Position numbers and translations under genes: made by a program. From contig CAZIZK010000001.1 of the NCBI GenBank assembly GCA_964544225.1, positions 54,856-118,855 on the forward strand: a stretch of DNA of 64,000 nucleotides, written 5' to 3'. Under the pieces are notes generated by a model. It worked only from the letters and a program-made list of their open reading frames with translations. It did not search any database and was not told the DNA's origin. How positions within the stretch are numbered: position 1 is the first letter of the stretch; each line of letters starts with the position of its first letter. This stretch comes from an uncultured Candidatus Saccharibacteria bacterium (GTDB taxonomy: Bacteria; Patescibacteriota; Minisyncoccia; Phycocordibacterales; UBA9973). Below, piece by piece: positions 1 through 64,000 of this stretch.

Positions 1-1114
1 CAAATAATGTATCTTGAGATCTAGGCATTTGAGTATTTTTAAAGTTTTTCATTAACTCAACTTGATCAGGAAAATTTATTTTCTTAACAATTGGATTAGG
101 AAGAATATAAATCTTCATTTTCTCTCTACGACCATATACATGAGCTGAAACAATTGCAGTAAAGTCTGCCGAATCTTTAGAAGAGATGGCGAGGTCAACT
201 CCTGCATAAGTGCCACGGTATGCTTTATGTTTTGTCCCAGGTAATTCATCATAATACTGAATCCACTCAGGATAAATAACTTGATCGTCGCTTGGAATAA
301 TACGAAGTAAATATTCTCGTTGCCATGATATTTCACTAGCAACTTTCATTTTTTCATCCTCTATATCTTTCATATCTGAGTATTTCCCAGGCCATAAACA
401 GACATTATCTTCGTCGAGTAGTGGGTATTGTTTAAAGACACCTTTTGATCGTTTATTTTCTATATCATCCCTTATTCTCATGAGTAATGAATCTTCATGT
501 AAAAGGTTACCAACAGCAATAAGTCTGGTTTTGCGATCTCCTGCAGGTATTACTTCTCCATATAGCCATTGATATGTCTTATCTCGTCCCTCACGAGTTT
601 TAGTTGATTGTACGTCTTCCACGTCGTCACAGATAATCAAATCAGGTCTATGCTCATTATGTCTTATTCCTCGTATACTTTGCTCTGTTGAGGCAACAGT
701 AATACGAGCATTACTTTTATTAAACACCAATGAATATGAACCCCACTCATCACTCTGTTCTTGGAATGGTCCTAAATCTCTTTTTAGCAGATCATTACCC
801 TCAAGCTCACTTCGAATATTCATCATGTGTTGTTTTGCTTGTGTTCTTGTCTGACAGAAAATTAAACAGAACTTCTTTTGTTGTTTGCCAAGTATTGCCC
901 ATATTGGGTATGCAGTTGTAACCATTGTGGATTTACCAGATCCACGGAAAGCAACAACATATAAATTCTCTGTATCACTATTTTCTAAATGATGGATTAT
1001 TTCTTTCTGAAAATCTGCTGTCTCGTATTTTACATAATGGGCATAATAGAAATGGAAGAAATATAAGAAACTATCTCTTGTTATAGATGTTCTTACAAGT
1101 CTATCTTTCATCAT
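1..1114 (-). CDS. Phage terminase large subunit (TerL); start ATG-ATG at 1114..1109, C-terminus lies beyond the left window edge, so it is absent from the ORF track
   Basis: Manual minus-strand translation gives MMKDRLVRTSITRD...ENLYVVAFRGSGKSTMVTTAYPIW (Walker A) and ...RPDLIICDDVEDVQS (Walker B/ATPase coupling), typical of T4 gp17-like terminases. The open frame runs through position 1. Confidence 0.7.
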   Translation of the reverse strand, partial: MMKDRLVRTSITRDSFLYFFHFYYAHYVKYETADFQKEIIHHLENSDTENLYVVAFRGSGKSTMVTTAYPIWAILGKQQKKFCLIFCQTRTQAKQHMMNIRSELEGNDLLKRDLGPFQEQSDEWGSYSLVFNKSNARITVASTEQSIRGIRHNEHRPDLIICDDVEDVQSTKTREGRDKTYQWLYGEVIPAGDRKTRLIAVGNLLHEDSLLMRIRDDIENKRSKGVFKQYPLLDEDNVCLWPGKYSDMKDIEDEKMKVASEISWQREYLLRIIPSDDQVIYPEWIQYYDELPGTKHKAYRGTYAGVDLAISSKDSADFTAIVSAHVYGRREKMKIYILPNPIVKKINFPDQVELMKNFKNTQMPRSQDTLF

Positions 1115-1142
1115 CCTGTTTACTAAACCGTTTTCAATGATT

Positions 1143-1559
1143 TTATTCATGGCTTTTCTTTTCGTTAATATTTTTAATAGATTTCGACTTAGTAATTGAG
1201 GCAAGCTTAAGTGCCTGTTTTACTATTTTTGCTTGTGATGGAGTAAGTTCTTCTTTGTCTTCTTTTGTTGTGATTTCTATCTTGTCTCGGTAGTTATCAT
1301 TTCTGTGTTTTAACCAAAAAGAAATTGCTGACCAATTTTTCTCTTTGATCATTGTCAGGAGTTGGCTTTCACTCATATCATTCACAAAGGCAACACCCTC
1401 AGACATAGCTTTATCCATTTTGGCAGAGAAAGATTTATCATCTTTTTTCCAACGATATACACTATTTCTAGATACTCCTGTTTTCTCACATGCTACTTGC
1501 ACGATAGGAACTTTTTTCAATTCTTCAAAGAATTGATCTTGTGATTTATTTTTCTTCAT
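1143..1559 (-). CDS. Terminase small subunit-like HTH DNA-binding protein
   Basis: 138 aa with N-terminal HTH (ACEKTGVSRNSVYRWKK), lysine-rich, immediately upstream of terL in the same orientation (TerS-TerL order). Confidence 0.45.
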   Translation of the reverse strand: MKKNKSQDQFFEELKKVPIVQVACEKTGVSRNSVYRWKKDDKSFSAKMDKAMSEGVAFVNDMSESQLLTMIKEKNWSAISFWLKHRNDNYRDKIEITTKEDKEELTPSQAKIVKQALKLASITKSKSIKNINEKKSHE

Positions 1560-2829
1560 AAGATTTTATCTGAGCTTTTTTACCAGTAAATAATTCATAA
1601 CGTTTTATAATCAAATCACAAAACTTTGGCTCTAGCTCTAAGCCATACACTCTTCGACCTAATTGTTCACCTGCAAGGAGAGTGCTACCTGAACCCAAGA
1701 AACTATCTAAGATTATGTCATTTGGCTTTGTACAGCGTTTTATAGCCTTTTCATGGAGGGTTATAGGCTTAGAAGTTGCATGTTCATAATCTTTAGCGGA
1801 AAGTCTTTTAGCAGTCCAAATCTCAAGAAAGTCATCGACTTGTGCTACAAGTTCATTTCCTGTTCCGAATTCTTTATTTAATACCTCATTAAGGGTTGTT
1901 ACTGATTCAGCAAGATAAGGTCGTCCACGAATACCATACACCGCAGGTTCATATGCTTTATTGCAGAATATTTTAGGGACAGGATTTTGCGAATTTTTTA
2001 GCCATAGGCATACTCGTTTATTAGATATACCAAGTGATCTGTATATATCCTGAATTAATCCTATGTAGACTTGATCACAATAATAGAAAACGTGCGTACT
2101 CGGATTAGATACAGTAAGTGCCGATTCTAAACTTTCTCGAATAAATGTTTTATATTCTTCAAAAGTTCTAGAATCTTTTACACTTCCGCCATATTCTTTA
2201 TTTCCACCAATCCCGCCATCATAGTCTATATCTAAGTTATACACTGGGTCTGAATAGATCATTGAAACTTTCTCTTCGCCTAATAACCTTTTTAGATTTT
2301 CAGGTTTAGTTGAATCACCACAAAGAATTTTGTGTTTCCCGAGAATAATAATATCTCCTAATTTTGTTTTAGGTTCCTTTATTTTCTTTAATTCCTTTTC
2401 AACATCGAAAGAATCATTTTTAACTTCTGCATCTTCATCCCAAAATTTTGCAATTTCCATATCTTCAAATCCTGCGAGTTGAAGAAGCTCCATATCAAAA
2501 GATTTAAGAGCTTCAAAGTCCCAAGACCCACCCAATTTATTTGAGGCAATAAGATATTGTTTGGATTCTGATTCTGTGAGTTTACGATTAGGTATCCTTA
2601 CATCAATTATTTCTTCTCCACGATCTAATAGTTGCAAAGCCCTTATTCTTTGATGTCCTGCTAGTATCATTCCATCACTATCAATAGCAGGAATCTCGAC
2701 TAAATTATATTTCTGCAAACTTTTCTTAATATCTGACATTTGCTTGTCAGAAATTTTACGAGGATTGATCTTTTGAGGAATAAGATCGTTAACCTTTCTT
2801 TGGACCGTAGTCCATATGAGTTTACTCAT
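1546..2829 (-). CDS. ParB-like nuclease domain fused to beta-class DNA N6-adenine/N4-cytosine methyltransferase
   Basis: N-terminal ParB-like segment (ILAGHQRIRAL), MTase motif IV-like SDPVYN (DPPY variant) and motif I LDSFLGSGST. Paralogous to 26189..27457. Confidence 0.75.
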   Translation of the reverse strand: MSKLIWTTVQRKVNDLIPQKINPRKISDKQMSDIKKSLQKYNLVEIPAIDSDGMILAGHQRIRALQLLDRGEEIIDVRIPNRKLTESESKQYLIASNKLGGSWDFEALKSFDMELLQLAGFEDMEIAKFWDEDAEVKNDSFDVEKELKKIKEPKTKLGDIIILGKHKILCGDSTKPENLKRLLGEEKVSMIYSDPVYNLDIDYDGGIGGNKEYGGSVKDSRTFEEYKTFIRESLESALTVSNPSTHVFYYCDQVYIGLIQDIYRSLGISNKRVCLWLKNSQNPVPKIFCNKAYEPAVYGIRGRPYLAESVTTLNEVLNKEFGTGNELVAQVDDFLEIWTAKRLSAKDYEHATSKPITLHEKAIKRCTKPNDIILDSFLGSGSTLLAGEQLGRRVYGLELEPKFCDLIIKRYELFTGKKAQIKSYEEK

Positions 2830-2984
2830 ATTATTTTATTAATAAATTTAATAAAATGTATAGAGATAGAAAAAGCCTATTCCGTACACGAAATAAATAA
2901 AAGTCCGATATAACTTCGATCTATTTCTTGCGCGGAATAGGCATGGCTTTTAGGGCGCTACACTACTCGCTTTTTACTACGCAC

Positions 2985-3431
2985 TTATATTTTACCAACC
3001 TGTTCTTGTTTTTCAAGTCTTCTCAATATGCGCCTACCTTTTTTGCTATCCATGAATTCAACTGTATCTTTTCCAAGGAAAACTGGTAATCCTTTTGGCT
3101 TTCTTATAAAAACCCTTTTTCCTTGTTCTCTGTAACGTTGAATCAAAGGCAACATTTCATCTGGATTAAAGATTGGCATTGAAAAAATCACTGTATTGTT
3201 TTCTAAAACCCTGGCATGGTTATTAGGAAAAGTGATTCTCCCAGGTTGATTTGCTTCTATGGAATGTTCAATAGTTTTACTCATCGATTGAGTAACTCGT
3301 GCATTAGTATGGAGTTGAAAGTCAGTCAACTCAATAATAATATCGCCATTGCACGGATCATGAATCGCTGGATGTATTACTAATTTTTCTTCCATACCTA
3401 GAGTATATAATAGGGTGGTGTAAAATGTCAA
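2985..3431 (-). CDS. Hypothetical protein (probable true start at internal MEEKLVIH), divergent from the repressor gene
   Basis: ORF of 148 aa with no recognisable motif. It sits between the MTase and the repressor. Confidence 0.35.
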   Translation of the reverse strand: MTFYTTLLYTLGMEEKLVIHPAIHDPCNGDIIIELTDFQLHTNARVTQSMSKTIEHSIEANQPGRITFPNNHARVLENNTVIFSMPIFNPDEMLPLIQRYREQGKRVFIRKPKGLPVFLGKDTVEFMDSKKGRRILRRLEKQEQVGKI

Positions 3432-3465
3432 ATCTTTATTGCAAAATCGTTTAAACTATGCTATA

Positions 3466-3481
3466 CTGTATCTATGCACAT
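3466..3481 (+). promoter_or_regulatory. Candidate SOS-box-like operator CTGT-N8-ACAT overlapping the repressor start codon
   Basis: ctgtatctatgcacat is one mismatch from the gamma-proteobacterial CTGT-N8-ACAG; tatact (-10-like) lies just upstream. This is a weak call. Confidence 0.2.
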
Positions 3482-4112
3482 AATACAAAAACAACTTTTA
3501 GACTTAATAGCGACACATGAGGACTTTGGATCTTATAGCCTTAGGAAGATAGCTGAAATGGTTGGAGCCAAGGGAAAACCCCAAACTGCCAAATATCACT
3601 TACAACAGCTTGAGAAAGATGGACTAATTCAATTAAACCTTGAGGCTGGAATCATAAAGCTAGTTAAAAGAGGTTATGCTAAAGCTTCTACTAGCCCTAT
3701 CTACTCCCTACCAATAGTGGGATCTGCTAATTGTGGTCCTGCTACTATATTTGCAGAACAGAATGTTGATCAATATTTAAAAATATCTTCATCAATGCTA
3801 CCAAGAAACAAAAGTAATCTGTATGCCCTTATTGCTGATGGAGATTCAATGAATAATGCAGAGGTTGAAGGAAAAACTATTAAAAGCGGAGACTTCGTTT
3901 TGGTCGATAGTGAATATAAGAACTATAAGACTGGTGATATCGTAGTTGCTGTTATAGACAACATGGCAACTATAAAAAGATTCCGAGAAGATAAACCCAA
4001 TAATAGAATTATCCTTGAGGCTGATTCAACAGAAAAATATCTCCCTATATTTATTCATGAAGGTGACAATTTCTTATTAAGTGGAAAAGTAGTCGGTATT
4101 ATTAAAAGTTAA
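3474..4112 (+). CDS. LexA/phage CI-like repressor (N-terminal winged HTH plus C-terminal S24 self-cleaving peptidase)
   Basis: GDSM serine nucleophile and the lysine in TIKRF match the LexA Ser/Lys dyad. The N-terminal segment is HTH-like. It is the first gene of a six-gene operon with 5-23 nt gaps. Confidence 0.8.
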   Translation: MHIIQKQLLDLIATHEDFGSYSLRKIAEMVGAKGKPQTAKYHLQQLEKDGLIQLNLEAGIIKLVKRGYAKASTSPIYSLPIVGSANCGPATIFAEQNVDQYLKISSSMLPRNKSNLYALIADGDSMNNAEVEGKTIKSGDFVLVDSEYKNYKTGDIVVAVIDNMATIKRFREDKPNNRIILEADSTEKYLPIFIHEGDNFLLSGKVVGIIKS

Positions 4113-4125
4113 TTTATAAAAATAT

Positions 4126-4368
4126 ATGTCAAATTATCATGTAACAAACCCAAAAGGTTCAAATGATTGGAAAGTAATAAAAGAAAAAGCAGAAAGAGCT
4201 TCTGTAATAGTAAGCACTCAAAGAGAAGCGGAGAAAATAGCAAAAGAATTATCAGGTAATTCTGGTGGTGGAGAGGTTGTAATCCATAAACCAAACGGTG
4301 GTCCAATAAGAGATAAAGATACTGTAGCCCCAGGTCGAGAAAGTTCAGTTATAGACAAAAAACATTAA
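4126..4368 (+). CDS. Small DUF2188-like protein
   Basis: 80 aa; the pattern YHV..DWKV...A.RASV..T..EA..IA...A...GGGEV.IH resembles DUF2188. Confidence 0.35.
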   Translation: MSNYHVTNPKGSNDWKVIKEKAERASVIVSTQREAEKIAKELSGNSGGGEVVIHKPNGGPIRDKDTVAPGRESSVIDKKH

Positions 4369-4385
4369 AAAATAAATATAAAATT

Positions 4386-4757
4386 ATGAAAAGAATATTT
4401 ATTAGTTTTGCGATTGAAGATAAATTATATAGAGATTTTCTTGTTGGACAATCTAAGAAAGAAGAATCCCCGTTTGAATTTGTTGATATGTCAGTAAAAG
4501 AACCCTGGAAATCTGATTGGAAAGATAAATGTTATTCAAAAATAATAGGTTGTGATGGAGTAATTGGTTTAATAAGCAAAAATACTCCTAAGGCTTCTGG
4601 AGAATTATTTGAGTTAGAATGTGCATATGACGAAAATGTGCCTGTGATGCTAATGTATATTAATGATGATAGACCTGCTCTTCCGTCATTTTTAAACAGC
4701 AAAAGAGTAAACATATGGAGTTGGAGTAACTTAAAATCTTTTATTAGTAACCTTTAA
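4386..4757 (+). CDS. TIR-like domain protein (DUF1863 / ThsB-like)
   Basis: Begins with RIFISFAIED... (FISF plus an acidic residue) and has a conserved Glu in ELECA, as in MTH538/ThsB-type TIR-like domains. Length 123 aa. Confidence 0.5.
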   Translation: MKRIFISFAIEDKLYRDFLVGQSKKEESPFEFVDMSVKEPWKSDWKDKCYSKIIGCDGVIGLISKNTPKASGELFELECAYDENVPVMLMYINDDRPALPSFLNSKRVNIWSWSNLKSFISNL

Positions 4758-4762
4758 TATAT

Positions 4763-5731
4763 ATGCGTAAAGCTCTAATTGTTGGTATTAATAATTACCC
4801 AGGTAATCCACTCAAAGGGTGTATAAATGATGCATCATCATTTAAAACTGTTATTGAGAAAAACGGTGACGGATCACCTAATTTTTCTACAAGGCTAGAA
4901 ACTGATGTTCCTACAAAATCTCAACTCAAAACAATGCTAAAGGAATTATTTGAGGGTGATAGTGACATAGCTTTATTTTATTTTTCAGGACATGGATCTT
5001 TTAATGAATTTGGTGGTTATGTAGTTACCCCAGATCATCAAGAAAACGATGAGGGAGTTTCTATGGATGAAATTTTATTGCTTGCCAATAAGTCAAAAGC
5101 AAAAGATAAAATTATTATATTAGACTGCTGTCATTCAGGTGCATTTGGTTCTCCTGCAAGTACTGGTGGTACATCTTGTCAGATAATCGAAGGTGTTGTT
5201 GTTCTAACTGCAAGCAAATCCAGTGAAAGTGCTATTGAAATTAATGGTCATGGTATTTTCACAAATTTATTGATTGATGCATTGCAAGGTGGTGCAGCTG
5301 ATCTTCGTGGTCATATAACCCCTGGTAGTGTTTATGCATATATAGATCAAGCATTAGGACCTTGGGATCAAAGACCAGTATTTAAGACAAATGTAACTAG
5401 GTTTACATCTCTAAGAACAATAAATCCACAAGTTCCAACTGAAACACTTAGAAAAATAACTGAGTATTTTCAAACAGCTGAGCAAGATTACTCTCTAAAT
5501 CCATCTTATGAAGACACGAATTCGGAAGATATTAAACATTCTATTATTGAACCTCTCGCTAAAACAGAAAATGTTGCAGTATTTAAAGATTTGCAAAAGT
5601 TCCAGAGTGTAGGTTTGGTTATTCCAGTAGACGCACCTTACATGTATTTTGCTGCGATGGAGTCAAAATCATGTAAATTAACAGCACTTGGTTATCATTA
5701 TTGGAGACTTGTTAAAGACGGTAAAATATAA
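4763..5731 (+). CDS. Caspase-like cysteine peptidase (Peptidase C14 / metacaspase-like) with a C-terminal domain of unknown function
   Basis: ALIVGINNY...NDA...FYFSGHG (catalytic His) and IIILDCCHSG (catalytic Cys), the canonical caspase-fold dyad order. The remaining ~150 aa are unassigned. Confidence 0.7.
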   Translation: MRKALIVGINNYPGNPLKGCINDASSFKTVIEKNGDGSPNFSTRLETDVPTKSQLKTMLKELFEGDSDIALFYFSGHGSFNEFGGYVVTPDHQENDEGVSMDEILLLANKSKAKDKIIILDCCHSGAFGSPASTGGTSCQIIEGVVVLTASKSSESAIEINGHGIFTNLLIDALQGGAADLRGHITPGSVYAYIDQALGPWDQRPVFKTNVTRFTSLRTINPQVPTETLRKITEYFQTAEQDYSLNPSYEDTNSEDIKHSIIEPLAKTENVAVFKDLQKFQSVGLVIPVDAPYMYFAAMESKSCKLTALGYHYWRLVKDGKI

Positions 5732-5740
5732 TAATTAATA

Positions 5741-6394
5741 ATGCGGTCTTTGGAACAAGTAGCAAGAAAAATAAACTTCCATATTGAAAAGAAAAAACCA
5801 CCAGTTATTAATGAAAAATGGATTAAAGTAAATTCTCCAGCTTCTTATAAATTCATAATTGAAAATTCTATTGATTGGGACACGGTAACAATAAATCTTG
5901 ATAAGTCATACCAAGGAAAGTGGAATAAGTGTTCTAAAAGAAAAAGATACTTAGATCAAGAATTTTATAAAGATGAGGAAGAACTAAATCAAATATTAAA
6001 TACTCATAAAGATAAACTTTATACTTTTGTAAGTAGAATAAACAAAGAAGATGAACTTGTTTGTGACAGAATAAGTATTTTATTAGTTAGACTAGCTCAA
6101 AAAGGTAATACTCTTGCTTTGATAGAAATTAAAAGCCTATATGTTTTTATAATAGATAAGTGGCTAGAAGAAAGTAAATATTTAAAAAGATGGCGTGGCT
6201 ATGAAGAGGAATTAGTAGCACTACTAGAGAGGTGTATTTTCAGATATAGATACTCTGGTACATTTATTGGTTATTTATATAGAACTCTCCAGTTAAGTGC
6301 TTTAGCTTTAGAGCCATTAGAAGCATATTCACTAAATGACAAGGTCTTTGATGGGAATAAAACCAGAATAGACTTTATATCCTGTGAAAATTAA
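5741..6394 (+). CDS. Hypothetical lysine-rich protein in the repressor/TIR/caspase operon
   Basis: 217 aa, no recognisable motifs; 9 nt after the caspase gene. Confidence 0.4.
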   Translation: MRSLEQVARKINFHIEKKKPPVINEKWIKVNSPASYKFIIENSIDWDTVTINLDKSYQGKWNKCSKRKRYLDQEFYKDEEELNQILNTHKDKLYTFVSRINKEDELVCDRISILLVRLAQKGNTLALIEIKSLYVFIIDKWLEESKYLKRWRGYEEELVALLERCIFRYRYSGTFIGYLYRTLQLSALALEPLEAYSLNDKVFDGNKTRIDFISCEN

Positions 6395-6417
6395 CAGGCT
6401 TTTGATACAATAAACCA

Positions 6418-6921
6418 ATGACTATACTAATTATTTTTGTAATCTTAATGGCGGTTGTTTTTATTGTTTTAAAGAAATTTTTCCCAGATATATTTAATGG
6501 CGAGGAGAAAGTAATTAAGTCTCCATATAATTACAAAAAGAAAGACTTTTTAATGAGTCGTGCTGAACATGAGTTTTTTGATATTCTCATTGAGGTTGTA
6601 GGAAATCAATATTATGTATTTCCACAAATACATCTATCAACTATTTTAGATAATAAGGTTGTGGGACAAAACTGGAGAGGAGCATTCCGTCATATTGATG
6701 AAAAGTCAGTTGATTTCGTTATTTGTGATAAAGCATATATCAAACCAATTCTTGCTATTGAACTTGATGATAAAACACACGAAAGAGAAGACAGAAAAGG
6801 ACGAGATGGAGAAGTAGAACGTATTCTTAAAGAATCAGGTCTGTCTCTTTTAAGGTTTGGTAACAATGGGAGCTTTAATAAAGAAGAAATAAAGCGTTTG
6901 ATCTTAGAGAAATTAAGGTAG
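6418..6921 (+). CDS. Membrane-anchored DUF2726-family protein (PD-(D/E)xK-like nuclease fold)
   Basis: N-terminal TM helix followed by MSRAEHEFFDIL...YYVFPQIHL...VDFVICDK...ILAIELDDKTH...RD..VERIL.ESGL.LLRF, which matches the DUF2726 core. Confidence 0.6.
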   Translation: MTILIIFVILMAVVFIVLKKFFPDIFNGEEKVIKSPYNYKKKDFLMSRAEHEFFDILIEVVGNQYYVFPQIHLSTILDNKVVGQNWRGAFRHIDEKSVDFVICDKAYIKPILAIELDDKTHEREDRKGRDGEVERILKESGLSLLRFGNNGSFNKEEIKRLILEKLR

Positions 6922-7160
6922 GTTTTATATAGAAAAGTTACAGTTGAATGTAACCTTTAACCTCAATCCCGTGTCACTTTTGTCACTTTTCTAATTCGCA
7001 CGAGATACGTCGATTTGATATAATAAAATTATTGGAAATAACGTTACAGGGCTTGTCAGTGAAAAGTCCTAACACGAGTGTCCCCGCATTGACAACCTGT
7101 TAGTTTTGATGACCCATTTAGTTATGTACTAAGTGCGACCCACAAAGCTTCATGTTGCAG

Positions 7161-7191
7161 AAAAAAGAACGACGGTTGTCGTTCTTTTTTT
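7161..7191. terminator. Bidirectional intrinsic terminator
   Basis: aaaaaa-GAACGAC-ggtt-GTCGTTC-ttttttt lies between the convergent genes ending at 6921 (+) and 7200 (-). Confidence 0.8.
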
Positions 7192-7199
7192 GCAAATAA

Positions 7200-8444
7200 T
7201 TAATGCATATCCATAGATTCAGGCATGCTCGTACTACTTTTAATTTCCTTAAATATACTTGGATTTTCATCTCCTGTTACATCAAGTACTGCCCAAGCAC
7301 CTTTATTCATTCTTGCTAGTGCGTGATCTACAAGTAAATATTTACCTGGAACATCAACAGTGAATTCTACAATACTCGCTCCACCAGGAAGTACAGCGGT
7401 TGCTTGTGTATTGTGTTCCATCGCACCACCTATACTTGCATTTGGATACACGGTATCAAAAATCTCACCAATTACATGGAAAGAAGAGATCAGATTTACT
7501 CCACCATTGCCGACATACATACGAATTTTATCACCAACTTTTGCTTGCATTCGTGGTGTTGTTTCGATACGGCCATTGAAAGTTACATAGTTAGGATGAC
7601 CATCGAGAAGGGCATCAGGATCAAATGGCACCAACCCTTTTTTACCAAGCTGTCCAATGGTGTATAGCTCTCCTTGCATAACATAAAATTCTTTATCGAC
7701 TTCTGTAAACCCTTCTTTTGGATCAACTAAAATCATTCCATATTGTCCATGTGAATTGTGTGTAGAAACATTTGGCGTTGCGCAGTGATAAATATAAAGA
7801 CCTGGGTTTAATGCTTTCCATCTGAATGTTTTTGTTTCTCCAGGTGCTACATGAGTAACTGACGCTCCACCTCCTGGACCTGTAACTGCGTGTAGATCTA
7901 TGTTGTGGTCATGTAGACTTGATGGGTCATTTGTCAGTGTTAATTCTACCGTATCCCCCTCGCGTATACGAAGCATTGGACCAGGAACTTGTTTGTTGTA
8001 TGTCCAGTAGTTGAAATAAATTCCAGGAGATATCTCTCCGAGGACTTCTTGTGCAGTCAAACTAATACGCACAATACCGTCTGCGTCAGGTGCTTGTGGT
8101 TTTTCTGGAACAGCTGTCGGATCTGCACCAATATCTGCGACTTTATCGAAACGATTTTCATATCTAAAAAAGTCTATAATTTTAGCAAATGGGATAGATG
8201 GAGGGAGTCCACCCGGAGCGTGTGAATGCACAAATGCTGGCATAGCAAAATCAGGAGGATAAGTTTTGTTTGCCACTAGTCCTGTGAAAAAAGAAATCAC
8301 AATTAGAGCCACTGGAATGTAAAGCCATTTTTGCTTAAAAATTGAATGGAAATGACCTTGTTTCCATATATATCGCACAATTATGACAAAGGCTATAAAA
8401 CCTACTATTCCAGATATCATTTCAAAAATAAGGTATTTAAACAT
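7200..8444 (-). CDS. Copper-containing nitrite reductase (NirK)-like two-domain multicopper oxidase, membrane-anchored
   Basis: N-terminal TM helix; cupredoxin-type ligand motifs HDHNIDLH, YIYHCATP (Cys) and HGQYGM (Met). Confidence 0.55.
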   Translation of the reverse strand: MFKYLIFEMISGIVGFIAFVIIVRYIWKQGHFHSIFKQKWLYIPVALIVISFFTGLVANKTYPPDFAMPAFVHSHAPGGLPPSIPFAKIIDFFRYENRFDKVADIGADPTAVPEKPQAPDADGIVRISLTAQEVLGEISPGIYFNYWTYNKQVPGPMLRIREGDTVELTLTNDPSSLHDHNIDLHAVTGPGGGASVTHVAPGETKTFRWKALNPGLYIYHCATPNVSTHNSHGQYGMILVDPKEGFTEVDKEFYVMQGELYTIGQLGKKGLVPFDPDALLDGHPNYVTFNGRIETTPRMQAKVGDKIRMYVGNGGVNLISSFHVIGEIFDTVYPNASIGGAMEHNTQATAVLPGGASIVEFTVDVPGKYLLVDHALARMNKGAWAVLDVTGDENPSIFKEIKSSTSMPESMDMH

Positions 8445-8665
8445 ATAAAATATTTGTTAACTAATAATGCTTATTAAGACTGGACTAATTAAAATAACTC
8501 TTGCCAAGCAGTAGAGGCCTGTTTCATTATAGCAAAAAATACTTATCCACCGTTGCGCAAAACATAAAAACTTTTGTATAATGGTTTAATAGTTGCGAAA
8601 CTATGCAACTACTCTATTATACACCCCGCTTGTAGTGTTGCCAAGCGGTTTTAACAACTTTCATT

Positions 8666-9211
8666 ATGAATACTATACAAAAGAATTGGTTTAAATATGT
8701 TGTAGGATTTGTTGCATGTCTTCTGATTCGACTTATTCCATTTCGCCCTCCAAATATTGAGCCAATACTCGCAACACAAATGCCATTCTCTAAAGCGTAC
8801 GGGAAGATTGCAGGATTTTTATTCGCATTTTTAAGTATGGTTATATTTGACATTATAACTGGGAAAGTCGGTATGTGGACTTTTATAACAGCTAGTGCTT
8901 ATGGTCTTTTGGGGTTATGGGCATCAATATATTTTAAAAACAAAAATAATAGCTCATGGAATTACGCAAAATTTGCTGTCATGGGAACATTGGCTTTTGA
9001 TATTGTTACAGGACTTTCTGTTGGACCTCTATTTTTTCACCAACCATTTATGGAAGCATTGATCGGGCAGATTCCTTTTACGGCACTTCATTTAATTGGG
9101 AATATTGGTTTTGCAGTAGTATTTAGCCCTCTCTTGTATAAATATGTTATTGAAAATAAAAAGTTTGAAAGTGAATCACTTATAGCAATCTTTAACCCGA
9201 AACAAGCATGA
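8666..9211 (+). CDS. Small polytopic membrane protein, possibly an ECF-transporter substrate-specific (S) component
   Basis: 181 aa, about five or six hydrophobic helices, directly upstream of nrdJ and the cobalamin adenosyltransferase. Substrate unknown. Confidence 0.35.
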   Translation: MNTIQKNWFKYVVGFVACLLIRLIPFRPPNIEPILATQMPFSKAYGKIAGFLFAFLSMVIFDIITGKVGMWTFITASAYGLLGLWASIYFKNKNNSSWNYAKFAVMGTLAFDIVTGLSVGPLFFHQPFMEALIGQIPFTALHLIGNIGFAVVFSPLLYKYVIENKKFESESLIAIFNPKQA

Positions 9212-11490
9212 AAAATACCCTAAACAGAAAAAAATATTTCTCACTTGTACATATACAAAAACGTGACGGAACAATAGTTCCCTTTGATCAAAAACGCATT
9301 GCTCGAGCAATTTTTCGTGCGATGCAATCAGTAAAAGAGGGTGATGAGATACATGCGGAAAAAGTAATGCTGAAAGTGTTAGATTCACTTCTTGAACTCA
9401 AAAAAGAAAACAAAACAAAACAGTTTATTCCTCATGTTGAAACAATACAAGACATTGTAGAAAATGAACTTGTTGCTTCAAGTTTTCTACAAACCGCAAA
9501 AGCATATATCCTTTATCGAAAAGAAAGATCGTTGGTACGAGAAAGATCTGGTTTTGTGCCAGAAAAGGTTAAAGAACTTGTTATGGAAGGTAAAAAGTAT
9601 TTTAGGAATCCTCTAGCTGAATTTGTATACTATCGTACATATGCAAAATGGATAGACGAAGAGGGTCGTCGAGAAACATGGACTGAAACGGTTGGTCGCT
9701 ATGTTGATTTTATGCGCGATAACATAAATGGAAAACTTACGGAATCTGAATATAAAGAAATTCGAGAAACAATTCTAAGTCAAGAATCAATGCCATCTAT
9801 GAGACTTCTGCAATTTGCAGGTAAAGCTACAAGACGAACAAATGTCTGTGCATATAACTGCTCTTTTATTGCTCCAAGAAATTTCCAAGACTTTGCTGAA
9901 ATTATGTATATTTCAATGTGCGGAACTGGTGTTGGTTGGTCAGTAGAAAGTGAAAATATTCAAGCACTCCCACAAGTCAAAAAACAAAAAAACACGAAGG
10001 TCTCTACTTTAGTTATTCCTGACAGTAAGGAAGGTTGGGCAGATGCATTTTCACTTGGACTTAAAACATGGTTTGATGGAGATGATATTGTTTTTGATTA
10101 TTCTCTCATTCGTCCTGCCGGATCACGCCTAAAGACTATGGGTGGCAAAAGTTCTGGACCCGCTCCGCTTCAATCATTACTTTTATTTACTCGCGAACGT
10201 GTACTAAGTCGCCAAGGTAGACATTTATCAAACTTAGATGCACATGACATCATTTGTAAAATTGGTGAATGTGTCGTGGCGGGTGGTGTTCGAAGAAGTG
10301 CCATGATATCCCTTTCTGATTTAGACGATGAAATGATTCGTGATTCAAAGAAAGGTCAATTTTATATTTCGGAAGGACAAAGAATGCTTGCAAACAATTC
10401 TGCTGTATATCTTTCAAAACCCAGCACAACTGAGTTTCTTGATGAATGGGTTGCCTTGATGAAAAGCGGTAGTGGTGAACGAGGTATATTTAATCGTGGA
10501 GGACTTTCTGGAACATTGCCAAAAAGAAGACTTGATCAATTCAAAGGTGGTATATATCCTGCTTGGGGAACAAATCCTTGTGGTGAAATTATTTTGCAAT
10601 CAAAACAATTCTGCAATCTTTCCGAAGTTATCGCAAGAGCAGATGATACTGAAGAGAGTTTGCTCAAAAAAATTCGTATTGCGACAATAATAGGTACTTA
10701 CCAGTCAACACTTACCTATTTCCCATATTTGTCGAAAGAATGGAAAAAGAATTGCGAAAAAGAAAGACTACTTGGGGTGTCTATAACTGGACAATGGGAT
10801 TGTGAGCTTGTTCGTAATGGAGATATATTGGAGAAAATGAAACGAATGGCAATCGAAACAAATAAAAAATACGCAAAACGTTTTGGTGTGGAGCAATCAA
10901 CATGTATCACATGTGTAAAACCTTCAGGAACAGTTTCTCAAACCGTAGATTGCGCTTCAGGTATGCATCCTCGCCATGCACCGTATTATATTCGACGTGT
11001 CCGCATTTCAGCGACAGACGCTTTGTTTAAAATGCTTAAAGATCAAGGAGTGCCGTACTATCCAGAAGTCGGGCAAACCTTCGAAAATGCATCGACCTTT
11101 GTACTTGAATTTCCAGTCAAAGCCCCTGAGGGAGCTATCTGCAAAGATGATGTGGACGCAATTGCACAATTAGAGCATTGGAAAATAGTTAAGCAACATT
11201 TCACTGAACACAATCCTTCTGTAACTGTATCAGTTTCAGACGATGAATGGTTAAAAGTTGCAAATTGGGTTTACCAAAACTGGGATTTAGTCGGTGGATT
11301 ATCATTTCTACCTCGATCAAAACATGTATATCAACTTGCACCGTACGAATCAATTACAAAGGTAAAATATGAGGAAATGAAAAAACGTCTTGGTGATTTA
11401 GATTTTTCTAAAATTGTTACTTATGAAAAAGAAGACGAAACAGAGGTAAAAAAAGAATTAGCTTGTGTTGGAGGACTGTGTGAAATATAA
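9208..11490 (+). CDS. nrdJ: Ribonucleotide reductase, class II (adenosylcobalamin-dependent, NrdJ-like) with N-terminal ATP-cone
   Basis: ATP-cone (VQKRDGTIVPFDQKRIARAI), active-site GTNPCGEI, C-terminal Cys pair CVGGLCEI. No nrdB is nearby and a PduO adenosyltransferase is adjacent. Confidence 0.75.
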   Translation: MKNTLNRKKYFSLVHIQKRDGTIVPFDQKRIARAIFRAMQSVKEGDEIHAEKVMLKVLDSLLELKKENKTKQFIPHVETIQDIVENELVASSFLQTAKAYILYRKERSLVRERSGFVPEKVKELVMEGKKYFRNPLAEFVYYRTYAKWIDEEGRRETWTETVGRYVDFMRDNINGKLTESEYKEIRETILSQESMPSMRLLQFAGKATRRTNVCAYNCSFIAPRNFQDFAEIMYISMCGTGVGWSVESENIQALPQVKKQKNTKVSTLVIPDSKEGWADAFSLGLKTWFDGDDIVFDYSLIRPAGSRLKTMGGKSSGPAPLQSLLLFTRERVLSRQGRHLSNLDAHDIICKIGECVVAGGVRRSAMISLSDLDDEMIRDSKKGQFYISEGQRMLANNSAVYLSKPSTTEFLDEWVALMKSGSGERGIFNRGGLSGTLPKRRLDQFKGGIYPAWGTNPCGEIILQSKQFCNLSEVIARADDTEESLLKKIRIATIIGTYQSTLTYFPYLSKEWKKNCEKERLLGVSITGQWDCELVRNGDILEKMKRMAIETNKKYAKRFGVEQSTCITCVKPSGTVSQTVDCASGMHPRHAPYYIRRVRISATDALFKMLKDQGVPYYPEVGQTFENASTFVLEFPVKAPEGAICKDDVDAIAQLEHWKIVKQHFTEHNPSVTVSVSDDEWLKVANWVYQNWDLVGGLSFLPRSKHVYQLAPYESITKVKYEEMKKRLGDLDFSKIVTYEKEDETEVKKELACVGGLCEI

Positions 11491-12064
11491 ACATATGCTA
11501 TACACCAGAAAAGGAGACAACGGAACAACAAAACTTTTTGATTGCCCTCAAGGCAAACGAGTCAGTAAATCTGATTTTGTTTTCGAAGTACTTGGAACAG
11601 TTGATGAACTGAATTCTTCTATTGGATATGCAAAAGTGCTTTCAAAAAAAAGTAACGATACTCTTTCAATAGAAACACAAAAAATCTCTTACGAAAAAAT
11701 CATTGAAATACTTCAACAAAATTTGTTTTGCATCCAAGCTGAACTTGGAGGGTCAGATATACACCTAGATAAAAATCACATTCTTTATCTCGAAAAAGTT
11801 ATTTATGAAACAGAGACTGTCTTGCCTCCTATTACATCTTTTATTGTACCTGGAGGTGGAGAAACTGGGTCTTATTTAGATGTTGCTCGAACAATTGCTC
11901 GCAGAGCAGAACGACAATTAGTAACGCTCCGACATACAAAAGAACGAGTAGTTACAAATGAAAGTATAACTTTCATGAATCGTCTTTCAAGTGTTTTGTA
12001 TGCCATGGCTCGCTTTGCAAATTATCAGGAAGGATATTCTGAAGGAAAGCCAGATTATCAGTAA
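11465..12064 (+). CDS. ATP:cob(I)alamin adenosyltransferase, PduO-type (likely true start ATG near 11495, MLYTRKGDNGTT)
   Basis: YTRKGDNGTT, FIVPGG and RTIARRAER are PduO/MMAB family motifs. Confidence 0.8.
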   Translation: MLEDCVKYKHMLYTRKGDNGTTKLFDCPQGKRVSKSDFVFEVLGTVDELNSSIGYAKVLSKKSNDTLSIETQKISYEKIIEILQQNLFCIQAELGGSDIHLDKNHILYLEKVIYETETVLPPITSFIVPGGGETGSYLDVARTIARRAERQLVTLRHTKERVVTNESITFMNRLSSVLYAMARFANYQEGYSEGKPDYQ

Positions 12065-12081
12065 TTGCTTTTTAAGTTTAC

Positions 12082-12405
12082 TTGTTGCATACTTTAGAAA
12101 CTATGAAGATTAAACAACCACTCCCTCGTAAAGCCTACGAGAAAAATGCCGAAATATATAAGATTCTTGCTAACCCGAAACGGTTAGAGATTTTGAACTT
12201 GCTTCGCGAACAGGAAATGCCAGTAGAAGAACTAGTAAAAACACTGGGGATCCCAAAAGCAAATGTGTCCCAACATTTAGCACTACTTCGTCATGCAAAA
12301 CTTGTCACCGTGCGACGTAATGGACTAAATGGTTATTACAATATCATTGATCCGCGTATTGTTGAACCATGCAGAATTCTTCACGAACTTGCTAAGCGCA
12401 AATAA
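12082..12405 (+). CDS. ArsR/SmtB-family metalloregulator
   Basis: HTH_20 pattern ANPKRLEILNLL...VEELV...SQHLALLRHAKLV...RNG...YY. Confidence 0.75.
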   Translation: MLHTLETMKIKQPLPRKAYEKNAEIYKILANPKRLEILNLLREQEMPVEELVKTLGIPKANVSQHLALLRHAKLVTVRRNGLNGYYNIIDPRIVEPCRILHELAKRK

Positions 12406-12486
12406 TAGAAAATAATTTATTTAAAAGTTGCAAACAAAGACAATGATTGATTTCATTGTTTATATCAAAAGTTTCTTCAGCATGAA

Positions 12487-12888
12487 TTAAGTAAAATTAA
12501 CCACGAAGTTAAACATTCCCATACTACATAGACCTTGGAGTGGAACTCCAGCTTTTGGTGTACCGATATCGATAACTTCTTCCCCAGTTTGAGCTAATAT
12601 TTTTTGATAGCCAATTGATCTGATAACTAAAGATGATGAACAGTCGTACGTTCCATTTGTTTTGACAATTAGTTTAGTTGGGATCCCTGCTTTTGCAGTA
12701 GACATTTCTGGAGAATATCCACCTTTTGCATCTATGGTTACATACTGAATACCATCTCTAATTTCTACATTTTGTACTGTCTGTACTGAAACTGCATTAG
12801 AGTTTTTAGACTTTGATCCACCCCAAAATACAATGGCAAGTCCAACCACAAGAGCTAAGGTAACAATGATTAAAGAAGTTTTGTTCAT
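12487..12888 (-). CDS. Secreted/anchored cupredoxin-like copper-binding protein (putative)
   Basis: N-terminal signal/TM; C-terminal Cys/Met-containing QGLCSMGMFNF; position in the cop operon. Confidence 0.35.
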   Translation of the reverse strand: MNKTSLIIVTLALVVGLAIVFWGGSKSKNSNAVSVQTVQNVEIRDGIQYVTIDAKGGYSPEMSTAKAGIPTKLIVKTNGTYDCSSSLVIRSIGYQKILAQTGEEVIDIGTPKAGVPLQGLCSMGMFNFVVNFT

Positions 12889-12905
12889 AATGTAATTATA
12901 TCAAA

Positions 12906-13913
12906 TTAAATATTAAATAAAGGATTAATAATACCGAGCCCTGCAAGTCCTGCGAGAAGTGCAAATATTCCAAGACCTATGACTACAACTCCTGCTGACT
13001 TAAAGAAAAGTGGTGCATGTTTTCCATGAGCAAGTGATGCTCCACCAAATGAGAGAAGTAAAAGTACCGGAAGAGTACCGAGAGCAAAGGCAAGCATTAT
13101 AAACATTCCAGATATAAATGACCCACTAGAGAGTGCCACAACTTGCATAGACTGAGTGAAGCCACAAGGCAAGAAGAATGTACCAAAACCTATAATTAAT
13201 GGTGTTAGAGTTTTGTGTTCAATTTTACGAAAAAAATTGAAGATTCCTGAAGGCAGTGCAATTTTATTCTTTTCAAACACTCCGACTAAATTGAGTCCTA
13301 AAAGGAGCATTACTGTTGAGGCTACAATTCCTAAAATTGCAGTAAATGTAAAACTAATACCAATTGCATTACCGAGCAATCCAAGTACTCCACCAAGCAT
13401 TGCAAAACTAACGAGTCTCCCAACATGGAAAAGTACAAATGTTTTCTTGTCACTTACATCATCTTGTGAGATCTTTGCTGAGAGTGAAAGCACAAACCCT
13501 CCGACTACAGCAAGACAGCTAGATACAGAAGCGATGAGTCCAATAATGAAGCTCGTAACTGGTGTAGCATTCCCACCAATACCAAGGTTTAGTAGTCCTG
13601 ACTTTTGTAATATAAAGAAAAGTATTAAAAATCCTAAACCTATAGGTAATGCTTTCCAGATAACATCATCTTTTTGTTTCTCTTTTAAAACTTTTTCTAT
13701 TGATACCGTATATCCATTTGGTCTTATCTTTTCAGTTAGAATACCTGCTAATTCTTCTTGTGACCTTTCACTACTAGTTTCTACTTGTAAGGTTTGACTC
13801 TTTAAGTTTACCTGTGCATTTTTAATGTAATCTTGCTCGCTCAAAATATCCTCGATCAAGATTTTACAGGATGCACAATGGGTACCTGAAACATGGAATG
13901 TGTATGTTTTCAT
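12906..13913 (-). CDS. Heavy-metal-associated (HMA) domain fused to a DsbD_2/CcdA-like polytopic membrane protein
   Basis: N-terminal GTHCASC HMA motif, then about 6-8 TM helices including an FLPCG motif. Confidence 0.6.
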   Translation of the reverse strand: MKTYTFHVSGTHCASCKILIEDILSEQDYIKNAQVNLKSQTLQVETSSERSQEELAGILTEKIRPNGYTVSIEKVLKEKQKDDVIWKALPIGLGFLILFFILQKSGLLNLGIGGNATPVTSFIIGLIASVSSCLAVVGGFVLSLSAKISQDDVSDKKTFVLFHVGRLVSFAMLGGVLGLLGNAIGISFTFTAILGIVASTVMLLLGLNLVGVFEKNKIALPSGIFNFFRKIEHKTLTPLIIGFGTFFLPCGFTQSMQVVALSSGSFISGMFIMLAFALGTLPVLLLLSFGGASLAHGKHAPLFFKSAGVVVIGLGIFALLAGLAGLGIINPLFNI

Positions 13914-13915
13914 AA

Positions 13916-16186
13916 TTATAATTTCTTCGCCTTAATTCTTAATGAGTTCGATACTACAGAGACACTTGAGAATGCCATAGCAAGTCCTGCGAATGCTGGA
14001 TTTAACAACCATCCAAATACTGGATAGAAAAGTCCTGCGGCGAGAGGAATACCAACCACATTGAATATAAAAGCCCAAAAAAGATTTTGTTTAATACCTC
14101 GCATTGTCATCTTCGACAGCTTTATTGCTTGTGAAATCTTTGAAACATCACCACCAAGAAGTGTGATACCTGCTGATTCAATAGCAACATCTGTACCTGT
14201 GCCCATAGCGATACCAACATCCGCTTGAACAAGAGCTGGGGCATCATTTATACCATCACCAACCATTGCAACAATTGCACCACCATCTTGTAACTCTTTT
14301 ATCTTTCCTGCTTTTTCTTGAGGTATCACTTCTGCAATAACAGCATCAATGCCTGCGAGTTTTGCTATATAGCTTGCTGCTAAATAGTTATCTCCTGTGA
14401 GCATTATTACTTTAATATTTCTTGCATGGAGTTTTGCTACAGCTTCTTTTGACTCTTCTTTTAGAGTATCTGAAAGTGCGATAAGTCCGATCTGTTTTTT
14501 ATCAACTTCTATGATAACAACTGTCTTACCTTGTTCTTGTAGTTCTTTGATATTATCTGTAGCAGGGACACCTTTAGATGGCTTATGGATTGCTATATGT
14601 TTATTACCAATCACTCCTTCTACCCCGACACCTTCGAGTGCTTGGAAATTTGTAACCGTTTCAAGAGGTATGTTTTGTTCGGTTGCCTTAACAACAACAG
14701 CATCTGCGAGAGGGTGTTCAGAAAGCTTTTCTACACTAGCACTTGCTCGTAGTATATCTGTTCCTGTCCATGCAGTATCAAGAGAGATAATATCGGTTAC
14801 TTCGGGTTTTCCTTTAGTGATTGTTCCTGTTTTATCAAGGACAACGGTATCTACATGACTAAGCTTTTCTAGGGCTTCAGCATTACGAATAAGGATTCCA
14901 TATTCTGCTCCTTTTCCAACACCGACAATGATTGCCGTTGGAGTAGCAAGACCAAGTGCACAAGGACAAGCAATAACAAGGACACCAACGAAAGAGAGAA
15001 TGCCGTATGAAAGAGCAGTCGAGAAACCGAGCGCTGATGCACCTACAGTAAGCCAAAGAATGAGAGTGATTACTGCTATACCTAGGACAATTGGCACAAA
15101 GACGCTGGAAATTTTGTCAGCGAGCGCCTGTATAGGAGCTTTTGATCCTTGTGCATCTTCAACCATTTTTATGATTTGAGCGAGTACAGTATCGGAGCCG
15201 ATTTTTGTCGCTTTAAATTTAAAATTACCTTGTTTATTGATTGTTGCACCTACAACAAAGTCTCCAGTCTTTTTATCAACAGGAATTGGCTCGCCTGTAA
15301 TCATTGATTCGTCAATAGATGAATATCCTTCAACGATAACTCCATCAACAGGAATTTTAGATCCTGGCTTTACGATAAGAATATCGTCGATTTGTACTTC
15401 GCTTACAGGTACTTCCACCTCAGCACCATTACGCCATAGTAAGGCGGTTTTTGCTTGAAGACCAAGAAGTTTTTCTATTGCTTCACCAGTACGAAGCTTT
15501 GAGCGTGCTTCGAGATATTTTCCCAATATCACGAAACCAATTACTACAATAGTTACATCAAAATAAGTGGTTTCAGGAAGTTTCAAGGCTATCCTCATTA
15601 AAGGGAAGAGCATAATGCTGATACTGTACAGATACGCAACAAGTGTTCCAATACCAATGAGGGTATCCATATTAGCGACACGATATTTAGTAAATTTTAC
15701 TACTCCTTGTAAAAAGGGTTGTCCAATCCAAAACAATACAACGCTCGCAAGTACCATAGAGATGGTGTTGAAGATAAACATTGGTAACGGAAGATTTGGA
15801 ATTGAAGTAAATAACTTTGCACCGATATCCCACATCATTAAAATAAAAACAAGAAGAGCTATTGGTAACACGAACTGTGTTTTTGTCTTCATAATAATAA
15901 GCTCTTTCATTTTTTCATCTTTTGATTGATTGATACCTGTATGCATACTATGGTCTTCCATGGTATGAGAGTTGGTTTCCTCAATGAACATATAACCCAA
16001 CTTTTCAATTTCATTGTTCATTTGGGGTACAGTAACAACATTGTCATCAAAAGAAACAATTGCTTTTTCCGTCGCGAAGTTAACATTAACAGTATCTACT
16101 CCTTCAAGTTTAGAAACCTTATTGGTGATAATAGTTGCACAACTAGCACAGTGCATCCCTTTAATTTTTAGTGTTTTATTTGTCAT
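13916..16186 (-). CDS. copA: Copper-translocating P1B-type ATPase
   Basis: HMA GMHCASC, membrane CPC ([11 protein letters not shown]), DKTGTIT phosphorylation site, [10 protein letters not shown] hinge. Confidence 0.9.
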
Positions 16187-16200
16187 ATAGGGATTTGATA

Positions 16201-16764
16201 TTAAATGTTATACCATTGTGTTCTCCAATCTTTGAAGAGTTTTAATGTTGTTGTAAGGAATATATCAACCGCATCGGCATTGTTCAAAATTTCAGTTCTA
16301 CTTGATTTTGTTTTTATTTCTTTTGTCATGAGTAATCCTGACTCATGGTGTGCAATAAGTGCATTAAGAAAACGGAGGTCAAATTTCTCATCATACGTCC
16401 CAAGGTTTGAGACAATTGGATCTTTGACTTGCTTTGTATCCCCATACCAGTCTTTTTTCCATGTGTATAGCTCAGCAATTGCTTTTGGTTCATCTCGAAG
16501 AATCATTACGGAGAGGTCTTTCATTTCTTGTCGCTGTGTCTGTGTGCTTGCTTGTGTAGCTAAAAGCATGGCTCCTCTGTGGTGAGCAATCATTGCATTG
16601 ATATAACGAAGATCGAGTGTTCGATCTGGACGACCTAAATCCATAGTTGTTTTGTCGTACATACTCACTTTGTAGTCGGTGGTACTGGCATACCCAGCAA
16701 CCCACCCCAAAACGCCTGTCACTACCATAAGAGAAATTGCTAATGTGGTTGAAATTTTAGACAT
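16201..16764 (-). CDS. DUF305 family protein (copper-resistance associated)
   Basis: Two repeats carrying the IAHH motif ([22 protein letters not shown]); N-terminal TM. Confidence 0.7.
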
Positions 16765-16802
16765 AATTTTTTATATAAATTTAATAATAAAACACTAAAA
16801 AC

Positions 16803-17078
16803 CTACTGCATGTTGTAGATTTTTAACAATTCTTTGATTGAACCTTCCTTGTCGGTCTTTAACCTTTCAGCAAGGCAAGACTCTAAGTGACCCTTTAGTA
16901 ATTCTTTTCGTGCGCTATGCAAAAGACCTACGACACTATCGATCTGCTGAATAATTTCAGGGCAGTATCGTCCATCGTCGACCATCTCAGGAATCTTAGC
17001 TACACTTCCTATTGCCATATTAATAACTTTGCGAGCCTTTGTGTTTGGCTCACCGTGCTTGTGTGTTTGTTTTACCAT
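16803..17078 (-). CDS. csoR: CsoR/RcnR-family copper-sensing repressor
   Basis: 91 aa DUF156 with YCPEII...H...C ligand pattern; heads the cop operon. Confidence 0.75.
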   Translation of the reverse strand: MVKQTHKHGEPNTKARKVINMAIGSVAKIPEMVDDGRYCPEIIQQIDSVVGLLHSARKELLKGHLESCLAERLKTDKEGSIKELLKIYNMQ

Positions 17079-17101
17079 ATACCCTATAGTATAGGGTATA
17101 T
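17077..17101. promoter_or_regulatory. Perfect 25-bp palindrome ATATACCCTATA-G-TATAGGGTATAT overlapping the csoR start; candidate CsoR operator
   Basis: Exact dyad symmetry; the TACCC/GGGTA half-sites resemble known CsoR operators. Confidence 0.6.
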
Positions 17102-17120
17102 GGTTTTGAGAGTCAACTTA

Positions 17121-18449
17121 TTATTTTACCAATGTAATCTTCTTATCATTCAGCACCAACCTACTCCTCAAATGTCCCATCAGTTCACGCTTCTCTAGTG
17201 GTGTGCCTTCCCTCAGCACATACTTGGCATACTCTCTTGTATTCACGTCATCTTCGTTGATGTTGTATTTTGGCGTTCCCTTGGTTGCCAGTCGTTGCAG
17301 TCTATTAAATCGCTTGATTTCTTCTTCAAGCTTGATTCGCATACCTAGTTCGTTGATGCTTACTTTATCTATGACTTTGAATAGCTCCTCAATCAGTTCT
17401 TCCTCTCGTATATATTTATTCTTGCAATTCCTGTCTCTTGCCTTTGAACAGGAGTAGTAGACATACTTGGCGGTCGTTCCATCTTTGAGTTCCTTGTACT
17501 TCTCCTGTGCCGTTATACCTGACTCACACATTCCGCAGGTAAATAGTTTAGTAAATGCGAACTCTCTGTTTTCTCTCACAATCCTATCTCGCTTTAAATG
17601 TGATTGGGCTTTTTCAAATAATTCTTTGGTGATGATTGGTGTATGACTTCCTTGATACCAGTTGTCACTATTTCTCGGATATTCAAATGGTCCATAATAG
17701 ATTGGCATTTCAAATATTCGATACACTCCTGATAGTGTAAGGGGCTTATTTCCTCGAGTGTAGAAATTCAGATCGAATCGCAACCAGTTATATACCTTTC
17801 TTCCGCTCCATCCATCGTATGCAACTTTCTCAAACATTTGTTTGATTACATGAGCCCGATCTGGGTCAATAATTATCTGACACTTCCTATCCATTAACTT
17901 TTGATTCAAATATCCAAGCGGTGCCATTCCAGGCCATAGCCCCATCTCTACTCTCGTTCGCAATCCTCGCTTTACATTGATGCCTCTGTTGTCGTTCTCA
18001 AGTTTCGCTTGGCTTCCCAATATCATCAGGAGAAACTTCTCGTTTGGATTGTTTCCGAATGTCTGCCCGAAGGTTCGTATCATGTGCAATTTTCCTGCAT
18101 CCATCAGGTCTACGATTTTTCCCAAGTCTCCTGCATTTCTTGAGATACGATCTGGTGCCCAAGTAAGTATCGCATTGAATTTCTCTTGCTTGAGTTCCTC
18201 AATGATTTCGTTGAAGACTGGTCGCTGTCCTGTTTCCTTTGCACTATGACTCTCACGCTTCATGGTTACTACTTCAAGCCCCTCACGATCCGCTAATTGG
18301 AGCATCTCGCTAATCTGGCTATCAATACTCAATACCTGCCGTTCCTCAGACTCTGTTGATTTTCTTGCGTATAAGCAATATCTGATCTTCTTTGGTTCGA
18401 CTACTACTTTTGCTACACCTTGCTCCATATTTGGGTTTTCTATCTTCAT
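17121..18449 (-). CDS. Large serine recombinase (resolvase/invertase N-terminal domain plus recombinase and zinc-ribbon domains)
   Basis: N-terminal YARKSTESEE...SIDSQ (catalytic Ser region), C-terminal Cys cluster CGMCESG...YSCSKARDRNC. Confidence 0.85.
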   Translation of the reverse strand: MKIENPNMEQGVAKVVVEPKKIRYCLYARKSTESEERQVLSIDSQISEMLQLADREGLEVVTMKRESHSAKETGQRPVFNEIIEELKQEKFNAILTWAPDRISRNAGDLGKIVDLMDAGKLHMIRTFGQTFGNNPNEKFLLMILGSQAKLENDNRGINVKRGLRTRVEMGLWPGMAPLGYLNQKLMDRKCQIIIDPDRAHVIKQMFEKVAYDGWSGRKVYNWLRFDLNFYTRGNKPLTLSGVYRIFEMPIYYGPFEYPRNSDNWYQGSHTPIITKELFEKAQSHLKRDRIVRENREFAFTKLFTCGMCESGITAQEKYKELKDGTTAKYVYYSCSKARDRNCKNKYIREEELIEELFKVIDKVSINELGMRIKLEEEIKRFNRLQRLATKGTPKYNINEDDVNTREYAKYVLREGTPLEKRELMGHLRSRLVLNDKKITLVK

Positions 18450-18592
18450 ATCTACATTGATGACGCAAATCGTCCAAGGAGCCTAGAGCGTCCCATTGCC
18501 ATAGTGTTGGTAACTAAAACGCCTTTATTTAAGGGTCATTTTTTGGTAAAATGTATTTACTGGCGTAAGAAACTTATGCCTAATATTAAAGT

Positions 18593-21112
18593 ATGAAAAT
18601 TTTTATTCGCAATAATTTATATCGCTCAAAAAAATTTTGGCTCATAAAAAAATGGTTTGAAGAAAAACCAATTTTTAGCTTTTGGGCAAAGATCTTTAAA
18701 CTCGACTTTAATATAAATAAGGGTAAATATTCGGCACGCTTATTGTGGCCTTCAATTTTTCCATTCATTCGGACACTTATCTATTCTATTTTTATAATCG
18801 CAATTTTTGAAACGTACAGTTACTTTTTTCCAGTGGATCAAAAAATATTTAGTGATCAGGTTACTGATACACTACTTTCGGCGATTGCCAGTGTATCCGG
18901 TGTATTCCTTGGTCTTTATTTTACGGCTGTTTCCAGTATCGCAAGTAATTTTTTATTACGTGCCACTCAAAATATAAGGCGCTACTTCCTTTCGACTCCA
19001 ATTGGAGAACAATACGTTAGGACCGTAGCCCTTACGGGTATCATAAGTATTTTTTATCTGTTGGCAAAATCGTTTGGACACCCAATACACCCAGTTGGCT
19101 TAGTATTTCTTTGTATTGCTGGAGCATATATCATAATCAGATTTTGGAGTGTTGGATCAAATGTTTTCTATTCATTGGAACCAACTGTTGCCCTGCCTTC
19201 AATCGGTAAAAACATTGCAGACCTATTGAAGGGGGTTACGCCACCGGGTTTTAAATGGGATAAACCAGCAATACAAAATCATCAAAGACGCCTAGTGTCA
19301 GACAATTTGGAGCTTGCTAAAGACCTTATTGATTTTGGAATTAAAGAGATAAAGCTTTCAAATGAACAATTACATATTGCTCTTCGTTATTTAGGTGGTT
19401 TGCTTTTTTTATATCCTCAATACAAGAAGAAGATACCGACTAATAGCTTTTGGTTCAAAACAAAAAATCAGTACGATAGTTGGACCTTAGCGGATTCAAC
19501 ACAAATCGCGCTTGCCTTAAACACTGGCACAAGTTTGCAACCCAAGACAATCAAAGATTTTACTTGGTTTGAAGAAGAAACTTTGGATATGAGTGTAAAG
19601 ATTTTTGAGTTTTACGCCAAAGAGAAAAATGTTGCCTCTGTATTCCAAGGACTAGAACTTTTTGTAGAAATCGCTGAAGTTTATGCGAGTGAGTTTGATG
19701 AGGAAGGACTAAAGCTTCTTTTACAGAAAACAGAAAAGGTTGCAGGATTGGTCGACCTAGAAAAAGTAGCAGATCCAAAAAATGTTCGGTACAAAGAACA
19801 AATGGCTTTTATTGATACTCAAGGCCGGTTAGCTATAGGGGCGGTGCTTGGATTGGCTAGGTATCTTGATACTGCTTCTGCGGAAAGCTTATCCACGACT
19901 ATTTCAAATATTAAGTGGTATTCAAATAAAAACATTTATCTTACAGGGCTACCTTTGTCGGTTCTATCGCGTCTGGAATCTACTGCAAGTGATTTAAAAG
20001 CTGAAATGCTAATTGAGGGTAGGCAGCTTTCCCCTGAGTGGTATATACGCACTCTTTGCGTTCAGAAATACTTATTCGCACTCTTAGGTTATTTCAAATA
20101 TCTAAAAACCCTTCATTCAACTTACTTTGAACCAAAGCTTGGAAAATTGCTTGCCGAGGATCAATTAGGTCTTGCTGTTCAATTGGTGCAACGCTGGATC
20201 GAGTTTACTCACAAATATAATCGGCTCGTTGGATTGATTGCAAAACATATTGAAGATTGTGTACCTTATCACCAAGTCAAAGATCTTTCTTGGATAGAGT
20301 TTAGTGCAGACGAAGAGTATAAAACCGCAAGGGACCGCGAAAAAGAAGTAGCCGATAAAATGATTAGATTGTTGCCTCGATTAATGACAATGCCTACCGA
20401 AAGCGATATGCCAGACTACTTTGGGCAAGCTCTTACGCAAGGCGTTCAGGCCTGTTATGAGGCGTGTGAGGAGAACGACCCAGTCAGGTTGAAAGCAATA
20501 TTCCCGGTTGTTTTTATAGCTTCACTTTCGGCTTTTGATATGACGAGAGTGAGAGTTCAAAACTGGTCCGAAGAACAAAGCAAAATAATCTATTCAACAG
20601 AACCTCTTATAAATCTCTACGAACTAAGTGGATTTGCTAAATTGTATTCAGAGCTCTACCAAAACACGGAGCTTTGGAATGTTGTGCAAACACCGTGGGA
20701 CACTTATTTGGGTGGTATCGATGCCGTACAAGAAATTACACGCATCGCGGCCATTACTAACTATCGACGTGGACTTTTCATGATCATGCCACAAGCAACC
20801 TTACGAACAAACTGGCAAATGCGATTTAGTAATAAAATGAGAGAACAAGGTTTAGCTGTTTTCCCCGATAGTAGAAGCTATGACTATGTAAATGGCCGAG
20901 AAGATCCTGCGCATGCGAGCGCGATTATTCGTGTAGTTACTCGATCAGGTGGTTTGAGTTTATCTACAGGTCAGACCGTATTTTTCGTAACATATTTATC
21001 CCAACACCCAGGGGCAACAGGAATTGATCTACCAGACCAACGCGACATGAGAGAACAAATACAACGAGAAGAAGAAAGATCTAATGAGGAAGAAAATAAT
21101 GACTATGAATAA
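18593..21112 (+). CDS. Large hypothetical protein (839 aa), N-terminal multi-TM anchor plus large soluble region, acidic C-terminal tail
   Basis: Long intact ORF with four predicted N-terminal helices and no recognisable catalytic motif. Visibly GC-richer than its neighbours. Confidence 0.5.
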   Translation: MKIFIRNNLYRSKKFWLIKKWFEEKPIFSFWAKIFKLDFNINKGKYSARLLWPSIFPFIRTLIYSIFIIAIFETYSYFFPVDQKIFSDQVTDTLLSAIASVSGVFLGLYFTAVSSIASNFLLRATQNIRRYFLSTPIGEQYVRTVALTGIISIFYLLAKSFGHPIHPVGLVFLCIAGAYIIIRFWSVGSNVFYSLEPTVALPSIGKNIADLLKGVTPPGFKWDKPAIQNHQRRLVSDNLELAKDLIDFGIKEIKLSNEQLHIALRYLGGLLFLYPQYKKKIPTNSFWFKTKNQYDSWTLADSTQIALALNTGTSLQPKTIKDFTWFEEETLDMSVKIFEFYAKEKNVASVFQGLELFVEIAEVYASEFDEEGLKLLLQKTEKVAGLVDLEKVADPKNVRYKEQMAFIDTQGRLAIGAVLGLARYLDTASAESLSTTISNIKWYSNKNIYLTGLPLSVLSRLESTASDLKAEMLIEGRQLSPEWYIRTLCVQKYLFALLGYFKYLKTLHSTYFEPKLGKLLAEDQLGLAVQLVQRWIEFTHKYNRLVGLIAKHIEDCVPYHQVKDLSWIEFSADEEYKTARDREKEVADKMIRLLPRLMTMPTESDMPDYFGQALTQGVQACYEACEENDPVRLKAIFPVVFIASLSAFDMTRVRVQNWSEEQSKIIYSTEPLINLYELSGFAKLYSELYQNTELWNVVQTPWDTYLGGIDAVQEITRIAAITNYRRGLFMIMPQATLRTNWQMRFSNKMREQGLAVFPDSRSYDYVNGREDPAHASAIIRVVTRSGGLSLSTGQTVFFVTYLSQHPGATGIDLPDQRDMREQIQREEERSNEEENNDYE

Positions 21113-22151
21113 ATACTTTAAAAAAATTAAAGAGGTGGTGTTGGCCTACTTAAAAGATCCTCTTTTATTGCGAAAGTGGGATCAACCAGATTATTACCGA
21201 TATAGAGGACGTGGTGATAATAATAATCAGTTGTCATTCAGGAGTTCACGAAACAGACGTCACAGGTACCATTATCACGGTACGTCTTCAATGTTCATTG
21301 AAGATATGTTTAGCGGAATAATGCCGTTTATGATTTATAGCGGCGTTAGAGAAAAGTATCCTGCAAAAATTGAACCAGCCGCACCCGATAAAGAAGCAAT
21401 AATTGCTCAAGGTCTTTCTGGTCGCAGGCATCGAACAGCATTAGGTGAAGGTCTTTGTGATTTTGTGCGTGATACAGCACATGTGCTTTTTCAAGACGGC
21501 TTAGCAATATACGAAATTATTTATAAAAAGAACGAAACTGGAGAAACCGAAAGCTATAGCTTTGAATTAATGGATCATTATGGTCTATATAGATTTTTTG
21601 GTAATTACTATCAATTTGTTTCTTGGGCTGATGCAAAGGCTTCACATACCAAAGTTCAAATAATCAAAATACCAAAAGAAAAAGTATTACGCATCGAGTT
21701 CCCAAAAGAACTCGGCGGGCAAAAACGTATCAATAAAATATTAAAGCGATCATGGGAACTCGGACAAGAGATTATTCCTAAGTTTCAAATGGACGCAATG
21801 GAAAAACAAGAAAACATTGGCTTTGATTCAAAGATATATACGGAAGCAAAGTATTTAGAAATTGCGACTCTTACAAAAGACTTGGGATGGAACCAGCGCC
21901 AGTTATCAACCAACCATATTACGGAATATTATGCCCTTCTACGTCTTCTTAGGCAGAAAAAAGTAGAAGCTACTGTTCGAGAAAAGATTTTTACCAAACT
22001 TAATGAAGTCTTAAATGGATCAGTTTTAAACTTTGACGCTCAAGTTTCAATGGATAATCTTTTTACAGCTTCTGATATTGATGCACGTGTCAAAAAACTT
22101 ACAGAAGGTAACACAACTTTTATTGATTTGTTTACTGATACAAGTTTTTAA
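21084..22151 (+). CDS. Hypothetical protein (355 aa) overlapping the preceding gene by 29 nt; Arg/His-rich low-complexity N-terminal region
   Basis: The overlapping start implies translational coupling with the 839-aa gene. Confidence 0.45.
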   Translation: MRKKIMTMNKYFKKIKEVVLAYLKDPLLLRKWDQPDYYRYRGRGDNNNQLSFRSSRNRRHRYHYHGTSSMFIEDMFSGIMPFMIYSGVREKYPAKIEPAAPDKEAIIAQGLSGRRHRTALGEGLCDFVRDTAHVLFQDGLAIYEIIYKKNETGETESYSFELMDHYGLYRFFGNYYQFVSWADAKASHTKVQIIKIPKEKVLRIEFPKELGGQKRINKILKRSWELGQEIIPKFQMDAMEKQENIGFDSKIYTEAKYLEIATLTKDLGWNQRQLSTNHITEYYALLRLLRQKKVEATVREKIFTKLNEVLNGSVLNFDAQVSMDNLFTASDIDARVKKLTEGNTTFIDLFTDTSF

Positions 22152-22244
22152 GATTTGAAATTTAGCTGTTGGTAACTCTACTACACAATGAACTCAATCT
22201 AAGCTAAAGTACAAAAATGCCCCTGAAAATGGTATAATTCGTTC

Positions 22245-22447
22245 ACAATTTAATAACAGACCTAACCCCTCAATTTATTGAGGATATGGTCGCAAAATCC
22301 GTCCAAAGTAAAGAACTCCTAGTCAGAGTCTACTTTGGACGGTCATATCTGGAAACGGGTATGGGTATACCTCACGGGGTATATCGGATCTGGCTAGGAG
22401 CTTTTTGCTACCTATACGGTCCTTCATAACAAAACCGTCCAAAGTTT
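22245..22447 (+). other. Structured 5' leader or candidate ncRNA with an extended -10 (tggtataat), a perfect 12-bp inverted repeat and a direct repeat of ccgtccaaagt
   Basis: ccgtccaaagta-N20-tactttggacgg; a second ccgtccaaagt lies 10 nt before the ATG of the 22448 gene; cctcaa-ttta-ttgagg hairpin. Confidence 0.3.
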
Positions 22448-23365
22448 ATGAAAAATCTTTTAGAAAAGTTTAAACAATTATCTCTTTTTAAGCAGATAAT
22501 TATTGTTCTTGTTGTTCTTACTATTGTTATAGTTAATTTTGATTTATTTAAAAACCTCGTTTACATAGGTCTTGTTGTTGGTGCAATTTATCTTTTATTT
22601 ACTAAAGTATTCAGATCACCAAAAAGAAAAGGACTGGATCTATATTCTCAAAAAATCAAAGAACTTTTAATTGATGGCAATTTGTCAGAGGAAGACAAAA
22701 TAATCCTAGAACAGATTAAAAAAGAGAATAATCTAAACGATAAAGATGTCGAGAAATACAACTTGGCAGGATTCAAAACTTTCTTCGATAAAATTACAGA
22801 TGATTCACGAATTTCAGAAGAAGAAAGAAAAGAACTTGTTAAGATATATTCTGATCTAAATCTGCCAACAGATAAACTCGCATACAGTCAAAGTGATTTT
22901 AATAAATACCATACGCTTCATTTGATAGATCAAGGGACACTTCCAACTATTGATGTACCCAATCTAAATGTTAATTTAAAGGCAGACGAAAAACTGCATT
23001 ATGTAAATAAGGCATTTATTGTTAAAAATAAATCTATAACTACAGGTATTAATTATAGTGGTCTTTCTGGTTCTATTAAGATTGCAAAAGGAATACGCTA
23101 TAGAATCGGAAGTATGAAAATTGCTCCACAGAAAGTAAATGTAATGATGACTGATGATGCAGGTACTTTCTATTTAACAACAGAGAATCTTGGTTATATT
23201 GGTCTTAACAAGCACTTCAGTATGTCATACGACAAAATATCTTCTCTAGATGTTAGAGAAGGATTTTTGTACCTATACAAGAAAGGAAAAGAAGGACCAT
23301 TTATTATTTCAATGGATGATTTTGAACTACCGCTTGCGATTGTTTCTTTCAAGATAAATGAGTAA
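22448..23365 (+). CDS. Hypothetical membrane-anchored protein (two N-terminal TM helices)
   Basis: 305 aa ORF, no recognisable motifs. Confidence 0.4.
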   Translation: MKNLLEKFKQLSLFKQIIIVLVVLTIVIVNFDLFKNLVYIGLVVGAIYLLFTKVFRSPKRKGLDLYSQKIKELLIDGNLSEEDKIILEQIKKENNLNDKDVEKYNLAGFKTFFDKITDDSRISEEERKELVKIYSDLNLPTDKLAYSQSDFNKYHTLHLIDQGTLPTIDVPNLNVNLKADEKLHYVNKAFIVKNKSITTGINYSGLSGSIKIAKGIRYRIGSMKIAPQKVNVMMTDDAGTFYLTTENLGYIGLNKHFSMSYDKISSLDVREGFLYLYKKGKEGPFIISMDDFELPLAIVSFKINE

Positions 23366-23373
23366 GTTTTGTT

Positions 23374-24870
23374 CTATCTTTCCATCTCTTTAAACTTCTC
23401 AGAATATTTTTTAGTAATGTCGTCGACATCTTCGCTAACACCAAGATCAAACATAAAACACCCCTCTGTAATTTCAAGAGTATATAGAAAAGATTCCTCT
23501 ATATAAAAGCACTCCATTGCTGTATCTAGAAGCATACTTAAGCTGTTATTAAGTAGTAATACTTCATCTTGATATGAATCAATGAAACTTTTATAGTGTT
23601 CAGTCATATCAATATCAAATATAGACGAGACTTTTTGAGCCAATTCTTTGAACTCACATAGTGTTCGGTAATTCTTGATTGGCATTGCATGCTTTTTTAC
23701 GAAAAGGAACATGTTTGAAATCGGCATAAGTAATTCGACTTGCTGTTTGTATTCTTTAACAAAGTCAATATTTTCTTTGCAGTTATATAAACTAATGCCA
23801 GTTATAATCTGAACTTGTCTCTGCATCCCCAAGAAATCCTTTTCAATTGTTTGTTCCGTAAGCGAGTCAGTATCAAATAATTTTTGAAAATACTGTTTTG
23901 ATTTTTGCAGTTCAGTATACCAAGCTATAAATAATTCTTTGTGATTATTTTTTGTGTTTCCATTCCATGTATCAAATCTTTCACTCATAAAAATCGTTGA
24001 ATATTCTTTTGTAAACAAACCGTCATCTAGCCATAGAAATATCTTTTCTTTAATAAGAGATTCTATGCTTGTATTTTTACTCTTTGCATATAATTCAATT
24101 GCAGATAATAGTCTTTCTTCAAATTTCTCATCTTTGTCCATGTACGCAATATGAAGATCATCAGCTAGTTTGATGAAAATCTCTTTAATAGGAAGTTCAG
24201 CAAAGAAAACATGGAGTAAGAAGCCATCTTTTTCTGCTGTACTGCGTTTTATCTTCTTTGCTCCCTCATAATACATACGCGAATAAATACGATCTATGAT
24301 TAGGTCTTTGTCTTGTTTAGTGAGAGTATCTCCATTTTTAAATCTTTCATAAAGAAAAACCTGCTCACTAAGGTAGTTATGATCACTGGCTGATCCTTCA
24401 TCTAAAAGAAGCAAATCACTTTGAATGTCTTTTGGAAGATTATTGAAGGTAAATATATGCAGTACTTTTGCGTATTCTAGATAGGTTTGTGCCGTAACGA
24501 ACTTTATACTTTCTTCATGGGAAATGTCTTTTAAAAATTCAGTCTCAACTTTTTCTTTAAATTTTCTCGCGTGAGAGAGGAGGCTATCAACAACTCTCTG
24601 ATTTCGCAAGAGAGATACTTCGGATCTATACAAAAACATTTGAGCATCCATTTTCATGGCATCTTCAAGCTGAACAATATTTATGTATTTGTTGTATTCA
24701 ATTGCTTCTAATCTACTCGGCATCCATCCTTTAGTTAGAATATATAAATCAGATTCCGAAAGGTGTCCCTTACCAGTCTTTTCTCTGTGAATATCATTAT
24801 GAACAAGTGCTTTCACTCGTTCAAATGGAGTTATGTTTGATCTTCTTAAAATATTGGTGAGACTTTTCAT
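23374..24870 (-). CDS. Hypothetical protein (498 aa)
   Basis: Long AT-rich ORF with no recognisable motifs. Confidence 0.4.
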   Translation of the reverse strand: MKSLTNILRRSNITPFERVKALVHNDIHREKTGKGHLSESDLYILTKGWMPSRLEAIEYNKYINIVQLEDAMKMDAQMFLYRSEVSLLRNQRVVDSLLSHARKFKEKVETEFLKDISHEESIKFVTAQTYLEYAKVLHIFTFNNLPKDIQSDLLLLDEGSASDHNYLSEQVFLYERFKNGDTLTKQDKDLIIDRIYSRMYYEGAKKIKRSTAEKDGFLLHVFFAELPIKEIFIKLADDLHIAYMDKDEKFEERLLSAIELYAKSKNTSIESLIKEKIFLWLDDGLFTKEYSTIFMSERFDTWNGNTKNNHKELFIAWYTELQKSKQYFQKLFDTDSLTEQTIEKDFLGMQRQVQIITGISLYNCKENIDFVKEYKQQVELLMPISNMFLFVKKHAMPIKNYRTLCEFKELAQKVSSIFDIDMTEHYKSFIDSYQDEVLLLNNSLSMLLDTAMECFYIEESFLYTLEITEGCFMFDLGVSEDVDDITKKYSEKFKEMER

Positions 24871-24871
24871 A

Positions 24872-25069
24872 TCATTTGTTTTTTCTTAGTGCATTTTCCA
24901 AGAACTCGACCCGTTCTTTAAGTTCTGTGTTGACTATATTTTTTGAAAGCGTAGAAGTAAGCTTAGCAATCATAGATGCCTGCTTGAGTGACATTTCCTT
25001 ATTCATCACTTTACGGATGGTGTCCGAAAGAATGTTATTTATCTCTTCTAGATTAATTGGTTTAGTCAT
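24872..25069 (-). CDS. Small hypothetical protein (65 aa)
   Basis: One nucleotide from the neighbouring gene. Confidence 0.3.
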   Translation of the reverse strand: MTKPINLEEINNILSDTIRKVMNKEMSLKQASMIAKLTSTLSKNIVNTELKERVEFLENALRKNK

Positions 25070-25070
25070 A

Positions 25071-25445
25071 CTAGTTATTTTCTACGATTTCAAACCAAGC
25101 TCTCACTTCATGAGCCTTGCCACTTTTAATAATGTTTTTGTAGAGTGCAAAGATAACATTTGGGGTTAACTTTCTTGCCCAAGAATTTATATCCTGAACT
25201 AATCCGTCTTTCTCAAGTCTTTTGTTCCAATCGGTAAGCGTTCCGACATCGATGTTATATTTTTTTGAGAATTCTAGTTGTGTTTTAATTGCGAGTAATT
25301 CAAACACAGTTTCTTCTTCAATGCCAAATTTCTCGAGTGCTACTCTTGGTTGCCCCTTAAGAAACGAAGGAAGGGACTTCCAAAGAGCGTAAGTCTCGTA
25401 GACTTGCTTTTTATATGGATCTTTAGAAAAATCTTCTTCCTGCAT
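25071..25445 (-). CDS. Small HTH-containing protein, possibly terminase-small-subunit-like or a regulator
   Basis: 124 aa; an HTH-like segment directly upstream of the two MTase genes, mirroring the TerS/MTase arrangement at 1.1-2.8 kb. Confidence 0.3.
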   Translation of the reverse strand: MQEEDFSKDPYKKQVYETYALWKSLPSFLKGQPRVALEKFGIEEETVFELLAIKTQLEFSKKYNIDVGTLTDWNKRLEKDGLVQDINSWARKLTPNVIFALYKNIIKSGKAHEVRAWFEIVENN

Positions 25446-25452
25446 ATATCAC

Positions 25453-26202
25453 TTAAAGCTTTATAGCAGTCTCGCCAGTGAGCTTCTCAAGCCTTGTGAG
25501 GGATGTTTGTACATATGCCTCATCAAGCTCTATTCCGATACACTTTCGACCCAAGTGCTGACATGCGACCCCTGTTGATCCACTTCCAAGAAATGGGTCA
25601 TATACAACATCACCAACTCTTGTTGAGTTAGGAATTATCTTTCTCAATAGTCCAATTGGTTTTTGTGTGGGGTGGAGTTTAGATTTATGAGGTCTAGGAT
25701 GAAAGATAACATTTCTCGCTTTAGACTGTTCCATTTTGTGTTTGCCAAACCATCCGTATGCAATCAGTTCATACATCGACAAATAATCCTTTCTGCTCAT
25801 GACTGGCTGATTCTTCAGCCAAATAATCATTTGGCTGTAATAAAAACCAGCAGACTTCATTCCCAAGCGTAAACTTGGAAACATTAAGTCGGCATTGAAA
25901 ATATATACCGCATTGTATTCTTCAAGATACGGAATAGTCGCACCTAAATATTTGCGAGTGAAATTTTCGTATTCCTCTTCTGATTGCAGGTGGTCATTAG
26001 CGATAATTTTTTCATTATTAACACCGAGTTTTGATAGTCCTATTTTATTTTCTACATAAGCAACGCCGTAGGGAGGATCGGTCACCACTGCTCGTATTTT
26101 ATTGTTACCTATAACCTTTGCGACAAATTCTTTATCCAGAGAATCGCCACATCCGATAATGTGATTTCCGACTCTAAAAATATCTCCTTTATTTATTTTC
26201 AT
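25453..26202 (-). CDS. DNA N6-adenine/N4-cytosine methyltransferase (beta class, stand-alone)
   Basis: Motif IV TDPPYG and motif I YDPFLGSGST. Confidence 0.8.
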   Translation of the reverse strand: MKINKGDIFRVGNHIIGCGDSLDKEFVAKVIGNNKIRAVVTDPPYGVAYVENKIGLSKLGVNNEKIIANDHLQSEEEYENFTRKYLGATIPYLEEYNAVYIFNADLMFPSLRLGMKSAGFYYSQMIIWLKNQPVMSRKDYLSMYELIAYGWFGKHKMEQSKARNVIFHPRPHKSKLHPTQKPIGLLRKIIPNSTRVGDVVYDPFLGSGSTGVACQHLGRKCIGIELDEAYVQTSLTRLEKLTGETAIKL

Positions 26203-27457
26203 AGATTTTATTCGCCTTAAGATTGGTAAATTTTTCCCAACGATCTATGATAATCGTCGCGAAGAGTAAATCTTTTTCGACCCCACGCCATACACGATTT
26301 AATTCTTCACATGCAATCAAATCAGATCCGCTTCCAGCGAAGCCAGAAAAGATGATATGCCCAGGTGCAGAGCATCGTTTGAAAGGCTTTTCATTTAAAG
26401 AAATCGGTTTCTGCGTCGGATGTAAATAGCTTTGAGTGTTATCTCTTTTAACAAGCCAAAGGTCTATCATGTCCTGCAATTCATCCAGAACCTGATTACC
26501 AGTTGTTACTTCTTGATTAAGAATTTCATTTGCATTCCTGAAGTTTGGATTTAAGTATGGCTTACCAAGCGTGCCGTAAGTACATGGCTCATAGAGTCTA
26601 TTCCAAGCAATTTTCGGAGTGCAGTTCTGGTTCGATTTTATCCAAAGGCATACTCTTCTTTTCTTGATTTGGTATTTATCGTATAGAGATTGAGTTAATC
26701 CTATACTATTTGGGTCTGACCAGTAAAAGAAGTGTGAGTCTGGTTTTGCAAATTTTTTAGCTGTCTCCATGCTCTTACTAATAAATTCAGAGTATTCCTC
26801 TTCGCTTTTATTATCTTTGTATTCTCCGCCGTATTTTCCTCCGTATTCCCAAGAAATATTATAGGGCGGATCACAGAAGACAATATCCGCTAGATCATCT
26901 TTCATGAGTTCTTTAACCTGATCTTCGTTAGTGGAATCTCCGACTAAGAGACGATGCTTCCCGAGTTCCCAAACTTCTCCTAATTTCACTTTTGGTGCCA
27001 CTGTTTCTTTAATGGCTTTTCCAACATCAAAATCATCTTCAACAAGATCCACGTCATCAAATAGATTCTGTAATTCTTCATCTCCAAAACCAACATCAAG
27101 AAGCATGTCCATATCGAACTCTTTCAAGAGTTCTTCATCCCATGAACCAGTATTCTTATTAAGTCTCAAGTTGAGTTCTTTTTCTTCTTCGAGTGTTAAT
27201 TCCCGTGAAGGAATCATGCACTCAATTTCTTCAATACCAAGATCCGCATACACTTTTATGCGTTGTTCACCTCCAATAATTATATTGGCTCGTGAGCCTA
27301 TATTTAGAACTATTGGCACGACTGTACCAAATTCTTTAACAGACTTTTCCAAGTCTCTTCGCTCACTCTCGCTTAACTTTCGCGGATTGTATCCGTTTTT
27401 GATCAGATCACTAAGTTTGCGAGAACTATGTGACCATGTGGGCTTTTGTTTTGCCAT
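26189..27457 (-). CDS. ParB-like nuclease domain fused to DNA methyltransferase (paralog of 1546..2829)
   Basis: N-terminal ParB-like IIGGEQRIKV, motif IV CDPPYN, motif I FSGFAGSGS; same architecture as the first fusion. Confidence 0.8.
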   Translation of the reverse strand: MAKQKPTWSHSSRKLSDLIKNGYNPRKLSESERRDLEKSVKEFGTVVPIVLNIGSRANIIIGGEQRIKVYADLGIEEIECMIPSRELTLEEEKELNLRLNKNTGSWDEELLKEFDMDMLLDVGFGDEELQNLFDDVDLVEDDFDVGKAIKETVAPKVKLGEVWELGKHRLLVGDSTNEDQVKELMKDDLADIVFCDPPYNISWEYGGKYGGEYKDNKSEEEYSEFISKSMETAKKFAKPDSHFFYWSDPNSIGLTQSLYDKYQIKKRRVCLWIKSNQNCTPKIAWNRLYEPCTYGTLGKPYLNPNFRNANEILNQEVTTGNQVLDELQDMIDLWLVKRDNTQSYLHPTQKPISLNEKPFKRCSAPGHIIFSGFAGSGSDLIACEELNRVWRGVEKDLLFATIIIDRWEKFTNLKANKIYENK

Positions 27458-27632
27458 AGTGTTAATTCAGAAGAGGGTCTTAATAATGCTCTTCTACCCT
27501 TATTCGTCATTGAATGACAAAATGACAATTTCTTTTTATTATCTAAAATGAATTACTGAAAAATCCTTAATACAAAAGACCTTTTGCTCTTTGGAACAAA
27601 AGGTCTTTATTTCGTCATTTAAAACCAGATGA

Positions 27633-28328
27633 CTATATTTCTCCTTTAAGTAAAAAGAGAGCTTGATAACCGTTCTTCTTGGTGTAGTGAGGAATTGGAT
27701 TTGAATTCATGCCAAAGAATTTCTTCAATCCTTCATTTAGTTCGTACTTTACATTTCTACCAAACTTTTTATTCCAGTTAGACTTCGTTAGTGCTCCGCC
27801 ATGTTCAGCCATCACTTGTAGTAGTGTCCATTTAAGATCATGTTTATTTGTTTTAGTATTCATAAAACCCATATCTTTATAATCAAACTTTTGTGACTTC
27901 ATTCCTGGGTAAGAAACCTTTACAAGGTGCCCATCCAAAAACTTAATACTTAGACTTTCCCAAGTTGCTTTCTTTGGTAGGATGTATGATGCAACCACAA
28001 CAGTCTTTTCTTTTTTATTTGATCCAGACCCAATATCTTCGGTGTTAACAATCCGAACATTCTGAACCCTTCTTTCGGGAATAATATAATTTTCTTGAAC
28101 TAGTTTGTTTATCTCAGCGATTCTTTCTAGCTGTGGAGCTATATTCCCGTATACAGATTTAACTGTTTCAAGTTGTTTCAGAAGTGGCTTTTCTATCTTT
28201 TCTTTCATATCAGCTAGCGATTTTAGAGCTTCTTTAGCCCCAACAGGAATACTCCCTTCAGGGAAGGTTACAGAGCTTTTCTCGTCTTTCATTTGTTTTG
28301 CCACTAATTCGCCAACTGTCATTTTCAT
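27633..28328 (-). CDS. Hypothetical protein (231 aa)
   Basis: ORF only. Confidence 0.4.
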   Translation of the reverse strand: MKMTVGELVAKQMKDEKSSVTFPEGSIPVGAKEALKSLADMKEKIEKPLLKQLETVKSVYGNIAPQLERIAEINKLVQENYIIPERRVQNVRIVNTEDIGSGSNKKEKTVVVASYILPKKATWESLSIKFLDGHLVKVSYPGMKSQKFDYKDMGFMNTKTNKHDLKWTLLQVMAEHGGALTKSNWNKKFGRNVKYELNEGLKKFFGMNSNPIPHYTKKNGYQALFLLKGEI

Positions 28329-28409
28329 ACCCTAATTATATCAAAAATTGGCATTTGTTGGCATTTGCCTATCCCTGTTTACTCTCGGATTTTAAACCCC
28401 AAATGAGTC

Positions 28410-28856
28410 TTACTTTTGAGTAGGCCAAGAAACAATTTGTCCGTAGTAGTAATCTGCGATTTGTTCCATATCCTCATTAAATGCTTTTTCGTTGTCTACT
28501 ACTTCTCCTAATCCAAAAAATAGAGAGTCTGGTTCGTGATTGATAAAGAAGTCGCCTTGAACACTGTCACAACTTGGACAAACATTTGCCCAGTAAGTTT
28601 CATCGCTCATTGCAGTATGTCTTTGTTTAAGAGTTGCAGGAATTGGTGCTGGTGGCTCGCTAATTTCGCCCGCTAGTAGCGAATCAGTCCATTTAAAGAT
28701 AATGATCTCCTTACCGCATTTCCAGCAGTTATAAGGGGCGTATCTATACTGATACCTTTGGGGAAGCGTAGTATTGGTCTCAGAAGCTATCTTGGCAATT
28801 AACTTCTTAAATTCAGTAGTTTTGTCCATTTCTTTATTATAAAAAATACAAACCAT
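28410..28856 (-). CDS. Zinc-ribbon-containing hypothetical protein
   Basis: Two Cys pairs, CWKCGKE and CPSCDS. Confidence 0.4.
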   Translation of the reverse strand: MVCIFYNKEMDKTTEFKKLIAKIASETNTTLPQRYQYRYAPYNCWKCGKEIIIFKWTDSLLAGEISEPPAPIPATLKQRHTAMSDETYWANVCPSCDSVQGDFFINHEPDSLFFGLGEVVDNEKAFNEDMEQIADYYYGQIVSWPTQK

Positions 28857-28899
28857 TAAAACAATTAGCGACCCACAAAGCTAAACTTCTACACCCAGA

Positions 28900-29130
28900 A
28901 CGTGCTAGAATATCCTTACAAGGGTTGAGCCTACGGGTACCATACCCGAGTACACCGCCAAAAAAAATAAAAACCTGAAAGGGTTTTATTTTTTGCGGGC
29001 GAGAAAGAGAACTGCTTCTCTTTCTTGTGAGATTCGAAAGACTTTTCCTTACGAGCATAGCGAGGTGGAAAAGTACCAGCCGTAGTATCGGCGAATCTCA
29101 CCGCCTCCGCAAAATTCATATTTTATTAAA
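28900..29130. other. GC-rich, highly structured non-coding region (candidate ncRNA, strand undetermined)
   Basis: Nested helices: gtgagattcg/cgaatctcac (10 bp, about 47 nt apart), agaaagagaa-ctgc-ttctctttct (10 bp hairpin), acttttcc/ggaaaagt (8 bp), and outer gcggaggcg/cgcccgc. No protein signal; the ORF-track ORFs here are short and overlapping. Confidence 0.3.
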
Positions 29131-29149
29131 ATAGTTATATAATATATTT

Positions 29150-30103
29150 ATGAAAAAGATATATTATGTTTTGGCATTATTATTAGCACTCCCAGCTACA
29201 GCCTTTGCCCATGTAAAATGGTTTGCAAAACCTATTGGGATAGAAGAGCCTTATAAACTCACTGATACGATAGTTATTGTATGGATTATTGTTTCAATCA
29301 TATTGATCACAATAGGGGTAGTGCTAGAAAAGAAATTAAAAATTCCAAAATGGTTCGGTTCCCATATTAATAATTGGAAGGCCGGAGCATTGTCTATCGC
29401 AAGTATTGGCTTTGGTTTATCATTTCTAATATTTTCACTAAAAGGATTTATATTTGCTCCGAACTTAGCACCGGTGGGCACTATTGGCATGTGGATGCTA
29501 CTTATCCAGGCAGTAGCTGGAGCTATGATATTACTAGGGTTTTATGAAAGGGTTGGTGGGTTCCTAATAATATTATTATTTATGTTGGGTGTAAAAGTCT
29601 ATGGAGGAATAGAAATGTTAGACACTATGGAGATGCTAGGCTTTGCCTTTTATGCAATCATTATCGGTAGGCCAAAATGGAAGATACGGGATTTAAATAT
29701 ATCTACTGACCGCCTAAAGCCTTATGGATTGCCAATACTTCGAATAGGAACAGGATTGAATCTTATCATACTTGGCTTTACCGAGAAGATACTGGCTACA
29801 CCTTTAACTAGCGACTTCCTAAGTCATTATAATTGGAATTTTATGCAGACTTTAGGATTCAGTAGCTTTACAAATCACTGGTTTGCATTCTCTGCGGGAA
29901 TGGTAGAGGTCCTGTTTGGAATATTCTTCCTACTTGGGCTTGTTACCAGGACAACTACGTTAGTTCTGGCAGTGTTCCTTATAAGCACACTCATACTTCT
30001 AGGACCACTAGAGTTAATAGGTCACCTACCCCACTTCTCTATCGCTATCGTATTATTAATACTAGGGTCTGGGTCTAAATTAATTCTAGTCAAAAATAAA
30101 TAA
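29150..30103 (+). CDS. DoxX-family polytopic membrane protein
   Basis: Signal peptide plus multiple TM helices; DoxX/DoxD-like hydrophobic pattern. Confidence 0.5.
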   Translation: MKKIYYVLALLLALPATAFAHVKWFAKPIGIEEPYKLTDTIVIVWIIVSIILITIGVVLEKKLKIPKWFGSHINNWKAGALSIASIGFGLSFLIFSLKGFIFAPNLAPVGTIGMWMLLIQAVAGAMILLGFYERVGGFLIILLFMLGVKVYGGIEMLDTMEMLGFAFYAIIIGRPKWKIRDLNISTDRLKPYGLPILRIGTGLNLIILGFTEKILATPLTSDFLSHYNWNFMQTLGFSSFTNHWFAFSAGMVEVLFGIFFLLGLVTRTTTLVLAVFLISTLILLGPLELIGHLPHFSIAIVLLILGSGSKLILVKNK

Positions 30104-30163
30104 ATTAATAAGCAAATAAAAAAGACTTCCGAAAGGAAGCCTTTTTAAAAAAATTAAATGTTT

Positions 30164-30613
30164 TCATGAACCTATTCCTAAGCCGTGCCCAGAAGTTGGT
30201 TTGATCAAGCAGAATTCAAATGTGGCTATATTCGAACTCACATAATCAAGATACTTTCTTGGGCAAACCACAAGATTTACAAAGTGTCCATTTTCACAAA
30301 TGATAATTTGTTTGACTTTGATTTCGTCATCGATCCAAGCATCTCTTTTGTATGATGGTCTGGTTTGACGAATAAAAAAATCTTTGAGAATTTTACCGAA
30401 ACTTTTTGTAGGAGTTATACATTCTGCTACAATGATAGTCCCTAAGGGTTTAGAATCTTGTATTTTTTTCTGAAGTACACTGTCATTGATAGTATTTTCA
30501 GATACAAAATTTAAGAAATTAAATTCTAAATTCTCAAATTTTTCTTTTAATAAATTTACAATCTTTTCAGCCATTTCTGGCAATTGTGAGCTGGACTCTA
30601 GTTTGCTTTCCAT
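30164..30613 (-). CDS. Hypothetical protein (149 aa)
   Basis: ORF only. Confidence 0.4.
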   Translation of the reverse strand: MESKLESSSQLPEMAEKIVNLLKEKFENLEFNFLNFVSENTINDSVLQKKIQDSKPLGTIIVAECITPTKSFGKILKDFFIRQTRPSYKRDAWIDDEIKVKQIIICENGHFVNLVVCPRKYLDYVSSNIATFEFCLIKPTSGHGLGIGS

Positions 30614-30691
30614 ATTAAATTCTTTTTTCTTTAATATATCAGAAAATTGGGTATTTTCAAAGCTGGGTTTTGTTACCTATTTTTGATATAA

Positions 30692-31450
30692 TTGCCCTAT
30701 ATGGATACAGAAGACATAAAGAAAGAGAACGAGCATCTAAAGAGTATCAATGCTGTTAAAAGCGATTTGATATCTATATCATCTCATCAATTACGCACAT
30801 CACTATCTGCACTAAAGTGGATGATAAAAATGTTCCAAGACAAGGATCTAGGCCCCCTTTCCAACGAGCAAGGTGAGTTTCTGTCCAAGATGTCCGACAG
30901 TAACGAACGCATGATAAAGCTCGTAAACAATATGCTAACACTGAACCATGCCGAGGACACAGCATTGAAGTTCGACATACAAACAACTGATATAAAGGAA
31001 CTCTTGGATGAAACAATATTTGAATTCCTAGGTGAGTCACACAAGAAAAGTATCGAGCTTGTATACATAAACAAAGATAGCAAAGTTCCTGATATAAAGT
31101 GCGACAAGGAAATGGTGCGTGTTGTGTTACAGAACTTAGTAGAGAACGCTATTAAATATAGTGACCCAAATGACAAAGTATTTATCTCTACAAAGCTTGC
31201 AGATAATATGCTTGAGATCTCTGTCCACGACACAGGTATCGGTATCAATGAAATGGACAAGGGTCATATATTCGACAAATTCTATCGTGCAGACAATGCA
31301 AAGGATAAAGACTCGGTTGGTTCCGGGCTTGGCCTGTTTACAGCAAAGAAGATCATCGAATATCACCATGGGCGTATGTGGTTCGAGTCAGAGAAAGACA
31401 TGGGGACAACCTTCTTTATAGCATTGCCTACTAATACAAGCGTGGTATAA
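30692..31450 (+). CDS. Cytoplasmic sensor histidine kinase (HisKA plus HATPase_c, no TM)
   Basis: H-box SHQLRTSLSAL, N-box NLVENAIKYS, G-boxes DTGIGI and GSGLGL. Confidence 0.8.
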   Translation: MPYMDTEDIKKENEHLKSINAVKSDLISISSHQLRTSLSALKWMIKMFQDKDLGPLSNEQGEFLSKMSDSNERMIKLVNNMLTLNHAEDTALKFDIQTTDIKELLDETIFEFLGESHKKSIELVYINKDSKVPDIKCDKEMVRVVLQNLVENAIKYSDPNDKVFISTKLADNMLEISVHDTGIGINEMDKGHIFDKFYRADNAKDKDSVGSGLGLFTAKKIIEYHHGRMWFESEKDMGTTFFIALPTNTSVV

Positions 31451-31457
31451 TTGTCAT

Positions 31458-31826
31458 ATGAGCAAAATACTTGTAATTGAAGACGACACATTTCTACAGA
31501 CTTTGGAAGTTAGTAAGTTGAAGAAGGAGAATCACGAAATATATTCTGCTGCCTCTGGTGAAGACGCAATGAAGAAGATCAATACTCCGGGTATCGAGCT
31601 TGTATTACTAGATCTAGTACTTCCTAACTTTGACGGGTTCGAAATATTGAAAAAGATCCGCGAGACAGAAGCGATAAAGGCTATACCTGTTATTGTGTTC
31701 TCCAACTTATCAGAAGAGTCCGATGTAAAGAAAGCAAAAGAGTTAGGAGCAACCGACTTTATGGTCAAATCCAACTTTACTCTAGACGAATTGATGGAGC
31801 GTATCAGGCTCGTATTGAAGAAATAG
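31458..31826 (+). CDS. Single-domain response regulator (CheY-like receiver)
   Basis: ILVIEDD, DLVLP (phospho-accepting Asp), conserved Lys near the C-terminus. No output domain. Confidence 0.8.
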   Translation: MSKILVIEDDTFLQTLEVSKLKKENHEIYSAASGEDAMKKINTPGIELVLLDLVLPNFDGFEILKKIRETEAIKAIPVIVFSNLSEESDVKKAKELGATDFMVKSNFTLDELMERIRLVLKK

Positions 31827-31986
31827 ATATATAATAAAATCCCCTCTTTTACAAAAGAGGGGATTTATTTATGTAGTGTTATAATACTTTTATGCAAGAC
31901 AATACAGTAACAAGAAAGGAAAAGGCCCGGGCCATACTACTGTTAATATTACTTATTATAATAGGAGGGCTTGTAATGTATAGCAA

Positions 31987-34158
31987 ATGAAACTAAACGA
32001 TAATATCGAAATACATTTTCGTATTGATATAAACCAAAAGAAAGCTTTGGCTCGTTTAGGTATCCATACTATACATGATCTACTATACTTCTTCCCTACT
32101 CGATACACCGACATATCACAGATACGCAGTATCAACACCCTTGCAGACGGCGATACAGCTACAATCATAGGTTCCATATCTAAACTTGAAACAAAGAAAA
32201 GCTTCAAGAGTAAAGTCGCAATGGGTAAAGCCACATTGTCTGACATGTCTGGTCATATCAATATTGTTTGGTTCCACCAACCATATCTGGCAAAAATGAT
32301 GAAAGATGGTCAGACAGTATCGGTAACAGGGCGTGTAACCATGCACAAGACTTATGGCCTAACACTCACCAACCCAGAGATATCCAAGACCGACATACTT
32401 CCAATAGATACTCACAATTCAATATTTGCAAAGGAAGATAATATAAAGAGCAACTTTGGCTACCCTGTTTATCCAGAGACAAAGGGTATAACAAGCAAGT
32501 GGATATATCATGCAATACAGAAGATATTGAAGGATGAGAGTATAAAGAATATTAATGAATATATCCCAGACAAAATAATAAACAAATACAAGTTACCACA
32601 TATATACACAGCCCTTGTGTGGATACATATGCCAAACAAAAAGGAACATGCCGATGTTGCCCGCAAGCGTTTTGCGTTCGAAGAAGTATTCCTAATACAA
32701 CTAGCCCGATGGCAGGAACGTAAGGCTTATGAAGAACTATTCTCTTACAAACTACAAGTACCCGAGAAGGATGTAGCAGACTTTGTATCCCATTTCCCTT
32801 TTACCCCGACCAATTCACAAACCAATGCACTAAACGCAATCCTTGAAGACATCAAAATGGATAAACCCATGTCACGCCTGGTAGAGGGTGATGTAGGTAG
32901 TGGCAAGACATTCGTAGCAGCAACTGTTGCCTATGCGGTTATAAAGAACAGGCCTGTGGGCCAGAATTTCGGCAACTTGCAAGTAGCCTATATGGCCCCG
33001 ACCGAAGTATTGGCGACACAACTGTTTGAAAGCTTTATCGAATACTTCAAACATACAGGCATATCTATAGGCCTGGTTACCGGCTCGGGGTGTCGCAAGT
33101 TCCCTACCAAAGTGGCCTCGGCCCAAACACCGTGGACCAATATATCAAAGAGTCAGTTACTCAAATGGGTGGAGAATGGTGAAATACCGATCCTGATAGG
33201 AACCCATGCATTGATATCAAAGAGTGTAAAGTTCGAGGATTTGGCCCTAGTGATTATCGACGAGCAACACCGCTTCGGTACTAATCAGCGCATGAAGCTC
33301 GCAAAGAAGGAAGGTCATGCCCCACACTACCTATCAATGACAGCCACCCCTATCCCCCGTACATTGGCACTGACTATATACGGTGACTTGGACTTGTCGA
33401 TCATAGATGAGATGCCAGCTGGAAGAAAAAAAGTGATCACTGAGATAATTACCGAAAATAAAAGGAATAATGCTTACGAAAATATAAAAAAAGAATTAAA
33501 AGAAGGCCGTCAAGCTTATGTTATATGCCCACGTATCGATGCCCCAGATGAAGACGAGGAAAATAAATTGAATGTAAAGTCAGTCACATCGGAAGCAACA
33601 CGTCTACAGAAAGATGTATTTCCTAATTACCGTATCGGCATTATGCACAGCAAGATGACCAAGCAAAAGAAGGAGGATATAATGCAGGAATTCAAAGATC
33701 ATGAAATAGATATATTGGTATCCACATCAGTTATAGAAGTGGGGGTCAATGTACCGAATGCAACTTCGATAATTATCGAGGGTGCAGAACGATTTGGCCT
33801 AGCCCAGCTACACCAGCTTCGTGGACGTGTGATACGTAGTAATCACCAATCATATTGTTACTTATTTGCCGACGCAAAGACTGAGAAGACTTTAGATAGG
33901 CTAAAGGCTATGACAAGTGCATCGAACGGCTTTGAACTTGCCGAGCTTGATCTAGCACAGCGTGGAGCCGGAATACTCTCTGGAGGCAAGCAATGGGGTA
34001 TCACCGATTTAGGGATGGAAGCTATAAAGAATATTAAATTGGTCGAGGCTGCCCGCACCGAAGCCCACCAACTTATCGATATCGACACTCACCTAGACTC
34101 GTACCCACACTTGCGCCAAACCCTAGCATCCAAAGAGTTCACTTTGCACTTTGAATAA
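31987..34158 (+). CDS. recG: ATP-dependent DNA helicase RecG
   Basis: Wedge/OB N-terminus, helicase motifs GDVGSGKT, DEQHRFG, TATPIPRTL. Confidence 0.9.
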   Translation: MKLNDNIEIHFRIDINQKKALARLGIHTIHDLLYFFPTRYTDISQIRSINTLADGDTATIIGSISKLETKKSFKSKVAMGKATLSDMSGHINIVWFHQPYLAKMMKDGQTVSVTGRVTMHKTYGLTLTNPEISKTDILPIDTHNSIFAKEDNIKSNFGYPVYPETKGITSKWIYHAIQKILKDESIKNINEYIPDKIINKYKLPHIYTALVWIHMPNKKEHADVARKRFAFEEVFLIQLARWQERKAYEELFSYKLQVPEKDVADFVSHFPFTPTNSQTNALNAILEDIKMDKPMSRLVEGDVGSGKTFVAATVAYAVIKNRPVGQNFGNLQVAYMAPTEVLATQLFESFIEYFKHTGISIGLVTGSGCRKFPTKVASAQTPWTNISKSQLLKWVENGEIPILIGTHALISKSVKFEDLALVIIDEQHRFGTNQRMKLAKKEGHAPHYLSMTATPIPRTLALTIYGDLDLSIIDEMPAGRKKVITEIITENKRNNAYENIKKELKEGRQAYVICPRIDAPDEDEENKLNVKSVTSEATRLQKDVFPNYRIGIMHSKMTKQKKEDIMQEFKDHEIDILVSTSVIEVGVNVPNATSIIIEGAERFGLAQLHQLRGRVIRSNHQSYCYLFADAKTEKTLDRLKAMTSASNGFELAELDLAQRGAGILSGGKQWGITDLGMEAIKNIKLVEAARTEAHQLIDIDTHLDSYPHLRQTLASKEFTLHFE

Positions 34159-35319
34159 TCAATGAATGTGAGAGTGGGCATGCTCTCCATTATTTTTAAA
34201 CTTTCTACCATGTAACATATATACAGATATAGCAGTAGTGATAGGCACAGCCAGGACAAGACCAATAGAACCGATGATTGCACGAATTATCTCAGATGCA
34301 AACATTTCTCTATTTATGAGTGTCACAAACGAACCTTGAGTGGGAAAAGCAAACAATACAAGTAGTGGTAAGGCTGCTCCGACATAAGCAATAGCTAAAG
34401 TATTGACCAAAGCCCCAATATGTTCACGGCCAATACGTAAAGATCTAGTAAAAACATATTTTTTAGAAAGTTTTCCATCTGCACGCCACAACTCTTCCAC
34501 AGATATAGCCTGCCCTATCGCGGAATCATATAAAACTCCCAACAAGCCAATAATTATACTTCCTAATAATAAACCTTGCAGGTCTATTGCTCCACGACTG
34601 TTAAGTGTTAGATATATAGCCTCTTCAGAATCAAGTCCAGACAAAGTGGTAACTTTGACTGCAATATATGATAATAATCCAGTAATAATTACCGTTGTGA
34701 CCATACCAACAACAGCGCTAGATGTTGTCCTATTAAAACCATGTGTTATATAAGAACCTACAATACTAATAAGTGACGCCACGACACAACTAATCAATAA
34801 AGGTGATGTTCCTTGTACAATCTGTGGCAATAATAAATAGAATATCAAAAACAAACCTCCGAGCAATGACAATAAACCTCGTATACCTTGTATACCTCCA
34901 AAGATAATAACAAGTACAATAAACAATAAAACAAAGAATATAATCCAAGGTATCCTGTTTACATCCGATACCGCGTATGTAATACGGCCATCATCACCAC
35001 GAGTTATTTTAAGTAGATAGAACCTCTGCCCTTCTTTTAGTTGTATATAATCATTATCAAATGAGACAACCTCATCTGTATTGTCACCACTTAATATTTT
35101 GGCTTTTACTTTTTGGTATTTTGTAACAGTATCAGTTCCTAGTACATCTTTCTGACCCAAATCCTCGACACTAATAACTTTGGCCTTCAATGATTCTTGT
35201 TTGTCTTGGATAACACTGTTAGCACAAGCGGTATTACTAAACAAACTAAATAAAAATAAAAATAATATAATCTTTTTCATATTATTTACTACATTCTTTA
35301 CATAAACCGAATAATTCAA
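34159..35319 (-). CDS. YibE/F-family membrane protein (likely true start at internal MKKIILFLF)
   Basis: Signal peptide plus a periplasmic segment followed by about eight TM helices, typical of YibE/F. Confidence 0.55.
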   Translation of the reverse strand: MNYSVYVKNVVNNMKKIILFLFLFSLFSNTACANSVIQDKQESLKAKVISVEDLGQKDVLGTDTVTKYQKVKAKILSGDNTDEVVSFDNDYIQLKEGQRFYLLKITRGDDGRITYAVSDVNRIPWIIFFVLLFIVLVIIFGGIQGIRGLLSLLGGLFLIFYLLLPQIVQGTSPLLISCVVASLISIVGSYITHGFNRTTSSAVVGMVTTVIITGLLSYIAVKVTTLSGLDSEEAIYLTLNSRGAIDLQGLLLGSIIIGLLGVLYDSAIGQAISVEELWRADGKLSKKYVFTRSLRIGREHIGALVNTLAIAYVGAALPLLVLFAFPTQGSFVTLINREMFASEIIRAIIGSIGLVLAVPITTAISVYMLHGRKFKNNGEHAHSHIH

Positions 35320-35713
35320 AAGAGTGTGTTGTGACTGATTTAAAATCTTTTGTTTGTTGTAAAGCTTTTCTTATTAGATTGTCGGATCCACAACCTACAA
35401 AATCATTTATTTTTTTACACATGGTACACACTATATGATGGTGATCATGCTTCGCATCTACTATCTCAAAGTATGGAACAGAGTCCTGTAAGTCTATCTG
35501 CTTTACCAAGTTAGCATCCTTGAACATAGCCAATATACGGTACAATGTCACTTCGTGTGCACCAGAGAACTTGATCTTCTTCACAAGATCTTTGAGTGTC
35601 ACTGGTTTGGAACTATTAGATAATAATGCTAATAACTCTACCCTCTGGCTAGTTGCCTTTATATTAGCTTGGTTTAAAATATTTTTATATTTTTCTATTT
35701 CAGATGATTTCAT
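35282..35713 (-). CDS. Fur-family metalloregulator (Zur-like)
   Basis: N-terminal DNA-binding helix TSQRVELL; C-terminal HDHHH and CxxC...CxxC metal sites; divergent from zupT. Confidence 0.75.
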   Translation of the reverse strand: MKSSEIEKYKNILNQANIKATSQRVELLALLSNSSKPVTLKDLVKKIKFSGAHEVTLYRILAMFKDANLVKQIDLQDSVPYFEIVDAKHDHHHIVCTMCKKINDFVGCGSDNLIRKALQQTKDFKSVTTHSFELFGLCKECSK

Positions 35714-35760
35714 ATACTAACTATATATTACTGTACAATAATTACAATATAGCATGTGTA

Positions 35761-35793
35761 TAAACTACTTGCAAATTATTTGCAAGTAGTTTA
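35761..35793. promoter_or_regulatory. Perfect 33-bp palindrome TAAACTACTTGCAAAT-T-ATTTGCAAGTAGTTTA in the zur/zupT intergenic region; candidate Fur-family (Zur) operator
   Basis: Exact dyad symmetry between the divergent Fur-family gene and the ZIP transporter gene. Confidence 0.6.
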
Positions 35794-35829
35794 TATTAAA
35801 AATATATCCATATTAAACAAATAAATTTT

Positions 35830-36543
35830 ATGACAACAACATTATTAGCGTTATCGGGAGTTTCTATAATACCAATACTAATTACTCTAATGTTCCCTAA
35901 AAATAGAGCTTTCTTCGAGCGTAGTAGTGTTCGGGGGTTCGGATTGGGTGTATATCTTATATTGGTAGTTATCCTGTTGCGTGAAGCAATAGAACAGAGC
36001 GGTGTTTTAACTGGTAGTGGTTGGTTCTTTGCTGGCCTAGTTATAAGTTTATTAATAGGTGTCGTATTTAAAGAGTTCCATCATCATCACAATAGTGAAG
36101 AAAAAGTACATAGCCACAACAAAAGTAGTATGTGGAGAATATTGATATCTGATTTTTTCCACAATATTGTCGATGGTATAGCAATTATAGCCGGCTTTGC
36201 TGTGAACCCAAGTGTGGGGTTAGCCTCATTTTTAGGCATCTTGGGGCACCAAACAATACAACAAGCAGGCCAACAGATACTATTGGTTGAAAGTGGCACA
36301 AAAACCAATAAAGCAATATTTATATCTTTTCTTGTATCCCTCAGTATCTTTCTTGGATTTGTATTTCAACATAATGCAAGTCTCGAAGTAATATTTATGG
36401 CTTTATCTGCTGGTATAGTTGCATGGAAATTAATAGCCGATATTTCACACGCAAAATGGAACAAGAATATGGTATTAGGATTTGCTTTTGGTGCATTTAT
36501 ATTGGCACTTATATTGGTTGTTGTACCTCATGTCCATGAATAA
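35830..36543 (+). CDS. zupT: ZIP-family zinc transporter (ZupT-like)
   Basis: His-rich loop EFHHHHNSEEKVHSHN, HNIVDGIAI motif, eight TM helices. Confidence 0.75.
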   Translation: MTTTLLALSGVSIIPILITLMFPKNRAFFERSSVRGFGLGVYLILVVILLREAIEQSGVLTGSGWFFAGLVISLLIGVVFKEFHHHHNSEEKVHSHNKSSMWRILISDFFHNIVDGIAIIAGFAVNPSVGLASFLGILGHQTIQQAGQQILLVESGTKTNKAIFISFLVSLSIFLGFVFQHNASLEVIFMALSAGIVAWKLIADISHAKWNKNMVLGFAFGAFILALILVVVPHVHE

Positions 36544-36661
36544 ATAAAGCTTTAGCTTTTTGTCGTCACAGATAATTTCTCGCCGTCGCTCGAAATTTCC
36601 GCGACCCCGGCTCGCTATTTTTTCTACTAAAAAAATAAAGCTTCGCCTCGGACAAGTATAG

Positions 36662-36689
36662 AAAAAAGTGGAGTCATCCACTTTTTTCA
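36662..36689. terminator. Bidirectional intrinsic terminator
   Basis: aaaaaa-GTGGA-gtca-TCCAC-tttttt. Confidence 0.7.
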
Positions 36690-36694
36690 TATTG

Positions 36695-36768
36695 TCCGCC
36701 TTCATGGATTCGAACCATGGACCCCAGAGGTATAAGCTCTGTGCTCTAACCAACTGAGCTAAAGGCGG
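36695..36768 (-). tRNA. tRNA with anticodon UAU (reads AUA; tRNA-Ile2-type), 74 nt, no encoded CCA
   Basis: Minus strand CCGCCTT-TA-GCTC-AGTTGGTTA-GAGC-A-CAGAG-CTTATAC-CTCTG-GGGTC-CATGG-TTCGAAT-CCATG-AAGGCGG-A. Canonical U8, A14, G18G19, U33, A37 and the T-loop TTCGAAT are present; the 1:72 pair is C:G. Confidence 0.7.
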
Positions 36769-36810
36769 ATTGGTTTTTATATACTACCTGAAAATCGACT
36801 CACTTGCAAA

Positions 36811-38055
36811 CTACCCTGTCCTACTTACCATAGCCCCATCTTCTATATCATTCTTTGCTATTTCGTTCATTATAATCAGGAAGTACTCGGGTTTGATCAT
36901 GCGATAGAACTGGTCAGCCCCATCCCCCAATTTACCTTCTTTGTGCAACTTTTGTAACATCAGATAATGCTCCTTTGTAAATGTGTCGCCATATTTCTTT
37001 ACCCCTAATTTTTCTAATTCGTATTCCAATTCTTTTTTGCGCGCATCTATTTCTGTAGGGCGACCATAATAAGTCATGTTGTATTCCTTCTTGTATTTGG
37101 ATTCTATCTCTATTTCATCTTTTTTGTTCAACATACTACTATCGAAAGCAGTTCGATACAAACTATCTGCCTTGGAAGATAAGAGGCTGTCACCATCGGT
37201 AGACTCGTGAGTAAATTCGTGAACACCTACTGTATGTATGTCTCTAGGATCACTAGATGCAGAAAAGTGCGTATTTCTACCTTCAAAAGAATAAAAAGCG
37301 TTAGCGTTACCCATAGCATTTGGTGCATCTTTTACAACAAAGTTAGAATCCTTCTCTACATTCTGTATCCTTTCTGATATGTCATATGGAATATGACCAC
37401 CATACTCCTTTGCAAGCCGTGCTTGGTACTCGGGTGACTTCATAATACCTAGTAGCCACTGCCTCTGCACCTCGTATTGCTTGAATATATACTCGAGTCT
37501 TTCTTGCTCTTCTTTATAGAACTTGATCTTGTCCTTCTGGCCCATATCCTCTACTGTAGAATATGCATTCATAAATTCGTTTAAACCATTCTGGAAAGTG
37601 ACCAGGCTTGTAGATAGAAATTCGAGCTCGGCAGAATCGCCAGTCTTTGGGTTGAAATTCTTTTTATAATCTTCAATCTTTTTTATATTGACCTTGATTT
37701 CATTTATCTTGGCTTTATACATATCAAGCTGTTCTTGCCTCCACTGTTTAAATTCATTATCGTGATCCATTAGTTTTGTAAATGTTGCAAAGTCTTTTAC
37801 TTCGGACAATACATACTCGTGCTTGTTAGACACATCGACATTATTTTTAACATTACTATTCTGAGCTTCTGCAGATGTAGCAAATGCGGATACAGCAGAT
37901 AGAACACCGATCTTTATCAGATCTTTTATCCTTTGTCTTGATTCAGTTGGGTTCTTCACCTCACCTTTTGGAAGCTCGATAAAGTCTGGGGCCTTTTCGC
38001 CTTTTGATTCGTTAACCGTATTAGTATTTGGTGTGGACTCAAAAGAAAACTTCAT
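36811..38055 (-). CDS. Hypothetical secreted/anchored protein with an HExxH zinc-metallopeptidase-like motif
   Basis: VGVHEFTHE motif; coiled-coil-rich middle region; N-terminal hydrophobic segment. Confidence 0.4.
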   Translation of the reverse strand: MKFSFESTPNTNTVNESKGEKAPDFIELPKGEVKNPTESRQRIKDLIKIGVLSAVSAFATSAEAQNSNVKNNVDVSNKHEYVLSEVKDFATFTKLMDHDNEFKQWRQEQLDMYKAKINEIKVNIKKIEDYKKNFNPKTGDSAELEFLSTSLVTFQNGLNEFMNAYSTVEDMGQKDKIKFYKEEQERLEYIFKQYEVQRQWLLGIMKSPEYQARLAKEYGGHIPYDISERIQNVEKDSNFVVKDAPNAMGNANAFYSFEGRNTHFSASSDPRDIHTVGVHEFTHESTDGDSLLSSKADSLYRTAFDSSMLNKKDEIEIESKYKKEYNMTYYGRPTEIDARKKELEYELEKLGVKKYGDTFTKEHYLMLQKLHKEGKLGDGADQFYRMIKPEYFLIIMNEIAKNDIEDGAMVSRTG

Positions 38056-38068
38056 AATATATTATAAA

Positions 38069-39964
38069 TTATTTTATTTCTTCAACTTCTTTTGTGCGAG
38101 GTTTGATACCATGTGACATTATCAATTTATTGTATTCATCTTGTTCAAGTGTCTCTACTTCTATGAGCTTATTAGCTATTGCATCTAGAACCTCGCGCTT
38201 CTCGGTGATAACACGCTTTGCAGTAGCAAGTGCATTGGTCATGATCATCTTTACTTCTTCACCTATTATGTTGGCAACTGCTGGTGGAAGACCCTCTTCA
38301 TTCTGATACCTTGGGTTATCGCTCTCTACAGCTACTGGACCAATAGCATCACTCATACCCCAGCGTGTTACCATAGCGCGAGCCAAGTTAGTAGCCACTT
38401 GTAGATCATTTGAAGGACCAGTAGTTATATCACCAAACACCAACTCTTCCGCAGCATAGCCACCCATAGACATAGCCAAGTCGTCGATGAATTCCTTCTT
38501 GCTCTGTAACTTCCTCTCATCAAGTGGTAGCTTCAGTGTGTAACCACCGGCACTGCCACGTGATACGATAGTTACTTTGTGTACAGGGTCCGCATTTGGC
38601 AACATAGATGCCACTAGTGCATGCCCTGCTTCGTGGTATGCGGTTATCCTCTTCTCCTCTTTTGACATTAGGTGGCTCTTGCGTTCAGGACCCATCATCA
38701 CCTTCTCTATTGATCGGATCAAGTCCATCTGGGCCACCCTCTTCCTATCTTTACGTGCAGCGAGTATTGCCGCCTCGTTCATAAGTGAGTATAGGTCGGC
38801 TCCAGAGAAGCCTGGAGTCCTCTCAGCTATCAACTTTATATTTACATCACTTTCAAGTGGCTTCTTGCGTGAGTGTATAGCCATTATTTCTTCGCGGTCT
38901 TGCCTGTCTGGTAAATCCAATTTTACCCTACGGTCGAAACGCCCTGGGCGAAGAAGCGCTGGGTCCAATACATCGGCTCTGTTTGTTGCTGCCATTACTA
39001 TTACCTTCTCTGTTGGTTCGAAGCCGTCCATCTCTACTAGTATCTGGTTTAATGTCTGCTCGCGTTCATCGTTGCCACCACCTGTACCAGTACCACGTAC
39101 ACGGCCCACTGCATCGATCTCATCAATAAACACTATCGATGGTGAAGCCTTCTTTGCCATCTTGAACAAGTCACGTACACGTGATGCACCCACACCTACA
39201 AACATCTCTACGAACTCACTTCCTGAAAGGTGGAAGAACGGCACACCAGCCTCGCCTGCAACTGCACGAGCCAACAATGTCTTACCTGTACCCGGTGCAC
39301 CTGTGAGCATGACGCCCTTTGGTATCTGTGCGCCGATGTCTAGAAACTTCTTTGGGTTGCGTAGGAAGTCTACTATCTCCTCTAGCTCTATCTTTGCCTC
39401 TTTATTACCAGCAACGTCTTTGAATACTACTTTGTTCTTCTTGTCATCGGGTGTTGTGATACGAGCTTTTGACTGGCCAAAGTTCATAGCCTGCATGCCC
39501 TGCCCTTTTACCTGGCGAGTTAGCATCCATACTAGAAACAACACCATTAGTACTGGTAGTGCAAATGGCAATATATTTAGTAACCAATATCCGAAACCAC
39601 TTTCGTTCTTTATCTCTATCGGAGTGTTGGCAAGTTGCTCTACAGTCACACCATAACGCACGAGTGTGTCTGACAGTGCGCTCTCGGGTTCCTTCTTTGC
39701 AGTGGCTTTGGTGCCGTCTTTCATTTCTAGATTTACATCTTCACCGGCTACAACTATCTTGGTCACCTCACCTTTTTGGACGCTCTTTGCAATATCAGAA
39801 ATAGCGTACTTTTTTACTTCACTAGGGCTACCAGAAAGTACAGAATATAGGGCTGTTATAGCCATAAATATAAGGACCGCTGTTATAAGCTGGCTACCTA
39901 TCTTTAGGGGCTTTTTACTTTTATTTAAAGGCTTTTTTGTCATTTTCATATGGTTATTATACAT
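38069..39964 (-). CDS. ftsH: ATP-dependent zinc metalloprotease FtsH
   Basis: TM anchors, AAA Walker A GAPGTGKT, second region of homology, HEAGHA zinc site. Confidence 0.95.
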
Positions 39965-40239
39965 GAAAGGGCTTTGATTTTCTAGGATTTTACCTATTTG
40001 ACTTTTCTATAAAAAATGATATAATACCAAAGAATGTTTGCGCAATTAATTTTAATTGCGTTCGCGCTGGGAGGGCCGAAACGCAAAAAAGAAGAAGAAG
40101 TTTTTGAAGACAATTTAAATAAACTCATTGAGGTTGAAAAAAGATTGTCAGAGATTGAAACATGTTTCCCGAATTTATCGGAAATACAACATTTACAATC
40201 CATCGCCCACAGGCAGGGTGATAAATAATTTCTTTTTTA

Positions 40240-40761
40240 ATGAAAACCGGAGGGGCACATGTTAGCATGTGTACCCTTTTCTTTTGCCTAAAATGTATTA
40301 TCTGCTACCATACATGTATGACTACCTTTATAGACAACCGCAAAGCCCACTTCAATTATGCTGTAGATGATAAATACGAGGCAGGTATCGAGCTACTCGG
40401 CTTTGAAGTAAAAGCTCTGAAGGCTGGTATGGGCAACCTGGCTGGCGCATTCTGCGTGATACGTGGTGGTGAAGCATTTGTCGTAAATATGCATATCACT
40501 CCGTACCAAGCCGGCAACACCCCAGTAACTTATGACCCAGACCGTACTCGCAAGTTGCTATTGAAGAAGAAAGAATTGGCAGAATTGGCCGTCATTGATA
40601 AAGCGAAAGGTTTGACCCTCATTCCCCTTTCGGTGTATAGTAAGGGTCGCAGGATCAAGATGGAGCTTGGTGTTGCAAAAGGTAAAAAGCTTCATGATAA
40701 ACGCGAGTCTATCAAGAAGCGCGATACTGATCGCGAGATCCGTAGAACATTGAAAGAATAA
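40240..40761 (+). CDS. smpB: SsrA-binding protein SmpB (likely true start at internal MTTFIDNRK)
   Basis: FNYAVDDKYEAGIELLGFEVK...AFCVIRGGEAFVVNMHI...YDPDRTRKLLL is the SmpB signature; directly upstream of the tmRNA. Confidence 0.9.
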   Translation: MKTGGAHVSMCTLFFCLKCIICYHTCMTTFIDNRKAHFNYAVDDKYEAGIELLGFEVKALKAGMGNLAGAFCVIRGGEAFVVNMHITPYQAGNTPVTYDPDRTRKLLLKKKELAELAVIDKAKGLTLIPLSVYSKGRRIKMELGVAKGKKLHDKRESIKKRDTDREIRRTLKE

Positions 40762-40771
40762 TAAATACATG

Positions 40772-41161
40772 GGGGTGACGGGCTTCGATGGGGGCTGTTA
40801 TCTTTTATGTGCGTGTAAAGTACTCAGGAATCTTTTAAAACTTCTTGGAAAAGACTAAGTGCAAACAAAGTCGCTTCAGTAAAGTCACCTTACGCTTTTG
40901 CGTTTAGTGGCTCTGCTCTCTCATTCGCTTAATTTAAGCCAATGGAGTGTCTATGCTATCTACATCCGATAAATAGTATGGGCATAATTAATCGGGTTAC
41001 GAAACAATTACCGCTTGAATTTGTTTCCGACAATTAAAAGCTCGGTGATATAGTGTTTTGTCTGTTCTCTAGCTATATCATTTAAAACCAATGAACATAC
41101 TACACACGTAGACTCATATAAGAGCGTCCTTCACATGGCGGTTCAACTCCGCCCACTTCCA
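40772..41161 (+). ncRNA. ssrA: tmRNA (ssrA), about 390 nt
   Basis: 5' GGGGGUGACGGGCUUCGAUGGGGG (tRNA-like 5' half), 3' GGCGG-UUCAACU-CCGCC T-arm and CACUUCC-A acceptor strand giving a G3:U70 wobble. An internal tag reading frame GCA AAC AAA ... GCT CTC TCA TTC GCT TAA encodes a tag ending ALSFA. Confidence 0.85.
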
Positions 41162-41167
41162 CAATTT

Positions 41168-41194
41168 AAAAAACCACCTATTAGGTGGTTTTTT
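41168..41194. terminator. Bidirectional intrinsic terminator after ssrA and purB
   Basis: aaaaaa-CCACCT-att-AGGTGG-tttttt. Confidence 0.8.
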
Positions 41195-41198
41195 AAAT

Positions 41199-42566
41199 TT
41201 ACATCTTTGCTAGCTTACTTGCGATGCCGGTGTAGGATAGTGGGGTGAATTTCTTTAATTCTTTTTTGATTTCGGGTGAGACTTTTAGACCATCGATAAA
41301 TTGTGCAAAATCTTCCATAGTCACAACCTTGCCACGGGTTATAGCCTTCAAAGCTTCGTATGGGACTGGCAAGCCTTCCCTCCTCATTACTGTCTGGATA
41401 GCTTCGGCCACTACCTCGGGGTGGGCCAATAGGTCCTCCTTTATTTTATTTTCATTTATAGATATTTTACTCAACCCTTTCAGACACATTACATATCCTA
41501 GATACGCGTGGCCAAATGCAGTTCCAAAAGCGCGTGATACTGTAGAGTCGGACAAGTCGCGCTGTAGGCGTGACACTGGTAGCTTGCGTGCGAAGAATTC
41601 AAAGAGTGCGTTCGCAATACCTAGGTTCCCTTCACTGTTCTCGAAATCGATCGGGTTTACTTTGTGTGGCATTGTACTTGAGCCCACTTCCCCGGCCTTT
41701 GGCTTCTGAGTTATATAACTATCTGATATGTAGCGCCAGATGTCCTGATTGAAATCAATAAGGATAGTGTTGGCACGGCGGATATTGTCGGCAAGCTCGG
41801 CATAAGTATCGTGTGGTTCGATCTGAGTAGTTAATAAATTTGGGCACAATTTAACACCGGCAACCTTACCAATATGCGCAATATACTTCTTTGTAAATGC
41901 TGGCCAGTTCACCTTTGGATATGCAGCGACAAATGCATTGTAGTTACCAGTAGCACCATTTAGCTTTGCCATTACTTTGAATTGCTTCAGGAAATATATT
42001 TGTCTGCGTAACCTGTCGGCAAATACGGCAAACTCTTTACCCACTGTTGTTGGGCTAGCTGACTGTCCATGAGTACGAGCAAGCATTGGAGTATGGGCAT
42101 ATTTTGTAGCATAACTTTTCATAACAGAGTGTATTTCCAACATGCTTGGGACCATGACACTCTTCACACTGTTCGCAAGCATAAGAGCATACGAAACATT
42201 GTTGGTGTCTTCAGATGTGAGGCCAAAGTGCACCCACTCGATAGAGTCCTTCAGGCTTGTTTTAGCTAGAGATTCTTTTATAAAATATTCTACCGCTTTT
42301 ACATCATGGTTCGTTGTAGCCTCGAACTTCTTTATAGCTTTGTATGATGCATCATTCCAAGTTTCATAAAGCCCACGTATGGCCTTTACCTCATTTGTTG
42401 TAAATTTGCGAAGCTTGGTTACCTTGGCTTCGGAAAGGCATATTAGGAATTCGCACTCCATCATGACCCTATATTTCATAAGGCTACTCTCGGAGAAGTA
42501 TGGGGCTAGTGCCCTTGTCCTATCATAGTATCGTCCATCTAGTGGATTTATTGCATCGTTTATCAT
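41199..42566 (-). CDS. purB: Adenylosuccinate lyase
   Basis: Fumarate-lyase signature GSSTMPHKVNP. Confidence 0.9.
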   Translation of the reverse strand: MINDAINPLDGRYYDRTRALAPYFSESSLMKYRVMMECEFLICLSEAKVTKLRKFTTNEVKAIRGLYETWNDASYKAIKKFEATTNHDVKAVEYFIKESLAKTSLKDSIEWVHFGLTSEDTNNVSYALMLANSVKSVMVPSMLEIHSVMKSYATKYAHTPMLARTHGQSASPTTVGKEFAVFADRLRRQIYFLKQFKVMAKLNGATGNYNAFVAAYPKVNWPAFTKKYIAHIGKVAGVKLCPNLLTTQIEPHDTYAELADNIRRANTILIDFNQDIWRYISDSYITQKPKAGEVGSSTMPHKVNPIDFENSEGNLGIANALFEFFARKLPVSRLQRDLSDSTVSRAFGTAFGHAYLGYVMCLKGLSKISINENKIKEDLLAHPEVVAEAIQTVMRREGLPVPYEALKAITRGKVVTMEDFAQFIDGLKVSPEIKKELKKFTPLSYTGIASKLAKM

Positions 42567-42654
42567 ATAGCGATTATATGCAATTTCACCCCAATCTGCA
42601 AATAAAAAACTCGACCAAAAAAGGCCGAGTTTTTAATGAATTAAAATAGCTATT

Positions 42655-43623
42655 TTACGAATCGATCTTCAAATTACTTTTTATACGATCGTTAGATGAC
42701 ATTGTAAAATCGTGTTCGAAAACTTTACCTGTCAGTGTATCGTATATCTCGATATACCTATGGGAAAGTTCGGCCACCATGTCGGCTGGGATTTCTGGAA
42801 GAACTTCTACAGTATATGGGTCACACTTCTGGCTGAGCCATATACGTACAAACTCTTTGTCGAAATATTCCGGCTCCATGCCAGCGTCAATACGTTCCTG
42901 ATAGGTACCAGCCTTCCAGTATCGTGAAGAGTCGGGAGTATGGATCTCGTCTATCAGATATATCTCATCATTTTCATCGGTGCCGAACTCGTACTTTGTA
43001 TCTACAAGTATCAAGCCTTTTGAAAGTGCAATTTCTTGCCCACGGATAAATAGTGCGGTAGCATATCTCTCAACTTTATCTAAAATCTCTTGAGATATTA
43101 TCCCTTTCTCCACCATCTCTTGTGGAGACATAGTCACATCGTGATCATCACTTTTCGTAGATGGTGTAAATACTGGTTTATCAAGTTTGTGATTCTTCTT
43201 TAACCCATCTGGTAATATAAAATTACCAAAGTCACGCTTGCCATCCTTGTAGTGTGTCCACACCGAAGTGTTAGTAGTGCCAGTCAGGTACCCGCGCATA
43301 ACAGCCTCGATAGGTAGTGGCTTCAACTTCTTCGCCACCAATACCGCAGGGTCCGGGACCCTGATTACATGGTTCTGCACAATATCCTTTGTTTGTTCGA
43401 ACCACCATGCACTGATAAGGTTGAGCACCTCCCCTTTGAAAGGTATGTGTGCAATGATGCGGTCGAAAGATGAATGGCGGTCGGTAGATACAAGTGTAAT
43501 AGTATCGTCGGCAATATAAATATCGCGGACTTTACCTACCACCTTCTTACCTAGGCCTTGAAAGTCTGTGCCTTTCAATACATCCCCTACATGTTGTTTG
43601 ATTGTTTCTAATTCCATAGTCAT
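42655..43623 (-). CDS. purC: SAICAR synthetase (long form)
   Basis: GKVRDIY...LVSTDRHSSFD and C-terminal SAICAR_synt motifs. Confidence 0.85.
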   Translation of the reverse strand: MTMELETIKQHVGDVLKGTDFQGLGKKVVGKVRDIYIADDTITLVSTDRHSSFDRIIAHIPFKGEVLNLISAWWFEQTKDIVQNHVIRVPDPAVLVAKKLKPLPIEAVMRGYLTGTTNTSVWTHYKDGKRDFGNFILPDGLKKNHKLDKPVFTPSTKSDDHDVTMSPQEMVEKGIISQEILDKVERYATALFIRGQEIALSKGLILVDTKYEFGTDENDEIYLIDEIHTPDSSRYWKAGTYQERIDAGMEPEYFDKEFVRIWLSQKCDPYTVEVLPEIPADMVAELSHRYIEIYDTLTGKVFEHDFTMSSNDRIKSNLKIDS

Positions 43624-43653
43624 AAATATTTTTCTTTTGATTATACAGATATA

Positions 43654-44694
43654 TTACCGTAATACAACCTTGCCGTTGCCTTTTATAATCTGGCCGATTT
43701 CGTACATTTTAAATTCTGGATATTTTGCAAGAACTGATTCTATCTTTGCCTTTTCACTTTGTGGAACAATTAGTACAAGTCCAATACCCATATTGAACAC
43801 GCGGTACATCTCGTTCTGTTCTACATTACCCACCTTTTGCATATATGGGAATATTGGCAACATTGGCCAAGTATTCAAATTGATTTGTGCATCTAGACTC
43901 TCGGGCAATACACGTGGAATGTTCTCGATAAATCCCCCACCTGTTATATGTGCGATACCACGGATGTCCACACCAGTTGATAACATCTCCAGAACTGGTA
44001 CAGAATAATTTACATGAACTTTTAGTAATGCTTCGCCAACACTTTCACCGAGCTCGTCTACGACAGTATTTACATCGTGGCCGGCAATATCAAAAAGTAT
44101 TTTACGTGCAAGTGAGAATCCGTTAGTGTGCAACCCTGAAGATGGAAGCCCGATCAGGATATCACCTTCTTCAATCCTCTCGCCTGTTATGATGCCGTCT
44201 TTCTCTACCACACCTGTTATACACCCTGCTATGTCATGTTCGCCTTTCATATACACACCCGGCATCTCGGCTGTCTCGCCACCTATTAATGCGACACCAT
44301 TGTCCCTACATGCTTTGGCCATACCAGCCACCATATCCGCCATTACAATCGGGTCCAGTTTGTCATGTGCTACATAGTCCAGGAATGTAAGCGACTTGGC
44401 ACCCATGGCTAGCAAGTCATCACAACAGTGGTTAACTATATCCTGGCCTACTGTATCGTACTTATTCATCATACGTGCAACAGAAAGCTTTGTCCCGACA
44501 CCGTCGATACTCTGGACCAATACAGGATTCTTATAATTCTTTATTATGTCACCCAAGTCATAAAGCCCACCAAAACTTCCGATACCTGTCAGAACCGCAC
44601 TCGTATGAGTACTAGCTACATTGCCCTTCATTAGCTTCACCGCCTCATTCCCTGCATCAATATTTACCCCTGATTGTGTATATAAATCTGACAT
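43654..44694 (-). CDS. purM: Phosphoribosylformylglycinamidine cyclo-ligase (AIR synthetase)
   Basis: VQSIDGVGTK, GGETAEMPG motifs. Confidence 0.9.
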   Translation of the reverse strand: MSDLYTQSGVNIDAGNEAVKLMKGNVASTHTSAVLTGIGSFGGLYDLGDIIKNYKNPVLVQSIDGVGTKLSVARMMNKYDTVGQDIVNHCCDDLLAMGAKSLTFLDYVAHDKLDPIVMADMVAGMAKACRDNGVALIGGETAEMPGVYMKGEHDIAGCITGVVEKDGIITGERIEEGDILIGLPSSGLHTNGFSLARKILFDIAGHDVNTVVDELGESVGEALLKVHVNYSVPVLEMLSTGVDIRGIAHITGGGFIENIPRVLPESLDAQINLNTWPMLPIFPYMQKVGNVEQNEMYRVFNMGIGLVLIVPQSEKAKIESVLAKYPEFKMYEIGQIIKGNGKVVLR

Positions 44695-44715
44695 GATTTT
44701 ATAAATGAAATTAAA

Positions 44716-45264
44716 TTACATATTTTTTAAATATTCTTCGTAACCTTGGTCTAATAATTTCTTTGCTTTACCCTTTACCTCTTTATTCATACTGTCCTTG
44801 TAGTCAAAAATCTTTTTATCCAACTTCTTGTCTGACATGGCCAACATCTGGCAAGCAAGTAGCCCAGCATTCTTTGCACCATTTACCGCCACACTTGCCA
44901 CAGGTACACCTGGTGGCATCTGAGCGATAGAAAGGAGTGAGTCCAGTCCATCCATAGACTTTGTCTTTATAGGTACACCTATTACTGGCAGTGTCGTCAT
45001 CGAAGCCACCATGCCTGGTAAGTGCGCAGAACCACCAGCACCAGCAATGATTACCTTGATCCCACGGGCCTTGGCCTTCACCGCATACTTTACCAACACG
45101 TCCGGTGTACGGTGTGCAGAGACAACAGTCATCTCATACGGCACGCCAAACTCGGCAAGTATCTTGCCTGCGTCTTGCATCACACCCAAATCTGAATCGG
45201 AACCCATTATTATTGATACGTTTACTTTTTTCATAATTTTATATTTCAATACTCTTCCTTGCAT
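44716..45264 (-). CDS. purE: N5-CAIR mutase
   Basis: IMGSDSD and [13 protein letters not shown] motifs. Confidence 0.9.
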
Positions 45265-46360
45265 TCAATGCCCTCTCTTCTGCCTCTTCCAATGTGTCGG
45301 CAAGGGCTGTAATATGGCCCATCTTCCTCTCCTTGCGTGTCTCCAGTTTACCATAAATATGAACATTTGCATTCCCGTCTGGGTGAACATAATCCACCTT
45401 TAAAAGGGCCTCGCCATCGCGCTCGCCAAGTATGTTTACCATTACGGCATAGTCACTTACAGGCTCGATATCTATCAGGTGCATGCCTGTTACAGCACGT
45501 ACGTGCGCTTCGAATTGCGACATGTTGAAGCCTTCGATAGTATGGTGGCCCGAGTTGTGGACCCTTGGGGCTATCTCATTTACAAATACTTCGCCATCAG
45601 CTGTTAGGAATATTTCCACAGCACACACTCCTACAAAAGAAAGTGCATCCAGAACCTTCTGTGCTAAATCTTGAGCCTTTGATTTTACTTCATCATCTAC
45701 AGGTGCTGGTGATCGGACAATATGACAAATATTGTTCCTGTGCACTGTCTCTACTACTGGGTAGGAAACAATCTTGCCAAACATGTCGCGGGCAGACACT
45801 ACAGCCAGTTCCTTTACAAATGGTACAAACTTCTCGGCATACAGAGTACTGTTCGCAAGCTTTTCAAATGCTTCATCAATATCGCACTCGTTCTTCACGA
45901 CAAAGTTACCACGCCCATCGTACGCATCAAAGCGCGCCTTTAATAGGAACGGGTAGCCAAATATCTCACCCTGCTTCGAGGCATCGTCTTTATTAGTAAC
46001 GATAGCAAAATCGGCAACGGGTATATTGTGATTGGTCAGGTACACCTTCTGCTCGAATTTATCTTTAATTATTTTTAGTATCGATGGGTTTGGGTGTACT
46101 GGCAGATCACGAGCGACGAGCTCGTCCAGGGCATCAGCATTGGCCGACTCTATTTCAAATGTTATATAGTCTGCCACTTGTGCAAGCTCTAGTATCTTAC
46201 CCTTATCTTTAAAGCTTCCTATAATCTGCTCATCTGCTACATATGATGCTGGGCAGTTCTCGGTGGGGTCCAGGACCACCACACGCAAACCAAACCTATG
46301 CGCCCCTGACGCTAGCATCTTGCCTAACTGCCCTCCCCCAACTATCCCGATTGTTTTCAT
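45239..46360 (-). CDS. purK: N5-carboxyaminoimidazole ribonucleotide synthetase
   Basis: [11 protein letters not shown]-terminus, ATP-grasp fold. Confidence 0.85.
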
Positions 46361-46371
46361 ATAATTTAATT

Positions 46372-46788
46372 TTAAAAGTCAAAATAATTCTTATCTGTTT
46401 TGTACGCTTCTATTGCATATTTGCAGGCTTCAAAAAGCTCGCCAGGTAAATTGTCTACATCGTACCAATCCCAACCATCACACTTTTCTGGTTCGAGATT
46501 TTTTGGTTCACCACTTGCCCAATCAGCTATTAAACCAATATGCACATAGTGTTTCGGTGCATAAGTCTTTAGATTCATTAGAAACTGGAATTGTATGTTT
46601 GATATTTCTATACCACATTCCTCCATTACCTCCCTCTTGGCAGTTTCTGTAAAAGACTCCATATATTCAAGATGCCCTCCAGGAAATGCGTATTGGTGGG
46701 CCCCATGCGACCCCTCCCTTCTACCAAATAGGACTTTGCCGTCTTTTAATATCATAACCCCAACACCAACTTTAGTTTTGTTCTCCAT
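46372..46788 (-). CDS. NUDIX hydrolase
   Basis: Nudix box GGHLEYMESFTETAKREVMEECGI. Confidence 0.8.
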   Translation of the reverse strand: MENKTKVGVGVMILKDGKVLFGRREGSHGAHQYAFPGGHLEYMESFTETAKREVMEECGIEISNIQFQFLMNLKTYAPKHYVHIGLIADWASGEPKNLEPEKCDGWDWYDVDNLPGELFEACKYAIEAYKTDKNYFDF

Positions 46789-46848
46789 AAAATGAGTATA
46801 ACAAAAAACAGGTGTAAAGCAATTTACATTACTTTACACCTGTTACCT

Positions 46849-47433
46849 TTAATACATAAAATATCTGATGCTCTCCTCAGTCCTATCAAAGGCACCTTGT
46901 TGATCATCGTCAAAATTAGAAATTATACTGAAATCCTTTTTATATCTATTCATTGCATCGCAAAAATCTAATGCTGGAGAAGGTTCGTTGGAAAGCAAAA
47001 TTCTTGCTTGTTCCATTGTCTTATCTTCACGAGTCATAACCCTTTGAAGACGTTCGTCCTCTTCAGCAAAGACAAATATATTCCAAACTCTTGGAAAAGA
47101 TTTCCTGGCCAAAAGTGCACCTTCGACAGTTATGTCTATAATGCCGTATTTATGCCTCTGAAGTTCAGAATATTGTGTCCCAGAGAAATAGTGATTTGGG
47201 TCATCTTTATTTCCGATCATCCCCCAATAAAACAAATCATTGGAGGCCTTGAGTTTAAAAAATTCTTCCTTGGAAATAAAATAATATTCCCTGCCATGTT
47301 GTTCACTTTTACGCATTGCACGCGTAGTAAAAGGTACGACACGAGACAATCCTAGATTTAAACCCAGAGCATGATTAACTATTGTCTCCTTCCCCGCTCC
47401 GCGAGGACCAGAAACGGTTATGAGCTTTTCCAT
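46849..47433 (-). CDS. Guanylate kinase-like P-loop kinase
   Basis: P-loop GPRGAGKET and FTTRAMRKSEQHGREYYF, resembling Gmk's TTRPPR..E.DG..Y.F. Confidence 0.55.
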   Translation of the reverse strand: MEKLITVSGPRGAGKETIVNHALGLNLGLSRVVPFTTRAMRKSEQHGREYYFISKEEFFKLKASNDLFYWGMIGNKDDPNHYFSGTQYSELQRHKYGIIDITVEGALLARKSFPRVWNIFVFAEEDERLQRVMTREDKTMEQARILLSNEPSPALDFCDAMNRYKKDFSIISNFDDDQQGAFDRTEESIRYFMY

Positions 47434-47486
47434 TGTTTGTTATAGTATTTTTCTTGACTATAACACACACAATGCAATAAGCAATG

Positions 47487-48770
47487 TTACATATTTAATG
47501 CCTTCTTGCCTATATCATGGCGGTAGTACATGCCTTCGAAATTTATTTTTGTACAAGCTTTGTACGCTTTTACTAAAGCTTCTTCAAGCGTTGCACCTGT
47601 GGCAGACACACCGAGGACTCGGCCACCATTGGTAACCAATTCACCCTTATCATTTAGTTTTGTTCCTGCGTGAAATACCACAATATCAGTATCAAGTTCG
47701 GCTTCATCGATACCAGTTATCACTTTACCCTTTTCATAATTCTCGGGGTAGCCACCCGATGCAAGGACTATCGTACAAGCGTAGCCCTCCTTCCAATTTA
47801 TCTCGAGCTCTACCAACTTGTGATCAATAACTGCATCGACAATATCAAGCAGGTCAGTATCTAAAAGGCGCATATAGCTCTGTGTCTCGGGGTCGCCGAA
47901 TCGGGCATTGTATTCCAATATCTTTGGACCATCACTTGTCAGCATGAGTCCTGGATACAAGACGCCTTCGTAATTGTTGCTGTCATGCTCCATACCGACA
48001 AGAGTTGGCAACATTATTGTATTCTTTATCATTGCAAATAGTGCTTCGTCTACAAACGGAACTGGTGCGATAGTACCCATGCCCCCAGTGTTCAGCCCCT
48101 CATCACCCTCGCCTATCTTCTTATGGTCCTGTGCAGTTGGGAAAGCTTTGTATGTTACCCCGTCGGAAAATGCATGAGTGGAAACTTCCGGACCTGTCAT
48201 GAACTCCTCTATCACTACTTCGCTACCAGCCTCACCGAAAACTTTCTTTACCATCATATTTTCCAATGCTTCATTTGCTTCATCTAAAGTCTCGGCAATT
48301 ATCACCCCCTTACCAAGTGCCAAGCCGGAAGCCTTCACCACTATTGGAACACTTTGTTTATTTAAATATTCTTTTGCTTCATCATAATTTGTAAAAGTTG
48401 CAAACTTTGCAGTTGGCAAATTGTGAGCTTGCATGAACTTCTTTGAAAATGCTTTTGAGGATTCGAGCTGTGCGGCCGCCTTTGTCGGGCCAAATATTCG
48501 CAAACCATTCGCGCGGAACAAGTCCACGATACCTAGTGCTAGTGGGTCGTCGGGGATAGCGAGTGTTACATCAATAGACTCCTTCTTTGCAAAGTCTAAT
48601 AGGCCTCGGATATCGGTGGCAGAAATTGCAACATTGATACCAATACTAGCTGTACCAGCATTGCCCGGTGCAAAGTATATCTGCCCAGCCCGTGGAGACT
48701 GAGCCACCTTCCACCCTATGGCATGTTCCCTACCACCTGCGCCTATTATCAATATCTTTTGCTTTTGCAT
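47487..48770 (-). CDS. purD: Phosphoribosylamine-glycine ligase (GAR synthetase)
   Basis: ATP-grasp; N-terminal ILIIGAGGREHA. Confidence 0.9.
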   Translation of the reverse strand: MQKQKILIIGAGGREHAIGWKVAQSPRAGQIYFAPGNAGTASIGINVAISATDIRGLLDFAKKESIDVTLAIPDDPLALGIVDLFRANGLRIFGPTKAAAQLESSKAFSKKFMQAHNLPTAKFATFTNYDEAKEYLNKQSVPIVVKASGLALGKGVIIAETLDEANEALENMMVKKVFGEAGSEVVIEEFMTGPEVSTHAFSDGVTYKAFPTAQDHKKIGEGDEGLNTGGMGTIAPVPFVDEALFAMIKNTIMLPTLVGMEHDSNNYEGVLYPGLMLTSDGPKILEYNARFGDPETQSYMRLLDTDLLDIVDAVIDHKLVELEINWKEGYACTIVLASGGYPENYEKGKVITGIDEAELDTDIVVFHAGTKLNDKGELVTNGGRVLGVSATGATLEEALVKAYKACTKINFEGMYYRHDIGKKALNM

Positions 48771-48818
48771 ACAATAAATATATCACAAAATGCCTTGATA
48801 AATATGTGTTTATAAAGT

Positions 48819-49337
48819 TTGACTTACTTAATATTTAATGTTATGTTAAAAGAAAAAATATTAAAAAACATGAAAAAACAGATAGAAACTCTCGTAAAAG
48901 GTAAATTTTCTAACGAAATTATTGCCTTGTTGGAAAAAAACTTAGAAGAACATTCTGAGAAACCATTCTCTAGCCAAATAATTCTTTCTTTTAATTTTGG
49001 AGAAATTCTGGAATATAAAATTAATAAATCTACTACAAAAATTCTGAAAAATCTTAAACCGCAGAATTTAGAAAAAATTGAATCACCTGAAATTTTTTCT
49101 ACTATAATTAAAAAACTTTTGGAAAAAAGTGATTCCTACGCGGAAAGTTATTTAGAGGTTATTAGAATTATTAAAAAAGATGGCGAAATATTTTTTGACC
49201 CAAAAGAACATGATTCAAAAGATGTGCAAAGGACTCTTTCTGGATTAAATGCTTTTTTACTTAGTCGTGGTTTATTTTACTCTGTAAAAAATACAGGGAT
49301 AAGAAGAACTTTTACTTTGTACAAATTAAAATTTTAA
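48819..49337 (+). CDS. Hypothetical protein (172 aa), AT-rich, inserted between purD and purN on the opposite strand
   Basis: ORF only; composition more AT-rich than the flanking pur genes. Confidence 0.35.
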   Translation: MTYLIFNVMLKEKILKNMKKQIETLVKGKFSNEIIALLEKNLEEHSEKPFSSQIILSFNFGEILEYKINKSTTKILKNLKPQNLEKIESPEIFSTIIKKLLEKSDSYAESYLEVIRIIKKDGEIFFDPKEHDSKDVQRTLSGLNAFLLSRGLFYSVKNTGIRRTFTLYKLKF

Positions 49338-49343
49338 AAACAG

Positions 49344-49386
49344 TCCACAATATTGGAGAAAATCCAACTTGTGGATTTTCTTTTTA
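49344..49386. terminator. Intrinsic terminator (convergent genes)
   Basis: TCCACAA-N18-TTGTGGA followed by ttttcttttt. Confidence 0.55.
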
Positions 49387-50103
49387 CCCTTTTGGGTATT
49401 TTTCTATAGCTTTCTTTTTACATTCTTCCAAGATTACCTCTTCCACACTTTGTACAAGTGGTATATCACGATGAAATTCGGAAACAGTATTATTTATAAA
49501 ATCTTTCAAAAGTTCTATCTGCACTTCGTGTTCCACTGGCAACATACGAGCCTGCAAAGTTTCTGCGGTATCGTCTGGCAATATCACAACTCTTTTATTT
49601 TTTAGTACAACTCCTTCATCAAAGTTTACAGTCACACGGTGGGCTGTAGCCTCGCTATACCAGTCATGATTTGTTTTACGCACGAATTGTAGCCGTGCTT
49701 CATGCACACGCATGCCATACATACCCACACCACCAAAGTCGGGCCTGCTAGTATCTAGTGGGCCTGGGTGTTGGTTCACTATCATGCCTTTATAAACTTC
49801 GCAGACATTTGCTGGGGTCTTGGCTAGCCATCCATACTGGCCTATAAACTCTACATTCCTCTTTTTACATTCTTCTATTATCCTCTCGCCAAATTCCTCT
49901 TCTGTATCAAAATCCTTTCTTTTTATTATTACTATATCTTCGTCTTTTATAGCCAATGCTTTCGCCTTGGCTATACCACCAGCATCCTCCCTACTTGCTA
50001 TTACAAGCACCGGTTCCACACCAGAAAGTACGCCACTTTGTGTGGCTTTTATAATAGACTGCATTGTGGTTCCCCCTCCTGATATTAATAGTGCGATTTT
50101 CAT
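49384..50103 (-). CDS. purN: Phosphoribosylglycinamide formyltransferase with C-terminal extension
   Basis: MKIALLISGGGTTMQSII formyl-transferase N-terminus; 239 aa. Confidence 0.8.
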   Translation of the reverse strand: MKIALLISGGGTTMQSIIKATQSGVLSGVEPVLVIASREDAGGIAKAKALAIKDEDIVIIKRKDFDTEEEFGERIIEECKKRNVEFIGQYGWLAKTPANVCEVYKGMIVNQHPGPLDTSRPDFGGVGMYGMRVHEARLQFVRKTNHDWYSEATAHRVTVNFDEGVVLKNKRVVILPDDTAETLQARMLPVEHEVQIELLKDFINNTVSEFHRDIPLVQSVEEVILEECKKKAIEKYPKG

Positions 50104-50123
50104 AATTTTTATGGAACCAAATT

Positions 50124-50212
50124 AGTACTTTCCGAACACCCTCTTCGCAGGCCGACTGGGCCGAGAAAAGCAATTTTCTAGCAAGAAAATATGCGGGGGT
50201 TGAGGGGAGTAG
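50124..50212 (-). repeat. Copy 1 of a roughly 77-nt conserved leader element, about 21 nt upstream of the purN start
   Basis: Near-identical to 51669..51755 (about 72/77 nt). In the sense orientation it contains the hairpin UUUUCU-UGCU-AGAAAA. Confidence 0.6.
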
Positions 50213-50240
50213 CTAATTTTGTGGAATAAAAAATTCATAA

Positions 50241-51728
50241 TTAGTTCTTCGGAACATCATAACTCACCTCGCTTTTCCTCTCCAATATATCTATTGGGTA
50301 CTCGCCAGTAAAGAATGATGTAGATAGATGATCAGCTGGGATACCCACAGCCCTAACCAACCCGTCTAGTGACAAGTAGTGCAGTGATGTAGCACCTAGA
50401 TACTCACGAATCTCCTCGACTGTTTTATGTGATGCTATCAGGTCGGACTGCTTTGGAGTATCGATACCGTAAAAGTCTGGGAACTTCACCGCCGGTGAAG
50501 AAACCAGGAAGTGAACCTCCGCGGCGCCTGCTTTGAACAAGCTTTCCACCAGCCTCTTACTAGTTGTACCACGCACAATAGAGTCGTCGATAACAGCAAC
50601 CCTCTTACCTTGTAGCATTTCTGGCATAGGGATCAATTTGAGTGCGACAGAATGTTCGCGTGACTTCTGAGTAGGCTCGATAAATGTTCGGTGCACATAG
50701 CGGTTCTTGATCAGTGCCATCTCCATAGGGATGCCAGACTCTTCGGAATACCCTATCGCCACCGACATAGCAGTATCTGGAACTGGCACGACAATATCGA
50801 CATCGATCTTGTATTCACGAGCAAGCTCGACACCAAAGTTCTTGCGAACTTCGTAAATTAATTTGCCATTCATTACAGAGTCGGGTCGGGCAAAATAAAC
50901 GTATTCAAATATATCATGCTTCGGTGTTGCAGGTGCAAGAGTTACACTCTCCATACAACCACCAGTAAACACGAGCATCTCACCAGGGGCAACGTCGCGC
51001 AACACTTTTGCGCCAACAGTTTTAATAGCACAAGTTTCTGAAGCTACCATATAACTACCATCATCTATCTGCCCTAGTGTAAGTGGGCGCATGCCGTATG
51101 AGTCGCGGATAGCTACGAGTTCCCCCTTGTTCATCATGACAATAGCAAAGGCACCAGTAAGAAGTGGGTAGACTTTTGTTACTGCATCCTTCAGGCTCAA
51201 ACCTTGGGATAGTAGTAACTGTACTGCATCGAATACAAGCTCGGAATCACTACGGTCAGGAACAAGTGCATTATTAGACTGCAAGAAATCTTGCAAAGCT
51301 TTTACTGAAGGCAAGTTACCATTGTGAGCAAGAGAAAAGTCGCCACCATTGATAACAGGTTGTGCATGGTCCAGTGCCCCACCCCCAGATGTAGAGTACC
51401 TGTTGTGGCCGATACCTATGTGGCCTGGTAGTTTATCGATATCTTCTTCTTTGTAGACATTGGATACGAGGCCGGCACCTTTGTGTGTATACATATTGTT
51501 ACCGTCGCAAGTTACAATACCTGAAGCTTCTTGCCCACGGTGTTGCAATGCAAACAAGCCAAAAAATATCATACGTGCCAATGGCAGATCATTACCATAT
51601 ATACCGACAATTCCACATTTCTCTTTTAAGTGTTCCATAATAAATTTTGTATTAATGATTTGAAATAAAATAAACCTTTCGAACACCCTCTTCACAGGCC
51701 GACTGGGCCGAGAAAAGCAATTTTTCAC
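50241..51728 (-). CDS. purF: Amidophosphoribosyltransferase; true start probably the internal Met at 51638 (MEHLKEKCGIVG). The ORF-track N-terminal 30 aa come from translating the leader repeat
   Basis: Ntn-glutaminase Cys in KEKCGIVGIYG, PRTase domain motifs. Confidence 0.9.
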   Translation of the reverse strand: MKNCFSRPSRPVKRVFERFILFQIINTKFIMEHLKEKCGIVGIYGNDLPLARMIFFGLFALQHRGQEASGIVTCDGNNMYTHKGAGLVSNVYKEEDIDKLPGHIGIGHNRYSTSGGGALDHAQPVINGGDFSLAHNGNLPSVKALQDFLQSNNALVPDRSDSELVFDAVQLLLSQGLSLKDAVTKVYPLLTGAFAIVMMNKGELVAIRDSYGMRPLTLGQIDDGSYMVASETCAIKTVGAKVLRDVAPGEMLVFTGGCMESVTLAPATPKHDIFEYVYFARPDSVMNGKLIYEVRKNFGVELAREYKIDVDIVVPVPDTAMSVAIGYSEESGIPMEMALIKNRYVHRTFIEPTQKSREHSVALKLIPMPEMLQGKRVAVIDDSIVRGTTSKRLVESLFKAGAAEVHFLVSSPAVKFPDFYGIDTPKQSDLIASHKTVEEIREYLGATSLHYLSLDGLVRAVGIPADHLSTSFFTGEYPIDILERKSEVSYDVPKN

Positions 51729-51755
51729 CAGAAAAATATGCGGGGGTTGAGAAAG
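51669..51755 (-). repeat. Copy 2 of the conserved leader element, about 31 nt upstream of the probable purF start
   Basis: Same as copy 1. The hairpin here is UUUUUC-UGGU-GAAAAA, compensatory relative to copy 1. Confidence 0.6.
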
Positions 51756-51777
51756 GTTGTATTTTATGCAGAATCAT

Positions 51778-52563
51778 TTATTCCTTAAAATAATTAATTG
51801 CGTTTTTGAATAAAGTTAAACTGTTGCCGTATTTCTCGAGCTTCTTGCCCTTCCTCTTTGCTTCCTCTTTCTTCATCTGCCAAAGCGGACTATGGTGTGT
51901 AAATACTGCGCGCTCTGGGTGTGGCATAAGGCCGAGGATCCTGCCATTTGCAGATGTAACCCCAGCTATGTCATGCATAGCACCGTTTGGGTTAGACTCT
52001 AGATTCTGGAAATTACATACCTCACCCTTTGTATAAACAAATGCAATCTGCTTGTTCTTTACCATTGCATTATACTCCTTCTTTTCTATTATGTATCGGC
52101 CTTCACCATGAGCGATAGGTAGTGATATCTTCTTTATACCTTTTAACCATGGGCTTGAGCCTTTCACCTCAAGGTCCACCCACCTGTCGATATACTGTGC
52201 ACTTTTATTGTGGGCAAGCGCACCTGGCACAATACCGAGGGCTGTGATGATCTGGAAGCCATTACAAATACCTATGATCAAAGTATCACGAGCGATAAAT
52301 GCATCGATTTCTTTCTGTAAGTGATTGCGGAATTTATTGGCAAATGCTTTACCACTACCTGTGTCATCCCCATACGAGAACCCGCCAGGGAATGCCATAA
52401 TGTCGTATTTGTTCATCATCTCAGGACTCTTGATCAAATCATTAATATGTACGATATCGGCACGGCCACCTGCAAGCTCGAATACGAACTTGGTCTCCTC
52501 TTCGCAGTTGATACCATACCCTGCTAGCACTAACACCTTTGGTTTTGATTTTGTCTTTTTCAT
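51778..52563 (-). CDS. purQ: FGAM synthase, glutamine amidotransferase subunit
   Basis: Class I GATase with catalytic Cys in ICNGFQ and His near the C-terminus. Confidence 0.9.
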   Translation of the reverse strand: MKKTKSKPKVLVLAGYGINCEEETKFVFELAGGRADIVHINDLIKSPEMMNKYDIMAFPGGFSYGDDTGSGKAFANKFRNHLQKEIDAFIARDTLIIGICNGFQIITALGIVPGALAHNKSAQYIDRWVDLEVKGSSPWLKGIKKISLPIAHGEGRYIIEKKEYNAMVKNKQIAFVYTKGEVCNFQNLESNPNGAMHDIAGVTSANGRILGLMPHPERAVFTHHSPLWQMKKEEAKRKGKKLEKYGNSLTLFKNAINYFKE

Positions 52564-52567
52564 ATAA

Positions 52568-53431
52568 TTACATATTATCTATTTGGCCAGCTTTATTTCT
52601 CAACATACTTCTTGCTTCATCTATACTATTTTTTACTTTATTTACTAATGAAGCCACTTCACCCTTTTCTTGTTCGTTTTGAATTTTTGAAGGAATTACT
52701 TCAATAGCTGAATATACTCCATTTAATTGTTGTGCCATTTTCCTTAGGCTATCAGTATTTTCACTAAAACGCCCTTTCCCACGATAATTAATATTAAATC
52801 CTGCACTTAATTTATTTAAATATTCTGGTAAATTTTTAATATCATTTACAGATTCCAAGTTTTGCATTGCACTACCTATCAAGTTTTCATTATCAAAAAC
52901 CTGGTTTAATCCACGACCCTCTCTTTCACGCAATTCTCCCATTAATTGTCTTAAACGACTAGTAACTTCTTCTAAAGAACCCTTTAAGTGATGCATTTCT
53001 AATTTACTATCTTCAGCATCACTATTCTCCTTTATGTTTATTTGTTTTTCTTTATCTTTTAATTTAGCTTCTAAATCATCTTGTACAAATTTTAAGTCTT
53101 CCAATTTTGCTTTTTTGTCCATCAACGACGGGATATCCTCAGAAGGTTCCATGCCTAATTGTGCACGCAATTCATTTAACTTACGAGTATTTTCTTCTAT
53201 TTCACGCTGAACTTTATCAATTTCTGCATCAACCTTTTCTTTTTCTTGTTTCAGTTTTTCTGGTTCTTCGCTATTTTCAATATTAGGTTTATCCATATTT
53301 TCCTTTGATGTTGCAAGCTCACGGTATTGATCTATATTTTCTGCTTTTGCGTTATCTTGCATTGCAATAGCCTCTTGTTTTTCAATTTCAAGATTCTTTT
53401 CTTGTTTAGGTTGTATATATTCTTCTTTCAT
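52568..53431 (-). CDS. Hypothetical coiled-coil protein inserted between purQ and purL
   Basis: 287 aa, Glu/Lys-rich heptad-like sequence. Confidence 0.4.
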   Translation of the reverse strand: MKEEYIQPKQEKNLEIEKQEAIAMQDNAKAENIDQYRELATSKENMDKPNIENSEEPEKLKQEKEKVDAEIDKVQREIEENTRKLNELRAQLGMEPSEDIPSLMDKKAKLEDLKFVQDDLEAKLKDKEKQINIKENSDAEDSKLEMHHLKGSLEEVTSRLRQLMGELREREGRGLNQVFDNENLIGSAMQNLESVNDIKNLPEYLNKLSAGFNINYRGKGRFSENTDSLRKMAQQLNGVYSAIEVIPSKIQNEQEKGEVASLVNKVKNSIDEARSMLRNKAGQIDNM

Positions 53432-53433
53432 AA

Positions 53434-56409
53434 TTATAATTTATTTGCGAGGTTATGGTAAGCATCGGATAATTTTGTAACTGTTGTATCTACCACTTTA
53501 TCCTTGCCGTTCTTTATTACAATATTCTTGCCACCCACAGTTCCAATCTTACTAAGTGCTACGCCTTTCATCATGCCCTCGAACTTGTTCATATCCTTCT
53601 TTGCTACTGTTACCAATATTCTTCCTTGAGATTCAGAGAAAAGCTTCGCATCTACATGTGTGGCAGTTCCAGCGAGTTTACTAATATCGATATTCATACC
53701 CAAGGTTCCACCCACACTTGCACGAGCCAATGCCACTGCAAGTCCGCCAGAGTTTAATGATATTGACGATGCTATTATGCCTTTGCTGATTATACTTTCT
53801 AAAGCTTTGTAAGTTTTCAAATTCTTCTTTATATCCACCTTTGGCACATTGTTACCAATAGCACCAGTGTTACCGTATTTATTTATATAATACTCACTTG
53901 CACCCAATTCATCATGAGTCTCGCCTATTAGGTACACCACATCCCCTGCATATTTAAAGTCTGGGGTAACAGCTTTGTTGATATCTTTGATCACACTGAT
54001 AGATGATACAAGTAGTGTCGGTGGGATAGAGATAGCTACAGGTTCCCCCTTTTCATCATAGCCTTTGAAGTCGTTGAACATACTGTCCTTGCCAGATATA
54101 AGTGGCGCACTATAACCCACAGCCCCGTCATAACAAGCCTGCACTGCGCGAACCAATTCATATAGTCGAGCCTTATCGTACGATGAACACCAGCAAAAGT
54201 TGTCGAGTATCGCCATATGCTTCATCGCCCCACCCACAGCTACGTTGTTGCGGATAGCAGTATCAAGCGATGCAAGTGCCATATGATATGTGTCTATGTC
54301 TGAATACGATGGGTAAAGTCCATACGACAACACCACCCCACGCTCGCTATCAAGTACTGGGCGGATCACTTGCGCATCGGTATTAATACTACCCTTCCCC
54401 TCCAAAGGCTTTACTACAGAGCCTGCCTGGACCTCGTGATCATACTGAGTAGATATATTGGAATAGCCGGCAACATTCTTGCCTTTTAATAAATCAATAA
54501 ATTCTTTTGTTCGGTTTGTTGCAAATGAAAGTTTTGGTTCTTTGTGAATATTCTTTACCTCGCGACTTTCCAATTTTGTTTTTGGAAGTCCGTTGTGGAG
54601 GAACTCCATATCGATATCCATGATAACCTTGCCATTGTCACGCACCACACAGTGCCCACTGTTTGTAAATTCACCAATTATAGTTGCCTCTACTCCGCGA
54701 CTAATCATAAGATTGTTGAATTGATTCCATTTATTTTTTGGCACTGACAATGTCATGCGTTCTTGTGATTCAGATATCCATATCTCCCAAGGTGTAAGGC
54801 CTGGGTATTTTGTAGGAACTTTATCGATATCTACGATTGCACCTCCACACTCCTTTGCCATCTCGGCTACTGAACAAGATATACCACCAGCACCATTGTC
54901 GGTAACACTGTTGTATAGTTCCATATCACGAGCTTCTTTTACTATTGCATCACTCAATTTTTTCTGAGTTATCGGGTCGCCGATCTGCACGGCTGTGGCG
55001 GGGCTTGATGAATCCATCACAACCGATGAAAATGTCGCTCCGTGTATACCGTCGGCACCTACACGTCCACCAACTACTACTATATAGTCGCCCTTCTTTG
55101 CCTCCTTCTCCCAAGAATTGTGGCCTTTGATTTTATTTGGTATCAACCCTACTGTTCCCACGAACACTAGTGGTTTGCCACGGAAACGGTCATCGTATCG
55201 CACGAAGCCTGTTGTAGTAGGTATACCAGAACAATTACCCCCAACATTTACCCCTTTTATAACTCCATCCATAATACGCTTTGGAGGTAGCATCTTTATT
55301 GTCTTGTCTTTGTTTCTATATAGTGGGCGTGTATCAAAAGGATCGCCGAAACAATAACCATACATGTTGGCCACAGGCTTCGCACCAAGACCGAATCCGA
55401 TAGTGTCGCGATTCACCCCCACAATACCAGTAATAGCACCACCAAATGGGTCAAGGGCTGAAGGGCTATTGTGAGTCTCCACTTTGTGAGTGACAATGTA
55501 TTTATTATCAAACACTATTCCACCTGCATTGTCGGAAAATACTGATACACAGAAGTCGCCCTTGCCCATATCCTTCCTGATCTTATTTGTGGCACCTTTG
55601 ATATAAGTCTTGTACAAGCCATCTTTGATATCGTCTATCGGGTTTGCAAATATTGTATGCTTGCAGTGTTCGCTCCATGTCTGGGCTAGACTCTCCAGTT
55701 CGATATCGGTCGGCTTGCGGTGTAAACTTTTGAAATATTTCTGTATCACTTTCATACTTTCCAAGTCCAGTGCTAGTGGGCCACGGCGAGAACCATTTGG
55801 ATCCATGATCCCCTGCTTGCCGATATTTACCAACTCTTCGTCGGAAATATTTAAGGACACATCTATCACGCTCTTCTTCTTTGGTAATATAACAGCTGGA
55901 ACTTCGAGTGGAAGATTGAACCCCTGTTTATTATTGACTTTACTTAGTAACACAATACGAGCACGCTCGATCAAAGAGTTGTGGTTCGCCTGGGCTATCT
56001 TGTTTACATCTTCGATATTCAACTTGCCAGCAAGTAAATAAACTTTAGAAGTGTATACAGCATCGCTACCGGCGAATGGCTTCTTTAGTGTTTCAGATAT
56101 TTCCTCCATCACTGTACGAGCTACGTTGTCGGTAACACCTGGTGCATAACCCACTTCCAATACATAAGAAAAGCCTGAGACATCAGGCATAGTGTTGATA
56201 GAGTAAGACTCTAGGTTCTTGTTTGTAAGAAGTGTACCAATAGTATGAAGTTCATTATTATTAAAATGGGCATCAATAAGATACGAATCGATAACTTCTA
56301 CATTGGTAACTTTGGACTTCAATCCAAGTGCATTGAAAGATTTACAGAGGACCTTGCCTCTGCTGTCAGATACCTTCGGTGCGACATATACGCGATTTAT
56401 CATATACAT
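53434..56409 (-). CDS. purL: FGAM synthase II with N-terminal PurS-like domains (PurS-PurL fusion, 991 aa)
   Basis: N-terminal roughly 200 aa PurS-like, then canonical small-PurL motifs (AQTWSEHCKHTIF, AIR-synthase-related domains). Confidence 0.85.
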   Translation of the reverse strand: MYMINRVYVAPKVSDSRGKVLCKSFNALGLKSKVTNVEVIDSYLIDAHFNNNELHTIGTLLTNKNLESYSINTMPDVSGFSYVLEVGYAPGVTDNVARTVMEEISETLKKPFAGSDAVYTSKVYLLAGKLNIEDVNKIAQANHNSLIERARIVLLSKVNNKQGFNLPLEVPAVILPKKKSVIDVSLNISDEELVNIGKQGIMDPNGSRRGPLALDLESMKVIQKYFKSLHRKPTDIELESLAQTWSEHCKHTIFANPIDDIKDGLYKTYIKGATNKIRKDMGKGDFCVSVFSDNAGGIVFDNKYIVTHKVETHNSPSALDPFGGAITGIVGVNRDTIGFGLGAKPVANMYGYCFGDPFDTRPLYRNKDKTIKMLPPKRIMDGVIKGVNVGGNCSGIPTTTGFVRYDDRFRGKPLVFVGTVGLIPNKIKGHNSWEKEAKKGDYIVVVGGRVGADGIHGATFSSVVMDSSSPATAVQIGDPITQKKLSDAIVKEARDMELYNSVTDNGAGGISCSVAEMAKECGGAIVDIDKVPTKYPGLTPWEIWISESQERMTLSVPKNKWNQFNNLMISRGVEATIIGEFTNSGHCVVRDNGKVIMDIDMEFLHNGLPKTKLESREVKNIHKEPKLSFATNRTKEFIDLLKGKNVAGYSNISTQYDHEVQAGSVVKPLEGKGSINTDAQVIRPVLDSERGVVLSYGLYPSYSDIDTYHMALASLDTAIRNNVAVGGAMKHMAILDNFCWCSSYDKARLYELVRAVQACYDGAVGYSAPLISGKDSMFNDFKGYDEKGEPVAISIPPTLLVSSISVIKDINKAVTPDFKYAGDVVYLIGETHDELGASEYYINKYGNTGAIGNNVPKVDIKKNLKTYKALESIISKGIIASSISLNSGGLAVALARASVGGTLGMNIDISKLAGTATHVDAKLFSESQGRILVTVAKKDMNKFEGMMKGVALSKIGTVGGKNIVIKNGKDKVVDTTVTKLSDAYHNLANKL

Positions 56410-56456
56410 ATATTAGACTATTTATAGAGCTGTGACAAATATGGTATTATCCATAC

Positions 56457-57783
56457 ATGACAACGCCAAAACTTACAGTTTCTGGGTACCGAGGTGTATG
56501 GGGCGAGAGCCTCAATACCGATATCGCCACACGCTATGCAAGAGCGTTTGGGATATTTATCTTAGAGCATCATCATAGCTATAAAGATAGTAGTGTAAAA
56601 CCCGAATTATTAGTAGCGCGCGATGGGCGCGAAAGTGGGGAGATGATAAGTGATGCCATAATACCTGTGTTGGAAGACTTAGGTATATCTGTAATAGATG
56701 GCGACATCCTGCCAACACCCACTATCATACTTGCCGTAAAAGAAAATAATTACGACGGAGCGATAATCATCACCGCCAGCCACAACCCAATACAATACAA
56801 CGGATTGAAATTCGTAACAGATGAAGCCCGAAGTATCAATGAACAAGAAGTAGCCGAAATAAAAAAACACTATGAATAAAACAAACTTTGTAAAGAACCA
56901 TGTAGACAAGATATTGGAACATATCGATGCCGAAGCTATTCGCAATCGGAAATTTAAAGTGGCTGTCGACATGATCAATGCGTCAGCGTGTGTGGTGGAC
57001 CCATACCTGTTCGAACAGTTAGGTATTGAATACGTAGCTATCAACAATACTCCCGATGGCAAATTCGCACACACTCCAGAACCGATAAAAGAAAACTTAA
57101 AAGATATTTGTGAGCTGGTGGCATCATCGGGTGCGGATATTGGATTCGCCCATGATCCAGATGCGGACCGCCTAGTAATAATAAATGAGAAGGGTGAATA
57201 TATTTCCGAGGAATACACACTAGGGTTCGGAGTAGAAGCAGTGTTGTCGAAGAACCTTGGCTCCAACGTAGCTATCAATATGTCGACATCACAGATGTGT
57301 ACCGATATCACAGAGAAGTATGGCGGTAAATGTTACCGAACCAAAGTCGGCGAGTCCAATGTGTTTGCTGGTATTGAACAATACAATGCCATTATAGGTG
57401 GCGAGGGTGGCAGTGGTGTTATATACCCTACTATCAACAACTGCAGGGATGGATTTGTCAGTATGTGCCTGGCCCTGGAGCTACTTGCAAAGCGCGGGAT
57501 GACAGTCAGCGAGCTTGTAAACAGCCTCCCGAAATATTTCATGCATAAAGATAAAGCAAGTATCGAAGGCAAGAACCTAGATGAATTGTATGCAAAATTA
57601 AAATCATACTTCCCAACAGGGTTAGTAAATGACCTAGATGGTATCCGCCTCGACTTCCCTGACAGATCATGGATACACCTACGCCCTTCAAACACCGAGC
57701 CTATCATCCGACTATTTGGCGAGGCAACAACCAAAGAAAGAATTGAACAACTCTTTAATGAGGCAAAAGAAATACTGAGATAA
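56457..57783 (+). pseudogene. GlmM/phosphoglucomutase/phosphomannomutase-family gene split into two ORFs (56457..56879 and 56872..57783) by a +1 frameshift at an A7 run (56861..56867)
   Basis: ORF1 carries the active-site ITASHNP; ORF2 carries domains II-IV. Deleting one A from the A7 run gives a continuous roughly 443-aa protein. Confidence 0.65.
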
Positions 57784-57856
57784 AATAAAAAAGGCCCTAA
57801 CTCTAATTCAGGAAAGAGTTCAGGGTCTTTTATAAAAATTTGCGAAGTTAAAGGAT

Positions 57857-58462
57857 CTAAGATTTAATTCGTAATAAACGAGACATTTTAATACGAAATA
57901 AAATAAGACTTTTTATTAAGAATTGTGAAATAATACTTTTTGACGAGCCTTTCGAAAAAAAGTAATGGTTACTAAACCAAAATACATGATCAACTTCACG
58001 ACAATGTAACCCCCACATATTACCAAAAGGACCGTAGGCACAGCTCACCGCACGAATAACACCATCATAACACCTGACATACCATGTGTTATACGTATCA
58101 TGGTTTTTAATTACATGATTCTGGTCTTCAAGTTGTTGGAAAATTAAATATTTCCAGGTTGCCCACAATTCTTCAGGAGTAATGATTTGATTACCAATTT
58201 GTGCGCGGATTTCTCGGTCGTAGAGATTTATCTTGTTTTGGTATTTGATAAATCTCTGCAAGGGTACATTACCAACTAGCTGGGCCGGGACAAAAAAGTG
58301 TTCAATAAAACCATTGTCATGGAAAAACTCCATACAATGATGTTTACCTGTCGCAAACCATTCATGCGGATGGAAAGATTCATTAACGTCAGGTATTTCA
58401 ACATCAGATATTTTAATAATCATTAAATTTTTATTAAGAGTAGTTTGAAAGCATTTAAACAT
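57857..58462 (-). CDS. Hypothetical protein (201 aa), His/aromatic-rich
   Basis: ORF only. Confidence 0.4.
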   Translation of the reverse strand: MFKCFQTTLNKNLMIIKISDVEIPDVNESFHPHEWFATGKHHCMEFFHDNGFIEHFFVPAQLVGNVPLQRFIKYQNKINLYDREIRAQIGNQIITPEELWATWKYLIFQQLEDQNHVIKNHDTYNTWYVRCYDGVIRAVSCAYGPFGNMWGLHCREVDHVFWFSNHYFFSKGSSKSIISQFLIKSLILFRIKMSRLLRIKS

Positions 58463-58477
58463 TTTTAATAATTATTG

Positions 58478-59233
58478 TCAAGCATTAAAATTTCCGATTT
58501 GAGTGCGGAGGATGTGCATAGCCAGGGCCGGAGTGCCTAGGGACTGGCCCAGCTCGTGTGCAATAGCGCGCACATATGTACCCGAGCTACAAGATATAAC
58601 TAATTTTACTATTTGGAATTCTTTATCTGGATCACCATCCAATACTTCATGCCACTTTGCCAGTATCTCCTCTTGACGAAAGTCGCCTTTTACCTGACCG
58701 ATACTATCGGTAATATATTTCATCAATTTCTTTCCTGTAATTTCTTTTGTCTTTTTTATTTCGATATTTTCTACAAAAACATCGTGGCTCGGGATTTCTA
58801 TCTCACCCAGTCTCCCCTCGCGAGCCCATTGGAACAATGGCTTGCCGGCAACGGTGCGTGAAGAGTATGGTGGGTATTTCTGATTTATCTTTCCGGTGAA
58901 ATTTTGTAGAATTCTAGGAATCTCATCCCCGGGATGTAGGGCTTCTTTCATCCCGGGGATGGACTCCTCAACTAACCCCAACAAATCATAAGTATCTGTG
59001 GCGAAGCCGAAGAGGACCTCTACCTCGTAAGTCTTTGGCATATTGTTGTATTGGTCCTTCTTTTGGCATTCATCGCCTGCCAATATGATCATAAGGCCCT
59101 CGGCCATAGGGTCCAGACGGCCAGCATAGGTCATGGGTACATGGGCATAGGATTTATCTTTATTTTTCACCCTATTTATACAGTCCAATGGGGTCTCGCC
59201 GGGCTTTTTATACTCTAATAGATATTTCTCCAT
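58478..59233 (-). CDS. truB: tRNA pseudouridine(55) synthase
   Basis: Catalytic Asp motif AGRLDPMAEGL. Confidence 0.85.
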   Translation of the reverse strand: MEKYLLEYKKPGETPLDCINRVKNKDKSYAHVPMTYAGRLDPMAEGLMIILAGDECQKKDQYNNMPKTYEVEVLFGFATDTYDLLGLVEESIPGMKEALHPGDEIPRILQNFTGKINQKYPPYSSRTVAGKPLFQWAREGRLGEIEIPSHDVFVENIEIKKTKEITGKKLMKYITDSIGQVKGDFRQEEILAKWHEVLDGDPDKEFQIVKLVISCSSGTYVRAIAHELGQSLGTPALAMHILRTQIGNFNA

Positions 59234-59339
59234 ATCCTTATACTACCACAATAAATAAGCCATACCGGGATTGACTTTATGGGGTAAATAGGCTAATATT
59301 AGCCCCAGGTAGGTACATTATCTCTATCGTTACAAATAT

Positions 59340-59861
59340 TTGAAAGAACGCATAAACAATCAAATAAGGGCAAAAGAGCTCCGAGTTATATCAAGCACAG
59401 GTGAGAACCTAGGTGTTTTAAGTTTCAAAGATGCTCTAGATAAAGCTCAAGCCGAGGGGTTGGACTTGATAGAAGTTACTTCTACTACAGTTCCACCCAT
59501 CGCAAAGATAATGGATCATGGTAAGTACCAGTACGAGAAGAACAAAAAGCAAAAGAAGATGCGTACAGGGGCAAAACCTACTGAAACCAAATCAATCCAA
59601 ATAAAGATAGCTACAGGTGAGAACGACTTGTCCCTCAAAGCAAAAAAGGCAAGCGAGTGGATGAAGGAAGGCCACCGCATAAAGATAGAACTATTTCTAT
59701 CCGGAAGAGCAAAGTATATGGAGGAAAAGTTTCTAAGGGAAAGGCTTGATAGAGTTCTGCAATTCATAACAGAACCATACAAGATAGCCGAGGAATATAA
59801 GAAGGGTCCAAAAGGTCCAACTATTACAATAGAGAAGGATAATAAAAAAGTAATTAATTAA
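59340..59861 (+). CDS. infC: Translation initiation factor IF-3 (non-ATG TTG start)
   Basis: INNQIRAKELRVI...LGVLS...AL..A...GLDLIEV; linked to rpmI and rplT. Confidence 0.9.
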   Translation: MKERINNQIRAKELRVISSTGENLGVLSFKDALDKAQAEGLDLIEVTSTTVPPIAKIMDHGKYQYEKNKKQKKMRTGAKPTETKSIQIKIATGENDLSLKAKKASEWMKEGHRIKIELFLSGRAKYMEEKFLRERLDRVLQFITEPYKIAEEYKKGPKGPTITIEKDNKKVIN

Positions 59862-59865
59862 TTTT

Positions 59866-60054
59866 ATGAAAACAAACAAATCACTTACAAAGCGTTTGAA
59901 GGTTACAAGAAATGGCAAGATCCTAGCACGTGCTCCAGGGTTCAACCACTTCAATGCAAAGCAGTCACGTACAAAGCAACTAGGTGCTCGCAAGGGTAAG
60001 GCTATAAAGCTTTCAAACAAAGATATCAATACACACTTCCAAAGTGCAAATTAA
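59866..60054 (+). CDS. rpmI: 50S ribosomal protein L35
   Basis: MKTNKSLTKRLKVTRNGKILARAPGFNHF... Confidence 0.9.
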   Translation: MKTNKSLTKRLKVTRNGKILARAPGFNHFNAKQSRTKQLGARKGKAIKLSNKDINTHFQSAN

Positions 60055-60078
60055 TAGGTTTAATATAATTTAAATACA

Positions 60079-60423
60079 ATGACAAGAGTAAAAAGAGGAG
60101 TAATGAAGAATAAGAAGCGCAAGAACGTTCTAGCCCAGACAAAAGGCTTTCGTTTTGGACGCAGTACAAAGGAGGCTCAGGCAAAGGAAGCAATCCTTCA
60201 CGCAGGGTCATACGCTTTTGCACACCGCAAGGACAAGAAGGCCGACGCACGTAGCCTATGGACTACACGTATCAACGCTGCTATCCGCACATTTGACATG
60301 TCATACAGTAAGTTCATCGACGTACTGAAGAAGAAGAACATAATGATCGACCGCAAAATACTCTCAACTCTTGCAAAGGAGAACCCAGAGACATTCGCAA
60401 GAATCGTATCACAAGTTAAATAA
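60079..60423 (+). CDS. rplT: 50S ribosomal protein L20
   Basis: MTRVKRGV...KGFRFGRSTKEAQAKEAILHAGSYAFAHRKDKK... Confidence 0.9.
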   Translation: MTRVKRGVMKNKKRKNVLAQTKGFRFGRSTKEAQAKEAILHAGSYAFAHRKDKKADARSLWTTRINAAIRTFDMSYSKFIDVLKKKNIMIDRKILSTLAKENPETFARIVSQVK

Positions 60424-60468
60424 ATACAAATAAAAATACCACCTTGTCGGTGGTATTTTTATTTGTAT

Positions 60469-61851
60469 TTATTTACAGTCGATTATTACACTCTCCCCTG
60501 CAAGAGGGGTCACAGCAGTGATACCTAGATTATCCTTTATCCTTTGAGCTAGAAACATTGCAGACTTTGGCTCGCCCATTACTACGAATACTTTCTTCAA
60601 TGTCTTTGCAGAGTTACTGACGAATTCTAATAGGTGTGCTGAGTCCTTGTGTCCAGAGTATCCATGAATGTCGACAACCTTTGCATTTAGTGGTATATCC
60701 TGACCCAGTATGTGTAGCTTCTTCTTTCCATCGGCAATAGCACGACCAAGTGTACCTACTGACTGGTACCCCACGAGGAGTATGGTATTGTTCGGGTCAG
60801 ATAGGTAGTTGTGCTCGTGGTGAACAATACGCCCGCCATTGCTCATACCGCTACCTGCCATGATCACCTTTGGGTTTGGAGTACGTAGTATGGCCTTTGA
60901 GTCCTCTGTCTCTTGGGTAAAGTGGAGTCCTGGAAAGTTGAATATGTCATCACCCTTTGCTATCATTGCGCGAGTCTCGTCGTTGAAATACTGTTCATAC
61001 TTCTTGTAAACCTTGGTCAATTTTATAGCCAATGGTGAGTCTAGGAATATTGGCATCTTTGGGATCTTGCCTTCGTTGGACATTTCGTTTAACTCGTACA
61101 ATACCTCCTGAGTACGCTCGAGTGAGAACATCGGTACAACCAGTACCCCCTTCCTCTCAAAGTTGTCATTGATAACTTTTGCTAGGTTATCGCGCCTTGT
61201 CTCGCGCCCCTCGTGATTTCTGTCGCCATATACTGACTCCATGATCATATAATCGGCATCATTGATAACTTCTGTGTCGTGTAATAGTGGTGCTGGGGAA
61301 TTGCCCAGGTCGCCTGTAAAGACTATCTTCTTGCCATTGTAAACTACCTCTACCATGCCAGCCCCTAATATATGGCCAGAGTCTTTGTATGAGAATTGGA
61401 AGCCATGATCCACATTGATAGCCTGGTGGTACTCTACCCCCTCCCACATAGACATGACCTTCTTTATATTCTCCTCATTGTATATCTTGCTGAGCTTGTG
61501 TTCCTTGTCGTGTGAAAGAATATTCATTGTATCTTCGAGCATGAATGCAGAGAGTTCCTTTGTGGGTATTGTAGATATGATACGGCCATTGAAGCCTTCG
61601 GCCACCACCTTTGGCAAACGACCAATATGGTCGATATGCGCATGAGTAATAAATATTATGTCTATTTCATTTGCCGGGTATTTAAAAGCTTCCCAGTTTA
61701 CATCGTCGGCCAATTTCTCGCCCTGGATCAAACCACAGTCAATAATGAACTTCTTGCCATTCCCTTCTATTAAAAAGTTGGCGCCAGTAACAGTACCGGC
61801 CCCAGATGCAAATGTAATCTTTAACTTTGTGTCTTTTATTTCTTCACTCAT
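60469..61851 (-). CDS. Metallo-beta-lactamase / beta-CASP ribonuclease (RNase J-like)
   Basis: HAHIDHIG motif, beta-CASP region, C-terminal RMMBL-like region. Confidence 0.7.
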   Translation of the reverse strand: MSEEIKDTKLKITFASGAGTVTGANFLIEGNGKKFIIDCGLIQGEKLADDVNWEAFKYPANEIDIIFITHAHIDHIGRLPKVVAEGFNGRIISTIPTKELSAFMLEDTMNILSHDKEHKLSKIYNEENIKKVMSMWEGVEYHQAINVDHGFQFSYKDSGHILGAGMVEVVYNGKKIVFTGDLGNSPAPLLHDTEVINDADYMIMESVYGDRNHEGRETRRDNLAKVINDNFERKGVLVVPMFSLERTQEVLYELNEMSNEGKIPKMPIFLDSPLAIKLTKVYKKYEQYFNDETRAMIAKGDDIFNFPGLHFTQETEDSKAILRTPNPKVIMAGSGMSNGGRIVHHEHNYLSDPNNTILLVGYQSVGTLGRAIADGKKKLHILGQDIPLNAKVVDIHGYSGHKDSAHLLEFVSNSAKTLKKVFVVMGEPKSAMFLAQRIKDNLGITAVTPLAGESVIIDCK

Positions 61852-61859
61852 ATTTATTA

Positions 61860-62258
61860 TTATACAGCTTTTGTAGGCTTTAAACTATCTTTTATTATGA
61901 ACAAGCCCATTATGCCCCCAGCCATGTCGAAACAAATATCGGAAACTGTATCGAGCTTGTTCCACACCTGCCCTGCGTATACATTGTTCACTAGGTATTC
62001 AAACACTTCCCACCCTACTCCTATGATCAATACTGCGAGCATGATGGCAGATACTGGTAGCATAGAGTACCTAGAAATAGCCCTGTAGAATATATAACCC
62101 ACCAACAACATGACCACTACCCCACCGAGGAAGTGCATAGGCATATCAAAATACCAGAATATGTAATACCACATAGCCTTCATGGCTATAAAGTTAATAA
62201 TAGCGACAAATATTATGAGTGTAGCGAGTATGGAGAGTATTTGTTTGCGAGGAATCAT
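61860..62258 (-). CDS. Hypothetical small membrane protein (four TM helices)
   Basis: 132 aa, hydrophobic. Confidence 0.4.
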   Translation of the reverse strand: MIPRKQILSILATLIIFVAIINFIAMKAMWYYIFWYFDMPMHFLGGVVVMLLVGYIFYRAISRYSMLPVSAIMLAVLIIGVGWEVFEYLVNNVYAGQVWNKLDTVSDICFDMAGGIMGLFIIKDSLKPTKAV

Positions 62259-62568
62259 AAATATATTATACCAGAAAATAAAAAATCCTCTTCCTTGCGG
62301 AAAAGAATCGTTTATTTAGGGCTACTCCCGGAAATATTACCATAGCGTTACGCTAAGTGGGTGTGTTGCAATTAAAACCAAAGCTTCATTTGACGGACGC
62401 TCCCCTAAAAAATGTGTTCTAGGTAATACGCCGTAATAACCCTACATAAATTATACCTGAATGATGAACCTATGCAAGTATTTTTACAATAAACCACACC
62501 TTTGACACGTATACAAATGTGGTTTAGAAGAAGTTTGACTAAAAATCTGAAAGATATATATTAAGAAG

Positions 62569-63015
62569 ATGAGTAACTCAGAAAAAAATTGTGTCTATTG
62601 TACAAAAGAAGATATAAAAGCTCGTGAAATTGTGGGCAACGAGCATGCTTGGGTATTCCCTACCAATATTCCTATTGTGCCAGGGCATGTATTGATAGCC
62701 CCACGTAGGTGTGTAACTAAATACGAAGACTTGAATGATAATGAAAAAGAATCTATAGAAAAATTAAGGGTGCAAATAATAAATGCACTTCGTAAAACAT
62801 TTGGAGCTTGCGGGTTCAACTATGCTTGGAATGAAGAACCTGTGGCTGGCCAATCTGTGCCACACTTTCACCTACACGTACTACCCCGCAAAGAAGGTGA
62901 TGAGGGTATCACAGAGTACGAACCTCGTAAATTCCTCTACCGCCCTGGTAGCCGTGAAGCGACTCCTGAAGAAGAACTAGCAGAAGTAGTAAAAATAATA
63001 AAAGATAATCTGTAA
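62569..63015 (+). CDS. HIT-family (histidine triad) hydrolase
   Basis: Histidine triad HFHLHVLPR. Confidence 0.85.
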   Translation: MSNSEKNCVYCTKEDIKAREIVGNEHAWVFPTNIPIVPGHVLIAPRRCVTKYEDLNDNEKESIEKLRVQIINALRKTFGACGFNYAWNEEPVAGQSVPHFHLHVLPRKEGDEGITEYEPRKFLYRPGSREATPEEELAEVVKIIKDNL

Positions 63016-63051
63016 AACAAAAATCCCCCATATAGGGGATTTTTGTTTTAA

Positions 63052-63525
63052 TTATTTCTTGTGTTCAGCGTAGATAAAGTCTGCGTCTATCTTCTGATAT
63101 TCAAAAATTTCATCAGCTTTAAAGAAACGCTTTACTTCTACTTCACCGTTCTCTACAGAGTCAGATGCGTGTACAATGTTTGATTGTGTAGAAAGTGAAA
63201 AGTCGCCACGGATAGTACCAGCATTTGCCTCCCAAGCTTTTGTAGGACCAACAAGCAAGCGTAGTGCAGAGATAGCATTGATACCCTCAACTGCCATAAC
63301 TACAACTGGACATGCCTTCATAAAATCACGGATACCAGGGAAAAATGGCTTGTCTTTGATATGTGCATAGTGTTCTTCTAGAACTGCATCTTCTATACTC
63401 ATCATCTTCATACCGATAACTTTCAAACCTTTCTTTTCAACACGGCTAACTATCTCACCTATTAGGTTCCTCTGCACTGCATCGGGCTTGATAATAATCA
63501 GAGACTTTTCAAATGTAGGATTCAT
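63052..63525 (-). CDS. ndk: Nucleoside diphosphate kinase
   Basis: ERSLIIIKPDAV...NIVHASDS active-site His motif. Confidence 0.9.
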   Translation of the reverse strand: MNPTFEKSLIIIKPDAVQRNLIGEIVSRVEKKGLKVIGMKMMSIEDAVLEEHYAHIKDKPFFPGIRDFMKACPVVVMAVEGINAISALRLLVGPTKAWEANAGTIRGDFSLSTQSNIVHASDSVENGEVEVKRFFKADEIFEYQKIDADFIYAEHKK

Positions 63526-63595
63526 ATAATTTAATCAAAATATTAATAAATAATAAGGTTATCTTAGCAAAAAAACCCTTAAAAATCAACCGTTA

Positions 63596-64000
63596 TTACT
63601 TCTTGTATTTATTCATGATTTCCTCTTCGACTTCGTCGCGGTCGCGACCATACTTTAGATATGATAGTTCTTTCAAACTCTCTACAATTGCCGGGTTACC
63701 CTGTGGTGGCATGAATGTCTTGATATTGAACGGCTTTGTGGGCTGGCCTTTTACGAGCATCGATACATACGCATTGTAGTTATCGATCTTCATTATGTCT
63801 TGTTTGGTAAAGACTGGCTTGAACTTGCTCTCTAGGAATTCGGCATCCTCGGCAGACACGCGGAACACAGCCATAGAACCCACGTTACCGAAGACTGCGT
63901 TCTTTATCTTTTCCTCCAGCTGGCTTATGTATTGGTGGGCAACAGTAAGTGATAGACGGTATTTACGAGCCTCGGAAAGGATCGATGAGATAGAGTCTGT
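63596..64000 (-). CDS. C-terminal part of a VirB4/VirD4(TraG)/HerA-FtsK-superfamily ATPase (N-terminus beyond the right window edge)
   Basis: Manual extension of the frame upstream of the listed ORF gives ...SEARKYRLSLTVAHQYISQLEEKIKNAVFGNVGSMAVF..., an RK..L.L.TQ...QL arginine-finger/C-terminal motif typical of these ATPases. Confidence 0.35.
   Translation of the reverse strand, partial: TDSISSILSEARKYRLSLTVAHQYISQLEEKIKNAVFGNVGSMAVFRVSAEDAEFLESKFKPVFTKQDIMKIDNYNAYVSMLVKGQPTKPFNIKTFMPPQGNPAIVESLKELSYLKYGRDRDEVEEEIMNKYKK

What the first reader, a model, noticed from the sequence alone, without database searches (positions are those of the whole stretch)
3474..6921. Six-gene operon headed by a LexA/CI-like S24 repressor and carrying TIR-like, caspase-like and DUF2726-nuclease genes, next to phage packaging genes
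Six plus-strand genes separated by only 5-23 nt run as one block. They are flanked by a divergent promoter region (3432-3473, with an SOS-box-like CTGT-N8-ACAT overlapping the first ATG) and a strong bidirectional terminator (7161-7191). The genes are the S24 repressor, a DUF2188 protein, a TIR-like protein, a caspase-like peptidase, a hypothetical protein and the DUF2726 protein. A self-cleaving LexA/CI-type repressor as gene 1 implies derepression by RecA* during DNA damage or phage induction. The downstream genes combine a TIR-like fold (NAD+-depleting or signal-generating in Thoeris-type systems), a caspase-fold protease with an intact His/Cys dyad, and a membrane-anchored PD-(D/E)xK-like nuclease. 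That combination is what an inducible abortive-infection or defence module would contain. I do not recognise this gene order as an experimentally characterised system. Its position right next to terL/terS and a phage-type MTase suggests phage-encoded superinfection exclusion or a chromosomal defence island at a prophage boundary.
Basis: partly seen in the sequence, partly recalled or inferred. Interest (0 to 1): 0.85.

Follow-up and report, generated by a model that had tools for sequence, protein, structure and literature searches.

The report
Type IV Thoeris on a mobile element

Summary
All six plus-strand ORFs, their 5–23 nt gaps, the domain calls, the neighbouring terS/terL/methylase genes and the bidirectional terminator are confirmed. 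The "SOS box" is not: it is no commoner than chance and is not conserved.

Genes 3 and 4 are homologues of the experimentally validated type IV Thoeris pair from Pseudomonas sp. 1-7.
- TIR: 39% identity, E 1e-32, catalytic Glu conserved.
- Caspase: 45% identity over the full length, E 1e-103, His/Cys conserved.
- A TIR gene lies next to the caspase in 73 of 80 related loci.

The other four genes are not part of that system.
- The S24 repressor belongs to the backbone of a Patescibacteria mobile element (hyp136, ParB-methylase, terS, terL, serine integrase). That backbone is present in 32 of 34 informative loci.
- Behind the repressor, sister elements carry CBASS, PDC-M48 or other TIR systems instead. 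Only 3 of 37 carry the caspase.
- DUF2188 is one of three small genes that alternate in the position right after the repressor.
- The 217-aa protein has a sigma-factor region-2-like fold and follows unrelated cargo elsewhere.
- DUF2726 is rare extra cargo.

Verdict: a new member of a known system. The modest interest lies in the carrier element.

The parts
1..1150 (-). 5' part (383 codons) of a terminase large subunit gene, cut by the left edge of the window; part of the mobile-element backbone.
   Evidence: The reading frame is open from ATG 1150 to base 1. The full-length homologue L003:2201-3682 hits phrog_38, terminase large subunit, at 2.7e-74. It is 70-90% identical at DNA level to Patescibacteria loci.
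1143..1559 (-). Terminase small subunit-like HTH protein (138 aa); backbone.
   Evidence: It hits PHROG terS families at 3e-9 to 1e-4 and Pfam HTH_Tnp_1_2 at 8.5e-6. It is conserved next to terL and the methylase in the genome, viral and metagenome loci.
1546..2829 (-). ParB-N domain fused to an N6/N4 DNA methyltransferase (427 aa); backbone.
   Evidence: Pfam N6_N4_Mtase 3.2e-28; phrog_498 2.3e-84 and ParB-like phrog_620 8e-24.
2985..3395 (-). hyp136, the first gene of the leftward operon; no family; backbone gene transcribed divergently from the repressor.
   Evidence: It is called as a 136-aa gene on an identical contig. It has no Pfam, PHROG or PADLOC hit. Homologues lie directly upstream of S24 in many loci.
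3396..3473 (.). Divergent control region with two back-to-back promoter-like sites. On the - strand: TTGACA 3431-3426, 18-nt spacer, TATACT 3407-3402, then 6 nt to ATG 3395. On the + strand: TTGCAA 3439-3444, 17-nt spacer, TATACT 3462-3467, then 6 nt to ATG 3474. Both transcripts would be leaderless. It also contains the conserved motif GTGTAAAATGTCAA (3418-3431), a candidate operator that overlaps the leftward -35.
   Evidence: The promoter scan scores 11/12 and 9/12. There is an inverted repeat at 3393-3413 / 3456-3476. The TGTA(A/C)AATGT core is present in 30/31 distinct homologous upstream regions. A -10-like hexamer lies 6-9 nt before the ATG in 27/31. The exact 14-mer occurs once in the window.
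3474..4112 (+). LexA/CI-like repressor (winged HTH plus S24 peptidase, 212 aa) with an intact self-cleavage site C87-G88 and Ser125/Lys168 dyad; the repressor of the mobile element.
   Evidence: Pfam S24 9e-21. TIGR00498 lexA scores 85 bits, below the 111-bit cut-off. It aligns over its full length with E. coli LexA structures at E 1e-9. It lies next to the backbone in 32/34 informative loci.
4126..4368 (+). DUF2188 protein (80 aa), occupying the small-gene position right after the repressor; function unknown.
   Evidence: Pfam DUF2188 3e-18; PADLOC candidate PDC-S16 3.5e-14. In sister elements the same position holds DUF2188, a DUF3892-like protein or a 68-71-aa protein, whatever the cargo.
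4386..4757 (+). ThsB, the type IV Thoeris TIR protein (123 aa); predicted catalytic Glu76.
   Evidence: It is 39% identical to validated PsTIR over its full length, E 1e-32, and E76 aligns with E79. Pfam ThsB_TIR gives E 0.036. A TIR gene lies next to the caspase in 73/80 loci.
4763..5731 (+). ThsE, the type IV Thoeris caspase-like protease effector (322 aa): a C14 domain with His77/Cys123 plus the family's C-terminal domain, the presumed N7-cADPR sensor.
   Evidence: It is 45% identical to PsCaspase end to end, E 1e-103, and C123 aligns with C129. It is 67-70% identical to the caspases in two strains listed in Table S1 of the discovery paper (L028, L049). It matches phrog_18397 over its full length at 5e-86.
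5741..6394 (+). 217-aa protein of a small family (61 homologues) with a sigma-factor region-2-like helical domain; not specific to Thoeris; probably a transcription-related gene of the element.
6418..6921 (+). DUF2726 protein (167 aa) with an N-terminal hydrophobic segment, in the PD-(D/E)xK-type family; rare extra cargo.
   Evidence: Pfam DUF2726 1.5e-28, DUF559 4.6e-5, REase_MTES_1575 1.7e-4. No PADLOC hit. It is present in only 1 of 80 caspase loci.
6933..7092 (+). Conserved non-coding element that closes the cargo region. It contains a GTTACAG-N5-CTGTAAC hairpin, the repeat GTCACTTTTGTCACTTTT, and a promoter-like TTCGCA-18-TATAAT at 6995-7024. It is probably the attP-derived right end of the element, since homology with the permuted relative L002 stops at about 7092.
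   Evidence: blastn and alignment with L002, L003, L009, L027 and L068. The core 16-mer GTGTCACTTTTGTCAC occurs exactly once, downstream of the cargo, in 17 loci. In L002 it abuts the 3' end of the serine integrase gene. Only weak RNA covariation was found.
7155..7195 (.). Bidirectional intrinsic terminator between the end of the element and the convergent host gene (7200-8444, - strand).
   Evidence: It folds at -21.0 and -20.9 kcal/mol, z -5.7 and -7.1, with 0/200 shuffles as stable. It lies outside the region shared with sister elements.

Best explanation
The window carries the right-hand part of an integrated, phage-derived mobile element of a Patescibacteria (CPR) genome.

Its backbone is a leftward operon, hyp136 - ParB/methylase - terS - terL. 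Relatives add a large serine integrase, which here would lie off the window. A rightward operon, transcribed divergently from it, is headed by the element's LexA/CI-like S24 repressor. Behind the repressor lies a position for one small gene (here DUF2188) and then a cargo region. That region is closed by a conserved ~160-nt end element.

In this copy the cargo is a type IV Thoeris system, ThsB (4386-4757) plus ThsE (4763-5731). It is followed by a sigma-2-like protein that recurs in these elements and by a rare DUF2726 nuclease-family gene.

Mechanism, inferred from the characterised homologues: on phage infection the TIR protein ThsB (Glu76) converts NAD+ into the signal N7-cADPR. The signal binds the C-terminal domain of the caspase-like ThsE (His77/Cys123). 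Once activated, ThsE cleaves many cell proteins after arginine and aborts the infection.

Regulation, also inferred: the cargo is co-transcribed with the repressor from a leaderless promoter, so it is expressed at a basal level while the element is quiescent. Self-cleavage of S24 stimulated by RecA* on DNA damage would derepress the packaging operon and probably raise cargo expression too.

Shown here: homology, catalytic residues, gene linkage statistics and the architecture of the element. Inferred: signal chemistry, protease activation, co-transcription, operator identity and the RecA* response.
For: Type IV Thoeris:
- The TIR is 39% identical to PsTIR (E 1e-32), with E76 aligned to E79.
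- The caspase is 45% identical to PsCaspase over 1-322 against 1-328 (E 1e-103), with C123 aligned to C129, H77 invariant and the C-terminal domain conserved.
- The two genes are 5 nt apart.
- A TIR gene lies within 700 nt of the caspase in 73/80 loci across Bacteria and Archaea.
- Two of those loci come from strains listed as type IV Thoeris in the discovery paper, which also lists eight CPR genomes.

Element and cargo model:
- 32/34 S24 loci with enough upstream sequence have hyp136, the methylase or terS lying divergently upstream.
- Only 5/37 have a TIR and 3/37 the caspase downstream.
- Alternative cargo behind S24 includes HNH-SAVED plus cyclase CBASS, patatin plus cyclase CBASS, PDC-M48, TIR plus 8xMP, and TIR-AGS_C.
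- The methylase-terS-terL-(cargo)-serine integrase core is seen in about 20 IMG/VR contigs with no portal or capsid gene after terL.
- A conserved end element bounds the cargo in 17 loci.
- The cargo region has lower G+C, 30-32% against 35-40%.

Repressor:
- It aligns over its full length with LexA, and the cleavage site and Ser/Lys dyad are intact.
- The conserved motif and the leaderless -10/ATG geometry are present in 27-30 of 31 homologous upstream regions.
Against: - No expression, cleavage or phage data exist for this locus.
- The Pfam TIR hit on its own is weak (E 0.036).
- The integrase and the left end of the element are outside the window, so integration and completeness of this copy are not shown.
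- The candidate operator has no clear second half-site in this copy. A perfect GTGTAAAA-N10-TTTTACAC palindrome is found in only 2 loci.
- Counts of promoter-like sites in the region are not above chance: 22 found against 20.5 expected.
- In two relatives (L004, L006), S24-TIR-caspase occurs without the terminase block within 6 kb. In three relatives S24 is divergent from the TIR-caspase pair. A more specific S24-Thoeris link is therefore not excluded.
Confidence: 0.8

Rival explanations
1. One reading: all six genes form one integrated, previously uncharacterised inducible abortive-infection system. In it the S24 repressor, DUF2188, TIR, caspase, the 217-aa protein and the DUF2726 nuclease work together.
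For: The genes share a strand, have 5-23 nt gaps, and no strong internal terminator is found. The near-identical relative L002 keeps S24, TIR, caspase, hyp217 and DUF2726 in the same order.
Against: Across 80 caspase loci only the TIR co-occurs (73/80). S24 is in 14, hyp217 in 3, DUF2188 in 2 and DUF2726 in 1. S24 homologues head CBASS and other systems instead. hyp217 homologues follow R-M or NACHT genes. The validated Pseudomonas system needs only the two genes.
Confidence: 0.05
2. The S24 protein is the host's own LexA, and the downstream genes are ordinary members of the chromosomal SOS regulon, as in the lexA-dinF arrangement. No mobile element is involved.
For: It aligns over its full length with LexA. 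JGI names a 90%-cluster member 'SOS-response transcriptional repressor LexA'. In L004 a related gene lies next to a gene that looked like a photolyase from its N-terminal sequence; this was not tested with any family search.
Against: It scores below the NCBIfam lexA equivalog cut-off, 85 against 111 bits. In 32/34 loci it lies next to hyp136, the methylase, terS, terL and the serine integrase. The gene content downstream is hypervariable. The proposed SOS box is at chance level and not conserved.
Confidence: 0.03
3. The Thoeris identity is the same, but the cargo is kept essentially silent by S24 autorepression. It is switched on only when RecA* triggers S24 cleavage, making this a strictly DNA-damage-inducible Thoeris analogous to CapH/CapP-controlled CBASS.
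For: S24 has all the self-cleavage motifs. CapH/CapP show that cleavable repressors drive CBASS expression on DNA damage, and that DUF2188 and DUF3892 genes recur beside such regulators. The same two small families follow S24 here. S24 keeps its link to TIR-caspase in either orientation in some CPR loci.
Against: The repressor gene is the first gene of the same operon, so the operon must be transcribed while repression is being maintained. No operator overlapping the rightward -10 or the start codon is conserved. [quoted passage not shown]
Confidence: 0.25
4. The flanking terL/terS/methylase block is just a decaying prophage remnant, and the defence genes form a chromosomal island at its edge. 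It is not an active, compact satellite-like element.
For: No integrase, capsid or replication gene is visible in the window. The element cannot be followed past the left edge.
Against: The same compact gene set, in the same order and with intact ORFs, recurs in dozens of diverged Patescibacteria genomes, IMG/VR contigs and metagenome contigs. It has a conserved end element. The relative L002 is arranged as a circular permutation with the integrase next to that end element, beside a rolling-circle Rep gene.
Confidence: 0.15

Closest known systems
Type IV Thoeris (ThsB TIR + ThsE caspase-like protease; Pseudomonas sp. 1-7 and E. coli 328 systems, Rousset et al. 2024/2025)
   Same: It is a two-gene TIR-then-caspase operon. 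There is full-length homology to both validated proteins (39% and 45% identity). The catalytic Glu, His and Cys are conserved, as is the C-terminal domain of the effector. The family spreads across phyla by horizontal transfer and is already recorded in Parcubacteria.
   Different: The host is a CPR bacterium. The pair sits inside an operon headed by an S24 repressor on a terminase-bearing element, with extra genes on both sides. No biochemical or phage data exist for this copy. The Pseudomonas pair has none of the flanking genes.
CapH/CapP-regulated CBASS, and the related ImmR/ImmA and DdrO/IrrE modules (Lau et al. 2022)
   Same: A cleavable repressor of mobile-element type sits next to signalling-based defence operons. 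DUF2188 and DUF3892 small proteins recur beside the regulator. DNA damage is the likely input (for the same small families here).
   Different: Here a single self-cleaving S24 (LexA-type) protein stands in for the HTH repressor plus separate metallopeptidase. The regulator is usually the first gene of the cargo operon rather than divergent from it. Its tight link is to the element backbone, not to one defence family.
Defence hotspots of temperate phages and satellites (lambda cI-rexAB; P2/P4 hotspots; PICI-type satellites) - from general knowledge, not tested here
   Same: Variable anti-phage cargo sits at a fixed position bounded by conserved backbone. It lies next to, and is probably co-expressed with, the immunity repressor. 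The S24 mRNA is predicted to be leaderless, as cI mRNA from P_RM is.
   Different: The backbone consists of a ParB-methylase, terS, terL and a large serine integrase, with no capsid, portal, primase or AlpA genes seen. The host range is Patescibacteria. No helper phage is known.
LexA / lambda CI / UmuD family of S24 self-cleaving proteins
   Same: An N-terminal winged HTH is joined to an S24 domain. The Ser125/Lys168 dyad is present. The cleavage site aligns with LexA A84-G85 and reads Cys-Gly, as in UmuD (from general knowledge).
   Different: It scores below the lexA equivalog threshold. No recognisable SOS box is present. It is encoded by a mobile element.

Membership tests
Type IV Thoeris | [quoted passage not shown] | tested here: met
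   4386-4757 and 4763-5731 lie on the same strand with a 5-nt gap. A TIR gene is adjacent in 73/80 homologous loci.
Type IV Thoeris | TIR (ThsB) homologous to a validated ThsB, with the catalytic glutamate | tested here: met
   39% identity, E 1e-32, full length against PsTIR; window E76 aligns with PsTIR E79, whose E79Q mutant loses defence.
Type IV Thoeris | Caspase-like effector (ThsE) with the His/Cys dyad and the family-specific C-terminal domain | tested here: met
   45% identity, E 1e-103, residues 1-322 against 1-328 of PsCaspase; C123 aligns with C129, whose C129A mutant loses defence; H77 is invariant; the C-terminal 140 residues are aligned and conserved.
Type IV Thoeris | Meets the detection rule of the discovery paper: caspase profile plus TIR_2 or ThsB Pfam hit at i-E <= 0.1, at most one gene apart | tested here: met
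   ThsB_TIR gives E 0.036 over residues 5-95. The rule is quoted. The caspase profile itself was not available; homology to its seed protein was used instead.
Type IV Thoeris | The TIR produces N7-cADPR, which activates the protease | not testable with these tools
   This needs LC-MS or the protease reporter assay.
Type IV Thoeris | Confers phage resistance by abortive infection | not testable with these tools
   No cultured host or phage is available for this CPR lineage. A heterologous assay would be needed.
LexA (orthologous SOS repressor) | Scores above the curated lexA equivalog threshold | tested here: not met
   TIGR00498 scores 85.2 bits against a cut-off of 110.95.
LexA (orthologous SOS repressor) | Own promoter carries a conserved palindromic SOS box | tested here: not met
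   CTGT-N8-ACAT occurs 2 times against 2.19 expected and is not conserved in relatives.
S24 self-cleaving repressors (LexA/CI/UmuD superfamily) | S24 domain with a Ser/Lys dyad and an Ala/Cys-Gly cleavage site, fused to an N-terminal DNA-binding domain | tested here: met
   Pfam S24 9e-21. The alignment with LexA structures gives C87-G88, S125 and K168. The HTH hits are weak, E 0.005-0.01.
S24 self-cleaving repressors (LexA/CI/UmuD superfamily) | Autoproteolysis stimulated by RecA* | not testable with these tools
   A biochemical assay is required.
Phage satellite / phage-inducible island | Integrase, repressor and packaging-redirection genes, but no structural genes of its own | tested here: inconclusive
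   Relatives show serine integrase, terL, terS, methylase, hyp136 and S24 with no portal or capsid gene after terL. In the window the integrase side is off the edge.
Phage satellite / phage-inducible island | Mobilised and packaged by a helper phage | not testable with these tools
   No helper phage has been identified.
Sigma-70 family (for the 217-aa protein) | Sequence membership in sigma region 2 / region 4 families | tested here: not met
   No Pfam or NCBIfam sigma hit. A profile search of PDB sequences found nothing.
Sigma-70 family (for the 217-aa protein) | Sigma region-2 fold | tested here: inconclusive
   [not shown]
PD-(D/E)xK nucleases (for DUF2726) | Family membership | tested here: met
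   DUF2726 1.5e-28, DUF559 4.6e-5, REase_MTES_1575 1.7e-4. D...ELDDK residues were read from the sequence. Nuclease activity is not tested.

The most novel reading that the evidence does not exclude
The carrier is a previously undescribed class of compact, capsid-less, terminase-encoding integrative elements of Patescibacteria. Their backbone is serine integrase, terL, terS, ParB-methylase and hyp136. Their LexA-like repressor heads a swappable expression site for signalling-based abortive-infection systems: type IV and other Thoeris, and several CBASS types. This would couple these systems to RecA*/DNA-damage sensing through a one-protein analogue of CapH/CapP.
Probability: 0.3. Interest if true: 0.6.

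Novelty: new member of a known kind. Interest (0 to 1): 0.3.

Why it matters
As a defence system the locus adds little. It is one more member of type IV Thoeris, a family with thousands of homologues that is already catalogued in Parcubacteria.

The context is more useful. It shows how ultra-small CPR bacteria acquire and exchange costly abortive-infection systems: as interchangeable cargo behind the repressor of a small phage-derived element.

It also offers a natural set of comparisons. The same S24 repressor, promoter and motif sit in front of Thoeris IV, other TIR systems and CBASS. That set could be used to test whether DNA-damage-responsive repressors of mobile elements generally set the expression level of signalling immunity.

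Tried and rejected
- SOS box. Rejected: the CTGT-N8-ACAT count equals the chance expectation, and it is not conserved in relatives.
- A palindromic operator GTGTAAAA-N10-TTTTACAC. Only 2 of 173 loci have the perfect form, so only the conserved left motif is reported.
- The PDB sequence search with the caspase found only metacaspases (E about 1e-3). The search with the TIR found only a weak 'TIR' chain, 8fz9, at E 0.38. Neither was decisive. The question was settled by retrieving PsTIR from the paper's Table S2 and PsCaspase from the Pseudomonas sp. 1-7 contig.
- The supplements of the Nat Commun 2026 TadIV-1 paper are not held.
- 217-aa protein: Foldseek against the PDB was non-significant, the afdb50 library was unavailable, and a profile against PDB sequences gave nothing.
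- DUF2726 against PDB sequences gave nothing.
- The viral-contig scan with S24 found no relatives.
- RNA structure for the conserved end element: the covariation term is not favourable (+0.56) and only 3 pairs show compensatory change. It is not claimed as a structured RNA.
- Literature searches found no prior description of an S24/LexA link to Thoeris, or of this CPR element.
- DUF2188 as a Thoeris effector, listed as an untested candidate by Yirmiya et al.. Not adopted here, because DUF2188 follows S24 whatever the cargo and accompanies the caspase in only 2/80 loci.

Full report
**Observation**

The six plus-strand ORFs exist exactly as described: 3474-4112, 4126-4368, 4386-4757, 4763-5731, 5741-6394 and 6418-6921. 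The gaps between them are 13, 17, 5, 9 and 23 nt.

- Peptidase_S24 with weak N-terminal winged-HTH hits;
- DUF2188, which is also PADLOC candidate PDC-S16;
- a weak ThsB_TIR match (E 0.036);
- Peptidase_C14, with a full-length match to phrog_18397 at 5e-86;
- no family for the 217-aa protein;
- DUF2726, with weaker DUF559 and REase hits.

To the left, on the minus strand, lie four genes:
- a 136-aa gene of unknown family, whose real start is ATG 3395;
- a ParB-methyltransferase fusion;
- a terS-like gene;
- a terL whose open frame runs off the window at base 1.

The hairpin at 7155-7195 is a convincing bidirectional terminator, at about -21 kcal/mol on both strands with z -5.7 and -7.1.

The 'SOS box' does not hold. 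CTGT-N8-ACAT occurs twice in the window against 2.19 expected. It is already changed in the closest relative and absent from other homologous upstream regions.

**What genes 3 and 4 are**

[quoted passage not shown] The TIR makes N7-cADPR on infection. This activates the protease, which cleaves cell proteins after arginine and aborts the infection. The E79Q mutant of the TIR and the C129A mutant of the caspase both lose defence.

I took PsTIR from Table S2 of that paper. I then recovered the neighbouring PsCaspase from the Pseudomonas sp. 1-7 contig.
- The window's 123-aa protein is 39% identical to PsTIR over its full length (E 1e-32). Its E76 aligns with E79.
- The 322-aa protein is 45% identical to PsCaspase from end to end (E 1e-103). 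This includes the C-terminal domain proposed to sense the signal. C123 aligns with C129, and His77 is invariant.

The caspase family is very large, with more than 7,900 hits at E <= 0.001. It is spread across bacterial phyla and archaea at 54-80% identity.

In 80 genome loci a TIR gene lies within 700 nt of the caspase in 73, and 26 loci have two TIR genes. Two of these loci come from strains listed as type IV Thoeris in Table S1 of the discovery paper: Arenibacter echinorum DSM 23522 and Algoriphagus faecimaris DSM 23095. Their caspases are 70% and 67% identical to the window's. The same table already lists eight Parcubacteria/Nomurabacteria genomes.

Genes 3 and 4 are therefore an ordinary member of a characterised system.

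**What the other four genes are**

In the same 80 loci an S24 gene accompanies the pair in only 14, all of them CPR-type genomes. The 217-aa gene accompanies it in 3, DUF2188 in 2 and DUF2726 in 1.

*S24.* Searching from the S24 side gives the complementary picture. Of 34 metagenome loci with enough upstream sequence, 32 have hyp136, the methylase or terS lying divergently next to S24. Of 37 loci with enough downstream sequence, only 5 have a TIR and 3 the caspase. What follows S24 elsewhere includes:
- HNH-SAVED plus cyclase CBASS;
- patatin plus cyclase CBASS;
- cyclase-AGS_C systems;
- the candidate system PDC-M48;
- TIR plus an 8xMP membrane protein;
- TIR-AGS_C plus a TIR.

*DUF2188.* The position immediately after S24 is usually filled by one of three small proteins, whatever the cargo:
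- DUF2188, as in the window;
- a DUF3892-like protein;
- a 68-71-aa protein with no family.

DUF2188 and DUF3892 have been noted before beside cleavable repressors that control defence operons.

*DUF2726.* This is a rare extra gene of the PD-(D/E)xK type with an N-terminal hydrophobic segment.

**The carrier element**

In related Patescibacteria genomes and IMG/VR contigs the same compact backbone recurs. Its gene order is large serine integrase (phrog_95, 9e-60), terL (phrog_38, 2.7e-74), terS, ParB-methylase and hyp136. S24 and the cargo lie divergent from it. A second variable region lies between terL and the integrase. No portal or capsid gene follows terL.

The cargo region is closed by a conserved non-coding element of about 160 nt, at window 6933-7092. 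Its core 16-mer, GTGTCACTTTTGTCAC, occurs exactly once, downstream of the cargo, in 17 loci.

In the close relative L002 this element abuts the 3' end of the integrase gene, beside a rolling-circle Rep gene. That is the circular permutation expected if the element carries attP next to the integrase. Homology between the window and L002 stops at about 7092. I therefore place the right end of the element at about 7090. This makes the terminator at 7155-7195 a host feature shared with the convergent gene at 7200-8444. The cargo region has lower G+C than the flank, 30-32% against 35-40%.

Whether this is an active satellite-like element or a very well conserved remnant cannot be decided from the window. 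The left end and the integrase are off its edge.

**Regulation**

The S24 protein aligns over its full length with LexA structures (E about 1e-9). It keeps the cleavage site, C87-G88 at the position of LexA A84-G85, and the Ser125/Lys168 dyad. It scores below the lexA equivalog threshold.

The 78-nt divergent region is filled by two back-to-back promoter-like sites. Each has its -10 hexamer exactly 6 nt before the start codon. A -10-like hexamer lies 6-9 nt before the S24 ATG in 27 of 31 distinct homologous upstream regions. This suggests leaderless mRNAs.

The motif GTGTAAAATGTCAA (3418-3431) overlaps the leftward -35. Its core is present in 30 of 31 such regions although the surrounding sequence diverges. 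A clear second half-site is missing in this copy.

My inference is as follows. S24 represses the leftward packaging operon. The cargo is co-transcribed with the repressor and so is expressed while the element is quiescent. Cleavage of S24 driven by RecA* would derepress the element and probably boost the cargo. The experimentally shown precedent is CapH/CapP control of CBASS. None of this is tested for this locus.

**Comparison and novelty**

The TIR-caspase pair meets every sequence-level criterion for type IV Thoeris. Signal chemistry and phage protection cannot be tested here.

The six-gene unit is a mosaic:
- element backbone: S24 and the small gene after it, and perhaps the sigma-2-like gene;
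- one known defence system;
- one rare extra gene.

I rate the finding as a new member of a known kind, with modest interest. The least ordinary reading that remains open is this: the carrier is an undescribed class of terminase-bearing, capsid-less elements of CPR bacteria, and its LexA-like repressor heads an exchangeable site for signalling-based immunity. I found no description of it in the searchable literature. That is weak evidence of novelty.

Noticed in passing
window 1-7092; loci L002-L013, L090-L109, L118-L171: A recurrent compact element of Patescibacteria. Its backbone is serine integrase, terL, terS, ParB-methylase and hyp136, with no portal or capsid genes. It has two variable cargo regions. 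I found no description of it in the searchable literature.
   Followed up: partly
loci L129, L144, L142, L152, L127, L118, L126, L159, L143: Sister elements carry other defence cargo in the same place behind S24: HNH-SAVED and patatin CBASS, PDC-M48, TIR plus 8xMP membrane protein, TIR-AGS_C plus TIR, and TIR plus a 212-aa protein.
   Followed up: partly
window 3418-3431: The motif GTGTAAAATGTCAA overlaps the -35 of the leftward promoter. Its core is conserved in 30/31 distinct homologous upstream regions while the flanks diverge. It is a candidate operator. In a few loci it forms GTGTAAAA-N10-TTTTACAC.
   Followed up: partly
window 3396-3473: Both divergent genes have a TATACT -10 hexamer exactly 6 nt before their ATG and no Shine-Dalgarno sequence. 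This suggests leaderless mRNAs. The geometry is conserved in 27/31 relatives.
   Followed up: partly
window 6933-7092: A conserved non-coding element bounds the cargo. It has a GTTACAG-N5-CTGTAAC hairpin with variable loops, the repeat GTCACTTTTGTCACTTTT, and a promoter-like TTCGCA-18-TATAAT at 6995-7024 reading towards the terminator. It could be the attP arm, a regulatory site or a small RNA gene.
   Followed up: partly
L002 (contig CAIVNB010000013.1, 20,042 nt): This near-identical element is arranged as a circular permutation. The integrase and a rolling-circle Rep gene lie next to the conserved end element, and a SIR2_2-domain gene is added to the cargo. It may be an excised or extrachromosomal form.
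   Followed up: no
the position after S24 in L118-L171; window 4126-4368: Three alternative small proteins fill the position right after the repressor: DUF2188, a DUF3892-like protein, and a 68-71-aa protein with no family. DUF2188 and DUF3892 were previously noted beside CapH/CapP-type regulators.
   Followed up: partly
[not shown]
   Followed up: partly
L005:7946-9148, L006:7946-8353: In some CPR relatives a second, E. coli-type ThsB TIR (PF08937, 1e-15) follows the caspase. In L005 an 8xMP membrane protein comes after that TIR. This looks like a second TIR system stacked on the first.
   Followed up: no
window 22259-22385, 36694-36768, 40771-41164: Rfam and ARAGORN find a LOOT RNA (83.7 bits), a tRNA-Ile(TAT) and a tmRNA elsewhere in the window. 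They are unrelated to the finding.
   Followed up: no
window 7200-8444 (-) and 9208-11490 (+): The host genes just beyond the element look, from reading the translations only, like a copper-containing nitrite reductase and a class II ribonucleotide reductase. This was not tested with any tool.
   Followed up: no

Follow-up and report, generated by a model that had tools for sequence, protein, structure and literature searches.

A TIR-caspase gene pair on an apparent Patescibacteria mobile island is very likely an intact copy of type IV Thoeris

The closest described counterpart of the gene pair considered here is type IV Thoeris, described by Rousset et al. (bioRxiv 10.1101/2024.10.24.620036; cited in a later preprint as Science 387:510-516, 2025). 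In the validated systems the TIR protein makes N7-cADPR upon phage infection, and a filtrate (<3 kDa) of infected cells that carry only the TIR is enough to render the protease active, whereas filtrates are inactive when the TIR carries E79Q or the cells are uninfected (10.1101/2024.10.24.620036). The E79Q mutation of PsTIR, the TIR protein of the Pseudomonas system, abolishes defence, and the products of PsTIR and of EcTIR, its E. coli equivalent, both activate PsCaspase (10.1101/2024.10.24.620036). The activated effector cuts a large number of proteins, EF-Tu and RplE among them, and does so strictly after arginine, with the outcome that the cell dies or is arrested and zero progeny phage are released; cloned alone, homologous systems protect against phage T6 (10.1101/2024.10.24.620036). 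That the C-terminal domain of the effector binds the signal in a dimer is a hypothesis of the same authors, whose Table S1 includes several Parcubacteria and Nomurabacteria genomes (10.1101/2024.10.24.620036).

We have analysed a stretch of 64,000 nucleotides (the window, by which we mean the whole of this DNA), in which an open reading frame of 123 aa (4386-4757) is followed by another of 322 aa (4763-5731). An earlier note on this DNA had picked out these two reading frames and the 5 nt between them, and both the coordinates and the spacing were verified; the two frames are intact and keep the canonical adjacent order (Table 1). We think it very likely that they represent an intact copy of type IV Thoeris, in which a signalling nucleotide made by the small TIR protein would switch on the caspase-like protease. 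The system is one that has already been described, which the earlier note did not recognise.

Table 1. Positions of the gene pair and its neighbours in the window.
Feature	Position	Strand	Details
terS-like HTH protein	1143-1559	-	PHROG terminase-small matches; divergent arm
ParB-N6/N4 DNA methyltransferase	1546-2829	-	divergent arm of island
orf148	2985-3431	-	136 aa per gene callers; divergent arm
LexA/CI-like repressor (HTH + Peptidase S24)	3474-4112	+	PF00717 E 9e-21; phrog_4 repressor; first of gene string
DUF2188 gene	4126-4368	+	80 aa, 18 nt upstream of TIR gene; PF09954 E 3e-18; PADLOC PDC-S16 E 3.5e-14
TIR gene (thsB-type)	4386-4757	+	123 aa; putative signal-producing, infection-sensing component; predicted catalytic Glu E76
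Effector (ThsE) protease domain, caspase-like Peptidase C14	4763-5305	+	residues 1-181; dyad H77/C123
Effector C-terminal domain	5306-5731	+	residues 182-322 plus stop; proposed N7-cADPR-binding/dimerisation part
orf217	5741-6394	+	217 aa, 10 nt past caspase stop; island cargo
DUF2726 gene (nuclease-fold)	6418-6921	+	PF10881 E 1.5e-28; last of gene string; island cargo

The smaller protein, which begins MKRIFISFAIED, obtains only sub-threshold Pfam scores when searched alone, both for PF08937 (ThsB_TIR; E 0.036, 14.9 bits against a cut-off of 21.2) and for PF05014 (nucleoside 2-deoxyribosyltransferase; E 0.012, 16.2 bits against a threshold of 28.8), and its assignment as a TIR domain therefore required independent support. 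A single-sequence search of the PDB returned non-significant matches only. Its family is far more informative: the homologues found in a database search number more than 1,300, many of them with a PF08937 match of their own, and among 30 diverse members PF08937 is matched by 28 and TIR_2 by 20 (E <= 0.01). When a profile of the family is compared with solved structures, it matches the Bacillus cereus TIR 8fz9 (E 1.9e-5) and EcThsB2 8v6t (E 6e-5). The AF2 model (pLDDT 87, pTM 0.82) has the strand-helix alternation of a flavodoxin-like fold, and in Foldseek its best match is again 8fz9 (TM 0.78), followed by the TIR domains of MyD88, SPARTA, ThsB and SARM1. The conserved glutamate that the earlier note had seen in the motif ELECA is the first of the two, E76, which is invariant across 30 homologues; E78 varies. 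Despite its weak single-sequence Pfam score, the identification of the 123-aa protein as a TIR domain, which that note had proposed, is solid. The deoxyribosyltransferase assignment was rejected, given that PF05014 falls below its gathering threshold; the folds are related, yet by structure the protein comes closest to TIR domains.

The larger protein matches Peptidase_C14 (PF00656, E 1.6e-20) over residues 1-181, which bears out the caspase fold that had been read from its SGHG and DCCHSG motifs. Within these motifs H77 and C123, the second cysteine, are invariant among the caspase homologues, while C122 is variable and is replaced by serine in the E. coli and Pseudomonas homologues. Foldseek places the N-terminal half of the AF2 model with the MALT1 paracaspase, caspases and metacaspases (E ~1e-7); the model as a whole has a pLDDT of 66 and is poor at residues 129-223. 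A single-sequence PDB search with the effector gave only weak metacaspase matches (E ~1e-3), and our search of the PDB found no solved structure of any type IV Thoeris effector. The structural comparison that had been suggested as a check came out as anticipated for both proteins, the TIR model matching ThsB and SARM1 and the N-terminal half of the effector matching metacaspases. In an alignment to T. brucei MCA2, C123 falls at the catalytic position 213 (the mutated position of the C213A chain), and D23 and D121, which are acidic and invariant in the caspase family, align with the aspartates that flank the metacaspase active site. We take those MCA2 residues to line the pocket that accepts basic P1 residues, and the conservation of D23 and D121 would be compatible with such a pocket, lending indirect support to a specificity of the effector for arginine at P1.

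Residues 182-322 match no Pfam family, just as the earlier note had left this part of the protein unassigned. They nevertheless belong to a conserved full-length architecture, as phrog_18397 matches the effector end to end (residues 1-320, E 5e-86). The same segment aligns without large gaps to homologues from E. coli, Proteus, Pseudomonas and Bacillus, and its invariant positions include W201, Q203-R204-P205 and F207-K208-T209-N210.

The published detection rule for type IV Thoeris calls for a short TIR gene (ThsB/TIR_2 profile) adjacent to a caspase-like gene, allows no more than one intervening gene and applies a lenient i-Evalue of 0.1 (10.1101/2024.10.24.620036); in the window the spacing is 5 nt and the PF08937 match of the TIR protein lies within the lenient limit. 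PADLOC 2023 contains a generic 'caspase' model only and called no system for the pair. The TIR protein can be compared directly with validated PsTIR, also of 123 aa, by translating the cloned Pseudomonas sp. 1-7 sequence (Table S2 of 10.1101/2024.10.24.620036); the two are 39% identical over 123/123 residues (E 1e-32), and E79 of PsTIR aligns with E76. For the effector we used close proxies of PsCaspase and EcCaspase, and not the validated sequences themselves. The Pseudomonas proxy, locus L006 from an uncultured Pseudomonas, encodes a TIR 96% identical to PsTIR, followed by an adjacent gene for a 328-aa caspase that shares 46% identity with the effector over residues 1-322 (E 9e-105). In that alignment C123 pairs with C129 of the proxy, and C129A is the catalytic mutant of PsCaspase studied by Rousset et al. 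(10.1101/2024.10.24.620036). The E. coli proxies, L117 and L118, are IMG/VR contigs whose TIR protein is the same as EcTIR at all 133 residues available for comparison; directly downstream they encode a caspase 42% identical to the effector over residues 1-322 (E 2e-82). By BLAST there is no significant match between EcTIR and the 123-aa protein. Three further loci were retrieved from organisms in Table S1, and their caspases are 67% (Algoriphagus faecimaris DSM 23095), 51% (Roseovarius marisflavi DSM 29327) and 47% (Sphingopyxis sp. H050) identical to the effector. Judged from these alignments, the pair retains the residues at which mutations destroy defence by the validated system, and every defining feature of type IV Thoeris that can be assessed in this manner is present. 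The identity to validated proteins is only 39-46%, and so the signal molecule and the specificity of the protease could differ from those of the validated systems.

The association of the two genes is widespread. Of the first 85 related loci, 82 carry homologues of both proteins, and wherever coordinates were examined the two lie next to each other; such pairing is far beyond chance. Across 121 loci there is no third conserved gene beside them, and the cleavable gasdermin-like substrate that the earlier note had thought worth seeking is found nowhere among the neighbours. A dedicated substrate of this kind would be unnecessary, given that the validated effector cleaves promiscuously after arginine. 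Homologous pairs also occur on plasmids and predicted prophages; on plasmids of E. coli, Proteus and P. aeruginosa, a 'TIR domain-containing protein' is annotated ahead of a 'caspase family protein'.

In the window the pair sits within a string of six tightly spaced genes on the + strand, in the order S24 repressor, DUF2188, TIR, caspase, orf217 and DUF2726. Opposite to these runs a divergent arm (1143-3431, - strand), which also matches phrog_498 (E 2e-84). Nucleotide similarity to the closest relative, the island at L086, extends from 1709 to 7088 and then ends, and in the metagenomic relatives L088 and L092 the same island backbone adjoins large serine recombinases. These two observations, the bounded similarity and the recombinases, lead us to see the gene pair as cargo carried by a mobile island or by the remnant of a prophage. 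orf217 has no family match in any of the profile libraries searched, and its homologues are confined to L086/L087 (94% identity), with none in the other 119 loci; the DUF2726 gene likewise has a counterpart only in L086/L087 (97%). Both were rejected as components of the system, being restricted to this nearest island, and in L088 the caspase gene is followed instead by a PycTM gene and others.

Comparison of individual genes with these relatives reveals a mosaic. Relative to L086, identity is 89-97% for the flanking proteins, 82% for the caspase and just 64% for the TIR; relative to L088, the TIR is 91% identical and the flanks 59-64%. From these identities it appears that islands have swapped the TIR gene or that it evolves faster than the other genes, and either would fit a sensor that determines specificity, as expected.

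The S24 repressor is probably transcriptional context and not a core component. It resembles LexA (TIGR00498 lexA, 85 bits) at a score under the 111-bit cut-off. An S24 gene is adjacent to the TIR-caspase pair in all Patescibacteria-type contexts examined, lying on the same strand in the window, L086/87, L088, L091 and L092 and divergently in L090, L066 and L062; beside the pairs in the Bacteroidota-type defence islands L093-96 it is absent. Promoter- and terminator-like matches within 2800-7300 are no more numerous than in shuffled sequence, and it is therefore from spacing that we infer co-transcription of the pair with the island's S24 repressor, which the gene context makes probable. DUF2188 has been listed as a putative Thoeris effector in a preprint of December 2025 (10.64898/2025.12.03.692087), and the DUF2188 protein encoded here is possibly an accessory, a candidate for a second Thoeris effector, although an optional one, since the closest island, L086, shows a clean absence of the gene. 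One might imagine that in Patescibacteria islands the S24 autoprotease repressor controls, or is co-transcribed with, the TIR-caspase pair, and that DUF2188 acts as a second effector or as a modulator responding to the same TIR signal. We offer this combined proposal tentatively and consider it rather unlikely; if true, the S24-regulated unit would couple expression of the pair to lysogeny or DNA damage.

By homology with the validated systems, the pair is predicted to work as follows. Phage infection would cause the 123-aa TIR protein to turn NAD+ into N7-cADPR by means of E76; this molecule would bind the effector, the C-terminal domain within a dimer being the probable site; the H77/C123 protease so activated would cleave many cellular proteins after arginine; and the infected cell would arrest or die ahead of the release of phage progeny. 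The earlier note had offered activation of the protease by a TIR-derived signal as the first of two options, and this coincides with the published mechanism of the type to which the pair is assigned by sequence. Its picture of a minimal pair without an obvious sensor has to be amended, for in this family it is the TIR protein itself that responds to infection.

N7-cADPR is most likely the signal at this locus, given that the Ec- and Ps-type TIR proteins, unrelated by BLAST, nonetheless both activate PsCaspase, and that the C-terminal domain of the effector is well conserved. It could be argued that the TIR subclade found here makes some other ADPR-derived nucleotide, one to which the effector C-terminal domain would be adapted, since the TIR protein shares only 39% identity with PsTIR, and one TIR cluster is known that mixes type I and type IV configurations (10.64898/2025.12.03.692087). 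Yet EcTIR and PsTIR are clearly of different subfamilies and both yield an activator of PsCaspase, the effector C-terminal domain is well conserved relative to both validated lineages, and in some loci, such as L091, a Ps-type and an Ec-type TIR surround a single caspase; we regard a different signal as improbable.

The second option of the earlier note reverses the polarity, making the protease the sensor or activator, which would cleave the TIR protein and so release an NAD+-depleting toxin. TIR proteins do serve as NADase effectors in CBASS, Pycsar and pAgo contexts (10.64898/2025.12.03.692087). This option does not survive the results for the validated homologues, in which the small-molecule filtrate of infected, TIR-expressing cells is sufficient to activate the protease and E79Q yields no activator; moreover, the model of the 123-aa protein has no extra domain or cleavable linker on which a protease might act, and we give the reversed arrangement next to no credence. 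A further view is that the module serves the island and not the host, as an addiction or stabilisation cassette or as a lysis or abortive switch linked to the S24 repressor, with defence as a secondary effect. The position of the module directly behind a CI/LexA-like repressor on a mobile island, in all Patescibacteria-type contexts seen, would suit such a role, as would the homologues on plasmids and predicted prophages; against this, defence systems are typically found on mobile elements, clones of the homologous systems alone give protection against phage T6, and an antitoxin-like partner is absent. We consider this view very improbable, and defence by type IV Thoeris remains our preferred reading.

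With regard to mechanism the locus adds little, as signalling from TIR to caspase was published in 2024/2025 and the catalogued members number hundreds, bacteria of candidate phyla included. It is probably best seen as a clean, intact and very AT-rich copy of type IV Thoeris on a small Patescibacteria mobile island. The comparison does indicate that in Patescibacteria type IV Thoeris is repeatedly accompanied by an S24 repressor, and in some cases by DUF2188, and that the TIR gene is seemingly the exchangeable and fast-diverging part, as expected of a sensor. The S24/DUF2188 association and the divergence of the TIR gene could guide work on regulation and on the evolution of specificity.

The arrangement of the locus has analogues in other systems. 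In phage lambda, the rexA and rexB genes form an abortive-infection module that lies directly behind, and co-directional with, the prophage repressor cI. The layout of the S24-TIR-caspase genes is similar; the proteins are unrelated, and co-transcription in the window is deduced from the spacing and the lack of a convincing terminator. Like the gasdermin-associated caspase-like proteases and the PCaspase and CHAT proteases of type III CRISPR systems, the pair would employ a caspase-fold executioner in abortive infection; PCaspase is a promiscuous protease, possibly cutting after Arg (10.1101/2024.10.24.620036). Unlike those systems, the pair has no gasdermin, CRISPR-Cas, SAVED or CHAT partner gene, and activation in type IV Thoeris is by a nucleotide signal as opposed to proteolytic processing or a dedicated substrate. 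A gasdermin system was rejected, as the neighbours are the S24, DUF2188, orf217 and DUF2726 genes and no gasdermin gene is among them; so were a CHAT or CRISPR protease system, for which profile searches of the neighbouring proteins did not find the defining genes, and the EACC1-associated caspase (NCBIfam NF047832), which scores 102.8 bits against a cut-off of 140.

Type I and type II Thoeris share with type IV the underlying logic, in which infection is sensed by a ThsB-type TIR protein, whose ADPR-derived signal activates a cell-killing effector. They differ in the effector, which is the ThsA SIR2-SLOG NADase or a Macro-TM membrane protein in place of a caspase-like protease, and in the signal, which is gcADPR or His-ADPR in place of N7-cADPR. 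Type I was rejected for this locus, there being no SIR2 or SLOG match among nine neighbouring proteins. Within type IV, the E. coli 328 system (EcTIR and EcCaspase) has the same gene order, and its effector is homologous from end to end, at 42% identity via L117/L118; EcTIR belongs to a different TIR subfamily from that of the window, and the contigs that carry it are viral according to IMG/VR. The Pseudomonas sp. 1-7 system is separated from the pair by its level of identity (39% for the TIR protein and about 46% for the effector through its close proxy) and by the setting of the window pair, which lies inside the longer S24-DUF2188-TIR-caspase-orf217-DUF2726 string, probably in a Patescibacteria host as judged by how its nearest homologues are named, and is known here from its sequence. 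In other respects the two are closely alike: each has a 123-aa TIR gene directly upstream of a gene for a protease of ~325 aa, the TIR proteins are of the same subfamily, the effectors consist of the same C14 domain and a C-terminal domain that belongs to no family, the catalytic Glu, His and Cys are common to both, and both are found on mobile DNA or defence islands.

The first island of the window, which carries the TIR-caspase pair of type IV Thoeris genes, is a mosaic (1546-6921). Compared with the closest island among the retrieved loci (L086), its flanking proteins are 89-97% identical, the caspase 82% and the TIR 64%; compared with L088, a second related locus, the TIR is 91% identical and the flanks 59-64%. 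Judged on these identities, the TIR gene looks like a module that is either exchanged or evolving fast. Downstream of the caspase, orf217 and the DUF2726 gene (Table) are 94-97% conserved and confined to L086 and L087, and in L088 they are replaced by a PycTM gene and others; the position after the caspase therefore looks like a variable cargo slot. Upstream, the DUF2188 protein has a PADLOC hit to candidate PDC-S16 (E 3.5e-14), and a preprint counts DUF2188 among putative Thoeris effectors (bioRxiv 10.64898/2025.12.03.692087). Its gene is cleanly missing from L086, and in L088 and L066 it likewise lies immediately upstream of the TIR, the L088 copy being divergent in sequence.

Table. Features of the first island and of the second, mobile-element-like region, in window coordinates
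Feature	Position	Strand	Location
Promoter-like match, 11/12	3431-3402	-	S24/orf148 intergenic region
Promoter-like match, 9/12, with extended TG	3439-3467	+	S24/orf148 intergenic region
LexA/CI-like HTH-Peptidase_S24 gene	3474-4112	+	Adjoins TIR-caspase pair
DUF2188 gene, 80 aa	4126-4368	+	Between S24 repressor and TIR gene
orf217, 217-aa ORF	5741-6394	+	10-nt gap after caspase gene
DUF2726 (nuclease-fold) gene	6418-6921	+	24-nt gap after orf217
Large serine recombinase	17121-18449	-	Second mobile-element-like region
Two adjacent DNA methyltransferase-like genes	25453-27457	-	Second mobile-element-like region

Positions 1-1142, which precede the terS-like gene on the left, contain no long ORF, and no recombinase belonging to the first island is present within the window, unlike L088 and L092, which have one; the island may be truncated, or may reach past the window start. 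The region at 17121-28856, several ORFs of which have no family match, looks like a second mobile element, and shares ~73% nucleotide identity with the left flank of L086. Elsewhere, the window encodes a tRNA-Ile with the anticodon TAT (36694-36768, -), which is uncommon among bacteria, and a tmRNA (40771-41162, +) with the tag peptide ANKVASVKSPYAFAFSGSALSFA.

Most of the viral matches (n=25) carry a TIR of the Ec type, and not of the Ps type to which the window TIR belongs. Three viral contigs of IMG/VR (L117, L118 and L119, at about 7589-8963) bear a TIR that, over the 133 residues available, shares 98-100% identity with EcTIR, the TIR of the validated type IV Thoeris system of E. coli 328; that system therefore appears to be located on predicted prophage DNA.

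Promoter-like matches face each other at 3402-3467, in the intergenic region that separates the S24 gene from orf148, a divergent ORF. The listed TTG start of orf148 falls on the -35 hexamer, and gene callers give a 136-aa product in its place. The S24 gene lies immediately beside the TIR-caspase pair in all Patescibacteria-type contexts examined (the window, L086-L092, L066 and L062), on the same strand as the pair in five and divergent in three, and is absent from the Bacteroidota-type islands L093-96. This distribution suggests that expression of the TIR and caspase may be linked to the S24 repressor, as in lambda cI-rexAB.

Follow-up and report, generated by a model that had tools for sequence, protein, structure and literature searches.

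The DUF2726 gene and the island that carries it

The window, by which we mean the whole stretch of 64,000 nucleotides that was analysed, contains an array of six genes on the forward strand between positions 3474 and 6921, separated by gaps of 5-23 nt. The first two genes, recognised by profile matches, code for an S24/LexA-like repressor (3474-4112) and a DUF2188 protein (4126-4368). They are followed by a TIR-like protein of 123 aa (4386-4757; ThsB_TIR, E=0.036) and a caspase-like protease of 322 aa (4763-5731; Peptidase_C14, E=1.6e-20; PADLOC caspase, E=1.2e-20; phrog_18397, E=5e-86), then by a 217-aa protein (5741..6394) that matches no family and has a sigma-70 region-2-like fold. The last gene, which is our subject here, occupies positions 6418..6921, stop codon included, and codes for a DUF2726 protein of 167 aa; its open reading frame begins at the first possible start codon behind an in-frame stop. 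The initial annotation described it as the terminal gene of the operon, which is right with respect to position. We use the word operon in this positional sense of a co-directional array, with co-transcription not implied, and scans for promoters and terminators performed no better than on shuffled sequence (21 against 19.6 expected).

The reverse strand at the left end of the window carries the large subunit of a terminase (1-1142; phrog_38, E=4.9e-64) and, according to profile matches, a terminase-small-subunit-like protein (1143-1559) and a ParB-methylase (1546-2829). The GC content across 4-7 kb is 0.30-0.33, compared to 0.35-0.46 for most of the window. The best reading of the region is a prophage-like island in a Patescibacteria (Nomurabacteria-like) genome, with the DUF2726 gene as its last gene. 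The idea of a prophage cargo rests on the island's own terminase and repressor, since a scan of IMG/VR returned one distant match, which indicates that the DUF2726 family is not visibly phage-borne in that collection.

Directly 3' of the DUF2726 gene lies a conserved non-coding element of 155 nt (6937..7091, no strand assigned) with 80-92% identity across seven loci. In comparisons with the related islands L001, L006, L013, L014 and L015 the homology breaks off sharply at 7088-7092, while that with L016 extends to 7190. A second copy of the element adjoins a serine-recombinase gene in L006, and in L013, L014 and L016 a SIR2-like gene is found between the DUF2726 gene and the element. We obtained no Rfam match to the element better than E=0.12 and an RNA folding z of -0.27. 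Its palindrome does not behave as a recurring operator in the window, where there is one perfect copy and where a site with one mismatch, at 51498, is within chance.

Membrane anchor, fold and putative active site

The profile search leaves little room for doubt about the domain. Pfam DUF2726 (PF10881) matches the window protein with 99.5 bits, compared to a gathering cut-off of 24.7 (E=1.5e-28), and the match takes residues 45-165 through profile positions 4-125 of 126. Given this score and the near-full coverage of the profile, the core is complete and the match far beyond chance, as the initial annotation had stated, and the four strings that it quoted (EHEFFDIL, VDFVICDK, ILAIELDDKTH and LLRF) are all found in the translation. 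Weaker Pfam matches to DUF559 (E=4.6e-5) and to REase_MTES_1575 (E=1.7e-4, below its gathering cut-off) overlap the same region. The gene has dN/dS values of 0.05-0.09 against six homologues, indicating strong purifying selection. A look-up of the exact window protein returned no record, and the near-identical homologues P0003, P0023 and P0042 were used in its place.

The first 21 residues (6418..6480) form a predicted transmembrane anchor. Residues 1-19 have a mean Kyte-Doolittle hydropathy of 3.02, a hydrophobic segment is retained at the N-terminus of 117 homologues (mean 2.83) while its sequence drifts, and the AlphaFold2 model places a helix at residues 2-21 with a pLDDT of 91-94, so that the transmembrane helix named in the initial annotation is well supported. 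The N-terminus lacks both a basic n-region and an A-x-A site, and for this reason it is read as an anchor with the N-terminus out and the C-terminus in and not as a signal peptide. This topology is also the one that the positive-inside rule predicts, with on average 0.24 Lys/Arg residues ahead of the helix and 3.8 in the 15 residues that follow it in the 117 homologues. The basic juxtamembrane linker (residues 22-44; 6481..6549) is modelled with low confidence (pLDDT 64-66, and <50 at residues 29-32), and both its length and its sequence vary between homologues. Behind the linker lies the DUF2726 domain, a predicted Vsr-like nuclease domain with an alpha-beta-beta-beta-alpha-beta core (residues 45-165; 6550..6912). 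A single-pass protein of this kind would expose a short N-terminus to the outside and hold its catalytic domain at the cytoplasmic face of the membrane on a linker of ~25 residues.

The AlphaFold2 model, built from 81 homologues, has a mean pLDDT of 84 and a pTM of 0.70. Past the linker it consists of a helix (48-64), a strand (65-72), two further strands (97-104 and 109-117), a second helix (124-139) and a last strand (143-148). The core of the modelled structure is restriction-endonuclease-like, of the PD-(D/E)xK superfamily, and shows the alpha-beta-beta-beta-alpha-beta order that is characteristic of Vsr-like (EDxHD) nucleases. Searches of PDB sequences with the window protein and with a profile of the 81 sequences gave matches at chance level only. 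We regard the identity of the protein, its fold and its anchor as next to certain.

Conservation in the alignments is concentrated on a small set of residues. Among others, E50, D99, E115, L116, D117, D118, H121, R126, R129 and D130 are invariant in the 81 homologues, and an alignment that combines proteins from CPR bacteria, an IncHI2 plasmid, the F-like YihA and Vibrio inoviruses has E50, F53, L57, D99, E115, L116, D117, D118, H121, R126, R129 and D130 as its invariant positions. Of 130 full-length representatives, 122 contain an ExDDxxH motif. The active site of Vsr and I-Bth0305I, known as EDxHD, is composed of a Glu on a helix, a metal-binding Asp, a His that acts as general base and a following Asp, and candidates for each of these can be named in the window protein. 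E50 (6565..6567, + strand), in the first helix of the domain and invariant through the plasmid and inovirus members, may be analogous to Glu25 of Vsr and Glu170 of I-Bth0305I. D99 (6712..6714, +), in the VDFVIC sequence on model strand beta-2, is a putative metal-binding Asp and appears to match the 'D' of the DUF559 and Vsr motifs. The stretch E115-L-D117-D118-K-T-H121 in IELDDKTH (6760..6780, +) would supply an acidic pair and the putative general base, and its residues E115, L116, D117, D118 and H121 remain unchanged from CPR bacteria through to YihA of the F plasmid. D130 (6805..6807, +), which closes the R126..R129-D130 motif, is a candidate for the last Asp, being placed 9 residues past H121 much as Asp222 is past His213 in I-Bth0305I.

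The candidates E50, D99, D117 (or E115), H121 and D130 therefore have the order and spacing of the residues in Vsr and I-Bth0305I, and judged on this basis the DUF2726 site is probably Vsr-like. The classical lysine of the (D/E)xK motif is absent, because the residue two past E115 is the invariant D117, and K119 varies (K/R/S). The proposal that DUF2726 is a PD-(D/E)xK-related fold thus stands as far as the superfamily fold is concerned, in both the model and the fold comparison, and fails for the lysine; the D...(E/D)xK residues expected from an alignment turned out to be D99...E115-L-D117-D118..H121, without a lysine at the x-K position. As the catalytic set is conserved over distant hosts, the conserved function is likely to be enzymatic, and we somewhat favour the view that the DUF2726 protein is an active nuclease. 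Its substrate may also be RNA, since the structure is just as close to RAP domains, which are associated with RNA.

The window protein differs from each of the closest known proteins of this fold. DUF559 endonuclease-like and REase_MTES_1575 proteins consist of soluble domains that are often joined to helicases; compared with these, including NGO0050 (DUF559, PDB 3hrl), the window protein adds the N-terminal helix that bears E50 and the membrane anchor. I-Bth0305I (PDB 3r3p), of the EDxHD family, has N-terminal NUMOD/HTH modules and resides in a group I intron, whereas the DUF2726 protein has a transmembrane helix and no DNA-recognition module. Vsr itself (PDB 1cw0) differs in its zinc-binding Cys/His cluster, in its match to the Pfam Vsr family and in not being membrane-anchored. 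The window protein was considered as a genuine Vsr mismatch-repair endonuclease, as which the JGI annotation labels many of the homologues, and we rejected this: at E up to 0.1 Pfam finds no Vsr domain and only DUF2726 with the weak DUF559 and MTES_1575 matches, and the zinc site is absent, C103 being the sole invariant cysteine. A membrane anchor would be unexpected in a repair enzyme, and the neighbouring methylases are by Pfam of the N6/N4 or N6-adenine types and not C5 methylases, so that we consider a role in mismatch repair extremely improbable.

Distribution of the family and its genomic neighbourhoods

The DUF2726 family is large. At least 659 homologues of about 160-190 aa were found at E up to 1e-5, with 61-100% identity among the 120 matches listed, and an exhaustive phmmer search against 1.84 billion cluster representatives (clustered at 50% identity) yielded 6,953 clusters with E no higher than 1e-3, 2,535 at 1e-10 and 96 at 1e-30. 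Our counts of the family norm are based on the best 150 phmmer matches, of which 130 are full-length; of these 130, 120 have an N-terminal hydrophobic segment in front of DUF2726. In its domain, its membrane anchor and its pattern of residues the window protein follows the norm of the family, and its architecture and context are unexceptional. A search of the literature for DUF2726 or PF10881 found mentions at the level of annotation only and no demonstrated activity; two comparative-genomics papers treat DUF2726 as a predicted REase-fold DNase, and the name occurs as an annotation adjoining mcr-1.

The family is also common on plasmids, being found by tblastn in 4,425 of the 72,556 plasmids of PLSDB (about 6%), 3,916 of which are conjugative. 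An IncHI2 protein is 35.8% identical to the window protein over residues 5-166, anchor included (E=2e-20), and the homologue on F-like plasmids is yihA (about 28% identity, E=1e-9). Like the window protein, which with its N-terminal helix in front of DUF2726 (about 160-200 aa) and its E...D...E-L-D-D-x-x-H...R-x-x-R-D constellation is YihA-like, these two consist of an N-terminal hydrophobic helix, a linker and DUF2726, have the identical set of invariant residues, and are encoded at or near the end of a long run of co-directional genes on a mobile element. They differ in host and setting, Enterobacteriaceae plasmids compared to a chromosomal island of Patescibacteria, in their low identity and in their neighbours: yihA of F-like plasmids follows traI-traX-finO, a thermonuclease gene and a small regulator and precedes repA, whereas a TIR-caspase pair and the sigma-2-like gene are found here. 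Furthermore, six filamentous Vibrio phages (inoviruses) carry a DUF2726 gene as an accessory gene.

For the chromosomal relatives we scanned one genome per GTDB species (185,579 genomes) and obtained 509 matching stretches, nearly all of them with record titles of Patescibacteria lineages. The neighbourhood survey covers 77 of the best 80 species-level loci from this set. The upstream neighbour of DUF2726 shares its strand in 60 of 72 loci, and the downstream neighbour does so in 57 of 77, which indicates that a terminal position is not the general rule for the DUF2726 gene. Clustering of the 427 proteins encoded within three genes, in search of a conserved partner, gave 358 clusters and none that would qualify, the largest being a serine recombinase (7 of the 77 loci) and a ResIII helicase (6 loci). 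By kind, the most frequent neighbours are restriction-modification, SIR2 and serine-recombinase genes. Within two genes upstream, Pfam identifies ResIII (7), resolvases or recombinases (5), DEAD (4), methylases, RE_endonuc, PDDEXK_1, the HEPN-like DUF4145 and Cas4; within two genes downstream it identifies NUDIX (4), SIR2_2 (3), GmrSD (2), SNase (2), RNase H (2) and restriction-modification enzymes of type I and MmeI type. At a distance of 6-8 kb, in what is a qualitative comparison, the genes are mostly housekeeping ones such as those for IMPDH, EPSP synthase, a tRNA synthetase, ribosomal protein S9 and RNA polymerase. The restriction and defence contexts ascribed to DUF2726 at the outset are thus supported, since most relatives lie amid genes of restriction-modification, of defence and of mobile elements. 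The DUF2726 gene has variable neighbours and no partner that it always requires, and it is best described as standing alone in small variable islands that abound in defence genes and mobile elements. None of the defence models of PADLOC-DB 2.0 matched the DUF2726 protein at E up to 0.1.

Comparison of individual islands shows what moves together with the gene. By blastn, 5756-7088 of the window is 91.5% identical to L001-L002, from the start of the 217-aa gene to 167 nt past the DUF2726 stop. L001-L003 have the 217-aa gene and DUF2726 and neither TIR nor caspase, and in L001 a divergent large serine recombinase is located upstream of the pair. The array of LexA, TIR, caspase, 217-aa and DUF2726 genes seen in the window recurs in L006-L008 and L013, with sequences that diverge past ~7091. 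Homologues that are more distant, at 77-82% identity, are encoded in L004 after a methylase-SIR2-HerA-ResIII block and in L005 after a methylase-ResIII block (type III R-M-like), and DNA homology to the window is there limited to the DUF2726 coding region.

The TIR-like gene and the caspase gene share their architecture with type IV Thoeris, a system for which cloning has demonstrated defence by a two-gene operon, the effector being the caspase itself. The DUF2726 gene lies close to this pair in the same orientation in the window, but type IV Thoeris comprises two genes (for a TIR protein and the caspase-like ThsE), of which DUF2726 is neither, and includes no nuclease. The TIR-caspase pair is found in 1 of the 77 species-level DUF2726 loci, leaving 76 loci with DUF2726 and without Thoeris, and the DUF2726 gene is accordingly not a member of that system. 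Its independence of the TIR-caspase pair can be stated with good confidence, and it changes how the array is to be understood: the TIR-caspase pair constitutes the defence system, and the DUF2726 gene counts as separate cargo with which a prophage-like island ends.

Possible roles of the DUF2726 protein

The reading that we prefer, with a probability of about one half, is that the DUF2726 protein is a stand-alone, cytoplasm-facing, membrane-tethered endonuclease of the Vsr type, a separable cargo of the island that may act on incoming DNA. The protein would work alone, and its most likely activity would be a metal-dependent cleavage of nucleic acid near the membrane. The tether could concentrate the enzyme where foreign DNA enters the cell, or it could hold the enzyme off the nucleoid. 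As the carriers of the family are conjugative plasmids, inoviruses and defence-rich islands, exclusion of or defence against incoming DNA is the most economical guess, which we offer as a tentative one.

The initial annotation had instead suggested that in this operon the protein may be a membrane-tethered effector directed at DNA or RNA, or a sensor of invading DNA; on this reading it would cooperate with the LexA, TIR and caspase genes. The common orientation and the short gaps would be in keeping with such a unit, as would the recurrence of the six- or five-gene array in L006-L008 and L013. However, type IV Thoeris is complete with TIR and caspase, and has an effector in the latter; L001-L003 dispense with both genes; and co-occurrence in the survey is limited to the single locus mentioned above. 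The recurring arrays have proteins that are 82-99% identical, and for this reason they represent the shared descent of one island and not independent co-occurrence. This separability largely refutes cooperation within the operon, and we consider it improbable. A partnership with the 217-aa protein alone, in which the sigma-2-like protein would be an expression driver or gate, a partner or an immunity factor for the nuclease, has more in its favour, although we still think it unlikely. The two genes travel as the one block that is 91.5% identical in nucleotide sequence, they stand next to each other in the window and in L001, L006, L013 and L015, a 42%-identical version of the 217-aa gene overlaps DUF2726 by 4 nt in L014, and the 217-aa protein has the sigma-70 region-2-like fold. 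Against this, the family of the 217-aa protein is small, with 61 matches compared to more than 659 for DUF2726; the gene accompanies DUF2726 only in its nearest relatives, being present in 3 of the 77 loci of the survey and missing from the other 74; homologues at 68% and 40% identity are found without DUF2726; and the yihA genes of plasmids have other neighbours.

Another function that the mobile-element setting brings to mind is that of an element-maintenance factor, a DNA-binding or nicking accessory for the replication, transfer or integration of the element, similar to DDP3/TaxD and not directed against foreign DNA. DDP3/TaxD, the 'DNA distortion polypeptide 3', is listed as one of the accessory genes for transfer and replication on IncX plasmids such as R6K, and like the DUF2726 gene it is borne by mobile elements. 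The window protein has a weak similarity to its NCBIfam model (NF041452, residues 38-119, E=1e-4), but at 22.4 bits, compared to an equivalog cut-off of 140, it is not a member, and residues 120-167, with H121 and D130, are uncovered by the match. As the ddp3 record JF776874 is absent from the plasmid collection, the tie to DDP3, which is the single one to a studied protein, consists of this weak NCBIfam match. The position of the F-like plasmid gene between the end of the tra operon and repA would fit a maintenance function, and so would the conserved non-coding element that the window gene abuts and that recurs beside serine-recombinase genes. A membrane anchor, on the other hand, fits poorly with action at an origin or att site, a recombinase lies within three genes in just 7 of the 77 CPR loci, and the intervening SIR2-like gene parts the conserved element from DUF2726 in L013, L014 and L016. 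We therefore hold a maintenance function to be about as doubtful as the partnership with the 217-aa protein. Far less probable is an outward-facing nuclease that would cut extracellular DNA for import and suit the nucleotide-dependent CPR bacteria. EndA and NucA, membrane-bound nucleases of competence systems, would be its likeness, and the anchor and the wide occurrence of the family in Patescibacteria agree with it, but the distribution of charge around the helix predicts the opposite orientation, with the C-terminus inside. Its distribution over species genomes, the 509 stretches noted above, is patchy, its genes lie in variable islands and not with competence genes, and the same protein is found on enterobacterial plasmids.

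Returning to a membrane-tethered nuclease directed at incoming DNA, a more specific and speculative version can be formulated, to which we attach a low probability. YihA-like proteins may be widespread and so far unrecognised 'entry-gate' nucleases that are placed on the cytoplasmic side of the membrane and cut DNA while it is threaded through. Their carriers, which are conjugative plasmids and filamentous phages, elements that pass their own DNA through membrane channels, and CPR bacteria that import DNA, would in this way exclude or defend against rival incoming DNA, and if this is true the CPR protein of the window would be one of the most conserved forms. The family reaches from these islands to enterobacterial plasmids, where yihA of the F-like plasmids and the IncHI2 gene are the nearest tractable relatives from which the role of the CPR protein could be learned.

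A conserved element downstream of the DUF2726 gene

Directly after the stop codon of the DUF2726 gene (6418-6921, +) lies a conserved non-coding element of about 155 nt (6937-7091), which recurs in several of the loci whose islands are related to that of the window. Copies are found at 8520-8671 in L001, 9499-9656 in L013, 3776-3929 in L014, about 4285-4437 in L015 and about 9500-9655 in L016, while L006 carries two (10197-10348 and about 17199-17320). Identity among the loci is 80-92%, with long invariant runs, and the conservation of the element equals or exceeds that of the flanking genes. Within it we find a perfect palindrome, GTTACAGTTGAATGTAAC, a tandem repeat of GTCACTTTT and a promoter-like TTCGCA-18-TATAAT. 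For most loci, homology ends abruptly at its 3' edge, ...CCCCGCA (7091).

In L013, L014 and L016 a SIR2-like gene lies between the DUF2726 gene and the element. The second copy in L006 adjoins a large serine recombinase gene at that gene's 3' end, an arrangement also seen in L013 and L014. A search of the element against Rfam gave no match, and an RNA folding test of the same stretch gave no signal (z = -0.27). The element looks like a site acting at the DNA level, for example a promoter, or a hot spot of the recombination or att type.

The conserved element is followed by another module, roughly 100 nt long (TTGACAACCTGTTAG..., 7092-7195), which the window has in common with L016 only (about 9656-9753 in the latter, 80% identity). 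It separates the element from a convergent multicopper/nitrite-reductase-like gene (7200-8444). Its 3' end is a strong bidirectional terminator hairpin, AAAAAAGAACGACGGTTGTCGTTCTTTTTTT.

The prophage-like island and its variable genes

The minus strand of the window's left end (1-2829) encodes a terminase large subunit (phrog_38, E=4.9e-64), which extends past the window's edge, a terminase-small-subunit-like protein and a ParB-N6/N4 methylase fusion, together with a 148-aa protein of no assigned identity (2985-3431, -). These genes are divergent from the repressor operon. The stretch between position 1 and about 7091 thus belongs to an island that is a prophage or derives from a phage. The related islands L006 and L007 have, further to the left, a diversity-generating retroelement with bAvd and reverse transcriptase genes.

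Between the S24/LexA-like repressor (3474-4112) and the TIR gene of the window, an 80-aa DUF2188 gene (4126-4368, +), which matches the PADLOC candidate PDC-S16 (E=3.5e-14), is inserted. Islands L006-L008 and L013, collinear in other respects, lack it and show a homology gap at about 4125-4364.

The TIR-like protein (123 aa) and caspase-like protease (322 aa) encoded at 4386-5731 (+) have the architecture of type IV Thoeris, and the pair is located directly 3' of an S24/LexA-like repressor, in a Patescibacteria genome and within a prophage-like element of it. The TIR-like protein shares only 64-65% identity with those of L006 and L013, against 95-98% for the flanking repressor and 82-99% for the caspase, which suggests that the TIR gene alone was replaced or rapidly diversified.

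Structured RNAs and a thermonuclease pairing

Rfam identified a LOOT RNA (22259-22385, +, 83.7 bits), a tmRNA with the tag ANKVASVKSPYAFAFSGSALSFA (40771-41164, +) and a tRNA-Ile(TAT) (36694-36768, -), none of which is related to the DUF2726 finding.

On plasmids of the IncHI2 and F-like types, the DUF2726 gene has a thermonuclease (SNase) gene nearby (3591-4106 in plasmid locus L093, 5112-5573 in L094), and SNase is the next or next-but-one gene downstream of DUF2726 in 2 of the 77 Patescibacteria (CPR) loci. The pairing of these two nuclease genes is recurrent.

Follow-up and report, generated by a model that had tools for sequence, protein, structure and literature searches.

A tRNA-Ser-associated serine recombinase island of Patescibacteria that probably carries a CsoR-type copper operon as cargo

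The stretch of DNA that was analyzed (64,000 nucleotides; hereafter the window) contains an island of around 16.5 kb, extending from about 12.42 kb (12,425) to 28,958, which was delimited by comparison with about 190 related loci (L numbers). We consider it probable that it represents one member of a large family of CPR/Patescibacteria islands located at the 3' ends of tRNA-Ser genes, that a copper operon constitutes part of its cargo, and that the copy in the window has lost the tRNA-side end. The genome that harbors this copy is of the Nomurabacteria/Paceibacterota type. The island consists of four parts, namely the copper operon, a large serine recombinase (LSR), cargo that varies and includes a LOOT RNA, and a backbone of conserved genes ending at a tRNA-like terminus (Table 1). 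The LSR does not lie at its edge. The original prediction, which put the LSR at the border of a block of 12.4-18.5 kb, has to be revised in this respect, as the island continues for another 10.5 kb up to the terminus.

Table 1. Features of the island and its borders in the window
Feature	Position	Strand	Details
Remnant of tRNA-proximal island end	12425..12459		AAGTTGCAAAC (12425-12435) and terminator hairpin ACAATGA/TCATTGT (12440-12459)
Cupredoxin-like protein, 133 aa, final gene of copper operon	12487..12888	-	Pfam PF13473 Cupredoxin_1, E 4e-7
HMA (CxxC) + DsbD_2 membrane protein, 335 aa	12906..13913	-	Pfam PF00403, PF13386
CopA-type P1B copper ATPase, 756 aa	13916..16186	-	Pfam HMA, E1-E2_ATPase, Hydrolase
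DUF305 protein, 187 aa	16201..16764	-	Pfam PF03713
CsoR repressor, 91 aa	16803..17078	-	Pfam PF02583 (Trns_repr_metal), E 5e-16
csoR promoter and operator	17074..17116	-	-35 TTGACT 17116-17111; -10 TATACT 17093-17088; palindrome 17074-17104
Large serine recombinase, 442 aa	17121..18449	-	Pfam Resolvase PF00239, Recombinase PF07508, Zn_ribbon_recom PF13408; PHROG 95 integrase
Variable cargo, 839-aa and 355-aa proteins	18593..22151	+	No Pfam, PHROG or PADLOC match
LOOT RNA (RF03000), small RNA	22259..22385	+	Rfam 83.7 bits (gathering score 46.4)
305-aa protein	22448..23365	+	Weak DUF5048 and PDC-S48 similarity
Conserved backbone, seven genes	23374..28856	-	Pfam and PHROG; order: 498 aa, 65 aa (24872-25069), 124 aa, N6/N4 DNA methylase (25453-26202), ParB_N-methylase fusion (26189-27457), 231 aa, 148 aa
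Fixed island terminus, proposed attR element arm	28919..28958	+	Ends ...GGGTACCATACCCGAGTACACCGC; same or near-same terminus then six different flanks
Host flank, terminator and structured RNA-like gene	28959..29125	-	tRNA-Ser(tga) 3' flank in relatives without island

Gene content and control of the copper operon

Six ORFs had been predicted on the minus strand, five copper genes and the LSR, and all coordinates and Pfam domains agree with those obtained here. The five copper genes (csoR, DUF305, copA, HMA-DsbD_2 and cupredoxin) are closely packed, with intergenic gaps of 2-38 nt, which is consistent with the genes forming one operon; the LSR gene is located upstream on the same strand. The translation of CopA displays an N-terminal GMHCASC as well as the CPC, DKTGT and SEHP motifs, and the protein thereby possesses the HMA CxxC, CPC and DKTGT elements, as judged from Pfam and translation, that characterize Cu(I)-exporting P1B-type ATPases. 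Likewise, the candidate Cu(I) ligands of CsoR, as read from its translation (C39, H64 and C68), constitute the characteristic Cys-His-Cys set and have a spacing identical to that of C36/H61/C65 in M. tuberculosis. By itself, the operon is ordinary.

The top sigma-70-like promoter of the region (TTGACT-17-TATACT, 10/12 matches) belongs to the copper operon itself and starts 4 nt past the LSR stop codon. Its -10 box is found inside a perfect palindrome that also covers the csoR ATG (17078). The overlap with the start codon had been predicted correctly, whereas the length is not 25 but 31 bp (15+1+15). The original assignment of the operon to a CsoR repressor is supported. The operator core (ATACCCTATAC..GGGTAT) is kept 5' of csoR in relatives, including five that lack the LSR (L024, L035, L059, L187 and L190), and the complete -35/-10 promoter is kept with it in L024 and L035; a TTGAC(T/A) -35 is present in L024, L035, L187 and L190 and absent from L059. 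Given this conservation, the palindrome is far beyond what can be attributed to chance. By homology, apo-CsoR would obstruct both the -10 box and the start site, and the binding of Cu(I) would free the repressor from the operator, allowing the ATPase and the accessory proteins to be made. On the basis of its sequence, the operon is predicted to be copper responsive.

The characterized CsoR copper efflux operons (M. tuberculosis cso, B. subtilis copZA and S. lividans csoR/copZA) share with the one in the window the Cys-His-Cys ligand spacing, a P1B-type CopA that includes an HMA domain, and an operator palindrome over the promoter in which a TAC...GTA dyad is combined with G/C tracts. The operator resembles the published type-2 CsoR consensus (ATATACCCCTNAGGGGTATAT; PMC3902906), but differs in its short GGG tracts and in a TAC-GTA spacer of 13 nt where the consensus has 9 nt. 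Sister islands (L106, L114 and others) bear an operator, TATACCCCCTAGGGGGTATA, that is almost the published consensus. Further differences concern the lack of a CopZ chaperone, the nature of the accessory genes (DUF305, HMA-DsbD_2 and cupredoxin-like) and the location inside a putative mobile island.

The recombinase, the backbone and the ends of the island

The three Pfam domains of the LSR all exceed the curated cut-offs, and the putative nucleophile, S31, lies within a YARKST motif that aligns (as YARKS31T) with the YLRRS of the SPbeta SprA/YokA structure 9dxd and agrees with the pattern YxRxS. More than 8000 homologues were found, the best 120 of which are 73-95% identical and spread across Uhr-, Nomura-, Kaiser- and Niyogibacteria. 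The LSR is the sole recombinase of the island and its most conserved gene, and we infer from sequence that it would catalyze island integration.

Upstream of the LSR, the same backbone was encountered in independent genomes, with a matching gene order in the Kaiserbacteria loci L007/L008 and in L110, L114 and L117. In L011/L022 the amino-acid identity of the backbone is 93-100%, whereas that of RNR is only 84%, which points to horizontal transfer; host genes are 59-85% identical where the backbone is 93-100% identical. The cargo next to the LSR is variable, since the 839- and 355-aa proteins share 96-98% of their residues with those of L114/L117, whereas L097, L007, L012 and L116 have unrelated genes in their place. 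The LOOT RNA was found in all seven other islands examined. No match was obtained in PHROG and PADLOC for the 839-, 355-, 498-, 231- and 148-aa proteins.

On the backbone side the island ends sharply at 28,958, and the same terminus adjoins six different flanks, fixed ends thus being found in varied contexts. The terminus resembles the T-arm and acceptor 3' strand of tRNA-Ser (14/24 positions, counted by eye). The flank beyond it in the window equals the native tRNA-Ser(tga) 3' flank of four loci without island (L029, L031, L032 and L045), which represent unoccupied sites in genomes that are not strain-level relatives. A 'small ORF' within this flank was not accepted as coding, since relatives do not maintain its reading frame. 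Considering also the predicted fold (-50.3 kcal/mol, z = -4.9), it was treated as a structured RNA; it corresponds to no Rfam family.

On the other side, the conserved island end has the form NNN-GACAACCT...ATGACCC...GCGACCCA...GTTGCA followed by a terminator. In the window a remnant of about 35 nt, identified by alignment to the tRNA-Ser flanks of L097, L114, L128 and others, is positioned after the cupredoxin gene, directly next to the point where an ArsR gene of the RNR block ends (stop codon 12403-12405); the remainder of the island end is missing. There is no tRNA-Ser in the window and hence no abutment of this copy to a tRNA 3' end. Given the loss of the tRNA-side end, the junction with the ArsR gene and the lack of a tRNA-Ser, the window copy is probably immobile and most likely fixed in place.

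Two further expectations concerning the borders were not confirmed. The region past the LSR had been taken as compositionally distinct, but the GC content (0.36-0.41 over 12-22 kb) compares to 0.35-0.39 in the left flank, and the sign of the GC-skew flips near 19 kb only as a result of the switch in coding strand; being without contrast, composition and skew were rejected as evidence of foreign origin. Similarly, a search for the attL/attR-like inverted repeats predicted around 12.4 and 18.5 kb yielded none, and no inverted or direct repeat matching the fixed terminus exceeded the level of shuffled sequence anywhere in the window. Serine integrases characteristically act on quasi-palindromic attP and attB sites of about 40-50 bp with a common central dinucleotide; here, neither a significant inverted repeat nor a clear symmetry or central dinucleotide could be established, and the outer GGGTA...GACCC at about +/-24 nt is only suggestive. 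A recombination directionality factor was not identified.

One could argue that the LSR is an invertase, resolvase or cassette-exchange enzyme, and that the island was moved otherwise or by homologous recombination only. Identity to relatives is indeed mosaic (100% over 16.0-18.75 kb relative to L001 and 100% over 13.0-17.25 kb relative to L097, with diverged flanks), which is indicative of frequent homologous exchange. In addition, relatives have the RNR and copper blocks in inverted orientation or at a different place, and the excised circular junction that would constitute attP, in which the terminus and the GACAACCT end meet, was absent from the viral collection and from 191 loci. Nevertheless, the enzyme has the full three-domain architecture and an integrase class as its best PHROG match, it is the only recombinase and best conserved gene at hand, and the same island ends are found in six or more unrelated flanks, which requires site-specific insertion. 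We therefore regard a role other than that of integrase as very unlikely, and retain the LSR as the candidate integrase of the island.

Association with tRNA-Ser genes

Among the loci in which the LSR shows 75% identity or more and is followed by 6.5 kb or more of sequence, a convergent tRNA-Ser was the first downstream tRNA in 24 out of 25, at 0.09-6 kb from the LSR stop codon. The anticodons of the island-adjacent tRNA-Ser genes were tga, gct, gga, act or cga. The exception, L155 (LSR 93% identical), is without a tRNA within 10 kb downstream; in L107 none was present within 5 kb downstream of the LSR. Every tRNA-Ser of these loci is followed by the GACAACCT...GTTGCA-terminator end, except for the outer members of the tandem pairs in L130 and L144, and this end was missing from all of the roughly 30 tRNA-Ser flanks of loci without an LSR. 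In L110, where islands are arranged in tandem at one tRNA, both island ends are present, each with AT after CCGC. It is the sole locus showing both, and the empty site reconstructed from it matches real flanks in L171 and L056. Exact look-ups of the DUF305, DoxX and CsoR proteins, aimed at a strain-level empty site, gave occupied sites or other contexts, and the outer flanks of L116, L110 and L107 gave no informative matches.

The variety of anticodons called (five, including the unusual ACT) and the tandem tRNA-Ser pairs would also fit with an element that carries tRNA-Ser genes itself, as tRNA-bearing phages do, and of which the true integration site is elsewhere or non-specific. However, occupied and unoccupied loci, such as L002 and L045, respectively, have the same genes in the same order 5' of the tRNA (DUF5652, RuvX and tRNA_bind, with tRNA-Arg/Val about 4 kb away), and the unoccupied tRNA-Ser(tga) loci show the very flank that is found past the window terminus. 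Element-borne tRNA genes appear very unlikely, leaving the tRNA-Ser as the anchor of the island family.

The genes downstream of the LSR vary, and 45 junction types were discerned. Multi-targeting LSRs reportedly form one 90%-identity cluster whose integration targets are unrelated and number over three, a DUF4368 domain being frequent. Membership of this class (Durrant et al. 2022) was rejected because the tRNA-Ser anchor is constant despite the 45 junction types; DUF4368 is absent. Read from the tRNA, the layout of the family comprises a conserved end of around 80-100 nt, a variable slot, the LSR pointing to the tRNA, cargo with the LOOT RNA, the backbone, and the terminus ...ACACCGC. The sequences suggest that the LSR would recombine attP with the 3' end of the tRNA-Ser, the exact crossover point being putative.

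Copper genes as cargo and the relation to known elements

In the window the slot is occupied by csoR-DUF305-copA-HMA/DsbD_2-cupredoxin, and in L128 and L135 it is empty, the island end following directly after the LSR. In L097, L112, L114 and L117 a copper operon is situated between the LSR stop codon and the conserved tRNA-Ser-proximal end. The operons in this position include at least two CsoR types, and about 5 of the 45 independent junction types involve copper/metal genes; the arrangement LSR-csoR-...-cupredoxin-ArsR is repeated in an independent contig (L098). Being located between the LSR and the island end, these operons are island cargo, inside the unit that would excise. The four loci thus support the original prediction of a copper module that forms part of an integrative element associated with an LSR, while the suggestion that it can be mobilized now probably does not hold for the window copy, which has lost its end. 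At the same time, relatives frequently have copper operons near the RNR block that share this operator but lack an LSR (L018, L024, L029, L031, L035 and L055), and the identical CsoR protein is found on contigs without an upstream LSR (L187/L191 and L190), so that the operon is not exclusively island-borne.

The many LSR-free operons near the RNR block, and the fact that none of 80 RNR loci contains an LSR, could imply that two entities have been joined, i.e. that an LSR element of around 11.8 kb (17,121-28,958) with a preference for csoR promoters was inserted just upstream of the -35 of a native copper operon, which would then be host flank. The homology with the csoR promoters of LSR-free operons sets in precisely at the -35 hexamer, 4 nt past the LSR stop codon, and LSRs that are about 95% identical adjoin two different CsoR operator types, which speaks for the same. 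Against this, the four loci mentioned have the tRNA-proximal island end on the far side of the copper operon, and the two with an empty slot have it right after the LSR, the sequences past the LSR stop codon are without a common motif across the 45 junction types, and the tRNA-Ser anchor accounts for all contexts, promoter targeting for only about 10%. Considering the anchor and the island end past the copper operon, the idea of a host flank was dropped as unlikely, in favor of the copper operon as cargo. Homologous recombination at the conserved LSR, backbone and end sequences may exchange the contents of the slot and the other cargo from one island to another.

Prophage serine integrases (SPbeta SprA/YokA, A118, TP901-1, phiC31 and Bxb1) have the Resolvase, Recombinase and Zn-ribbon domains in common with the LSR, and their genes are likewise close to one end of the integrated element. 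In contrast to these prophages, the island is without virion genes (as judged by PHROG), it appears to target tRNA-Ser genes at their 3' end and not a protein-coding gene, and its integrase gene is separated from the att end by a cargo slot. The tRNA-anchored islands of Islander/TIGER, which employ tyrosine integrases, similarly start at a tRNA 3' end and have a nearby integrase, variable cargo, a tRNA-like fragment at the far end and tandem copies; here, the recombinase is a serine integrase and the far-end fragment an element-borne mimic, as judged from the 14/24 positions, and not a direct tRNA repeat. SCCmec (ccrAB, at the 3' end of rlmH/orfX) is also a non-phage serine-recombinase island with resistance cargo whose insertion at the very 3' end of a conserved gene leaves that gene intact, but uses two recombinases instead of one; the island differs further in its RNA-gene target, its copper instead of antibiotic resistance and its CPR hosts. 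Mageeney et al. 2020 found that S-Ints used t(m)RNA in only 14/297 cases, and stated this use to be unreported (PMC7192596).

Mobile elements of CPR bacteria have hardly been described, and no paper was found that ties serine recombinases to integrative elements in Patescibacteria. Both the ends and the anchor of the island family are defined, and its relatives number in the thousands. tRNA genes are not established as targets of serine integrases (PMC7192596), and the dozens of independent loci presented here point to tRNA-Ser. On balance we lean towards the view that a very abundant CPR LSR clade uses the 3' ends of tRNA-Ser genes (several isoacceptors) as attachment site, which would make it the first well-populated case of a tRNA-directed serine integrase, with islands characterized by a tRNA 3'-end mimic, a LOOT RNA and two cargo bays, one of which repeatedly holds CsoR copper operons that would spread metal tolerance. 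The orphan LOOT RNA motif gains a genomic context, being island-borne and always upstream of the integrase, and the family offers a concrete attP/attB pair, possibly of a new specificity class for genome engineering. Moreover, the islands provide a route by which copper tolerance can pass between CPR lineages and, if the above is true, metal tolerance would spread among these reduced, host-dependent bacteria via the cargo bay of an island.

Copper operon and CsoR operator

The six minus-strand open reading frames lie exactly where the original prediction had placed them, and every domain call was borne out by Pfam. The five copper genes are separated by gaps of 2-38 nt. Inspection of the translations revealed the CxxC, CPC and DKTGT motifs in CopA, as well as residues C39, H64 and C68 in CsoR with the spacing of the Cu(I) ligands of the M. 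tuberculosis protein. The operon belongs to the CsoR-CopA class and has unusual accessory genes.

The palindrome reported over the csoR start codon exists, although it is longer than the 25 bp given. We found a perfect repeat of 15+1+15 = 31 bp (17074-17104). Both the csoR start codon and the -10 box of the region's best sigma-70-like promoter fall within it, and it has the TAC...GTA dyad and the G/C tracts of the type-2 CsoR operator ATATACCCCTNAGGGGTATAT (PMC3902906). That it might be an att site was ruled out: it is kept upstream of csoR in LSR-free relatives, most of which also keep the -35/-10 promoter, and it is therefore the CsoR operator. The homology with the closest of these relatives (contigs L024 and L187/L191) stops just 5' of the -35 hexamer. 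By homology, apo-CsoR on the operator, covering the -10 box and start site, would block transcription, and Cu(I) at C39/H64/C68 would release it, allowing synthesis of DUF305, CopA, HMA-DsbD_2 and the cupredoxin-like protein.

Features in and around the island (window coordinates)
Feature	Position	Strand	Source or remark
Multicopper oxidase (g09)	7200-8444	-	
ArsR/SmtB-type regulator	12082-12405	+	
Cupredoxin_1 gene	12487-12888	-	Pfam
HMA + DsbD_2 gene	12906-13913	-	Pfam
CopA-type P1B ATPase (HMA + E1-E2_ATPase + Hydrolase)	13916-16186	-	Pfam
DUF305 gene	16201-16764	-	Pfam
CsoR (Trns_repr_metal)	16803-17078	-	Pfam
csoR promoter, TTGACT-17-TATACT	17116-17088		Best sigma-70-like match in region
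Large serine recombinase (LSR), three domains (Resolvase + Recombinase + Zn_ribbon_recom)	17121-18449	-	Pfam
LOOT RNA (RF03000)	22259-22385	+	Rfam
Structured-RNA-like gene	28975-29125	-	Own terminator; fold -50.3 kcal/mol, z = -4.9
tRNA-Ile, anticodon TAT (UAU)	36694-36768	-	
tmRNA gene	40771-41164		

Recombinase, backbone and tRNA-Ser anchor

The putative catalytic residue of the recombinase, S31, lies in a YARKST motif and aligns with SprA of SPbeta; the protein is a bona fide LSR. It has more than 8000 homologues, the top 120 of which are 73-95% identical and come from several CPR lineages. In Kaiserbacteria (L007/L008) and many metagenome contigs the genes preceding the LSR are those found from 28.9 to 23.4 kb in the window, in the order 231 aa, ParB_N-methylase, methylase, 124 aa, ~65 aa and ~498 aa, and the cargo between this backbone and the LSR changes locus by locus. 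The backbone proteins of contigs L011/L022 share 93-100% amino acid identity with those of the window, as against only 84% for the class II ribonucleotide reductase (RNR) and 59% for DoxX, a gap that reads as a clear signature of horizontal transfer. Sharing at the nucleotide level ends sharply at 28,958, directly after ...GGGTACCATACCCGAGTACACCGC, and six different flanks follow this terminus across different contigs. The element encodes no virion proteins. Its family matches are limited to the integrase-class LSR (PHROG 95) and two phage/plasmid-type DNA methylases, and searches of PHROG and PADLOC gave no match for its remaining proteins. The compositional contrast proposed for the region beyond the LSR does not exist (GC 0.36-0.41 across 12-22 kb).

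The LOOT RNA is a constant part of LSR islands (window, L002, L007, L012, L107, L110, L114 and L116). In all seven other islands examined it lies on the opposite strand, 3-5 kb upstream of the LSR; L002 (at 19019) and the RNR locus of L020 hold additional, non-island copies. L001/L010 (JGI Ga0558716_15055) represents a decaying sister island with fragmented 839-aa, 498-aa and methylase genes (both), yet across the LSR, the csoR region and DUF305 its nucleotide identity to the window is 96-100%. A separate accessory patch at window positions 1143-6921 encodes DUF2726, two peptidases (S24, LexA/CI-like; C14, caspase-like), an HTH protein and a methylase paralogue of the ParB type that shares 41% identity with the one in the island. 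Because homologues of g01 and g02 sit just upstream of LSRs with 57-61% identity in L166, L168, L170 and L177, the patch may be the remnant of a related island. In L124, L125, L127, L144, L150 and L185 (the last viral by IMG/VR classification) a second, convergent LSR paralogue (44-55% identical) lies directly downstream of the first, between it and a tRNA-Ser; such loci could represent islands in tandem or nested within one another.

All LSR loci were scanned with ARAGORN, and the count was limited to the 25 in which the LSR had 75% identity or more and was followed by at least 6.5 kb of sequence. The first downstream tRNA was a tRNA-Ser (anticodon tga, gct, gga, act or cga) in all but one of these, L155; in each case the two genes converge, with 0.09-6 kb between the tRNA and the LSR stop. 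Distant LSRs (56-61% identical) had a tRNA-Gln or no tRNA instead. Directly after the ...CCGC of every LSR-proximal tRNA-Ser we found a common sequence of ~80-100 nt, NNN-GACAACCT(G/A)(T/G)TAG...ATGACCC...hairpin...GCGACCCA...GTTGCA, followed by a terminator. It is absent from the outer members of tandem tRNA-Ser pairs (L130, L144) and from all of about 30 tRNA-Ser flanks in LSR-free loci, and therefore represents the tRNA-proximal end of the island.

The host-side gene order by the tRNA (DUF5652, RuvX, tRNA_bind) is the same in the occupied locus L002 and the unoccupied locus L045. Both island ends occur in a single locus only, L110 (Ga0172379), 15.2 kb apart and with AT after CCGC at each; the empty site reconstructed from it, tRNA-Ser...CCGC-AT-AGTCGTGCTAGCACGAC, matches real flanks of L171 and L056. 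Past the window terminus follow a terminator and the structured-RNA-like gene, the pair that natively lies 3' of tRNA-Ser(tga) in L045, L029, L031 and L032. Host-side synteny, the L110 ends and this native flank support tRNA-Ser as the anchor. By eye, the terminus agrees with the last 24 nt of tRNA-Ser (GGGTaCcAtaCCC...CCGC) at 14 of 24 positions. The RNA-like gene is conserved but has no match in Rfam, its reading frame is not kept among relatives, and it is convergent to tRNA-Ser(tga) in L029, L031, L032, L045 and L047. The tRNA-Ile gene near the tmRNA gene has an anticodon that is uncommon in bacteria.

The copper operon as island cargo

Our first conclusion was that the copper operon is host flank and that the LSR element lies only to its right, because LSR loci cease to resemble one another past the LSR stop codon and copper operons are often found without an LSR. 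This interpretation was dropped once the tRNA-Ser anchor appeared. It did not fit the finding that LSRs of about 95% identity are followed, after 4-20 nt, by CsoR-type promoters of different kinds (type A in the window, type B TATACCCCCTAGGGGGTATA in L106/L112/L114/L116/L117/L118 and a third in L155), nor that, within a junction type, LSR and copper operon are colinear at 92-100% nucleotide identity with swapped cargo upstream of the LSR. Decisive was contig L097 (ERR12084958), which shares 100% identity with the window over the stretch between DsbD_2 and the 3' part of the LSR. Past its cupredoxin gene come a terminator, a spacer and a convergent tRNA, and a very similar segment directly follows the LSR stop in L128, L132 and L135. 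Intact islands occur in L097, L110, L114 (JACCDV010666086) and L117 (Ga0209417). In L097, L112, L114 and L117 the LSR stop on one side and the conserved terminator/spacer of the tRNA-proximal end on the other enclose the copper operon, which is therefore inside the island. This slot is without content in L128 and L135, and elsewhere holds SDR and aminotransferase genes (L110), hydrolases (L109/L137), an SNF2 helicase (L007) or other copper-related genes (L107, L171). Copper or metal genes were found at about 5 of 45 independent LSR-downstream junction types.

In the window, AAGTTGCAAAC (12425-12435) and a hairpin (12440-12459) after the cupredoxin gene align with the innermost part of the tRNA-proximal end; the 3' end of ArsR takes the place of the remainder and of the tRNA, and the 64-kb window contains no tRNA-Ser. 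The same island-ArsR junction occurs in the independent contig L098. The island here thus extends from ~12,425 to 28,958 (~16.5 kb), lacking its tRNA-side att site, and this copy is probably fixed in place. The original prediction of an integrative copper element is partly supported. The linkage of the operon to the LSR as island cargo stands; its extent (12487-18449) falls short, as sharing runs on to 28,958, and its anchor was wrong.

Copper genes outside LSR islands and proposed mobility

A genome scan with the neighbouring RNR as query gave 80 loci, onto which the window proteins were mapped. The named members are mainly Candidatus Nomurabacteria/Paceibacterota (CPR), and many are labelled uncultured Saccharibacteria by the submitters. 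None of the 80 contained an LSR, and at least 13 had copper genes (cupredoxin, DsbD_2, CopA, sometimes CsoR or DUF305) close to the RNR block, their position and orientation varying between loci. The ArsR-then-cupredoxin junction is common to the window, L019 and L067. Since g09 is a multicopper oxidase, both sides of the RNR block carry copper genes; g09 and the ArsR/SmtB-type regulator bracket the RNR-CobAT block. The relative order and orientation of this block and the copper operon vary among relatives, a pattern suggesting that inversion or transposition has taken place repeatedly around tRNA-Ser(tga). In the LSR-free locus L029 the order is tRNA-Ser, RNA gene, cupredoxin to csoR, RNR block, and such operons are apparently native. 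The enlarged copper locus of L019 (14700-19630) has extra membrane and Cys-rich proteins between DsbD_2 and CopA and a REP-associated tyrosine transposase-like gene; its 'CPY/CPF'-motif protein also occurs in the slots of L107 and L171.

Some contigs encode an identical CsoR protein without an LSR. One of them is L187, where a tRNA-Gln and a different conserved end motif, GCTAGCACGAG, precede the operon, so the copper operon is moved by more than one vehicle. Besides the island end, a second conserved motif, (A)GTCGTGCTAGCACGAG, occurs 3' of tRNA-Ser or tRNA-Gln in L187 (1152-1400), L191, L110 (about 600-662), L166, L171 and L056; it could mark where a different island family ends or form a conserved hairpin in the tRNA trailer. 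The type-A operon of L187, its CsoR identical to that of the window, starts about 150 nt past it with no LSR visible.

With respect to the LSR islands, the recombinase would recombine attP (terminus plus GACAACCT end) with the extreme 3' end of a tRNA-Ser gene, and insertion there would leave the tRNA intact. The predicted junction of the excised circle, ...CCCGAGTACACCGC-NN(N)-GACAACCTGTTAG..., was not found in the viral collection or the 191 fetched loci. The islands behave like classical tRNA-anchored genomic islands, but carry a serine rather than a tyrosine integrase. Use of a t(m)RNA was recorded for only 14 of 297 serine-integrase elements, and was called unreported, with experimental proof asked for (Mageeney et al. 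2020, PMC7192596). A multi-targeting LSR in the sense of Durrant et al. would fit the neighbouring genes; the constant tRNA-Ser anchor and the absence of DUF4368 from the LSR (Pfam) argue for site specificity. Homologous recombination across conserved sequences (LSR, backbone and ends) is the best explanation for the exchange of cargo and would account for the mosaic blocks of identity.
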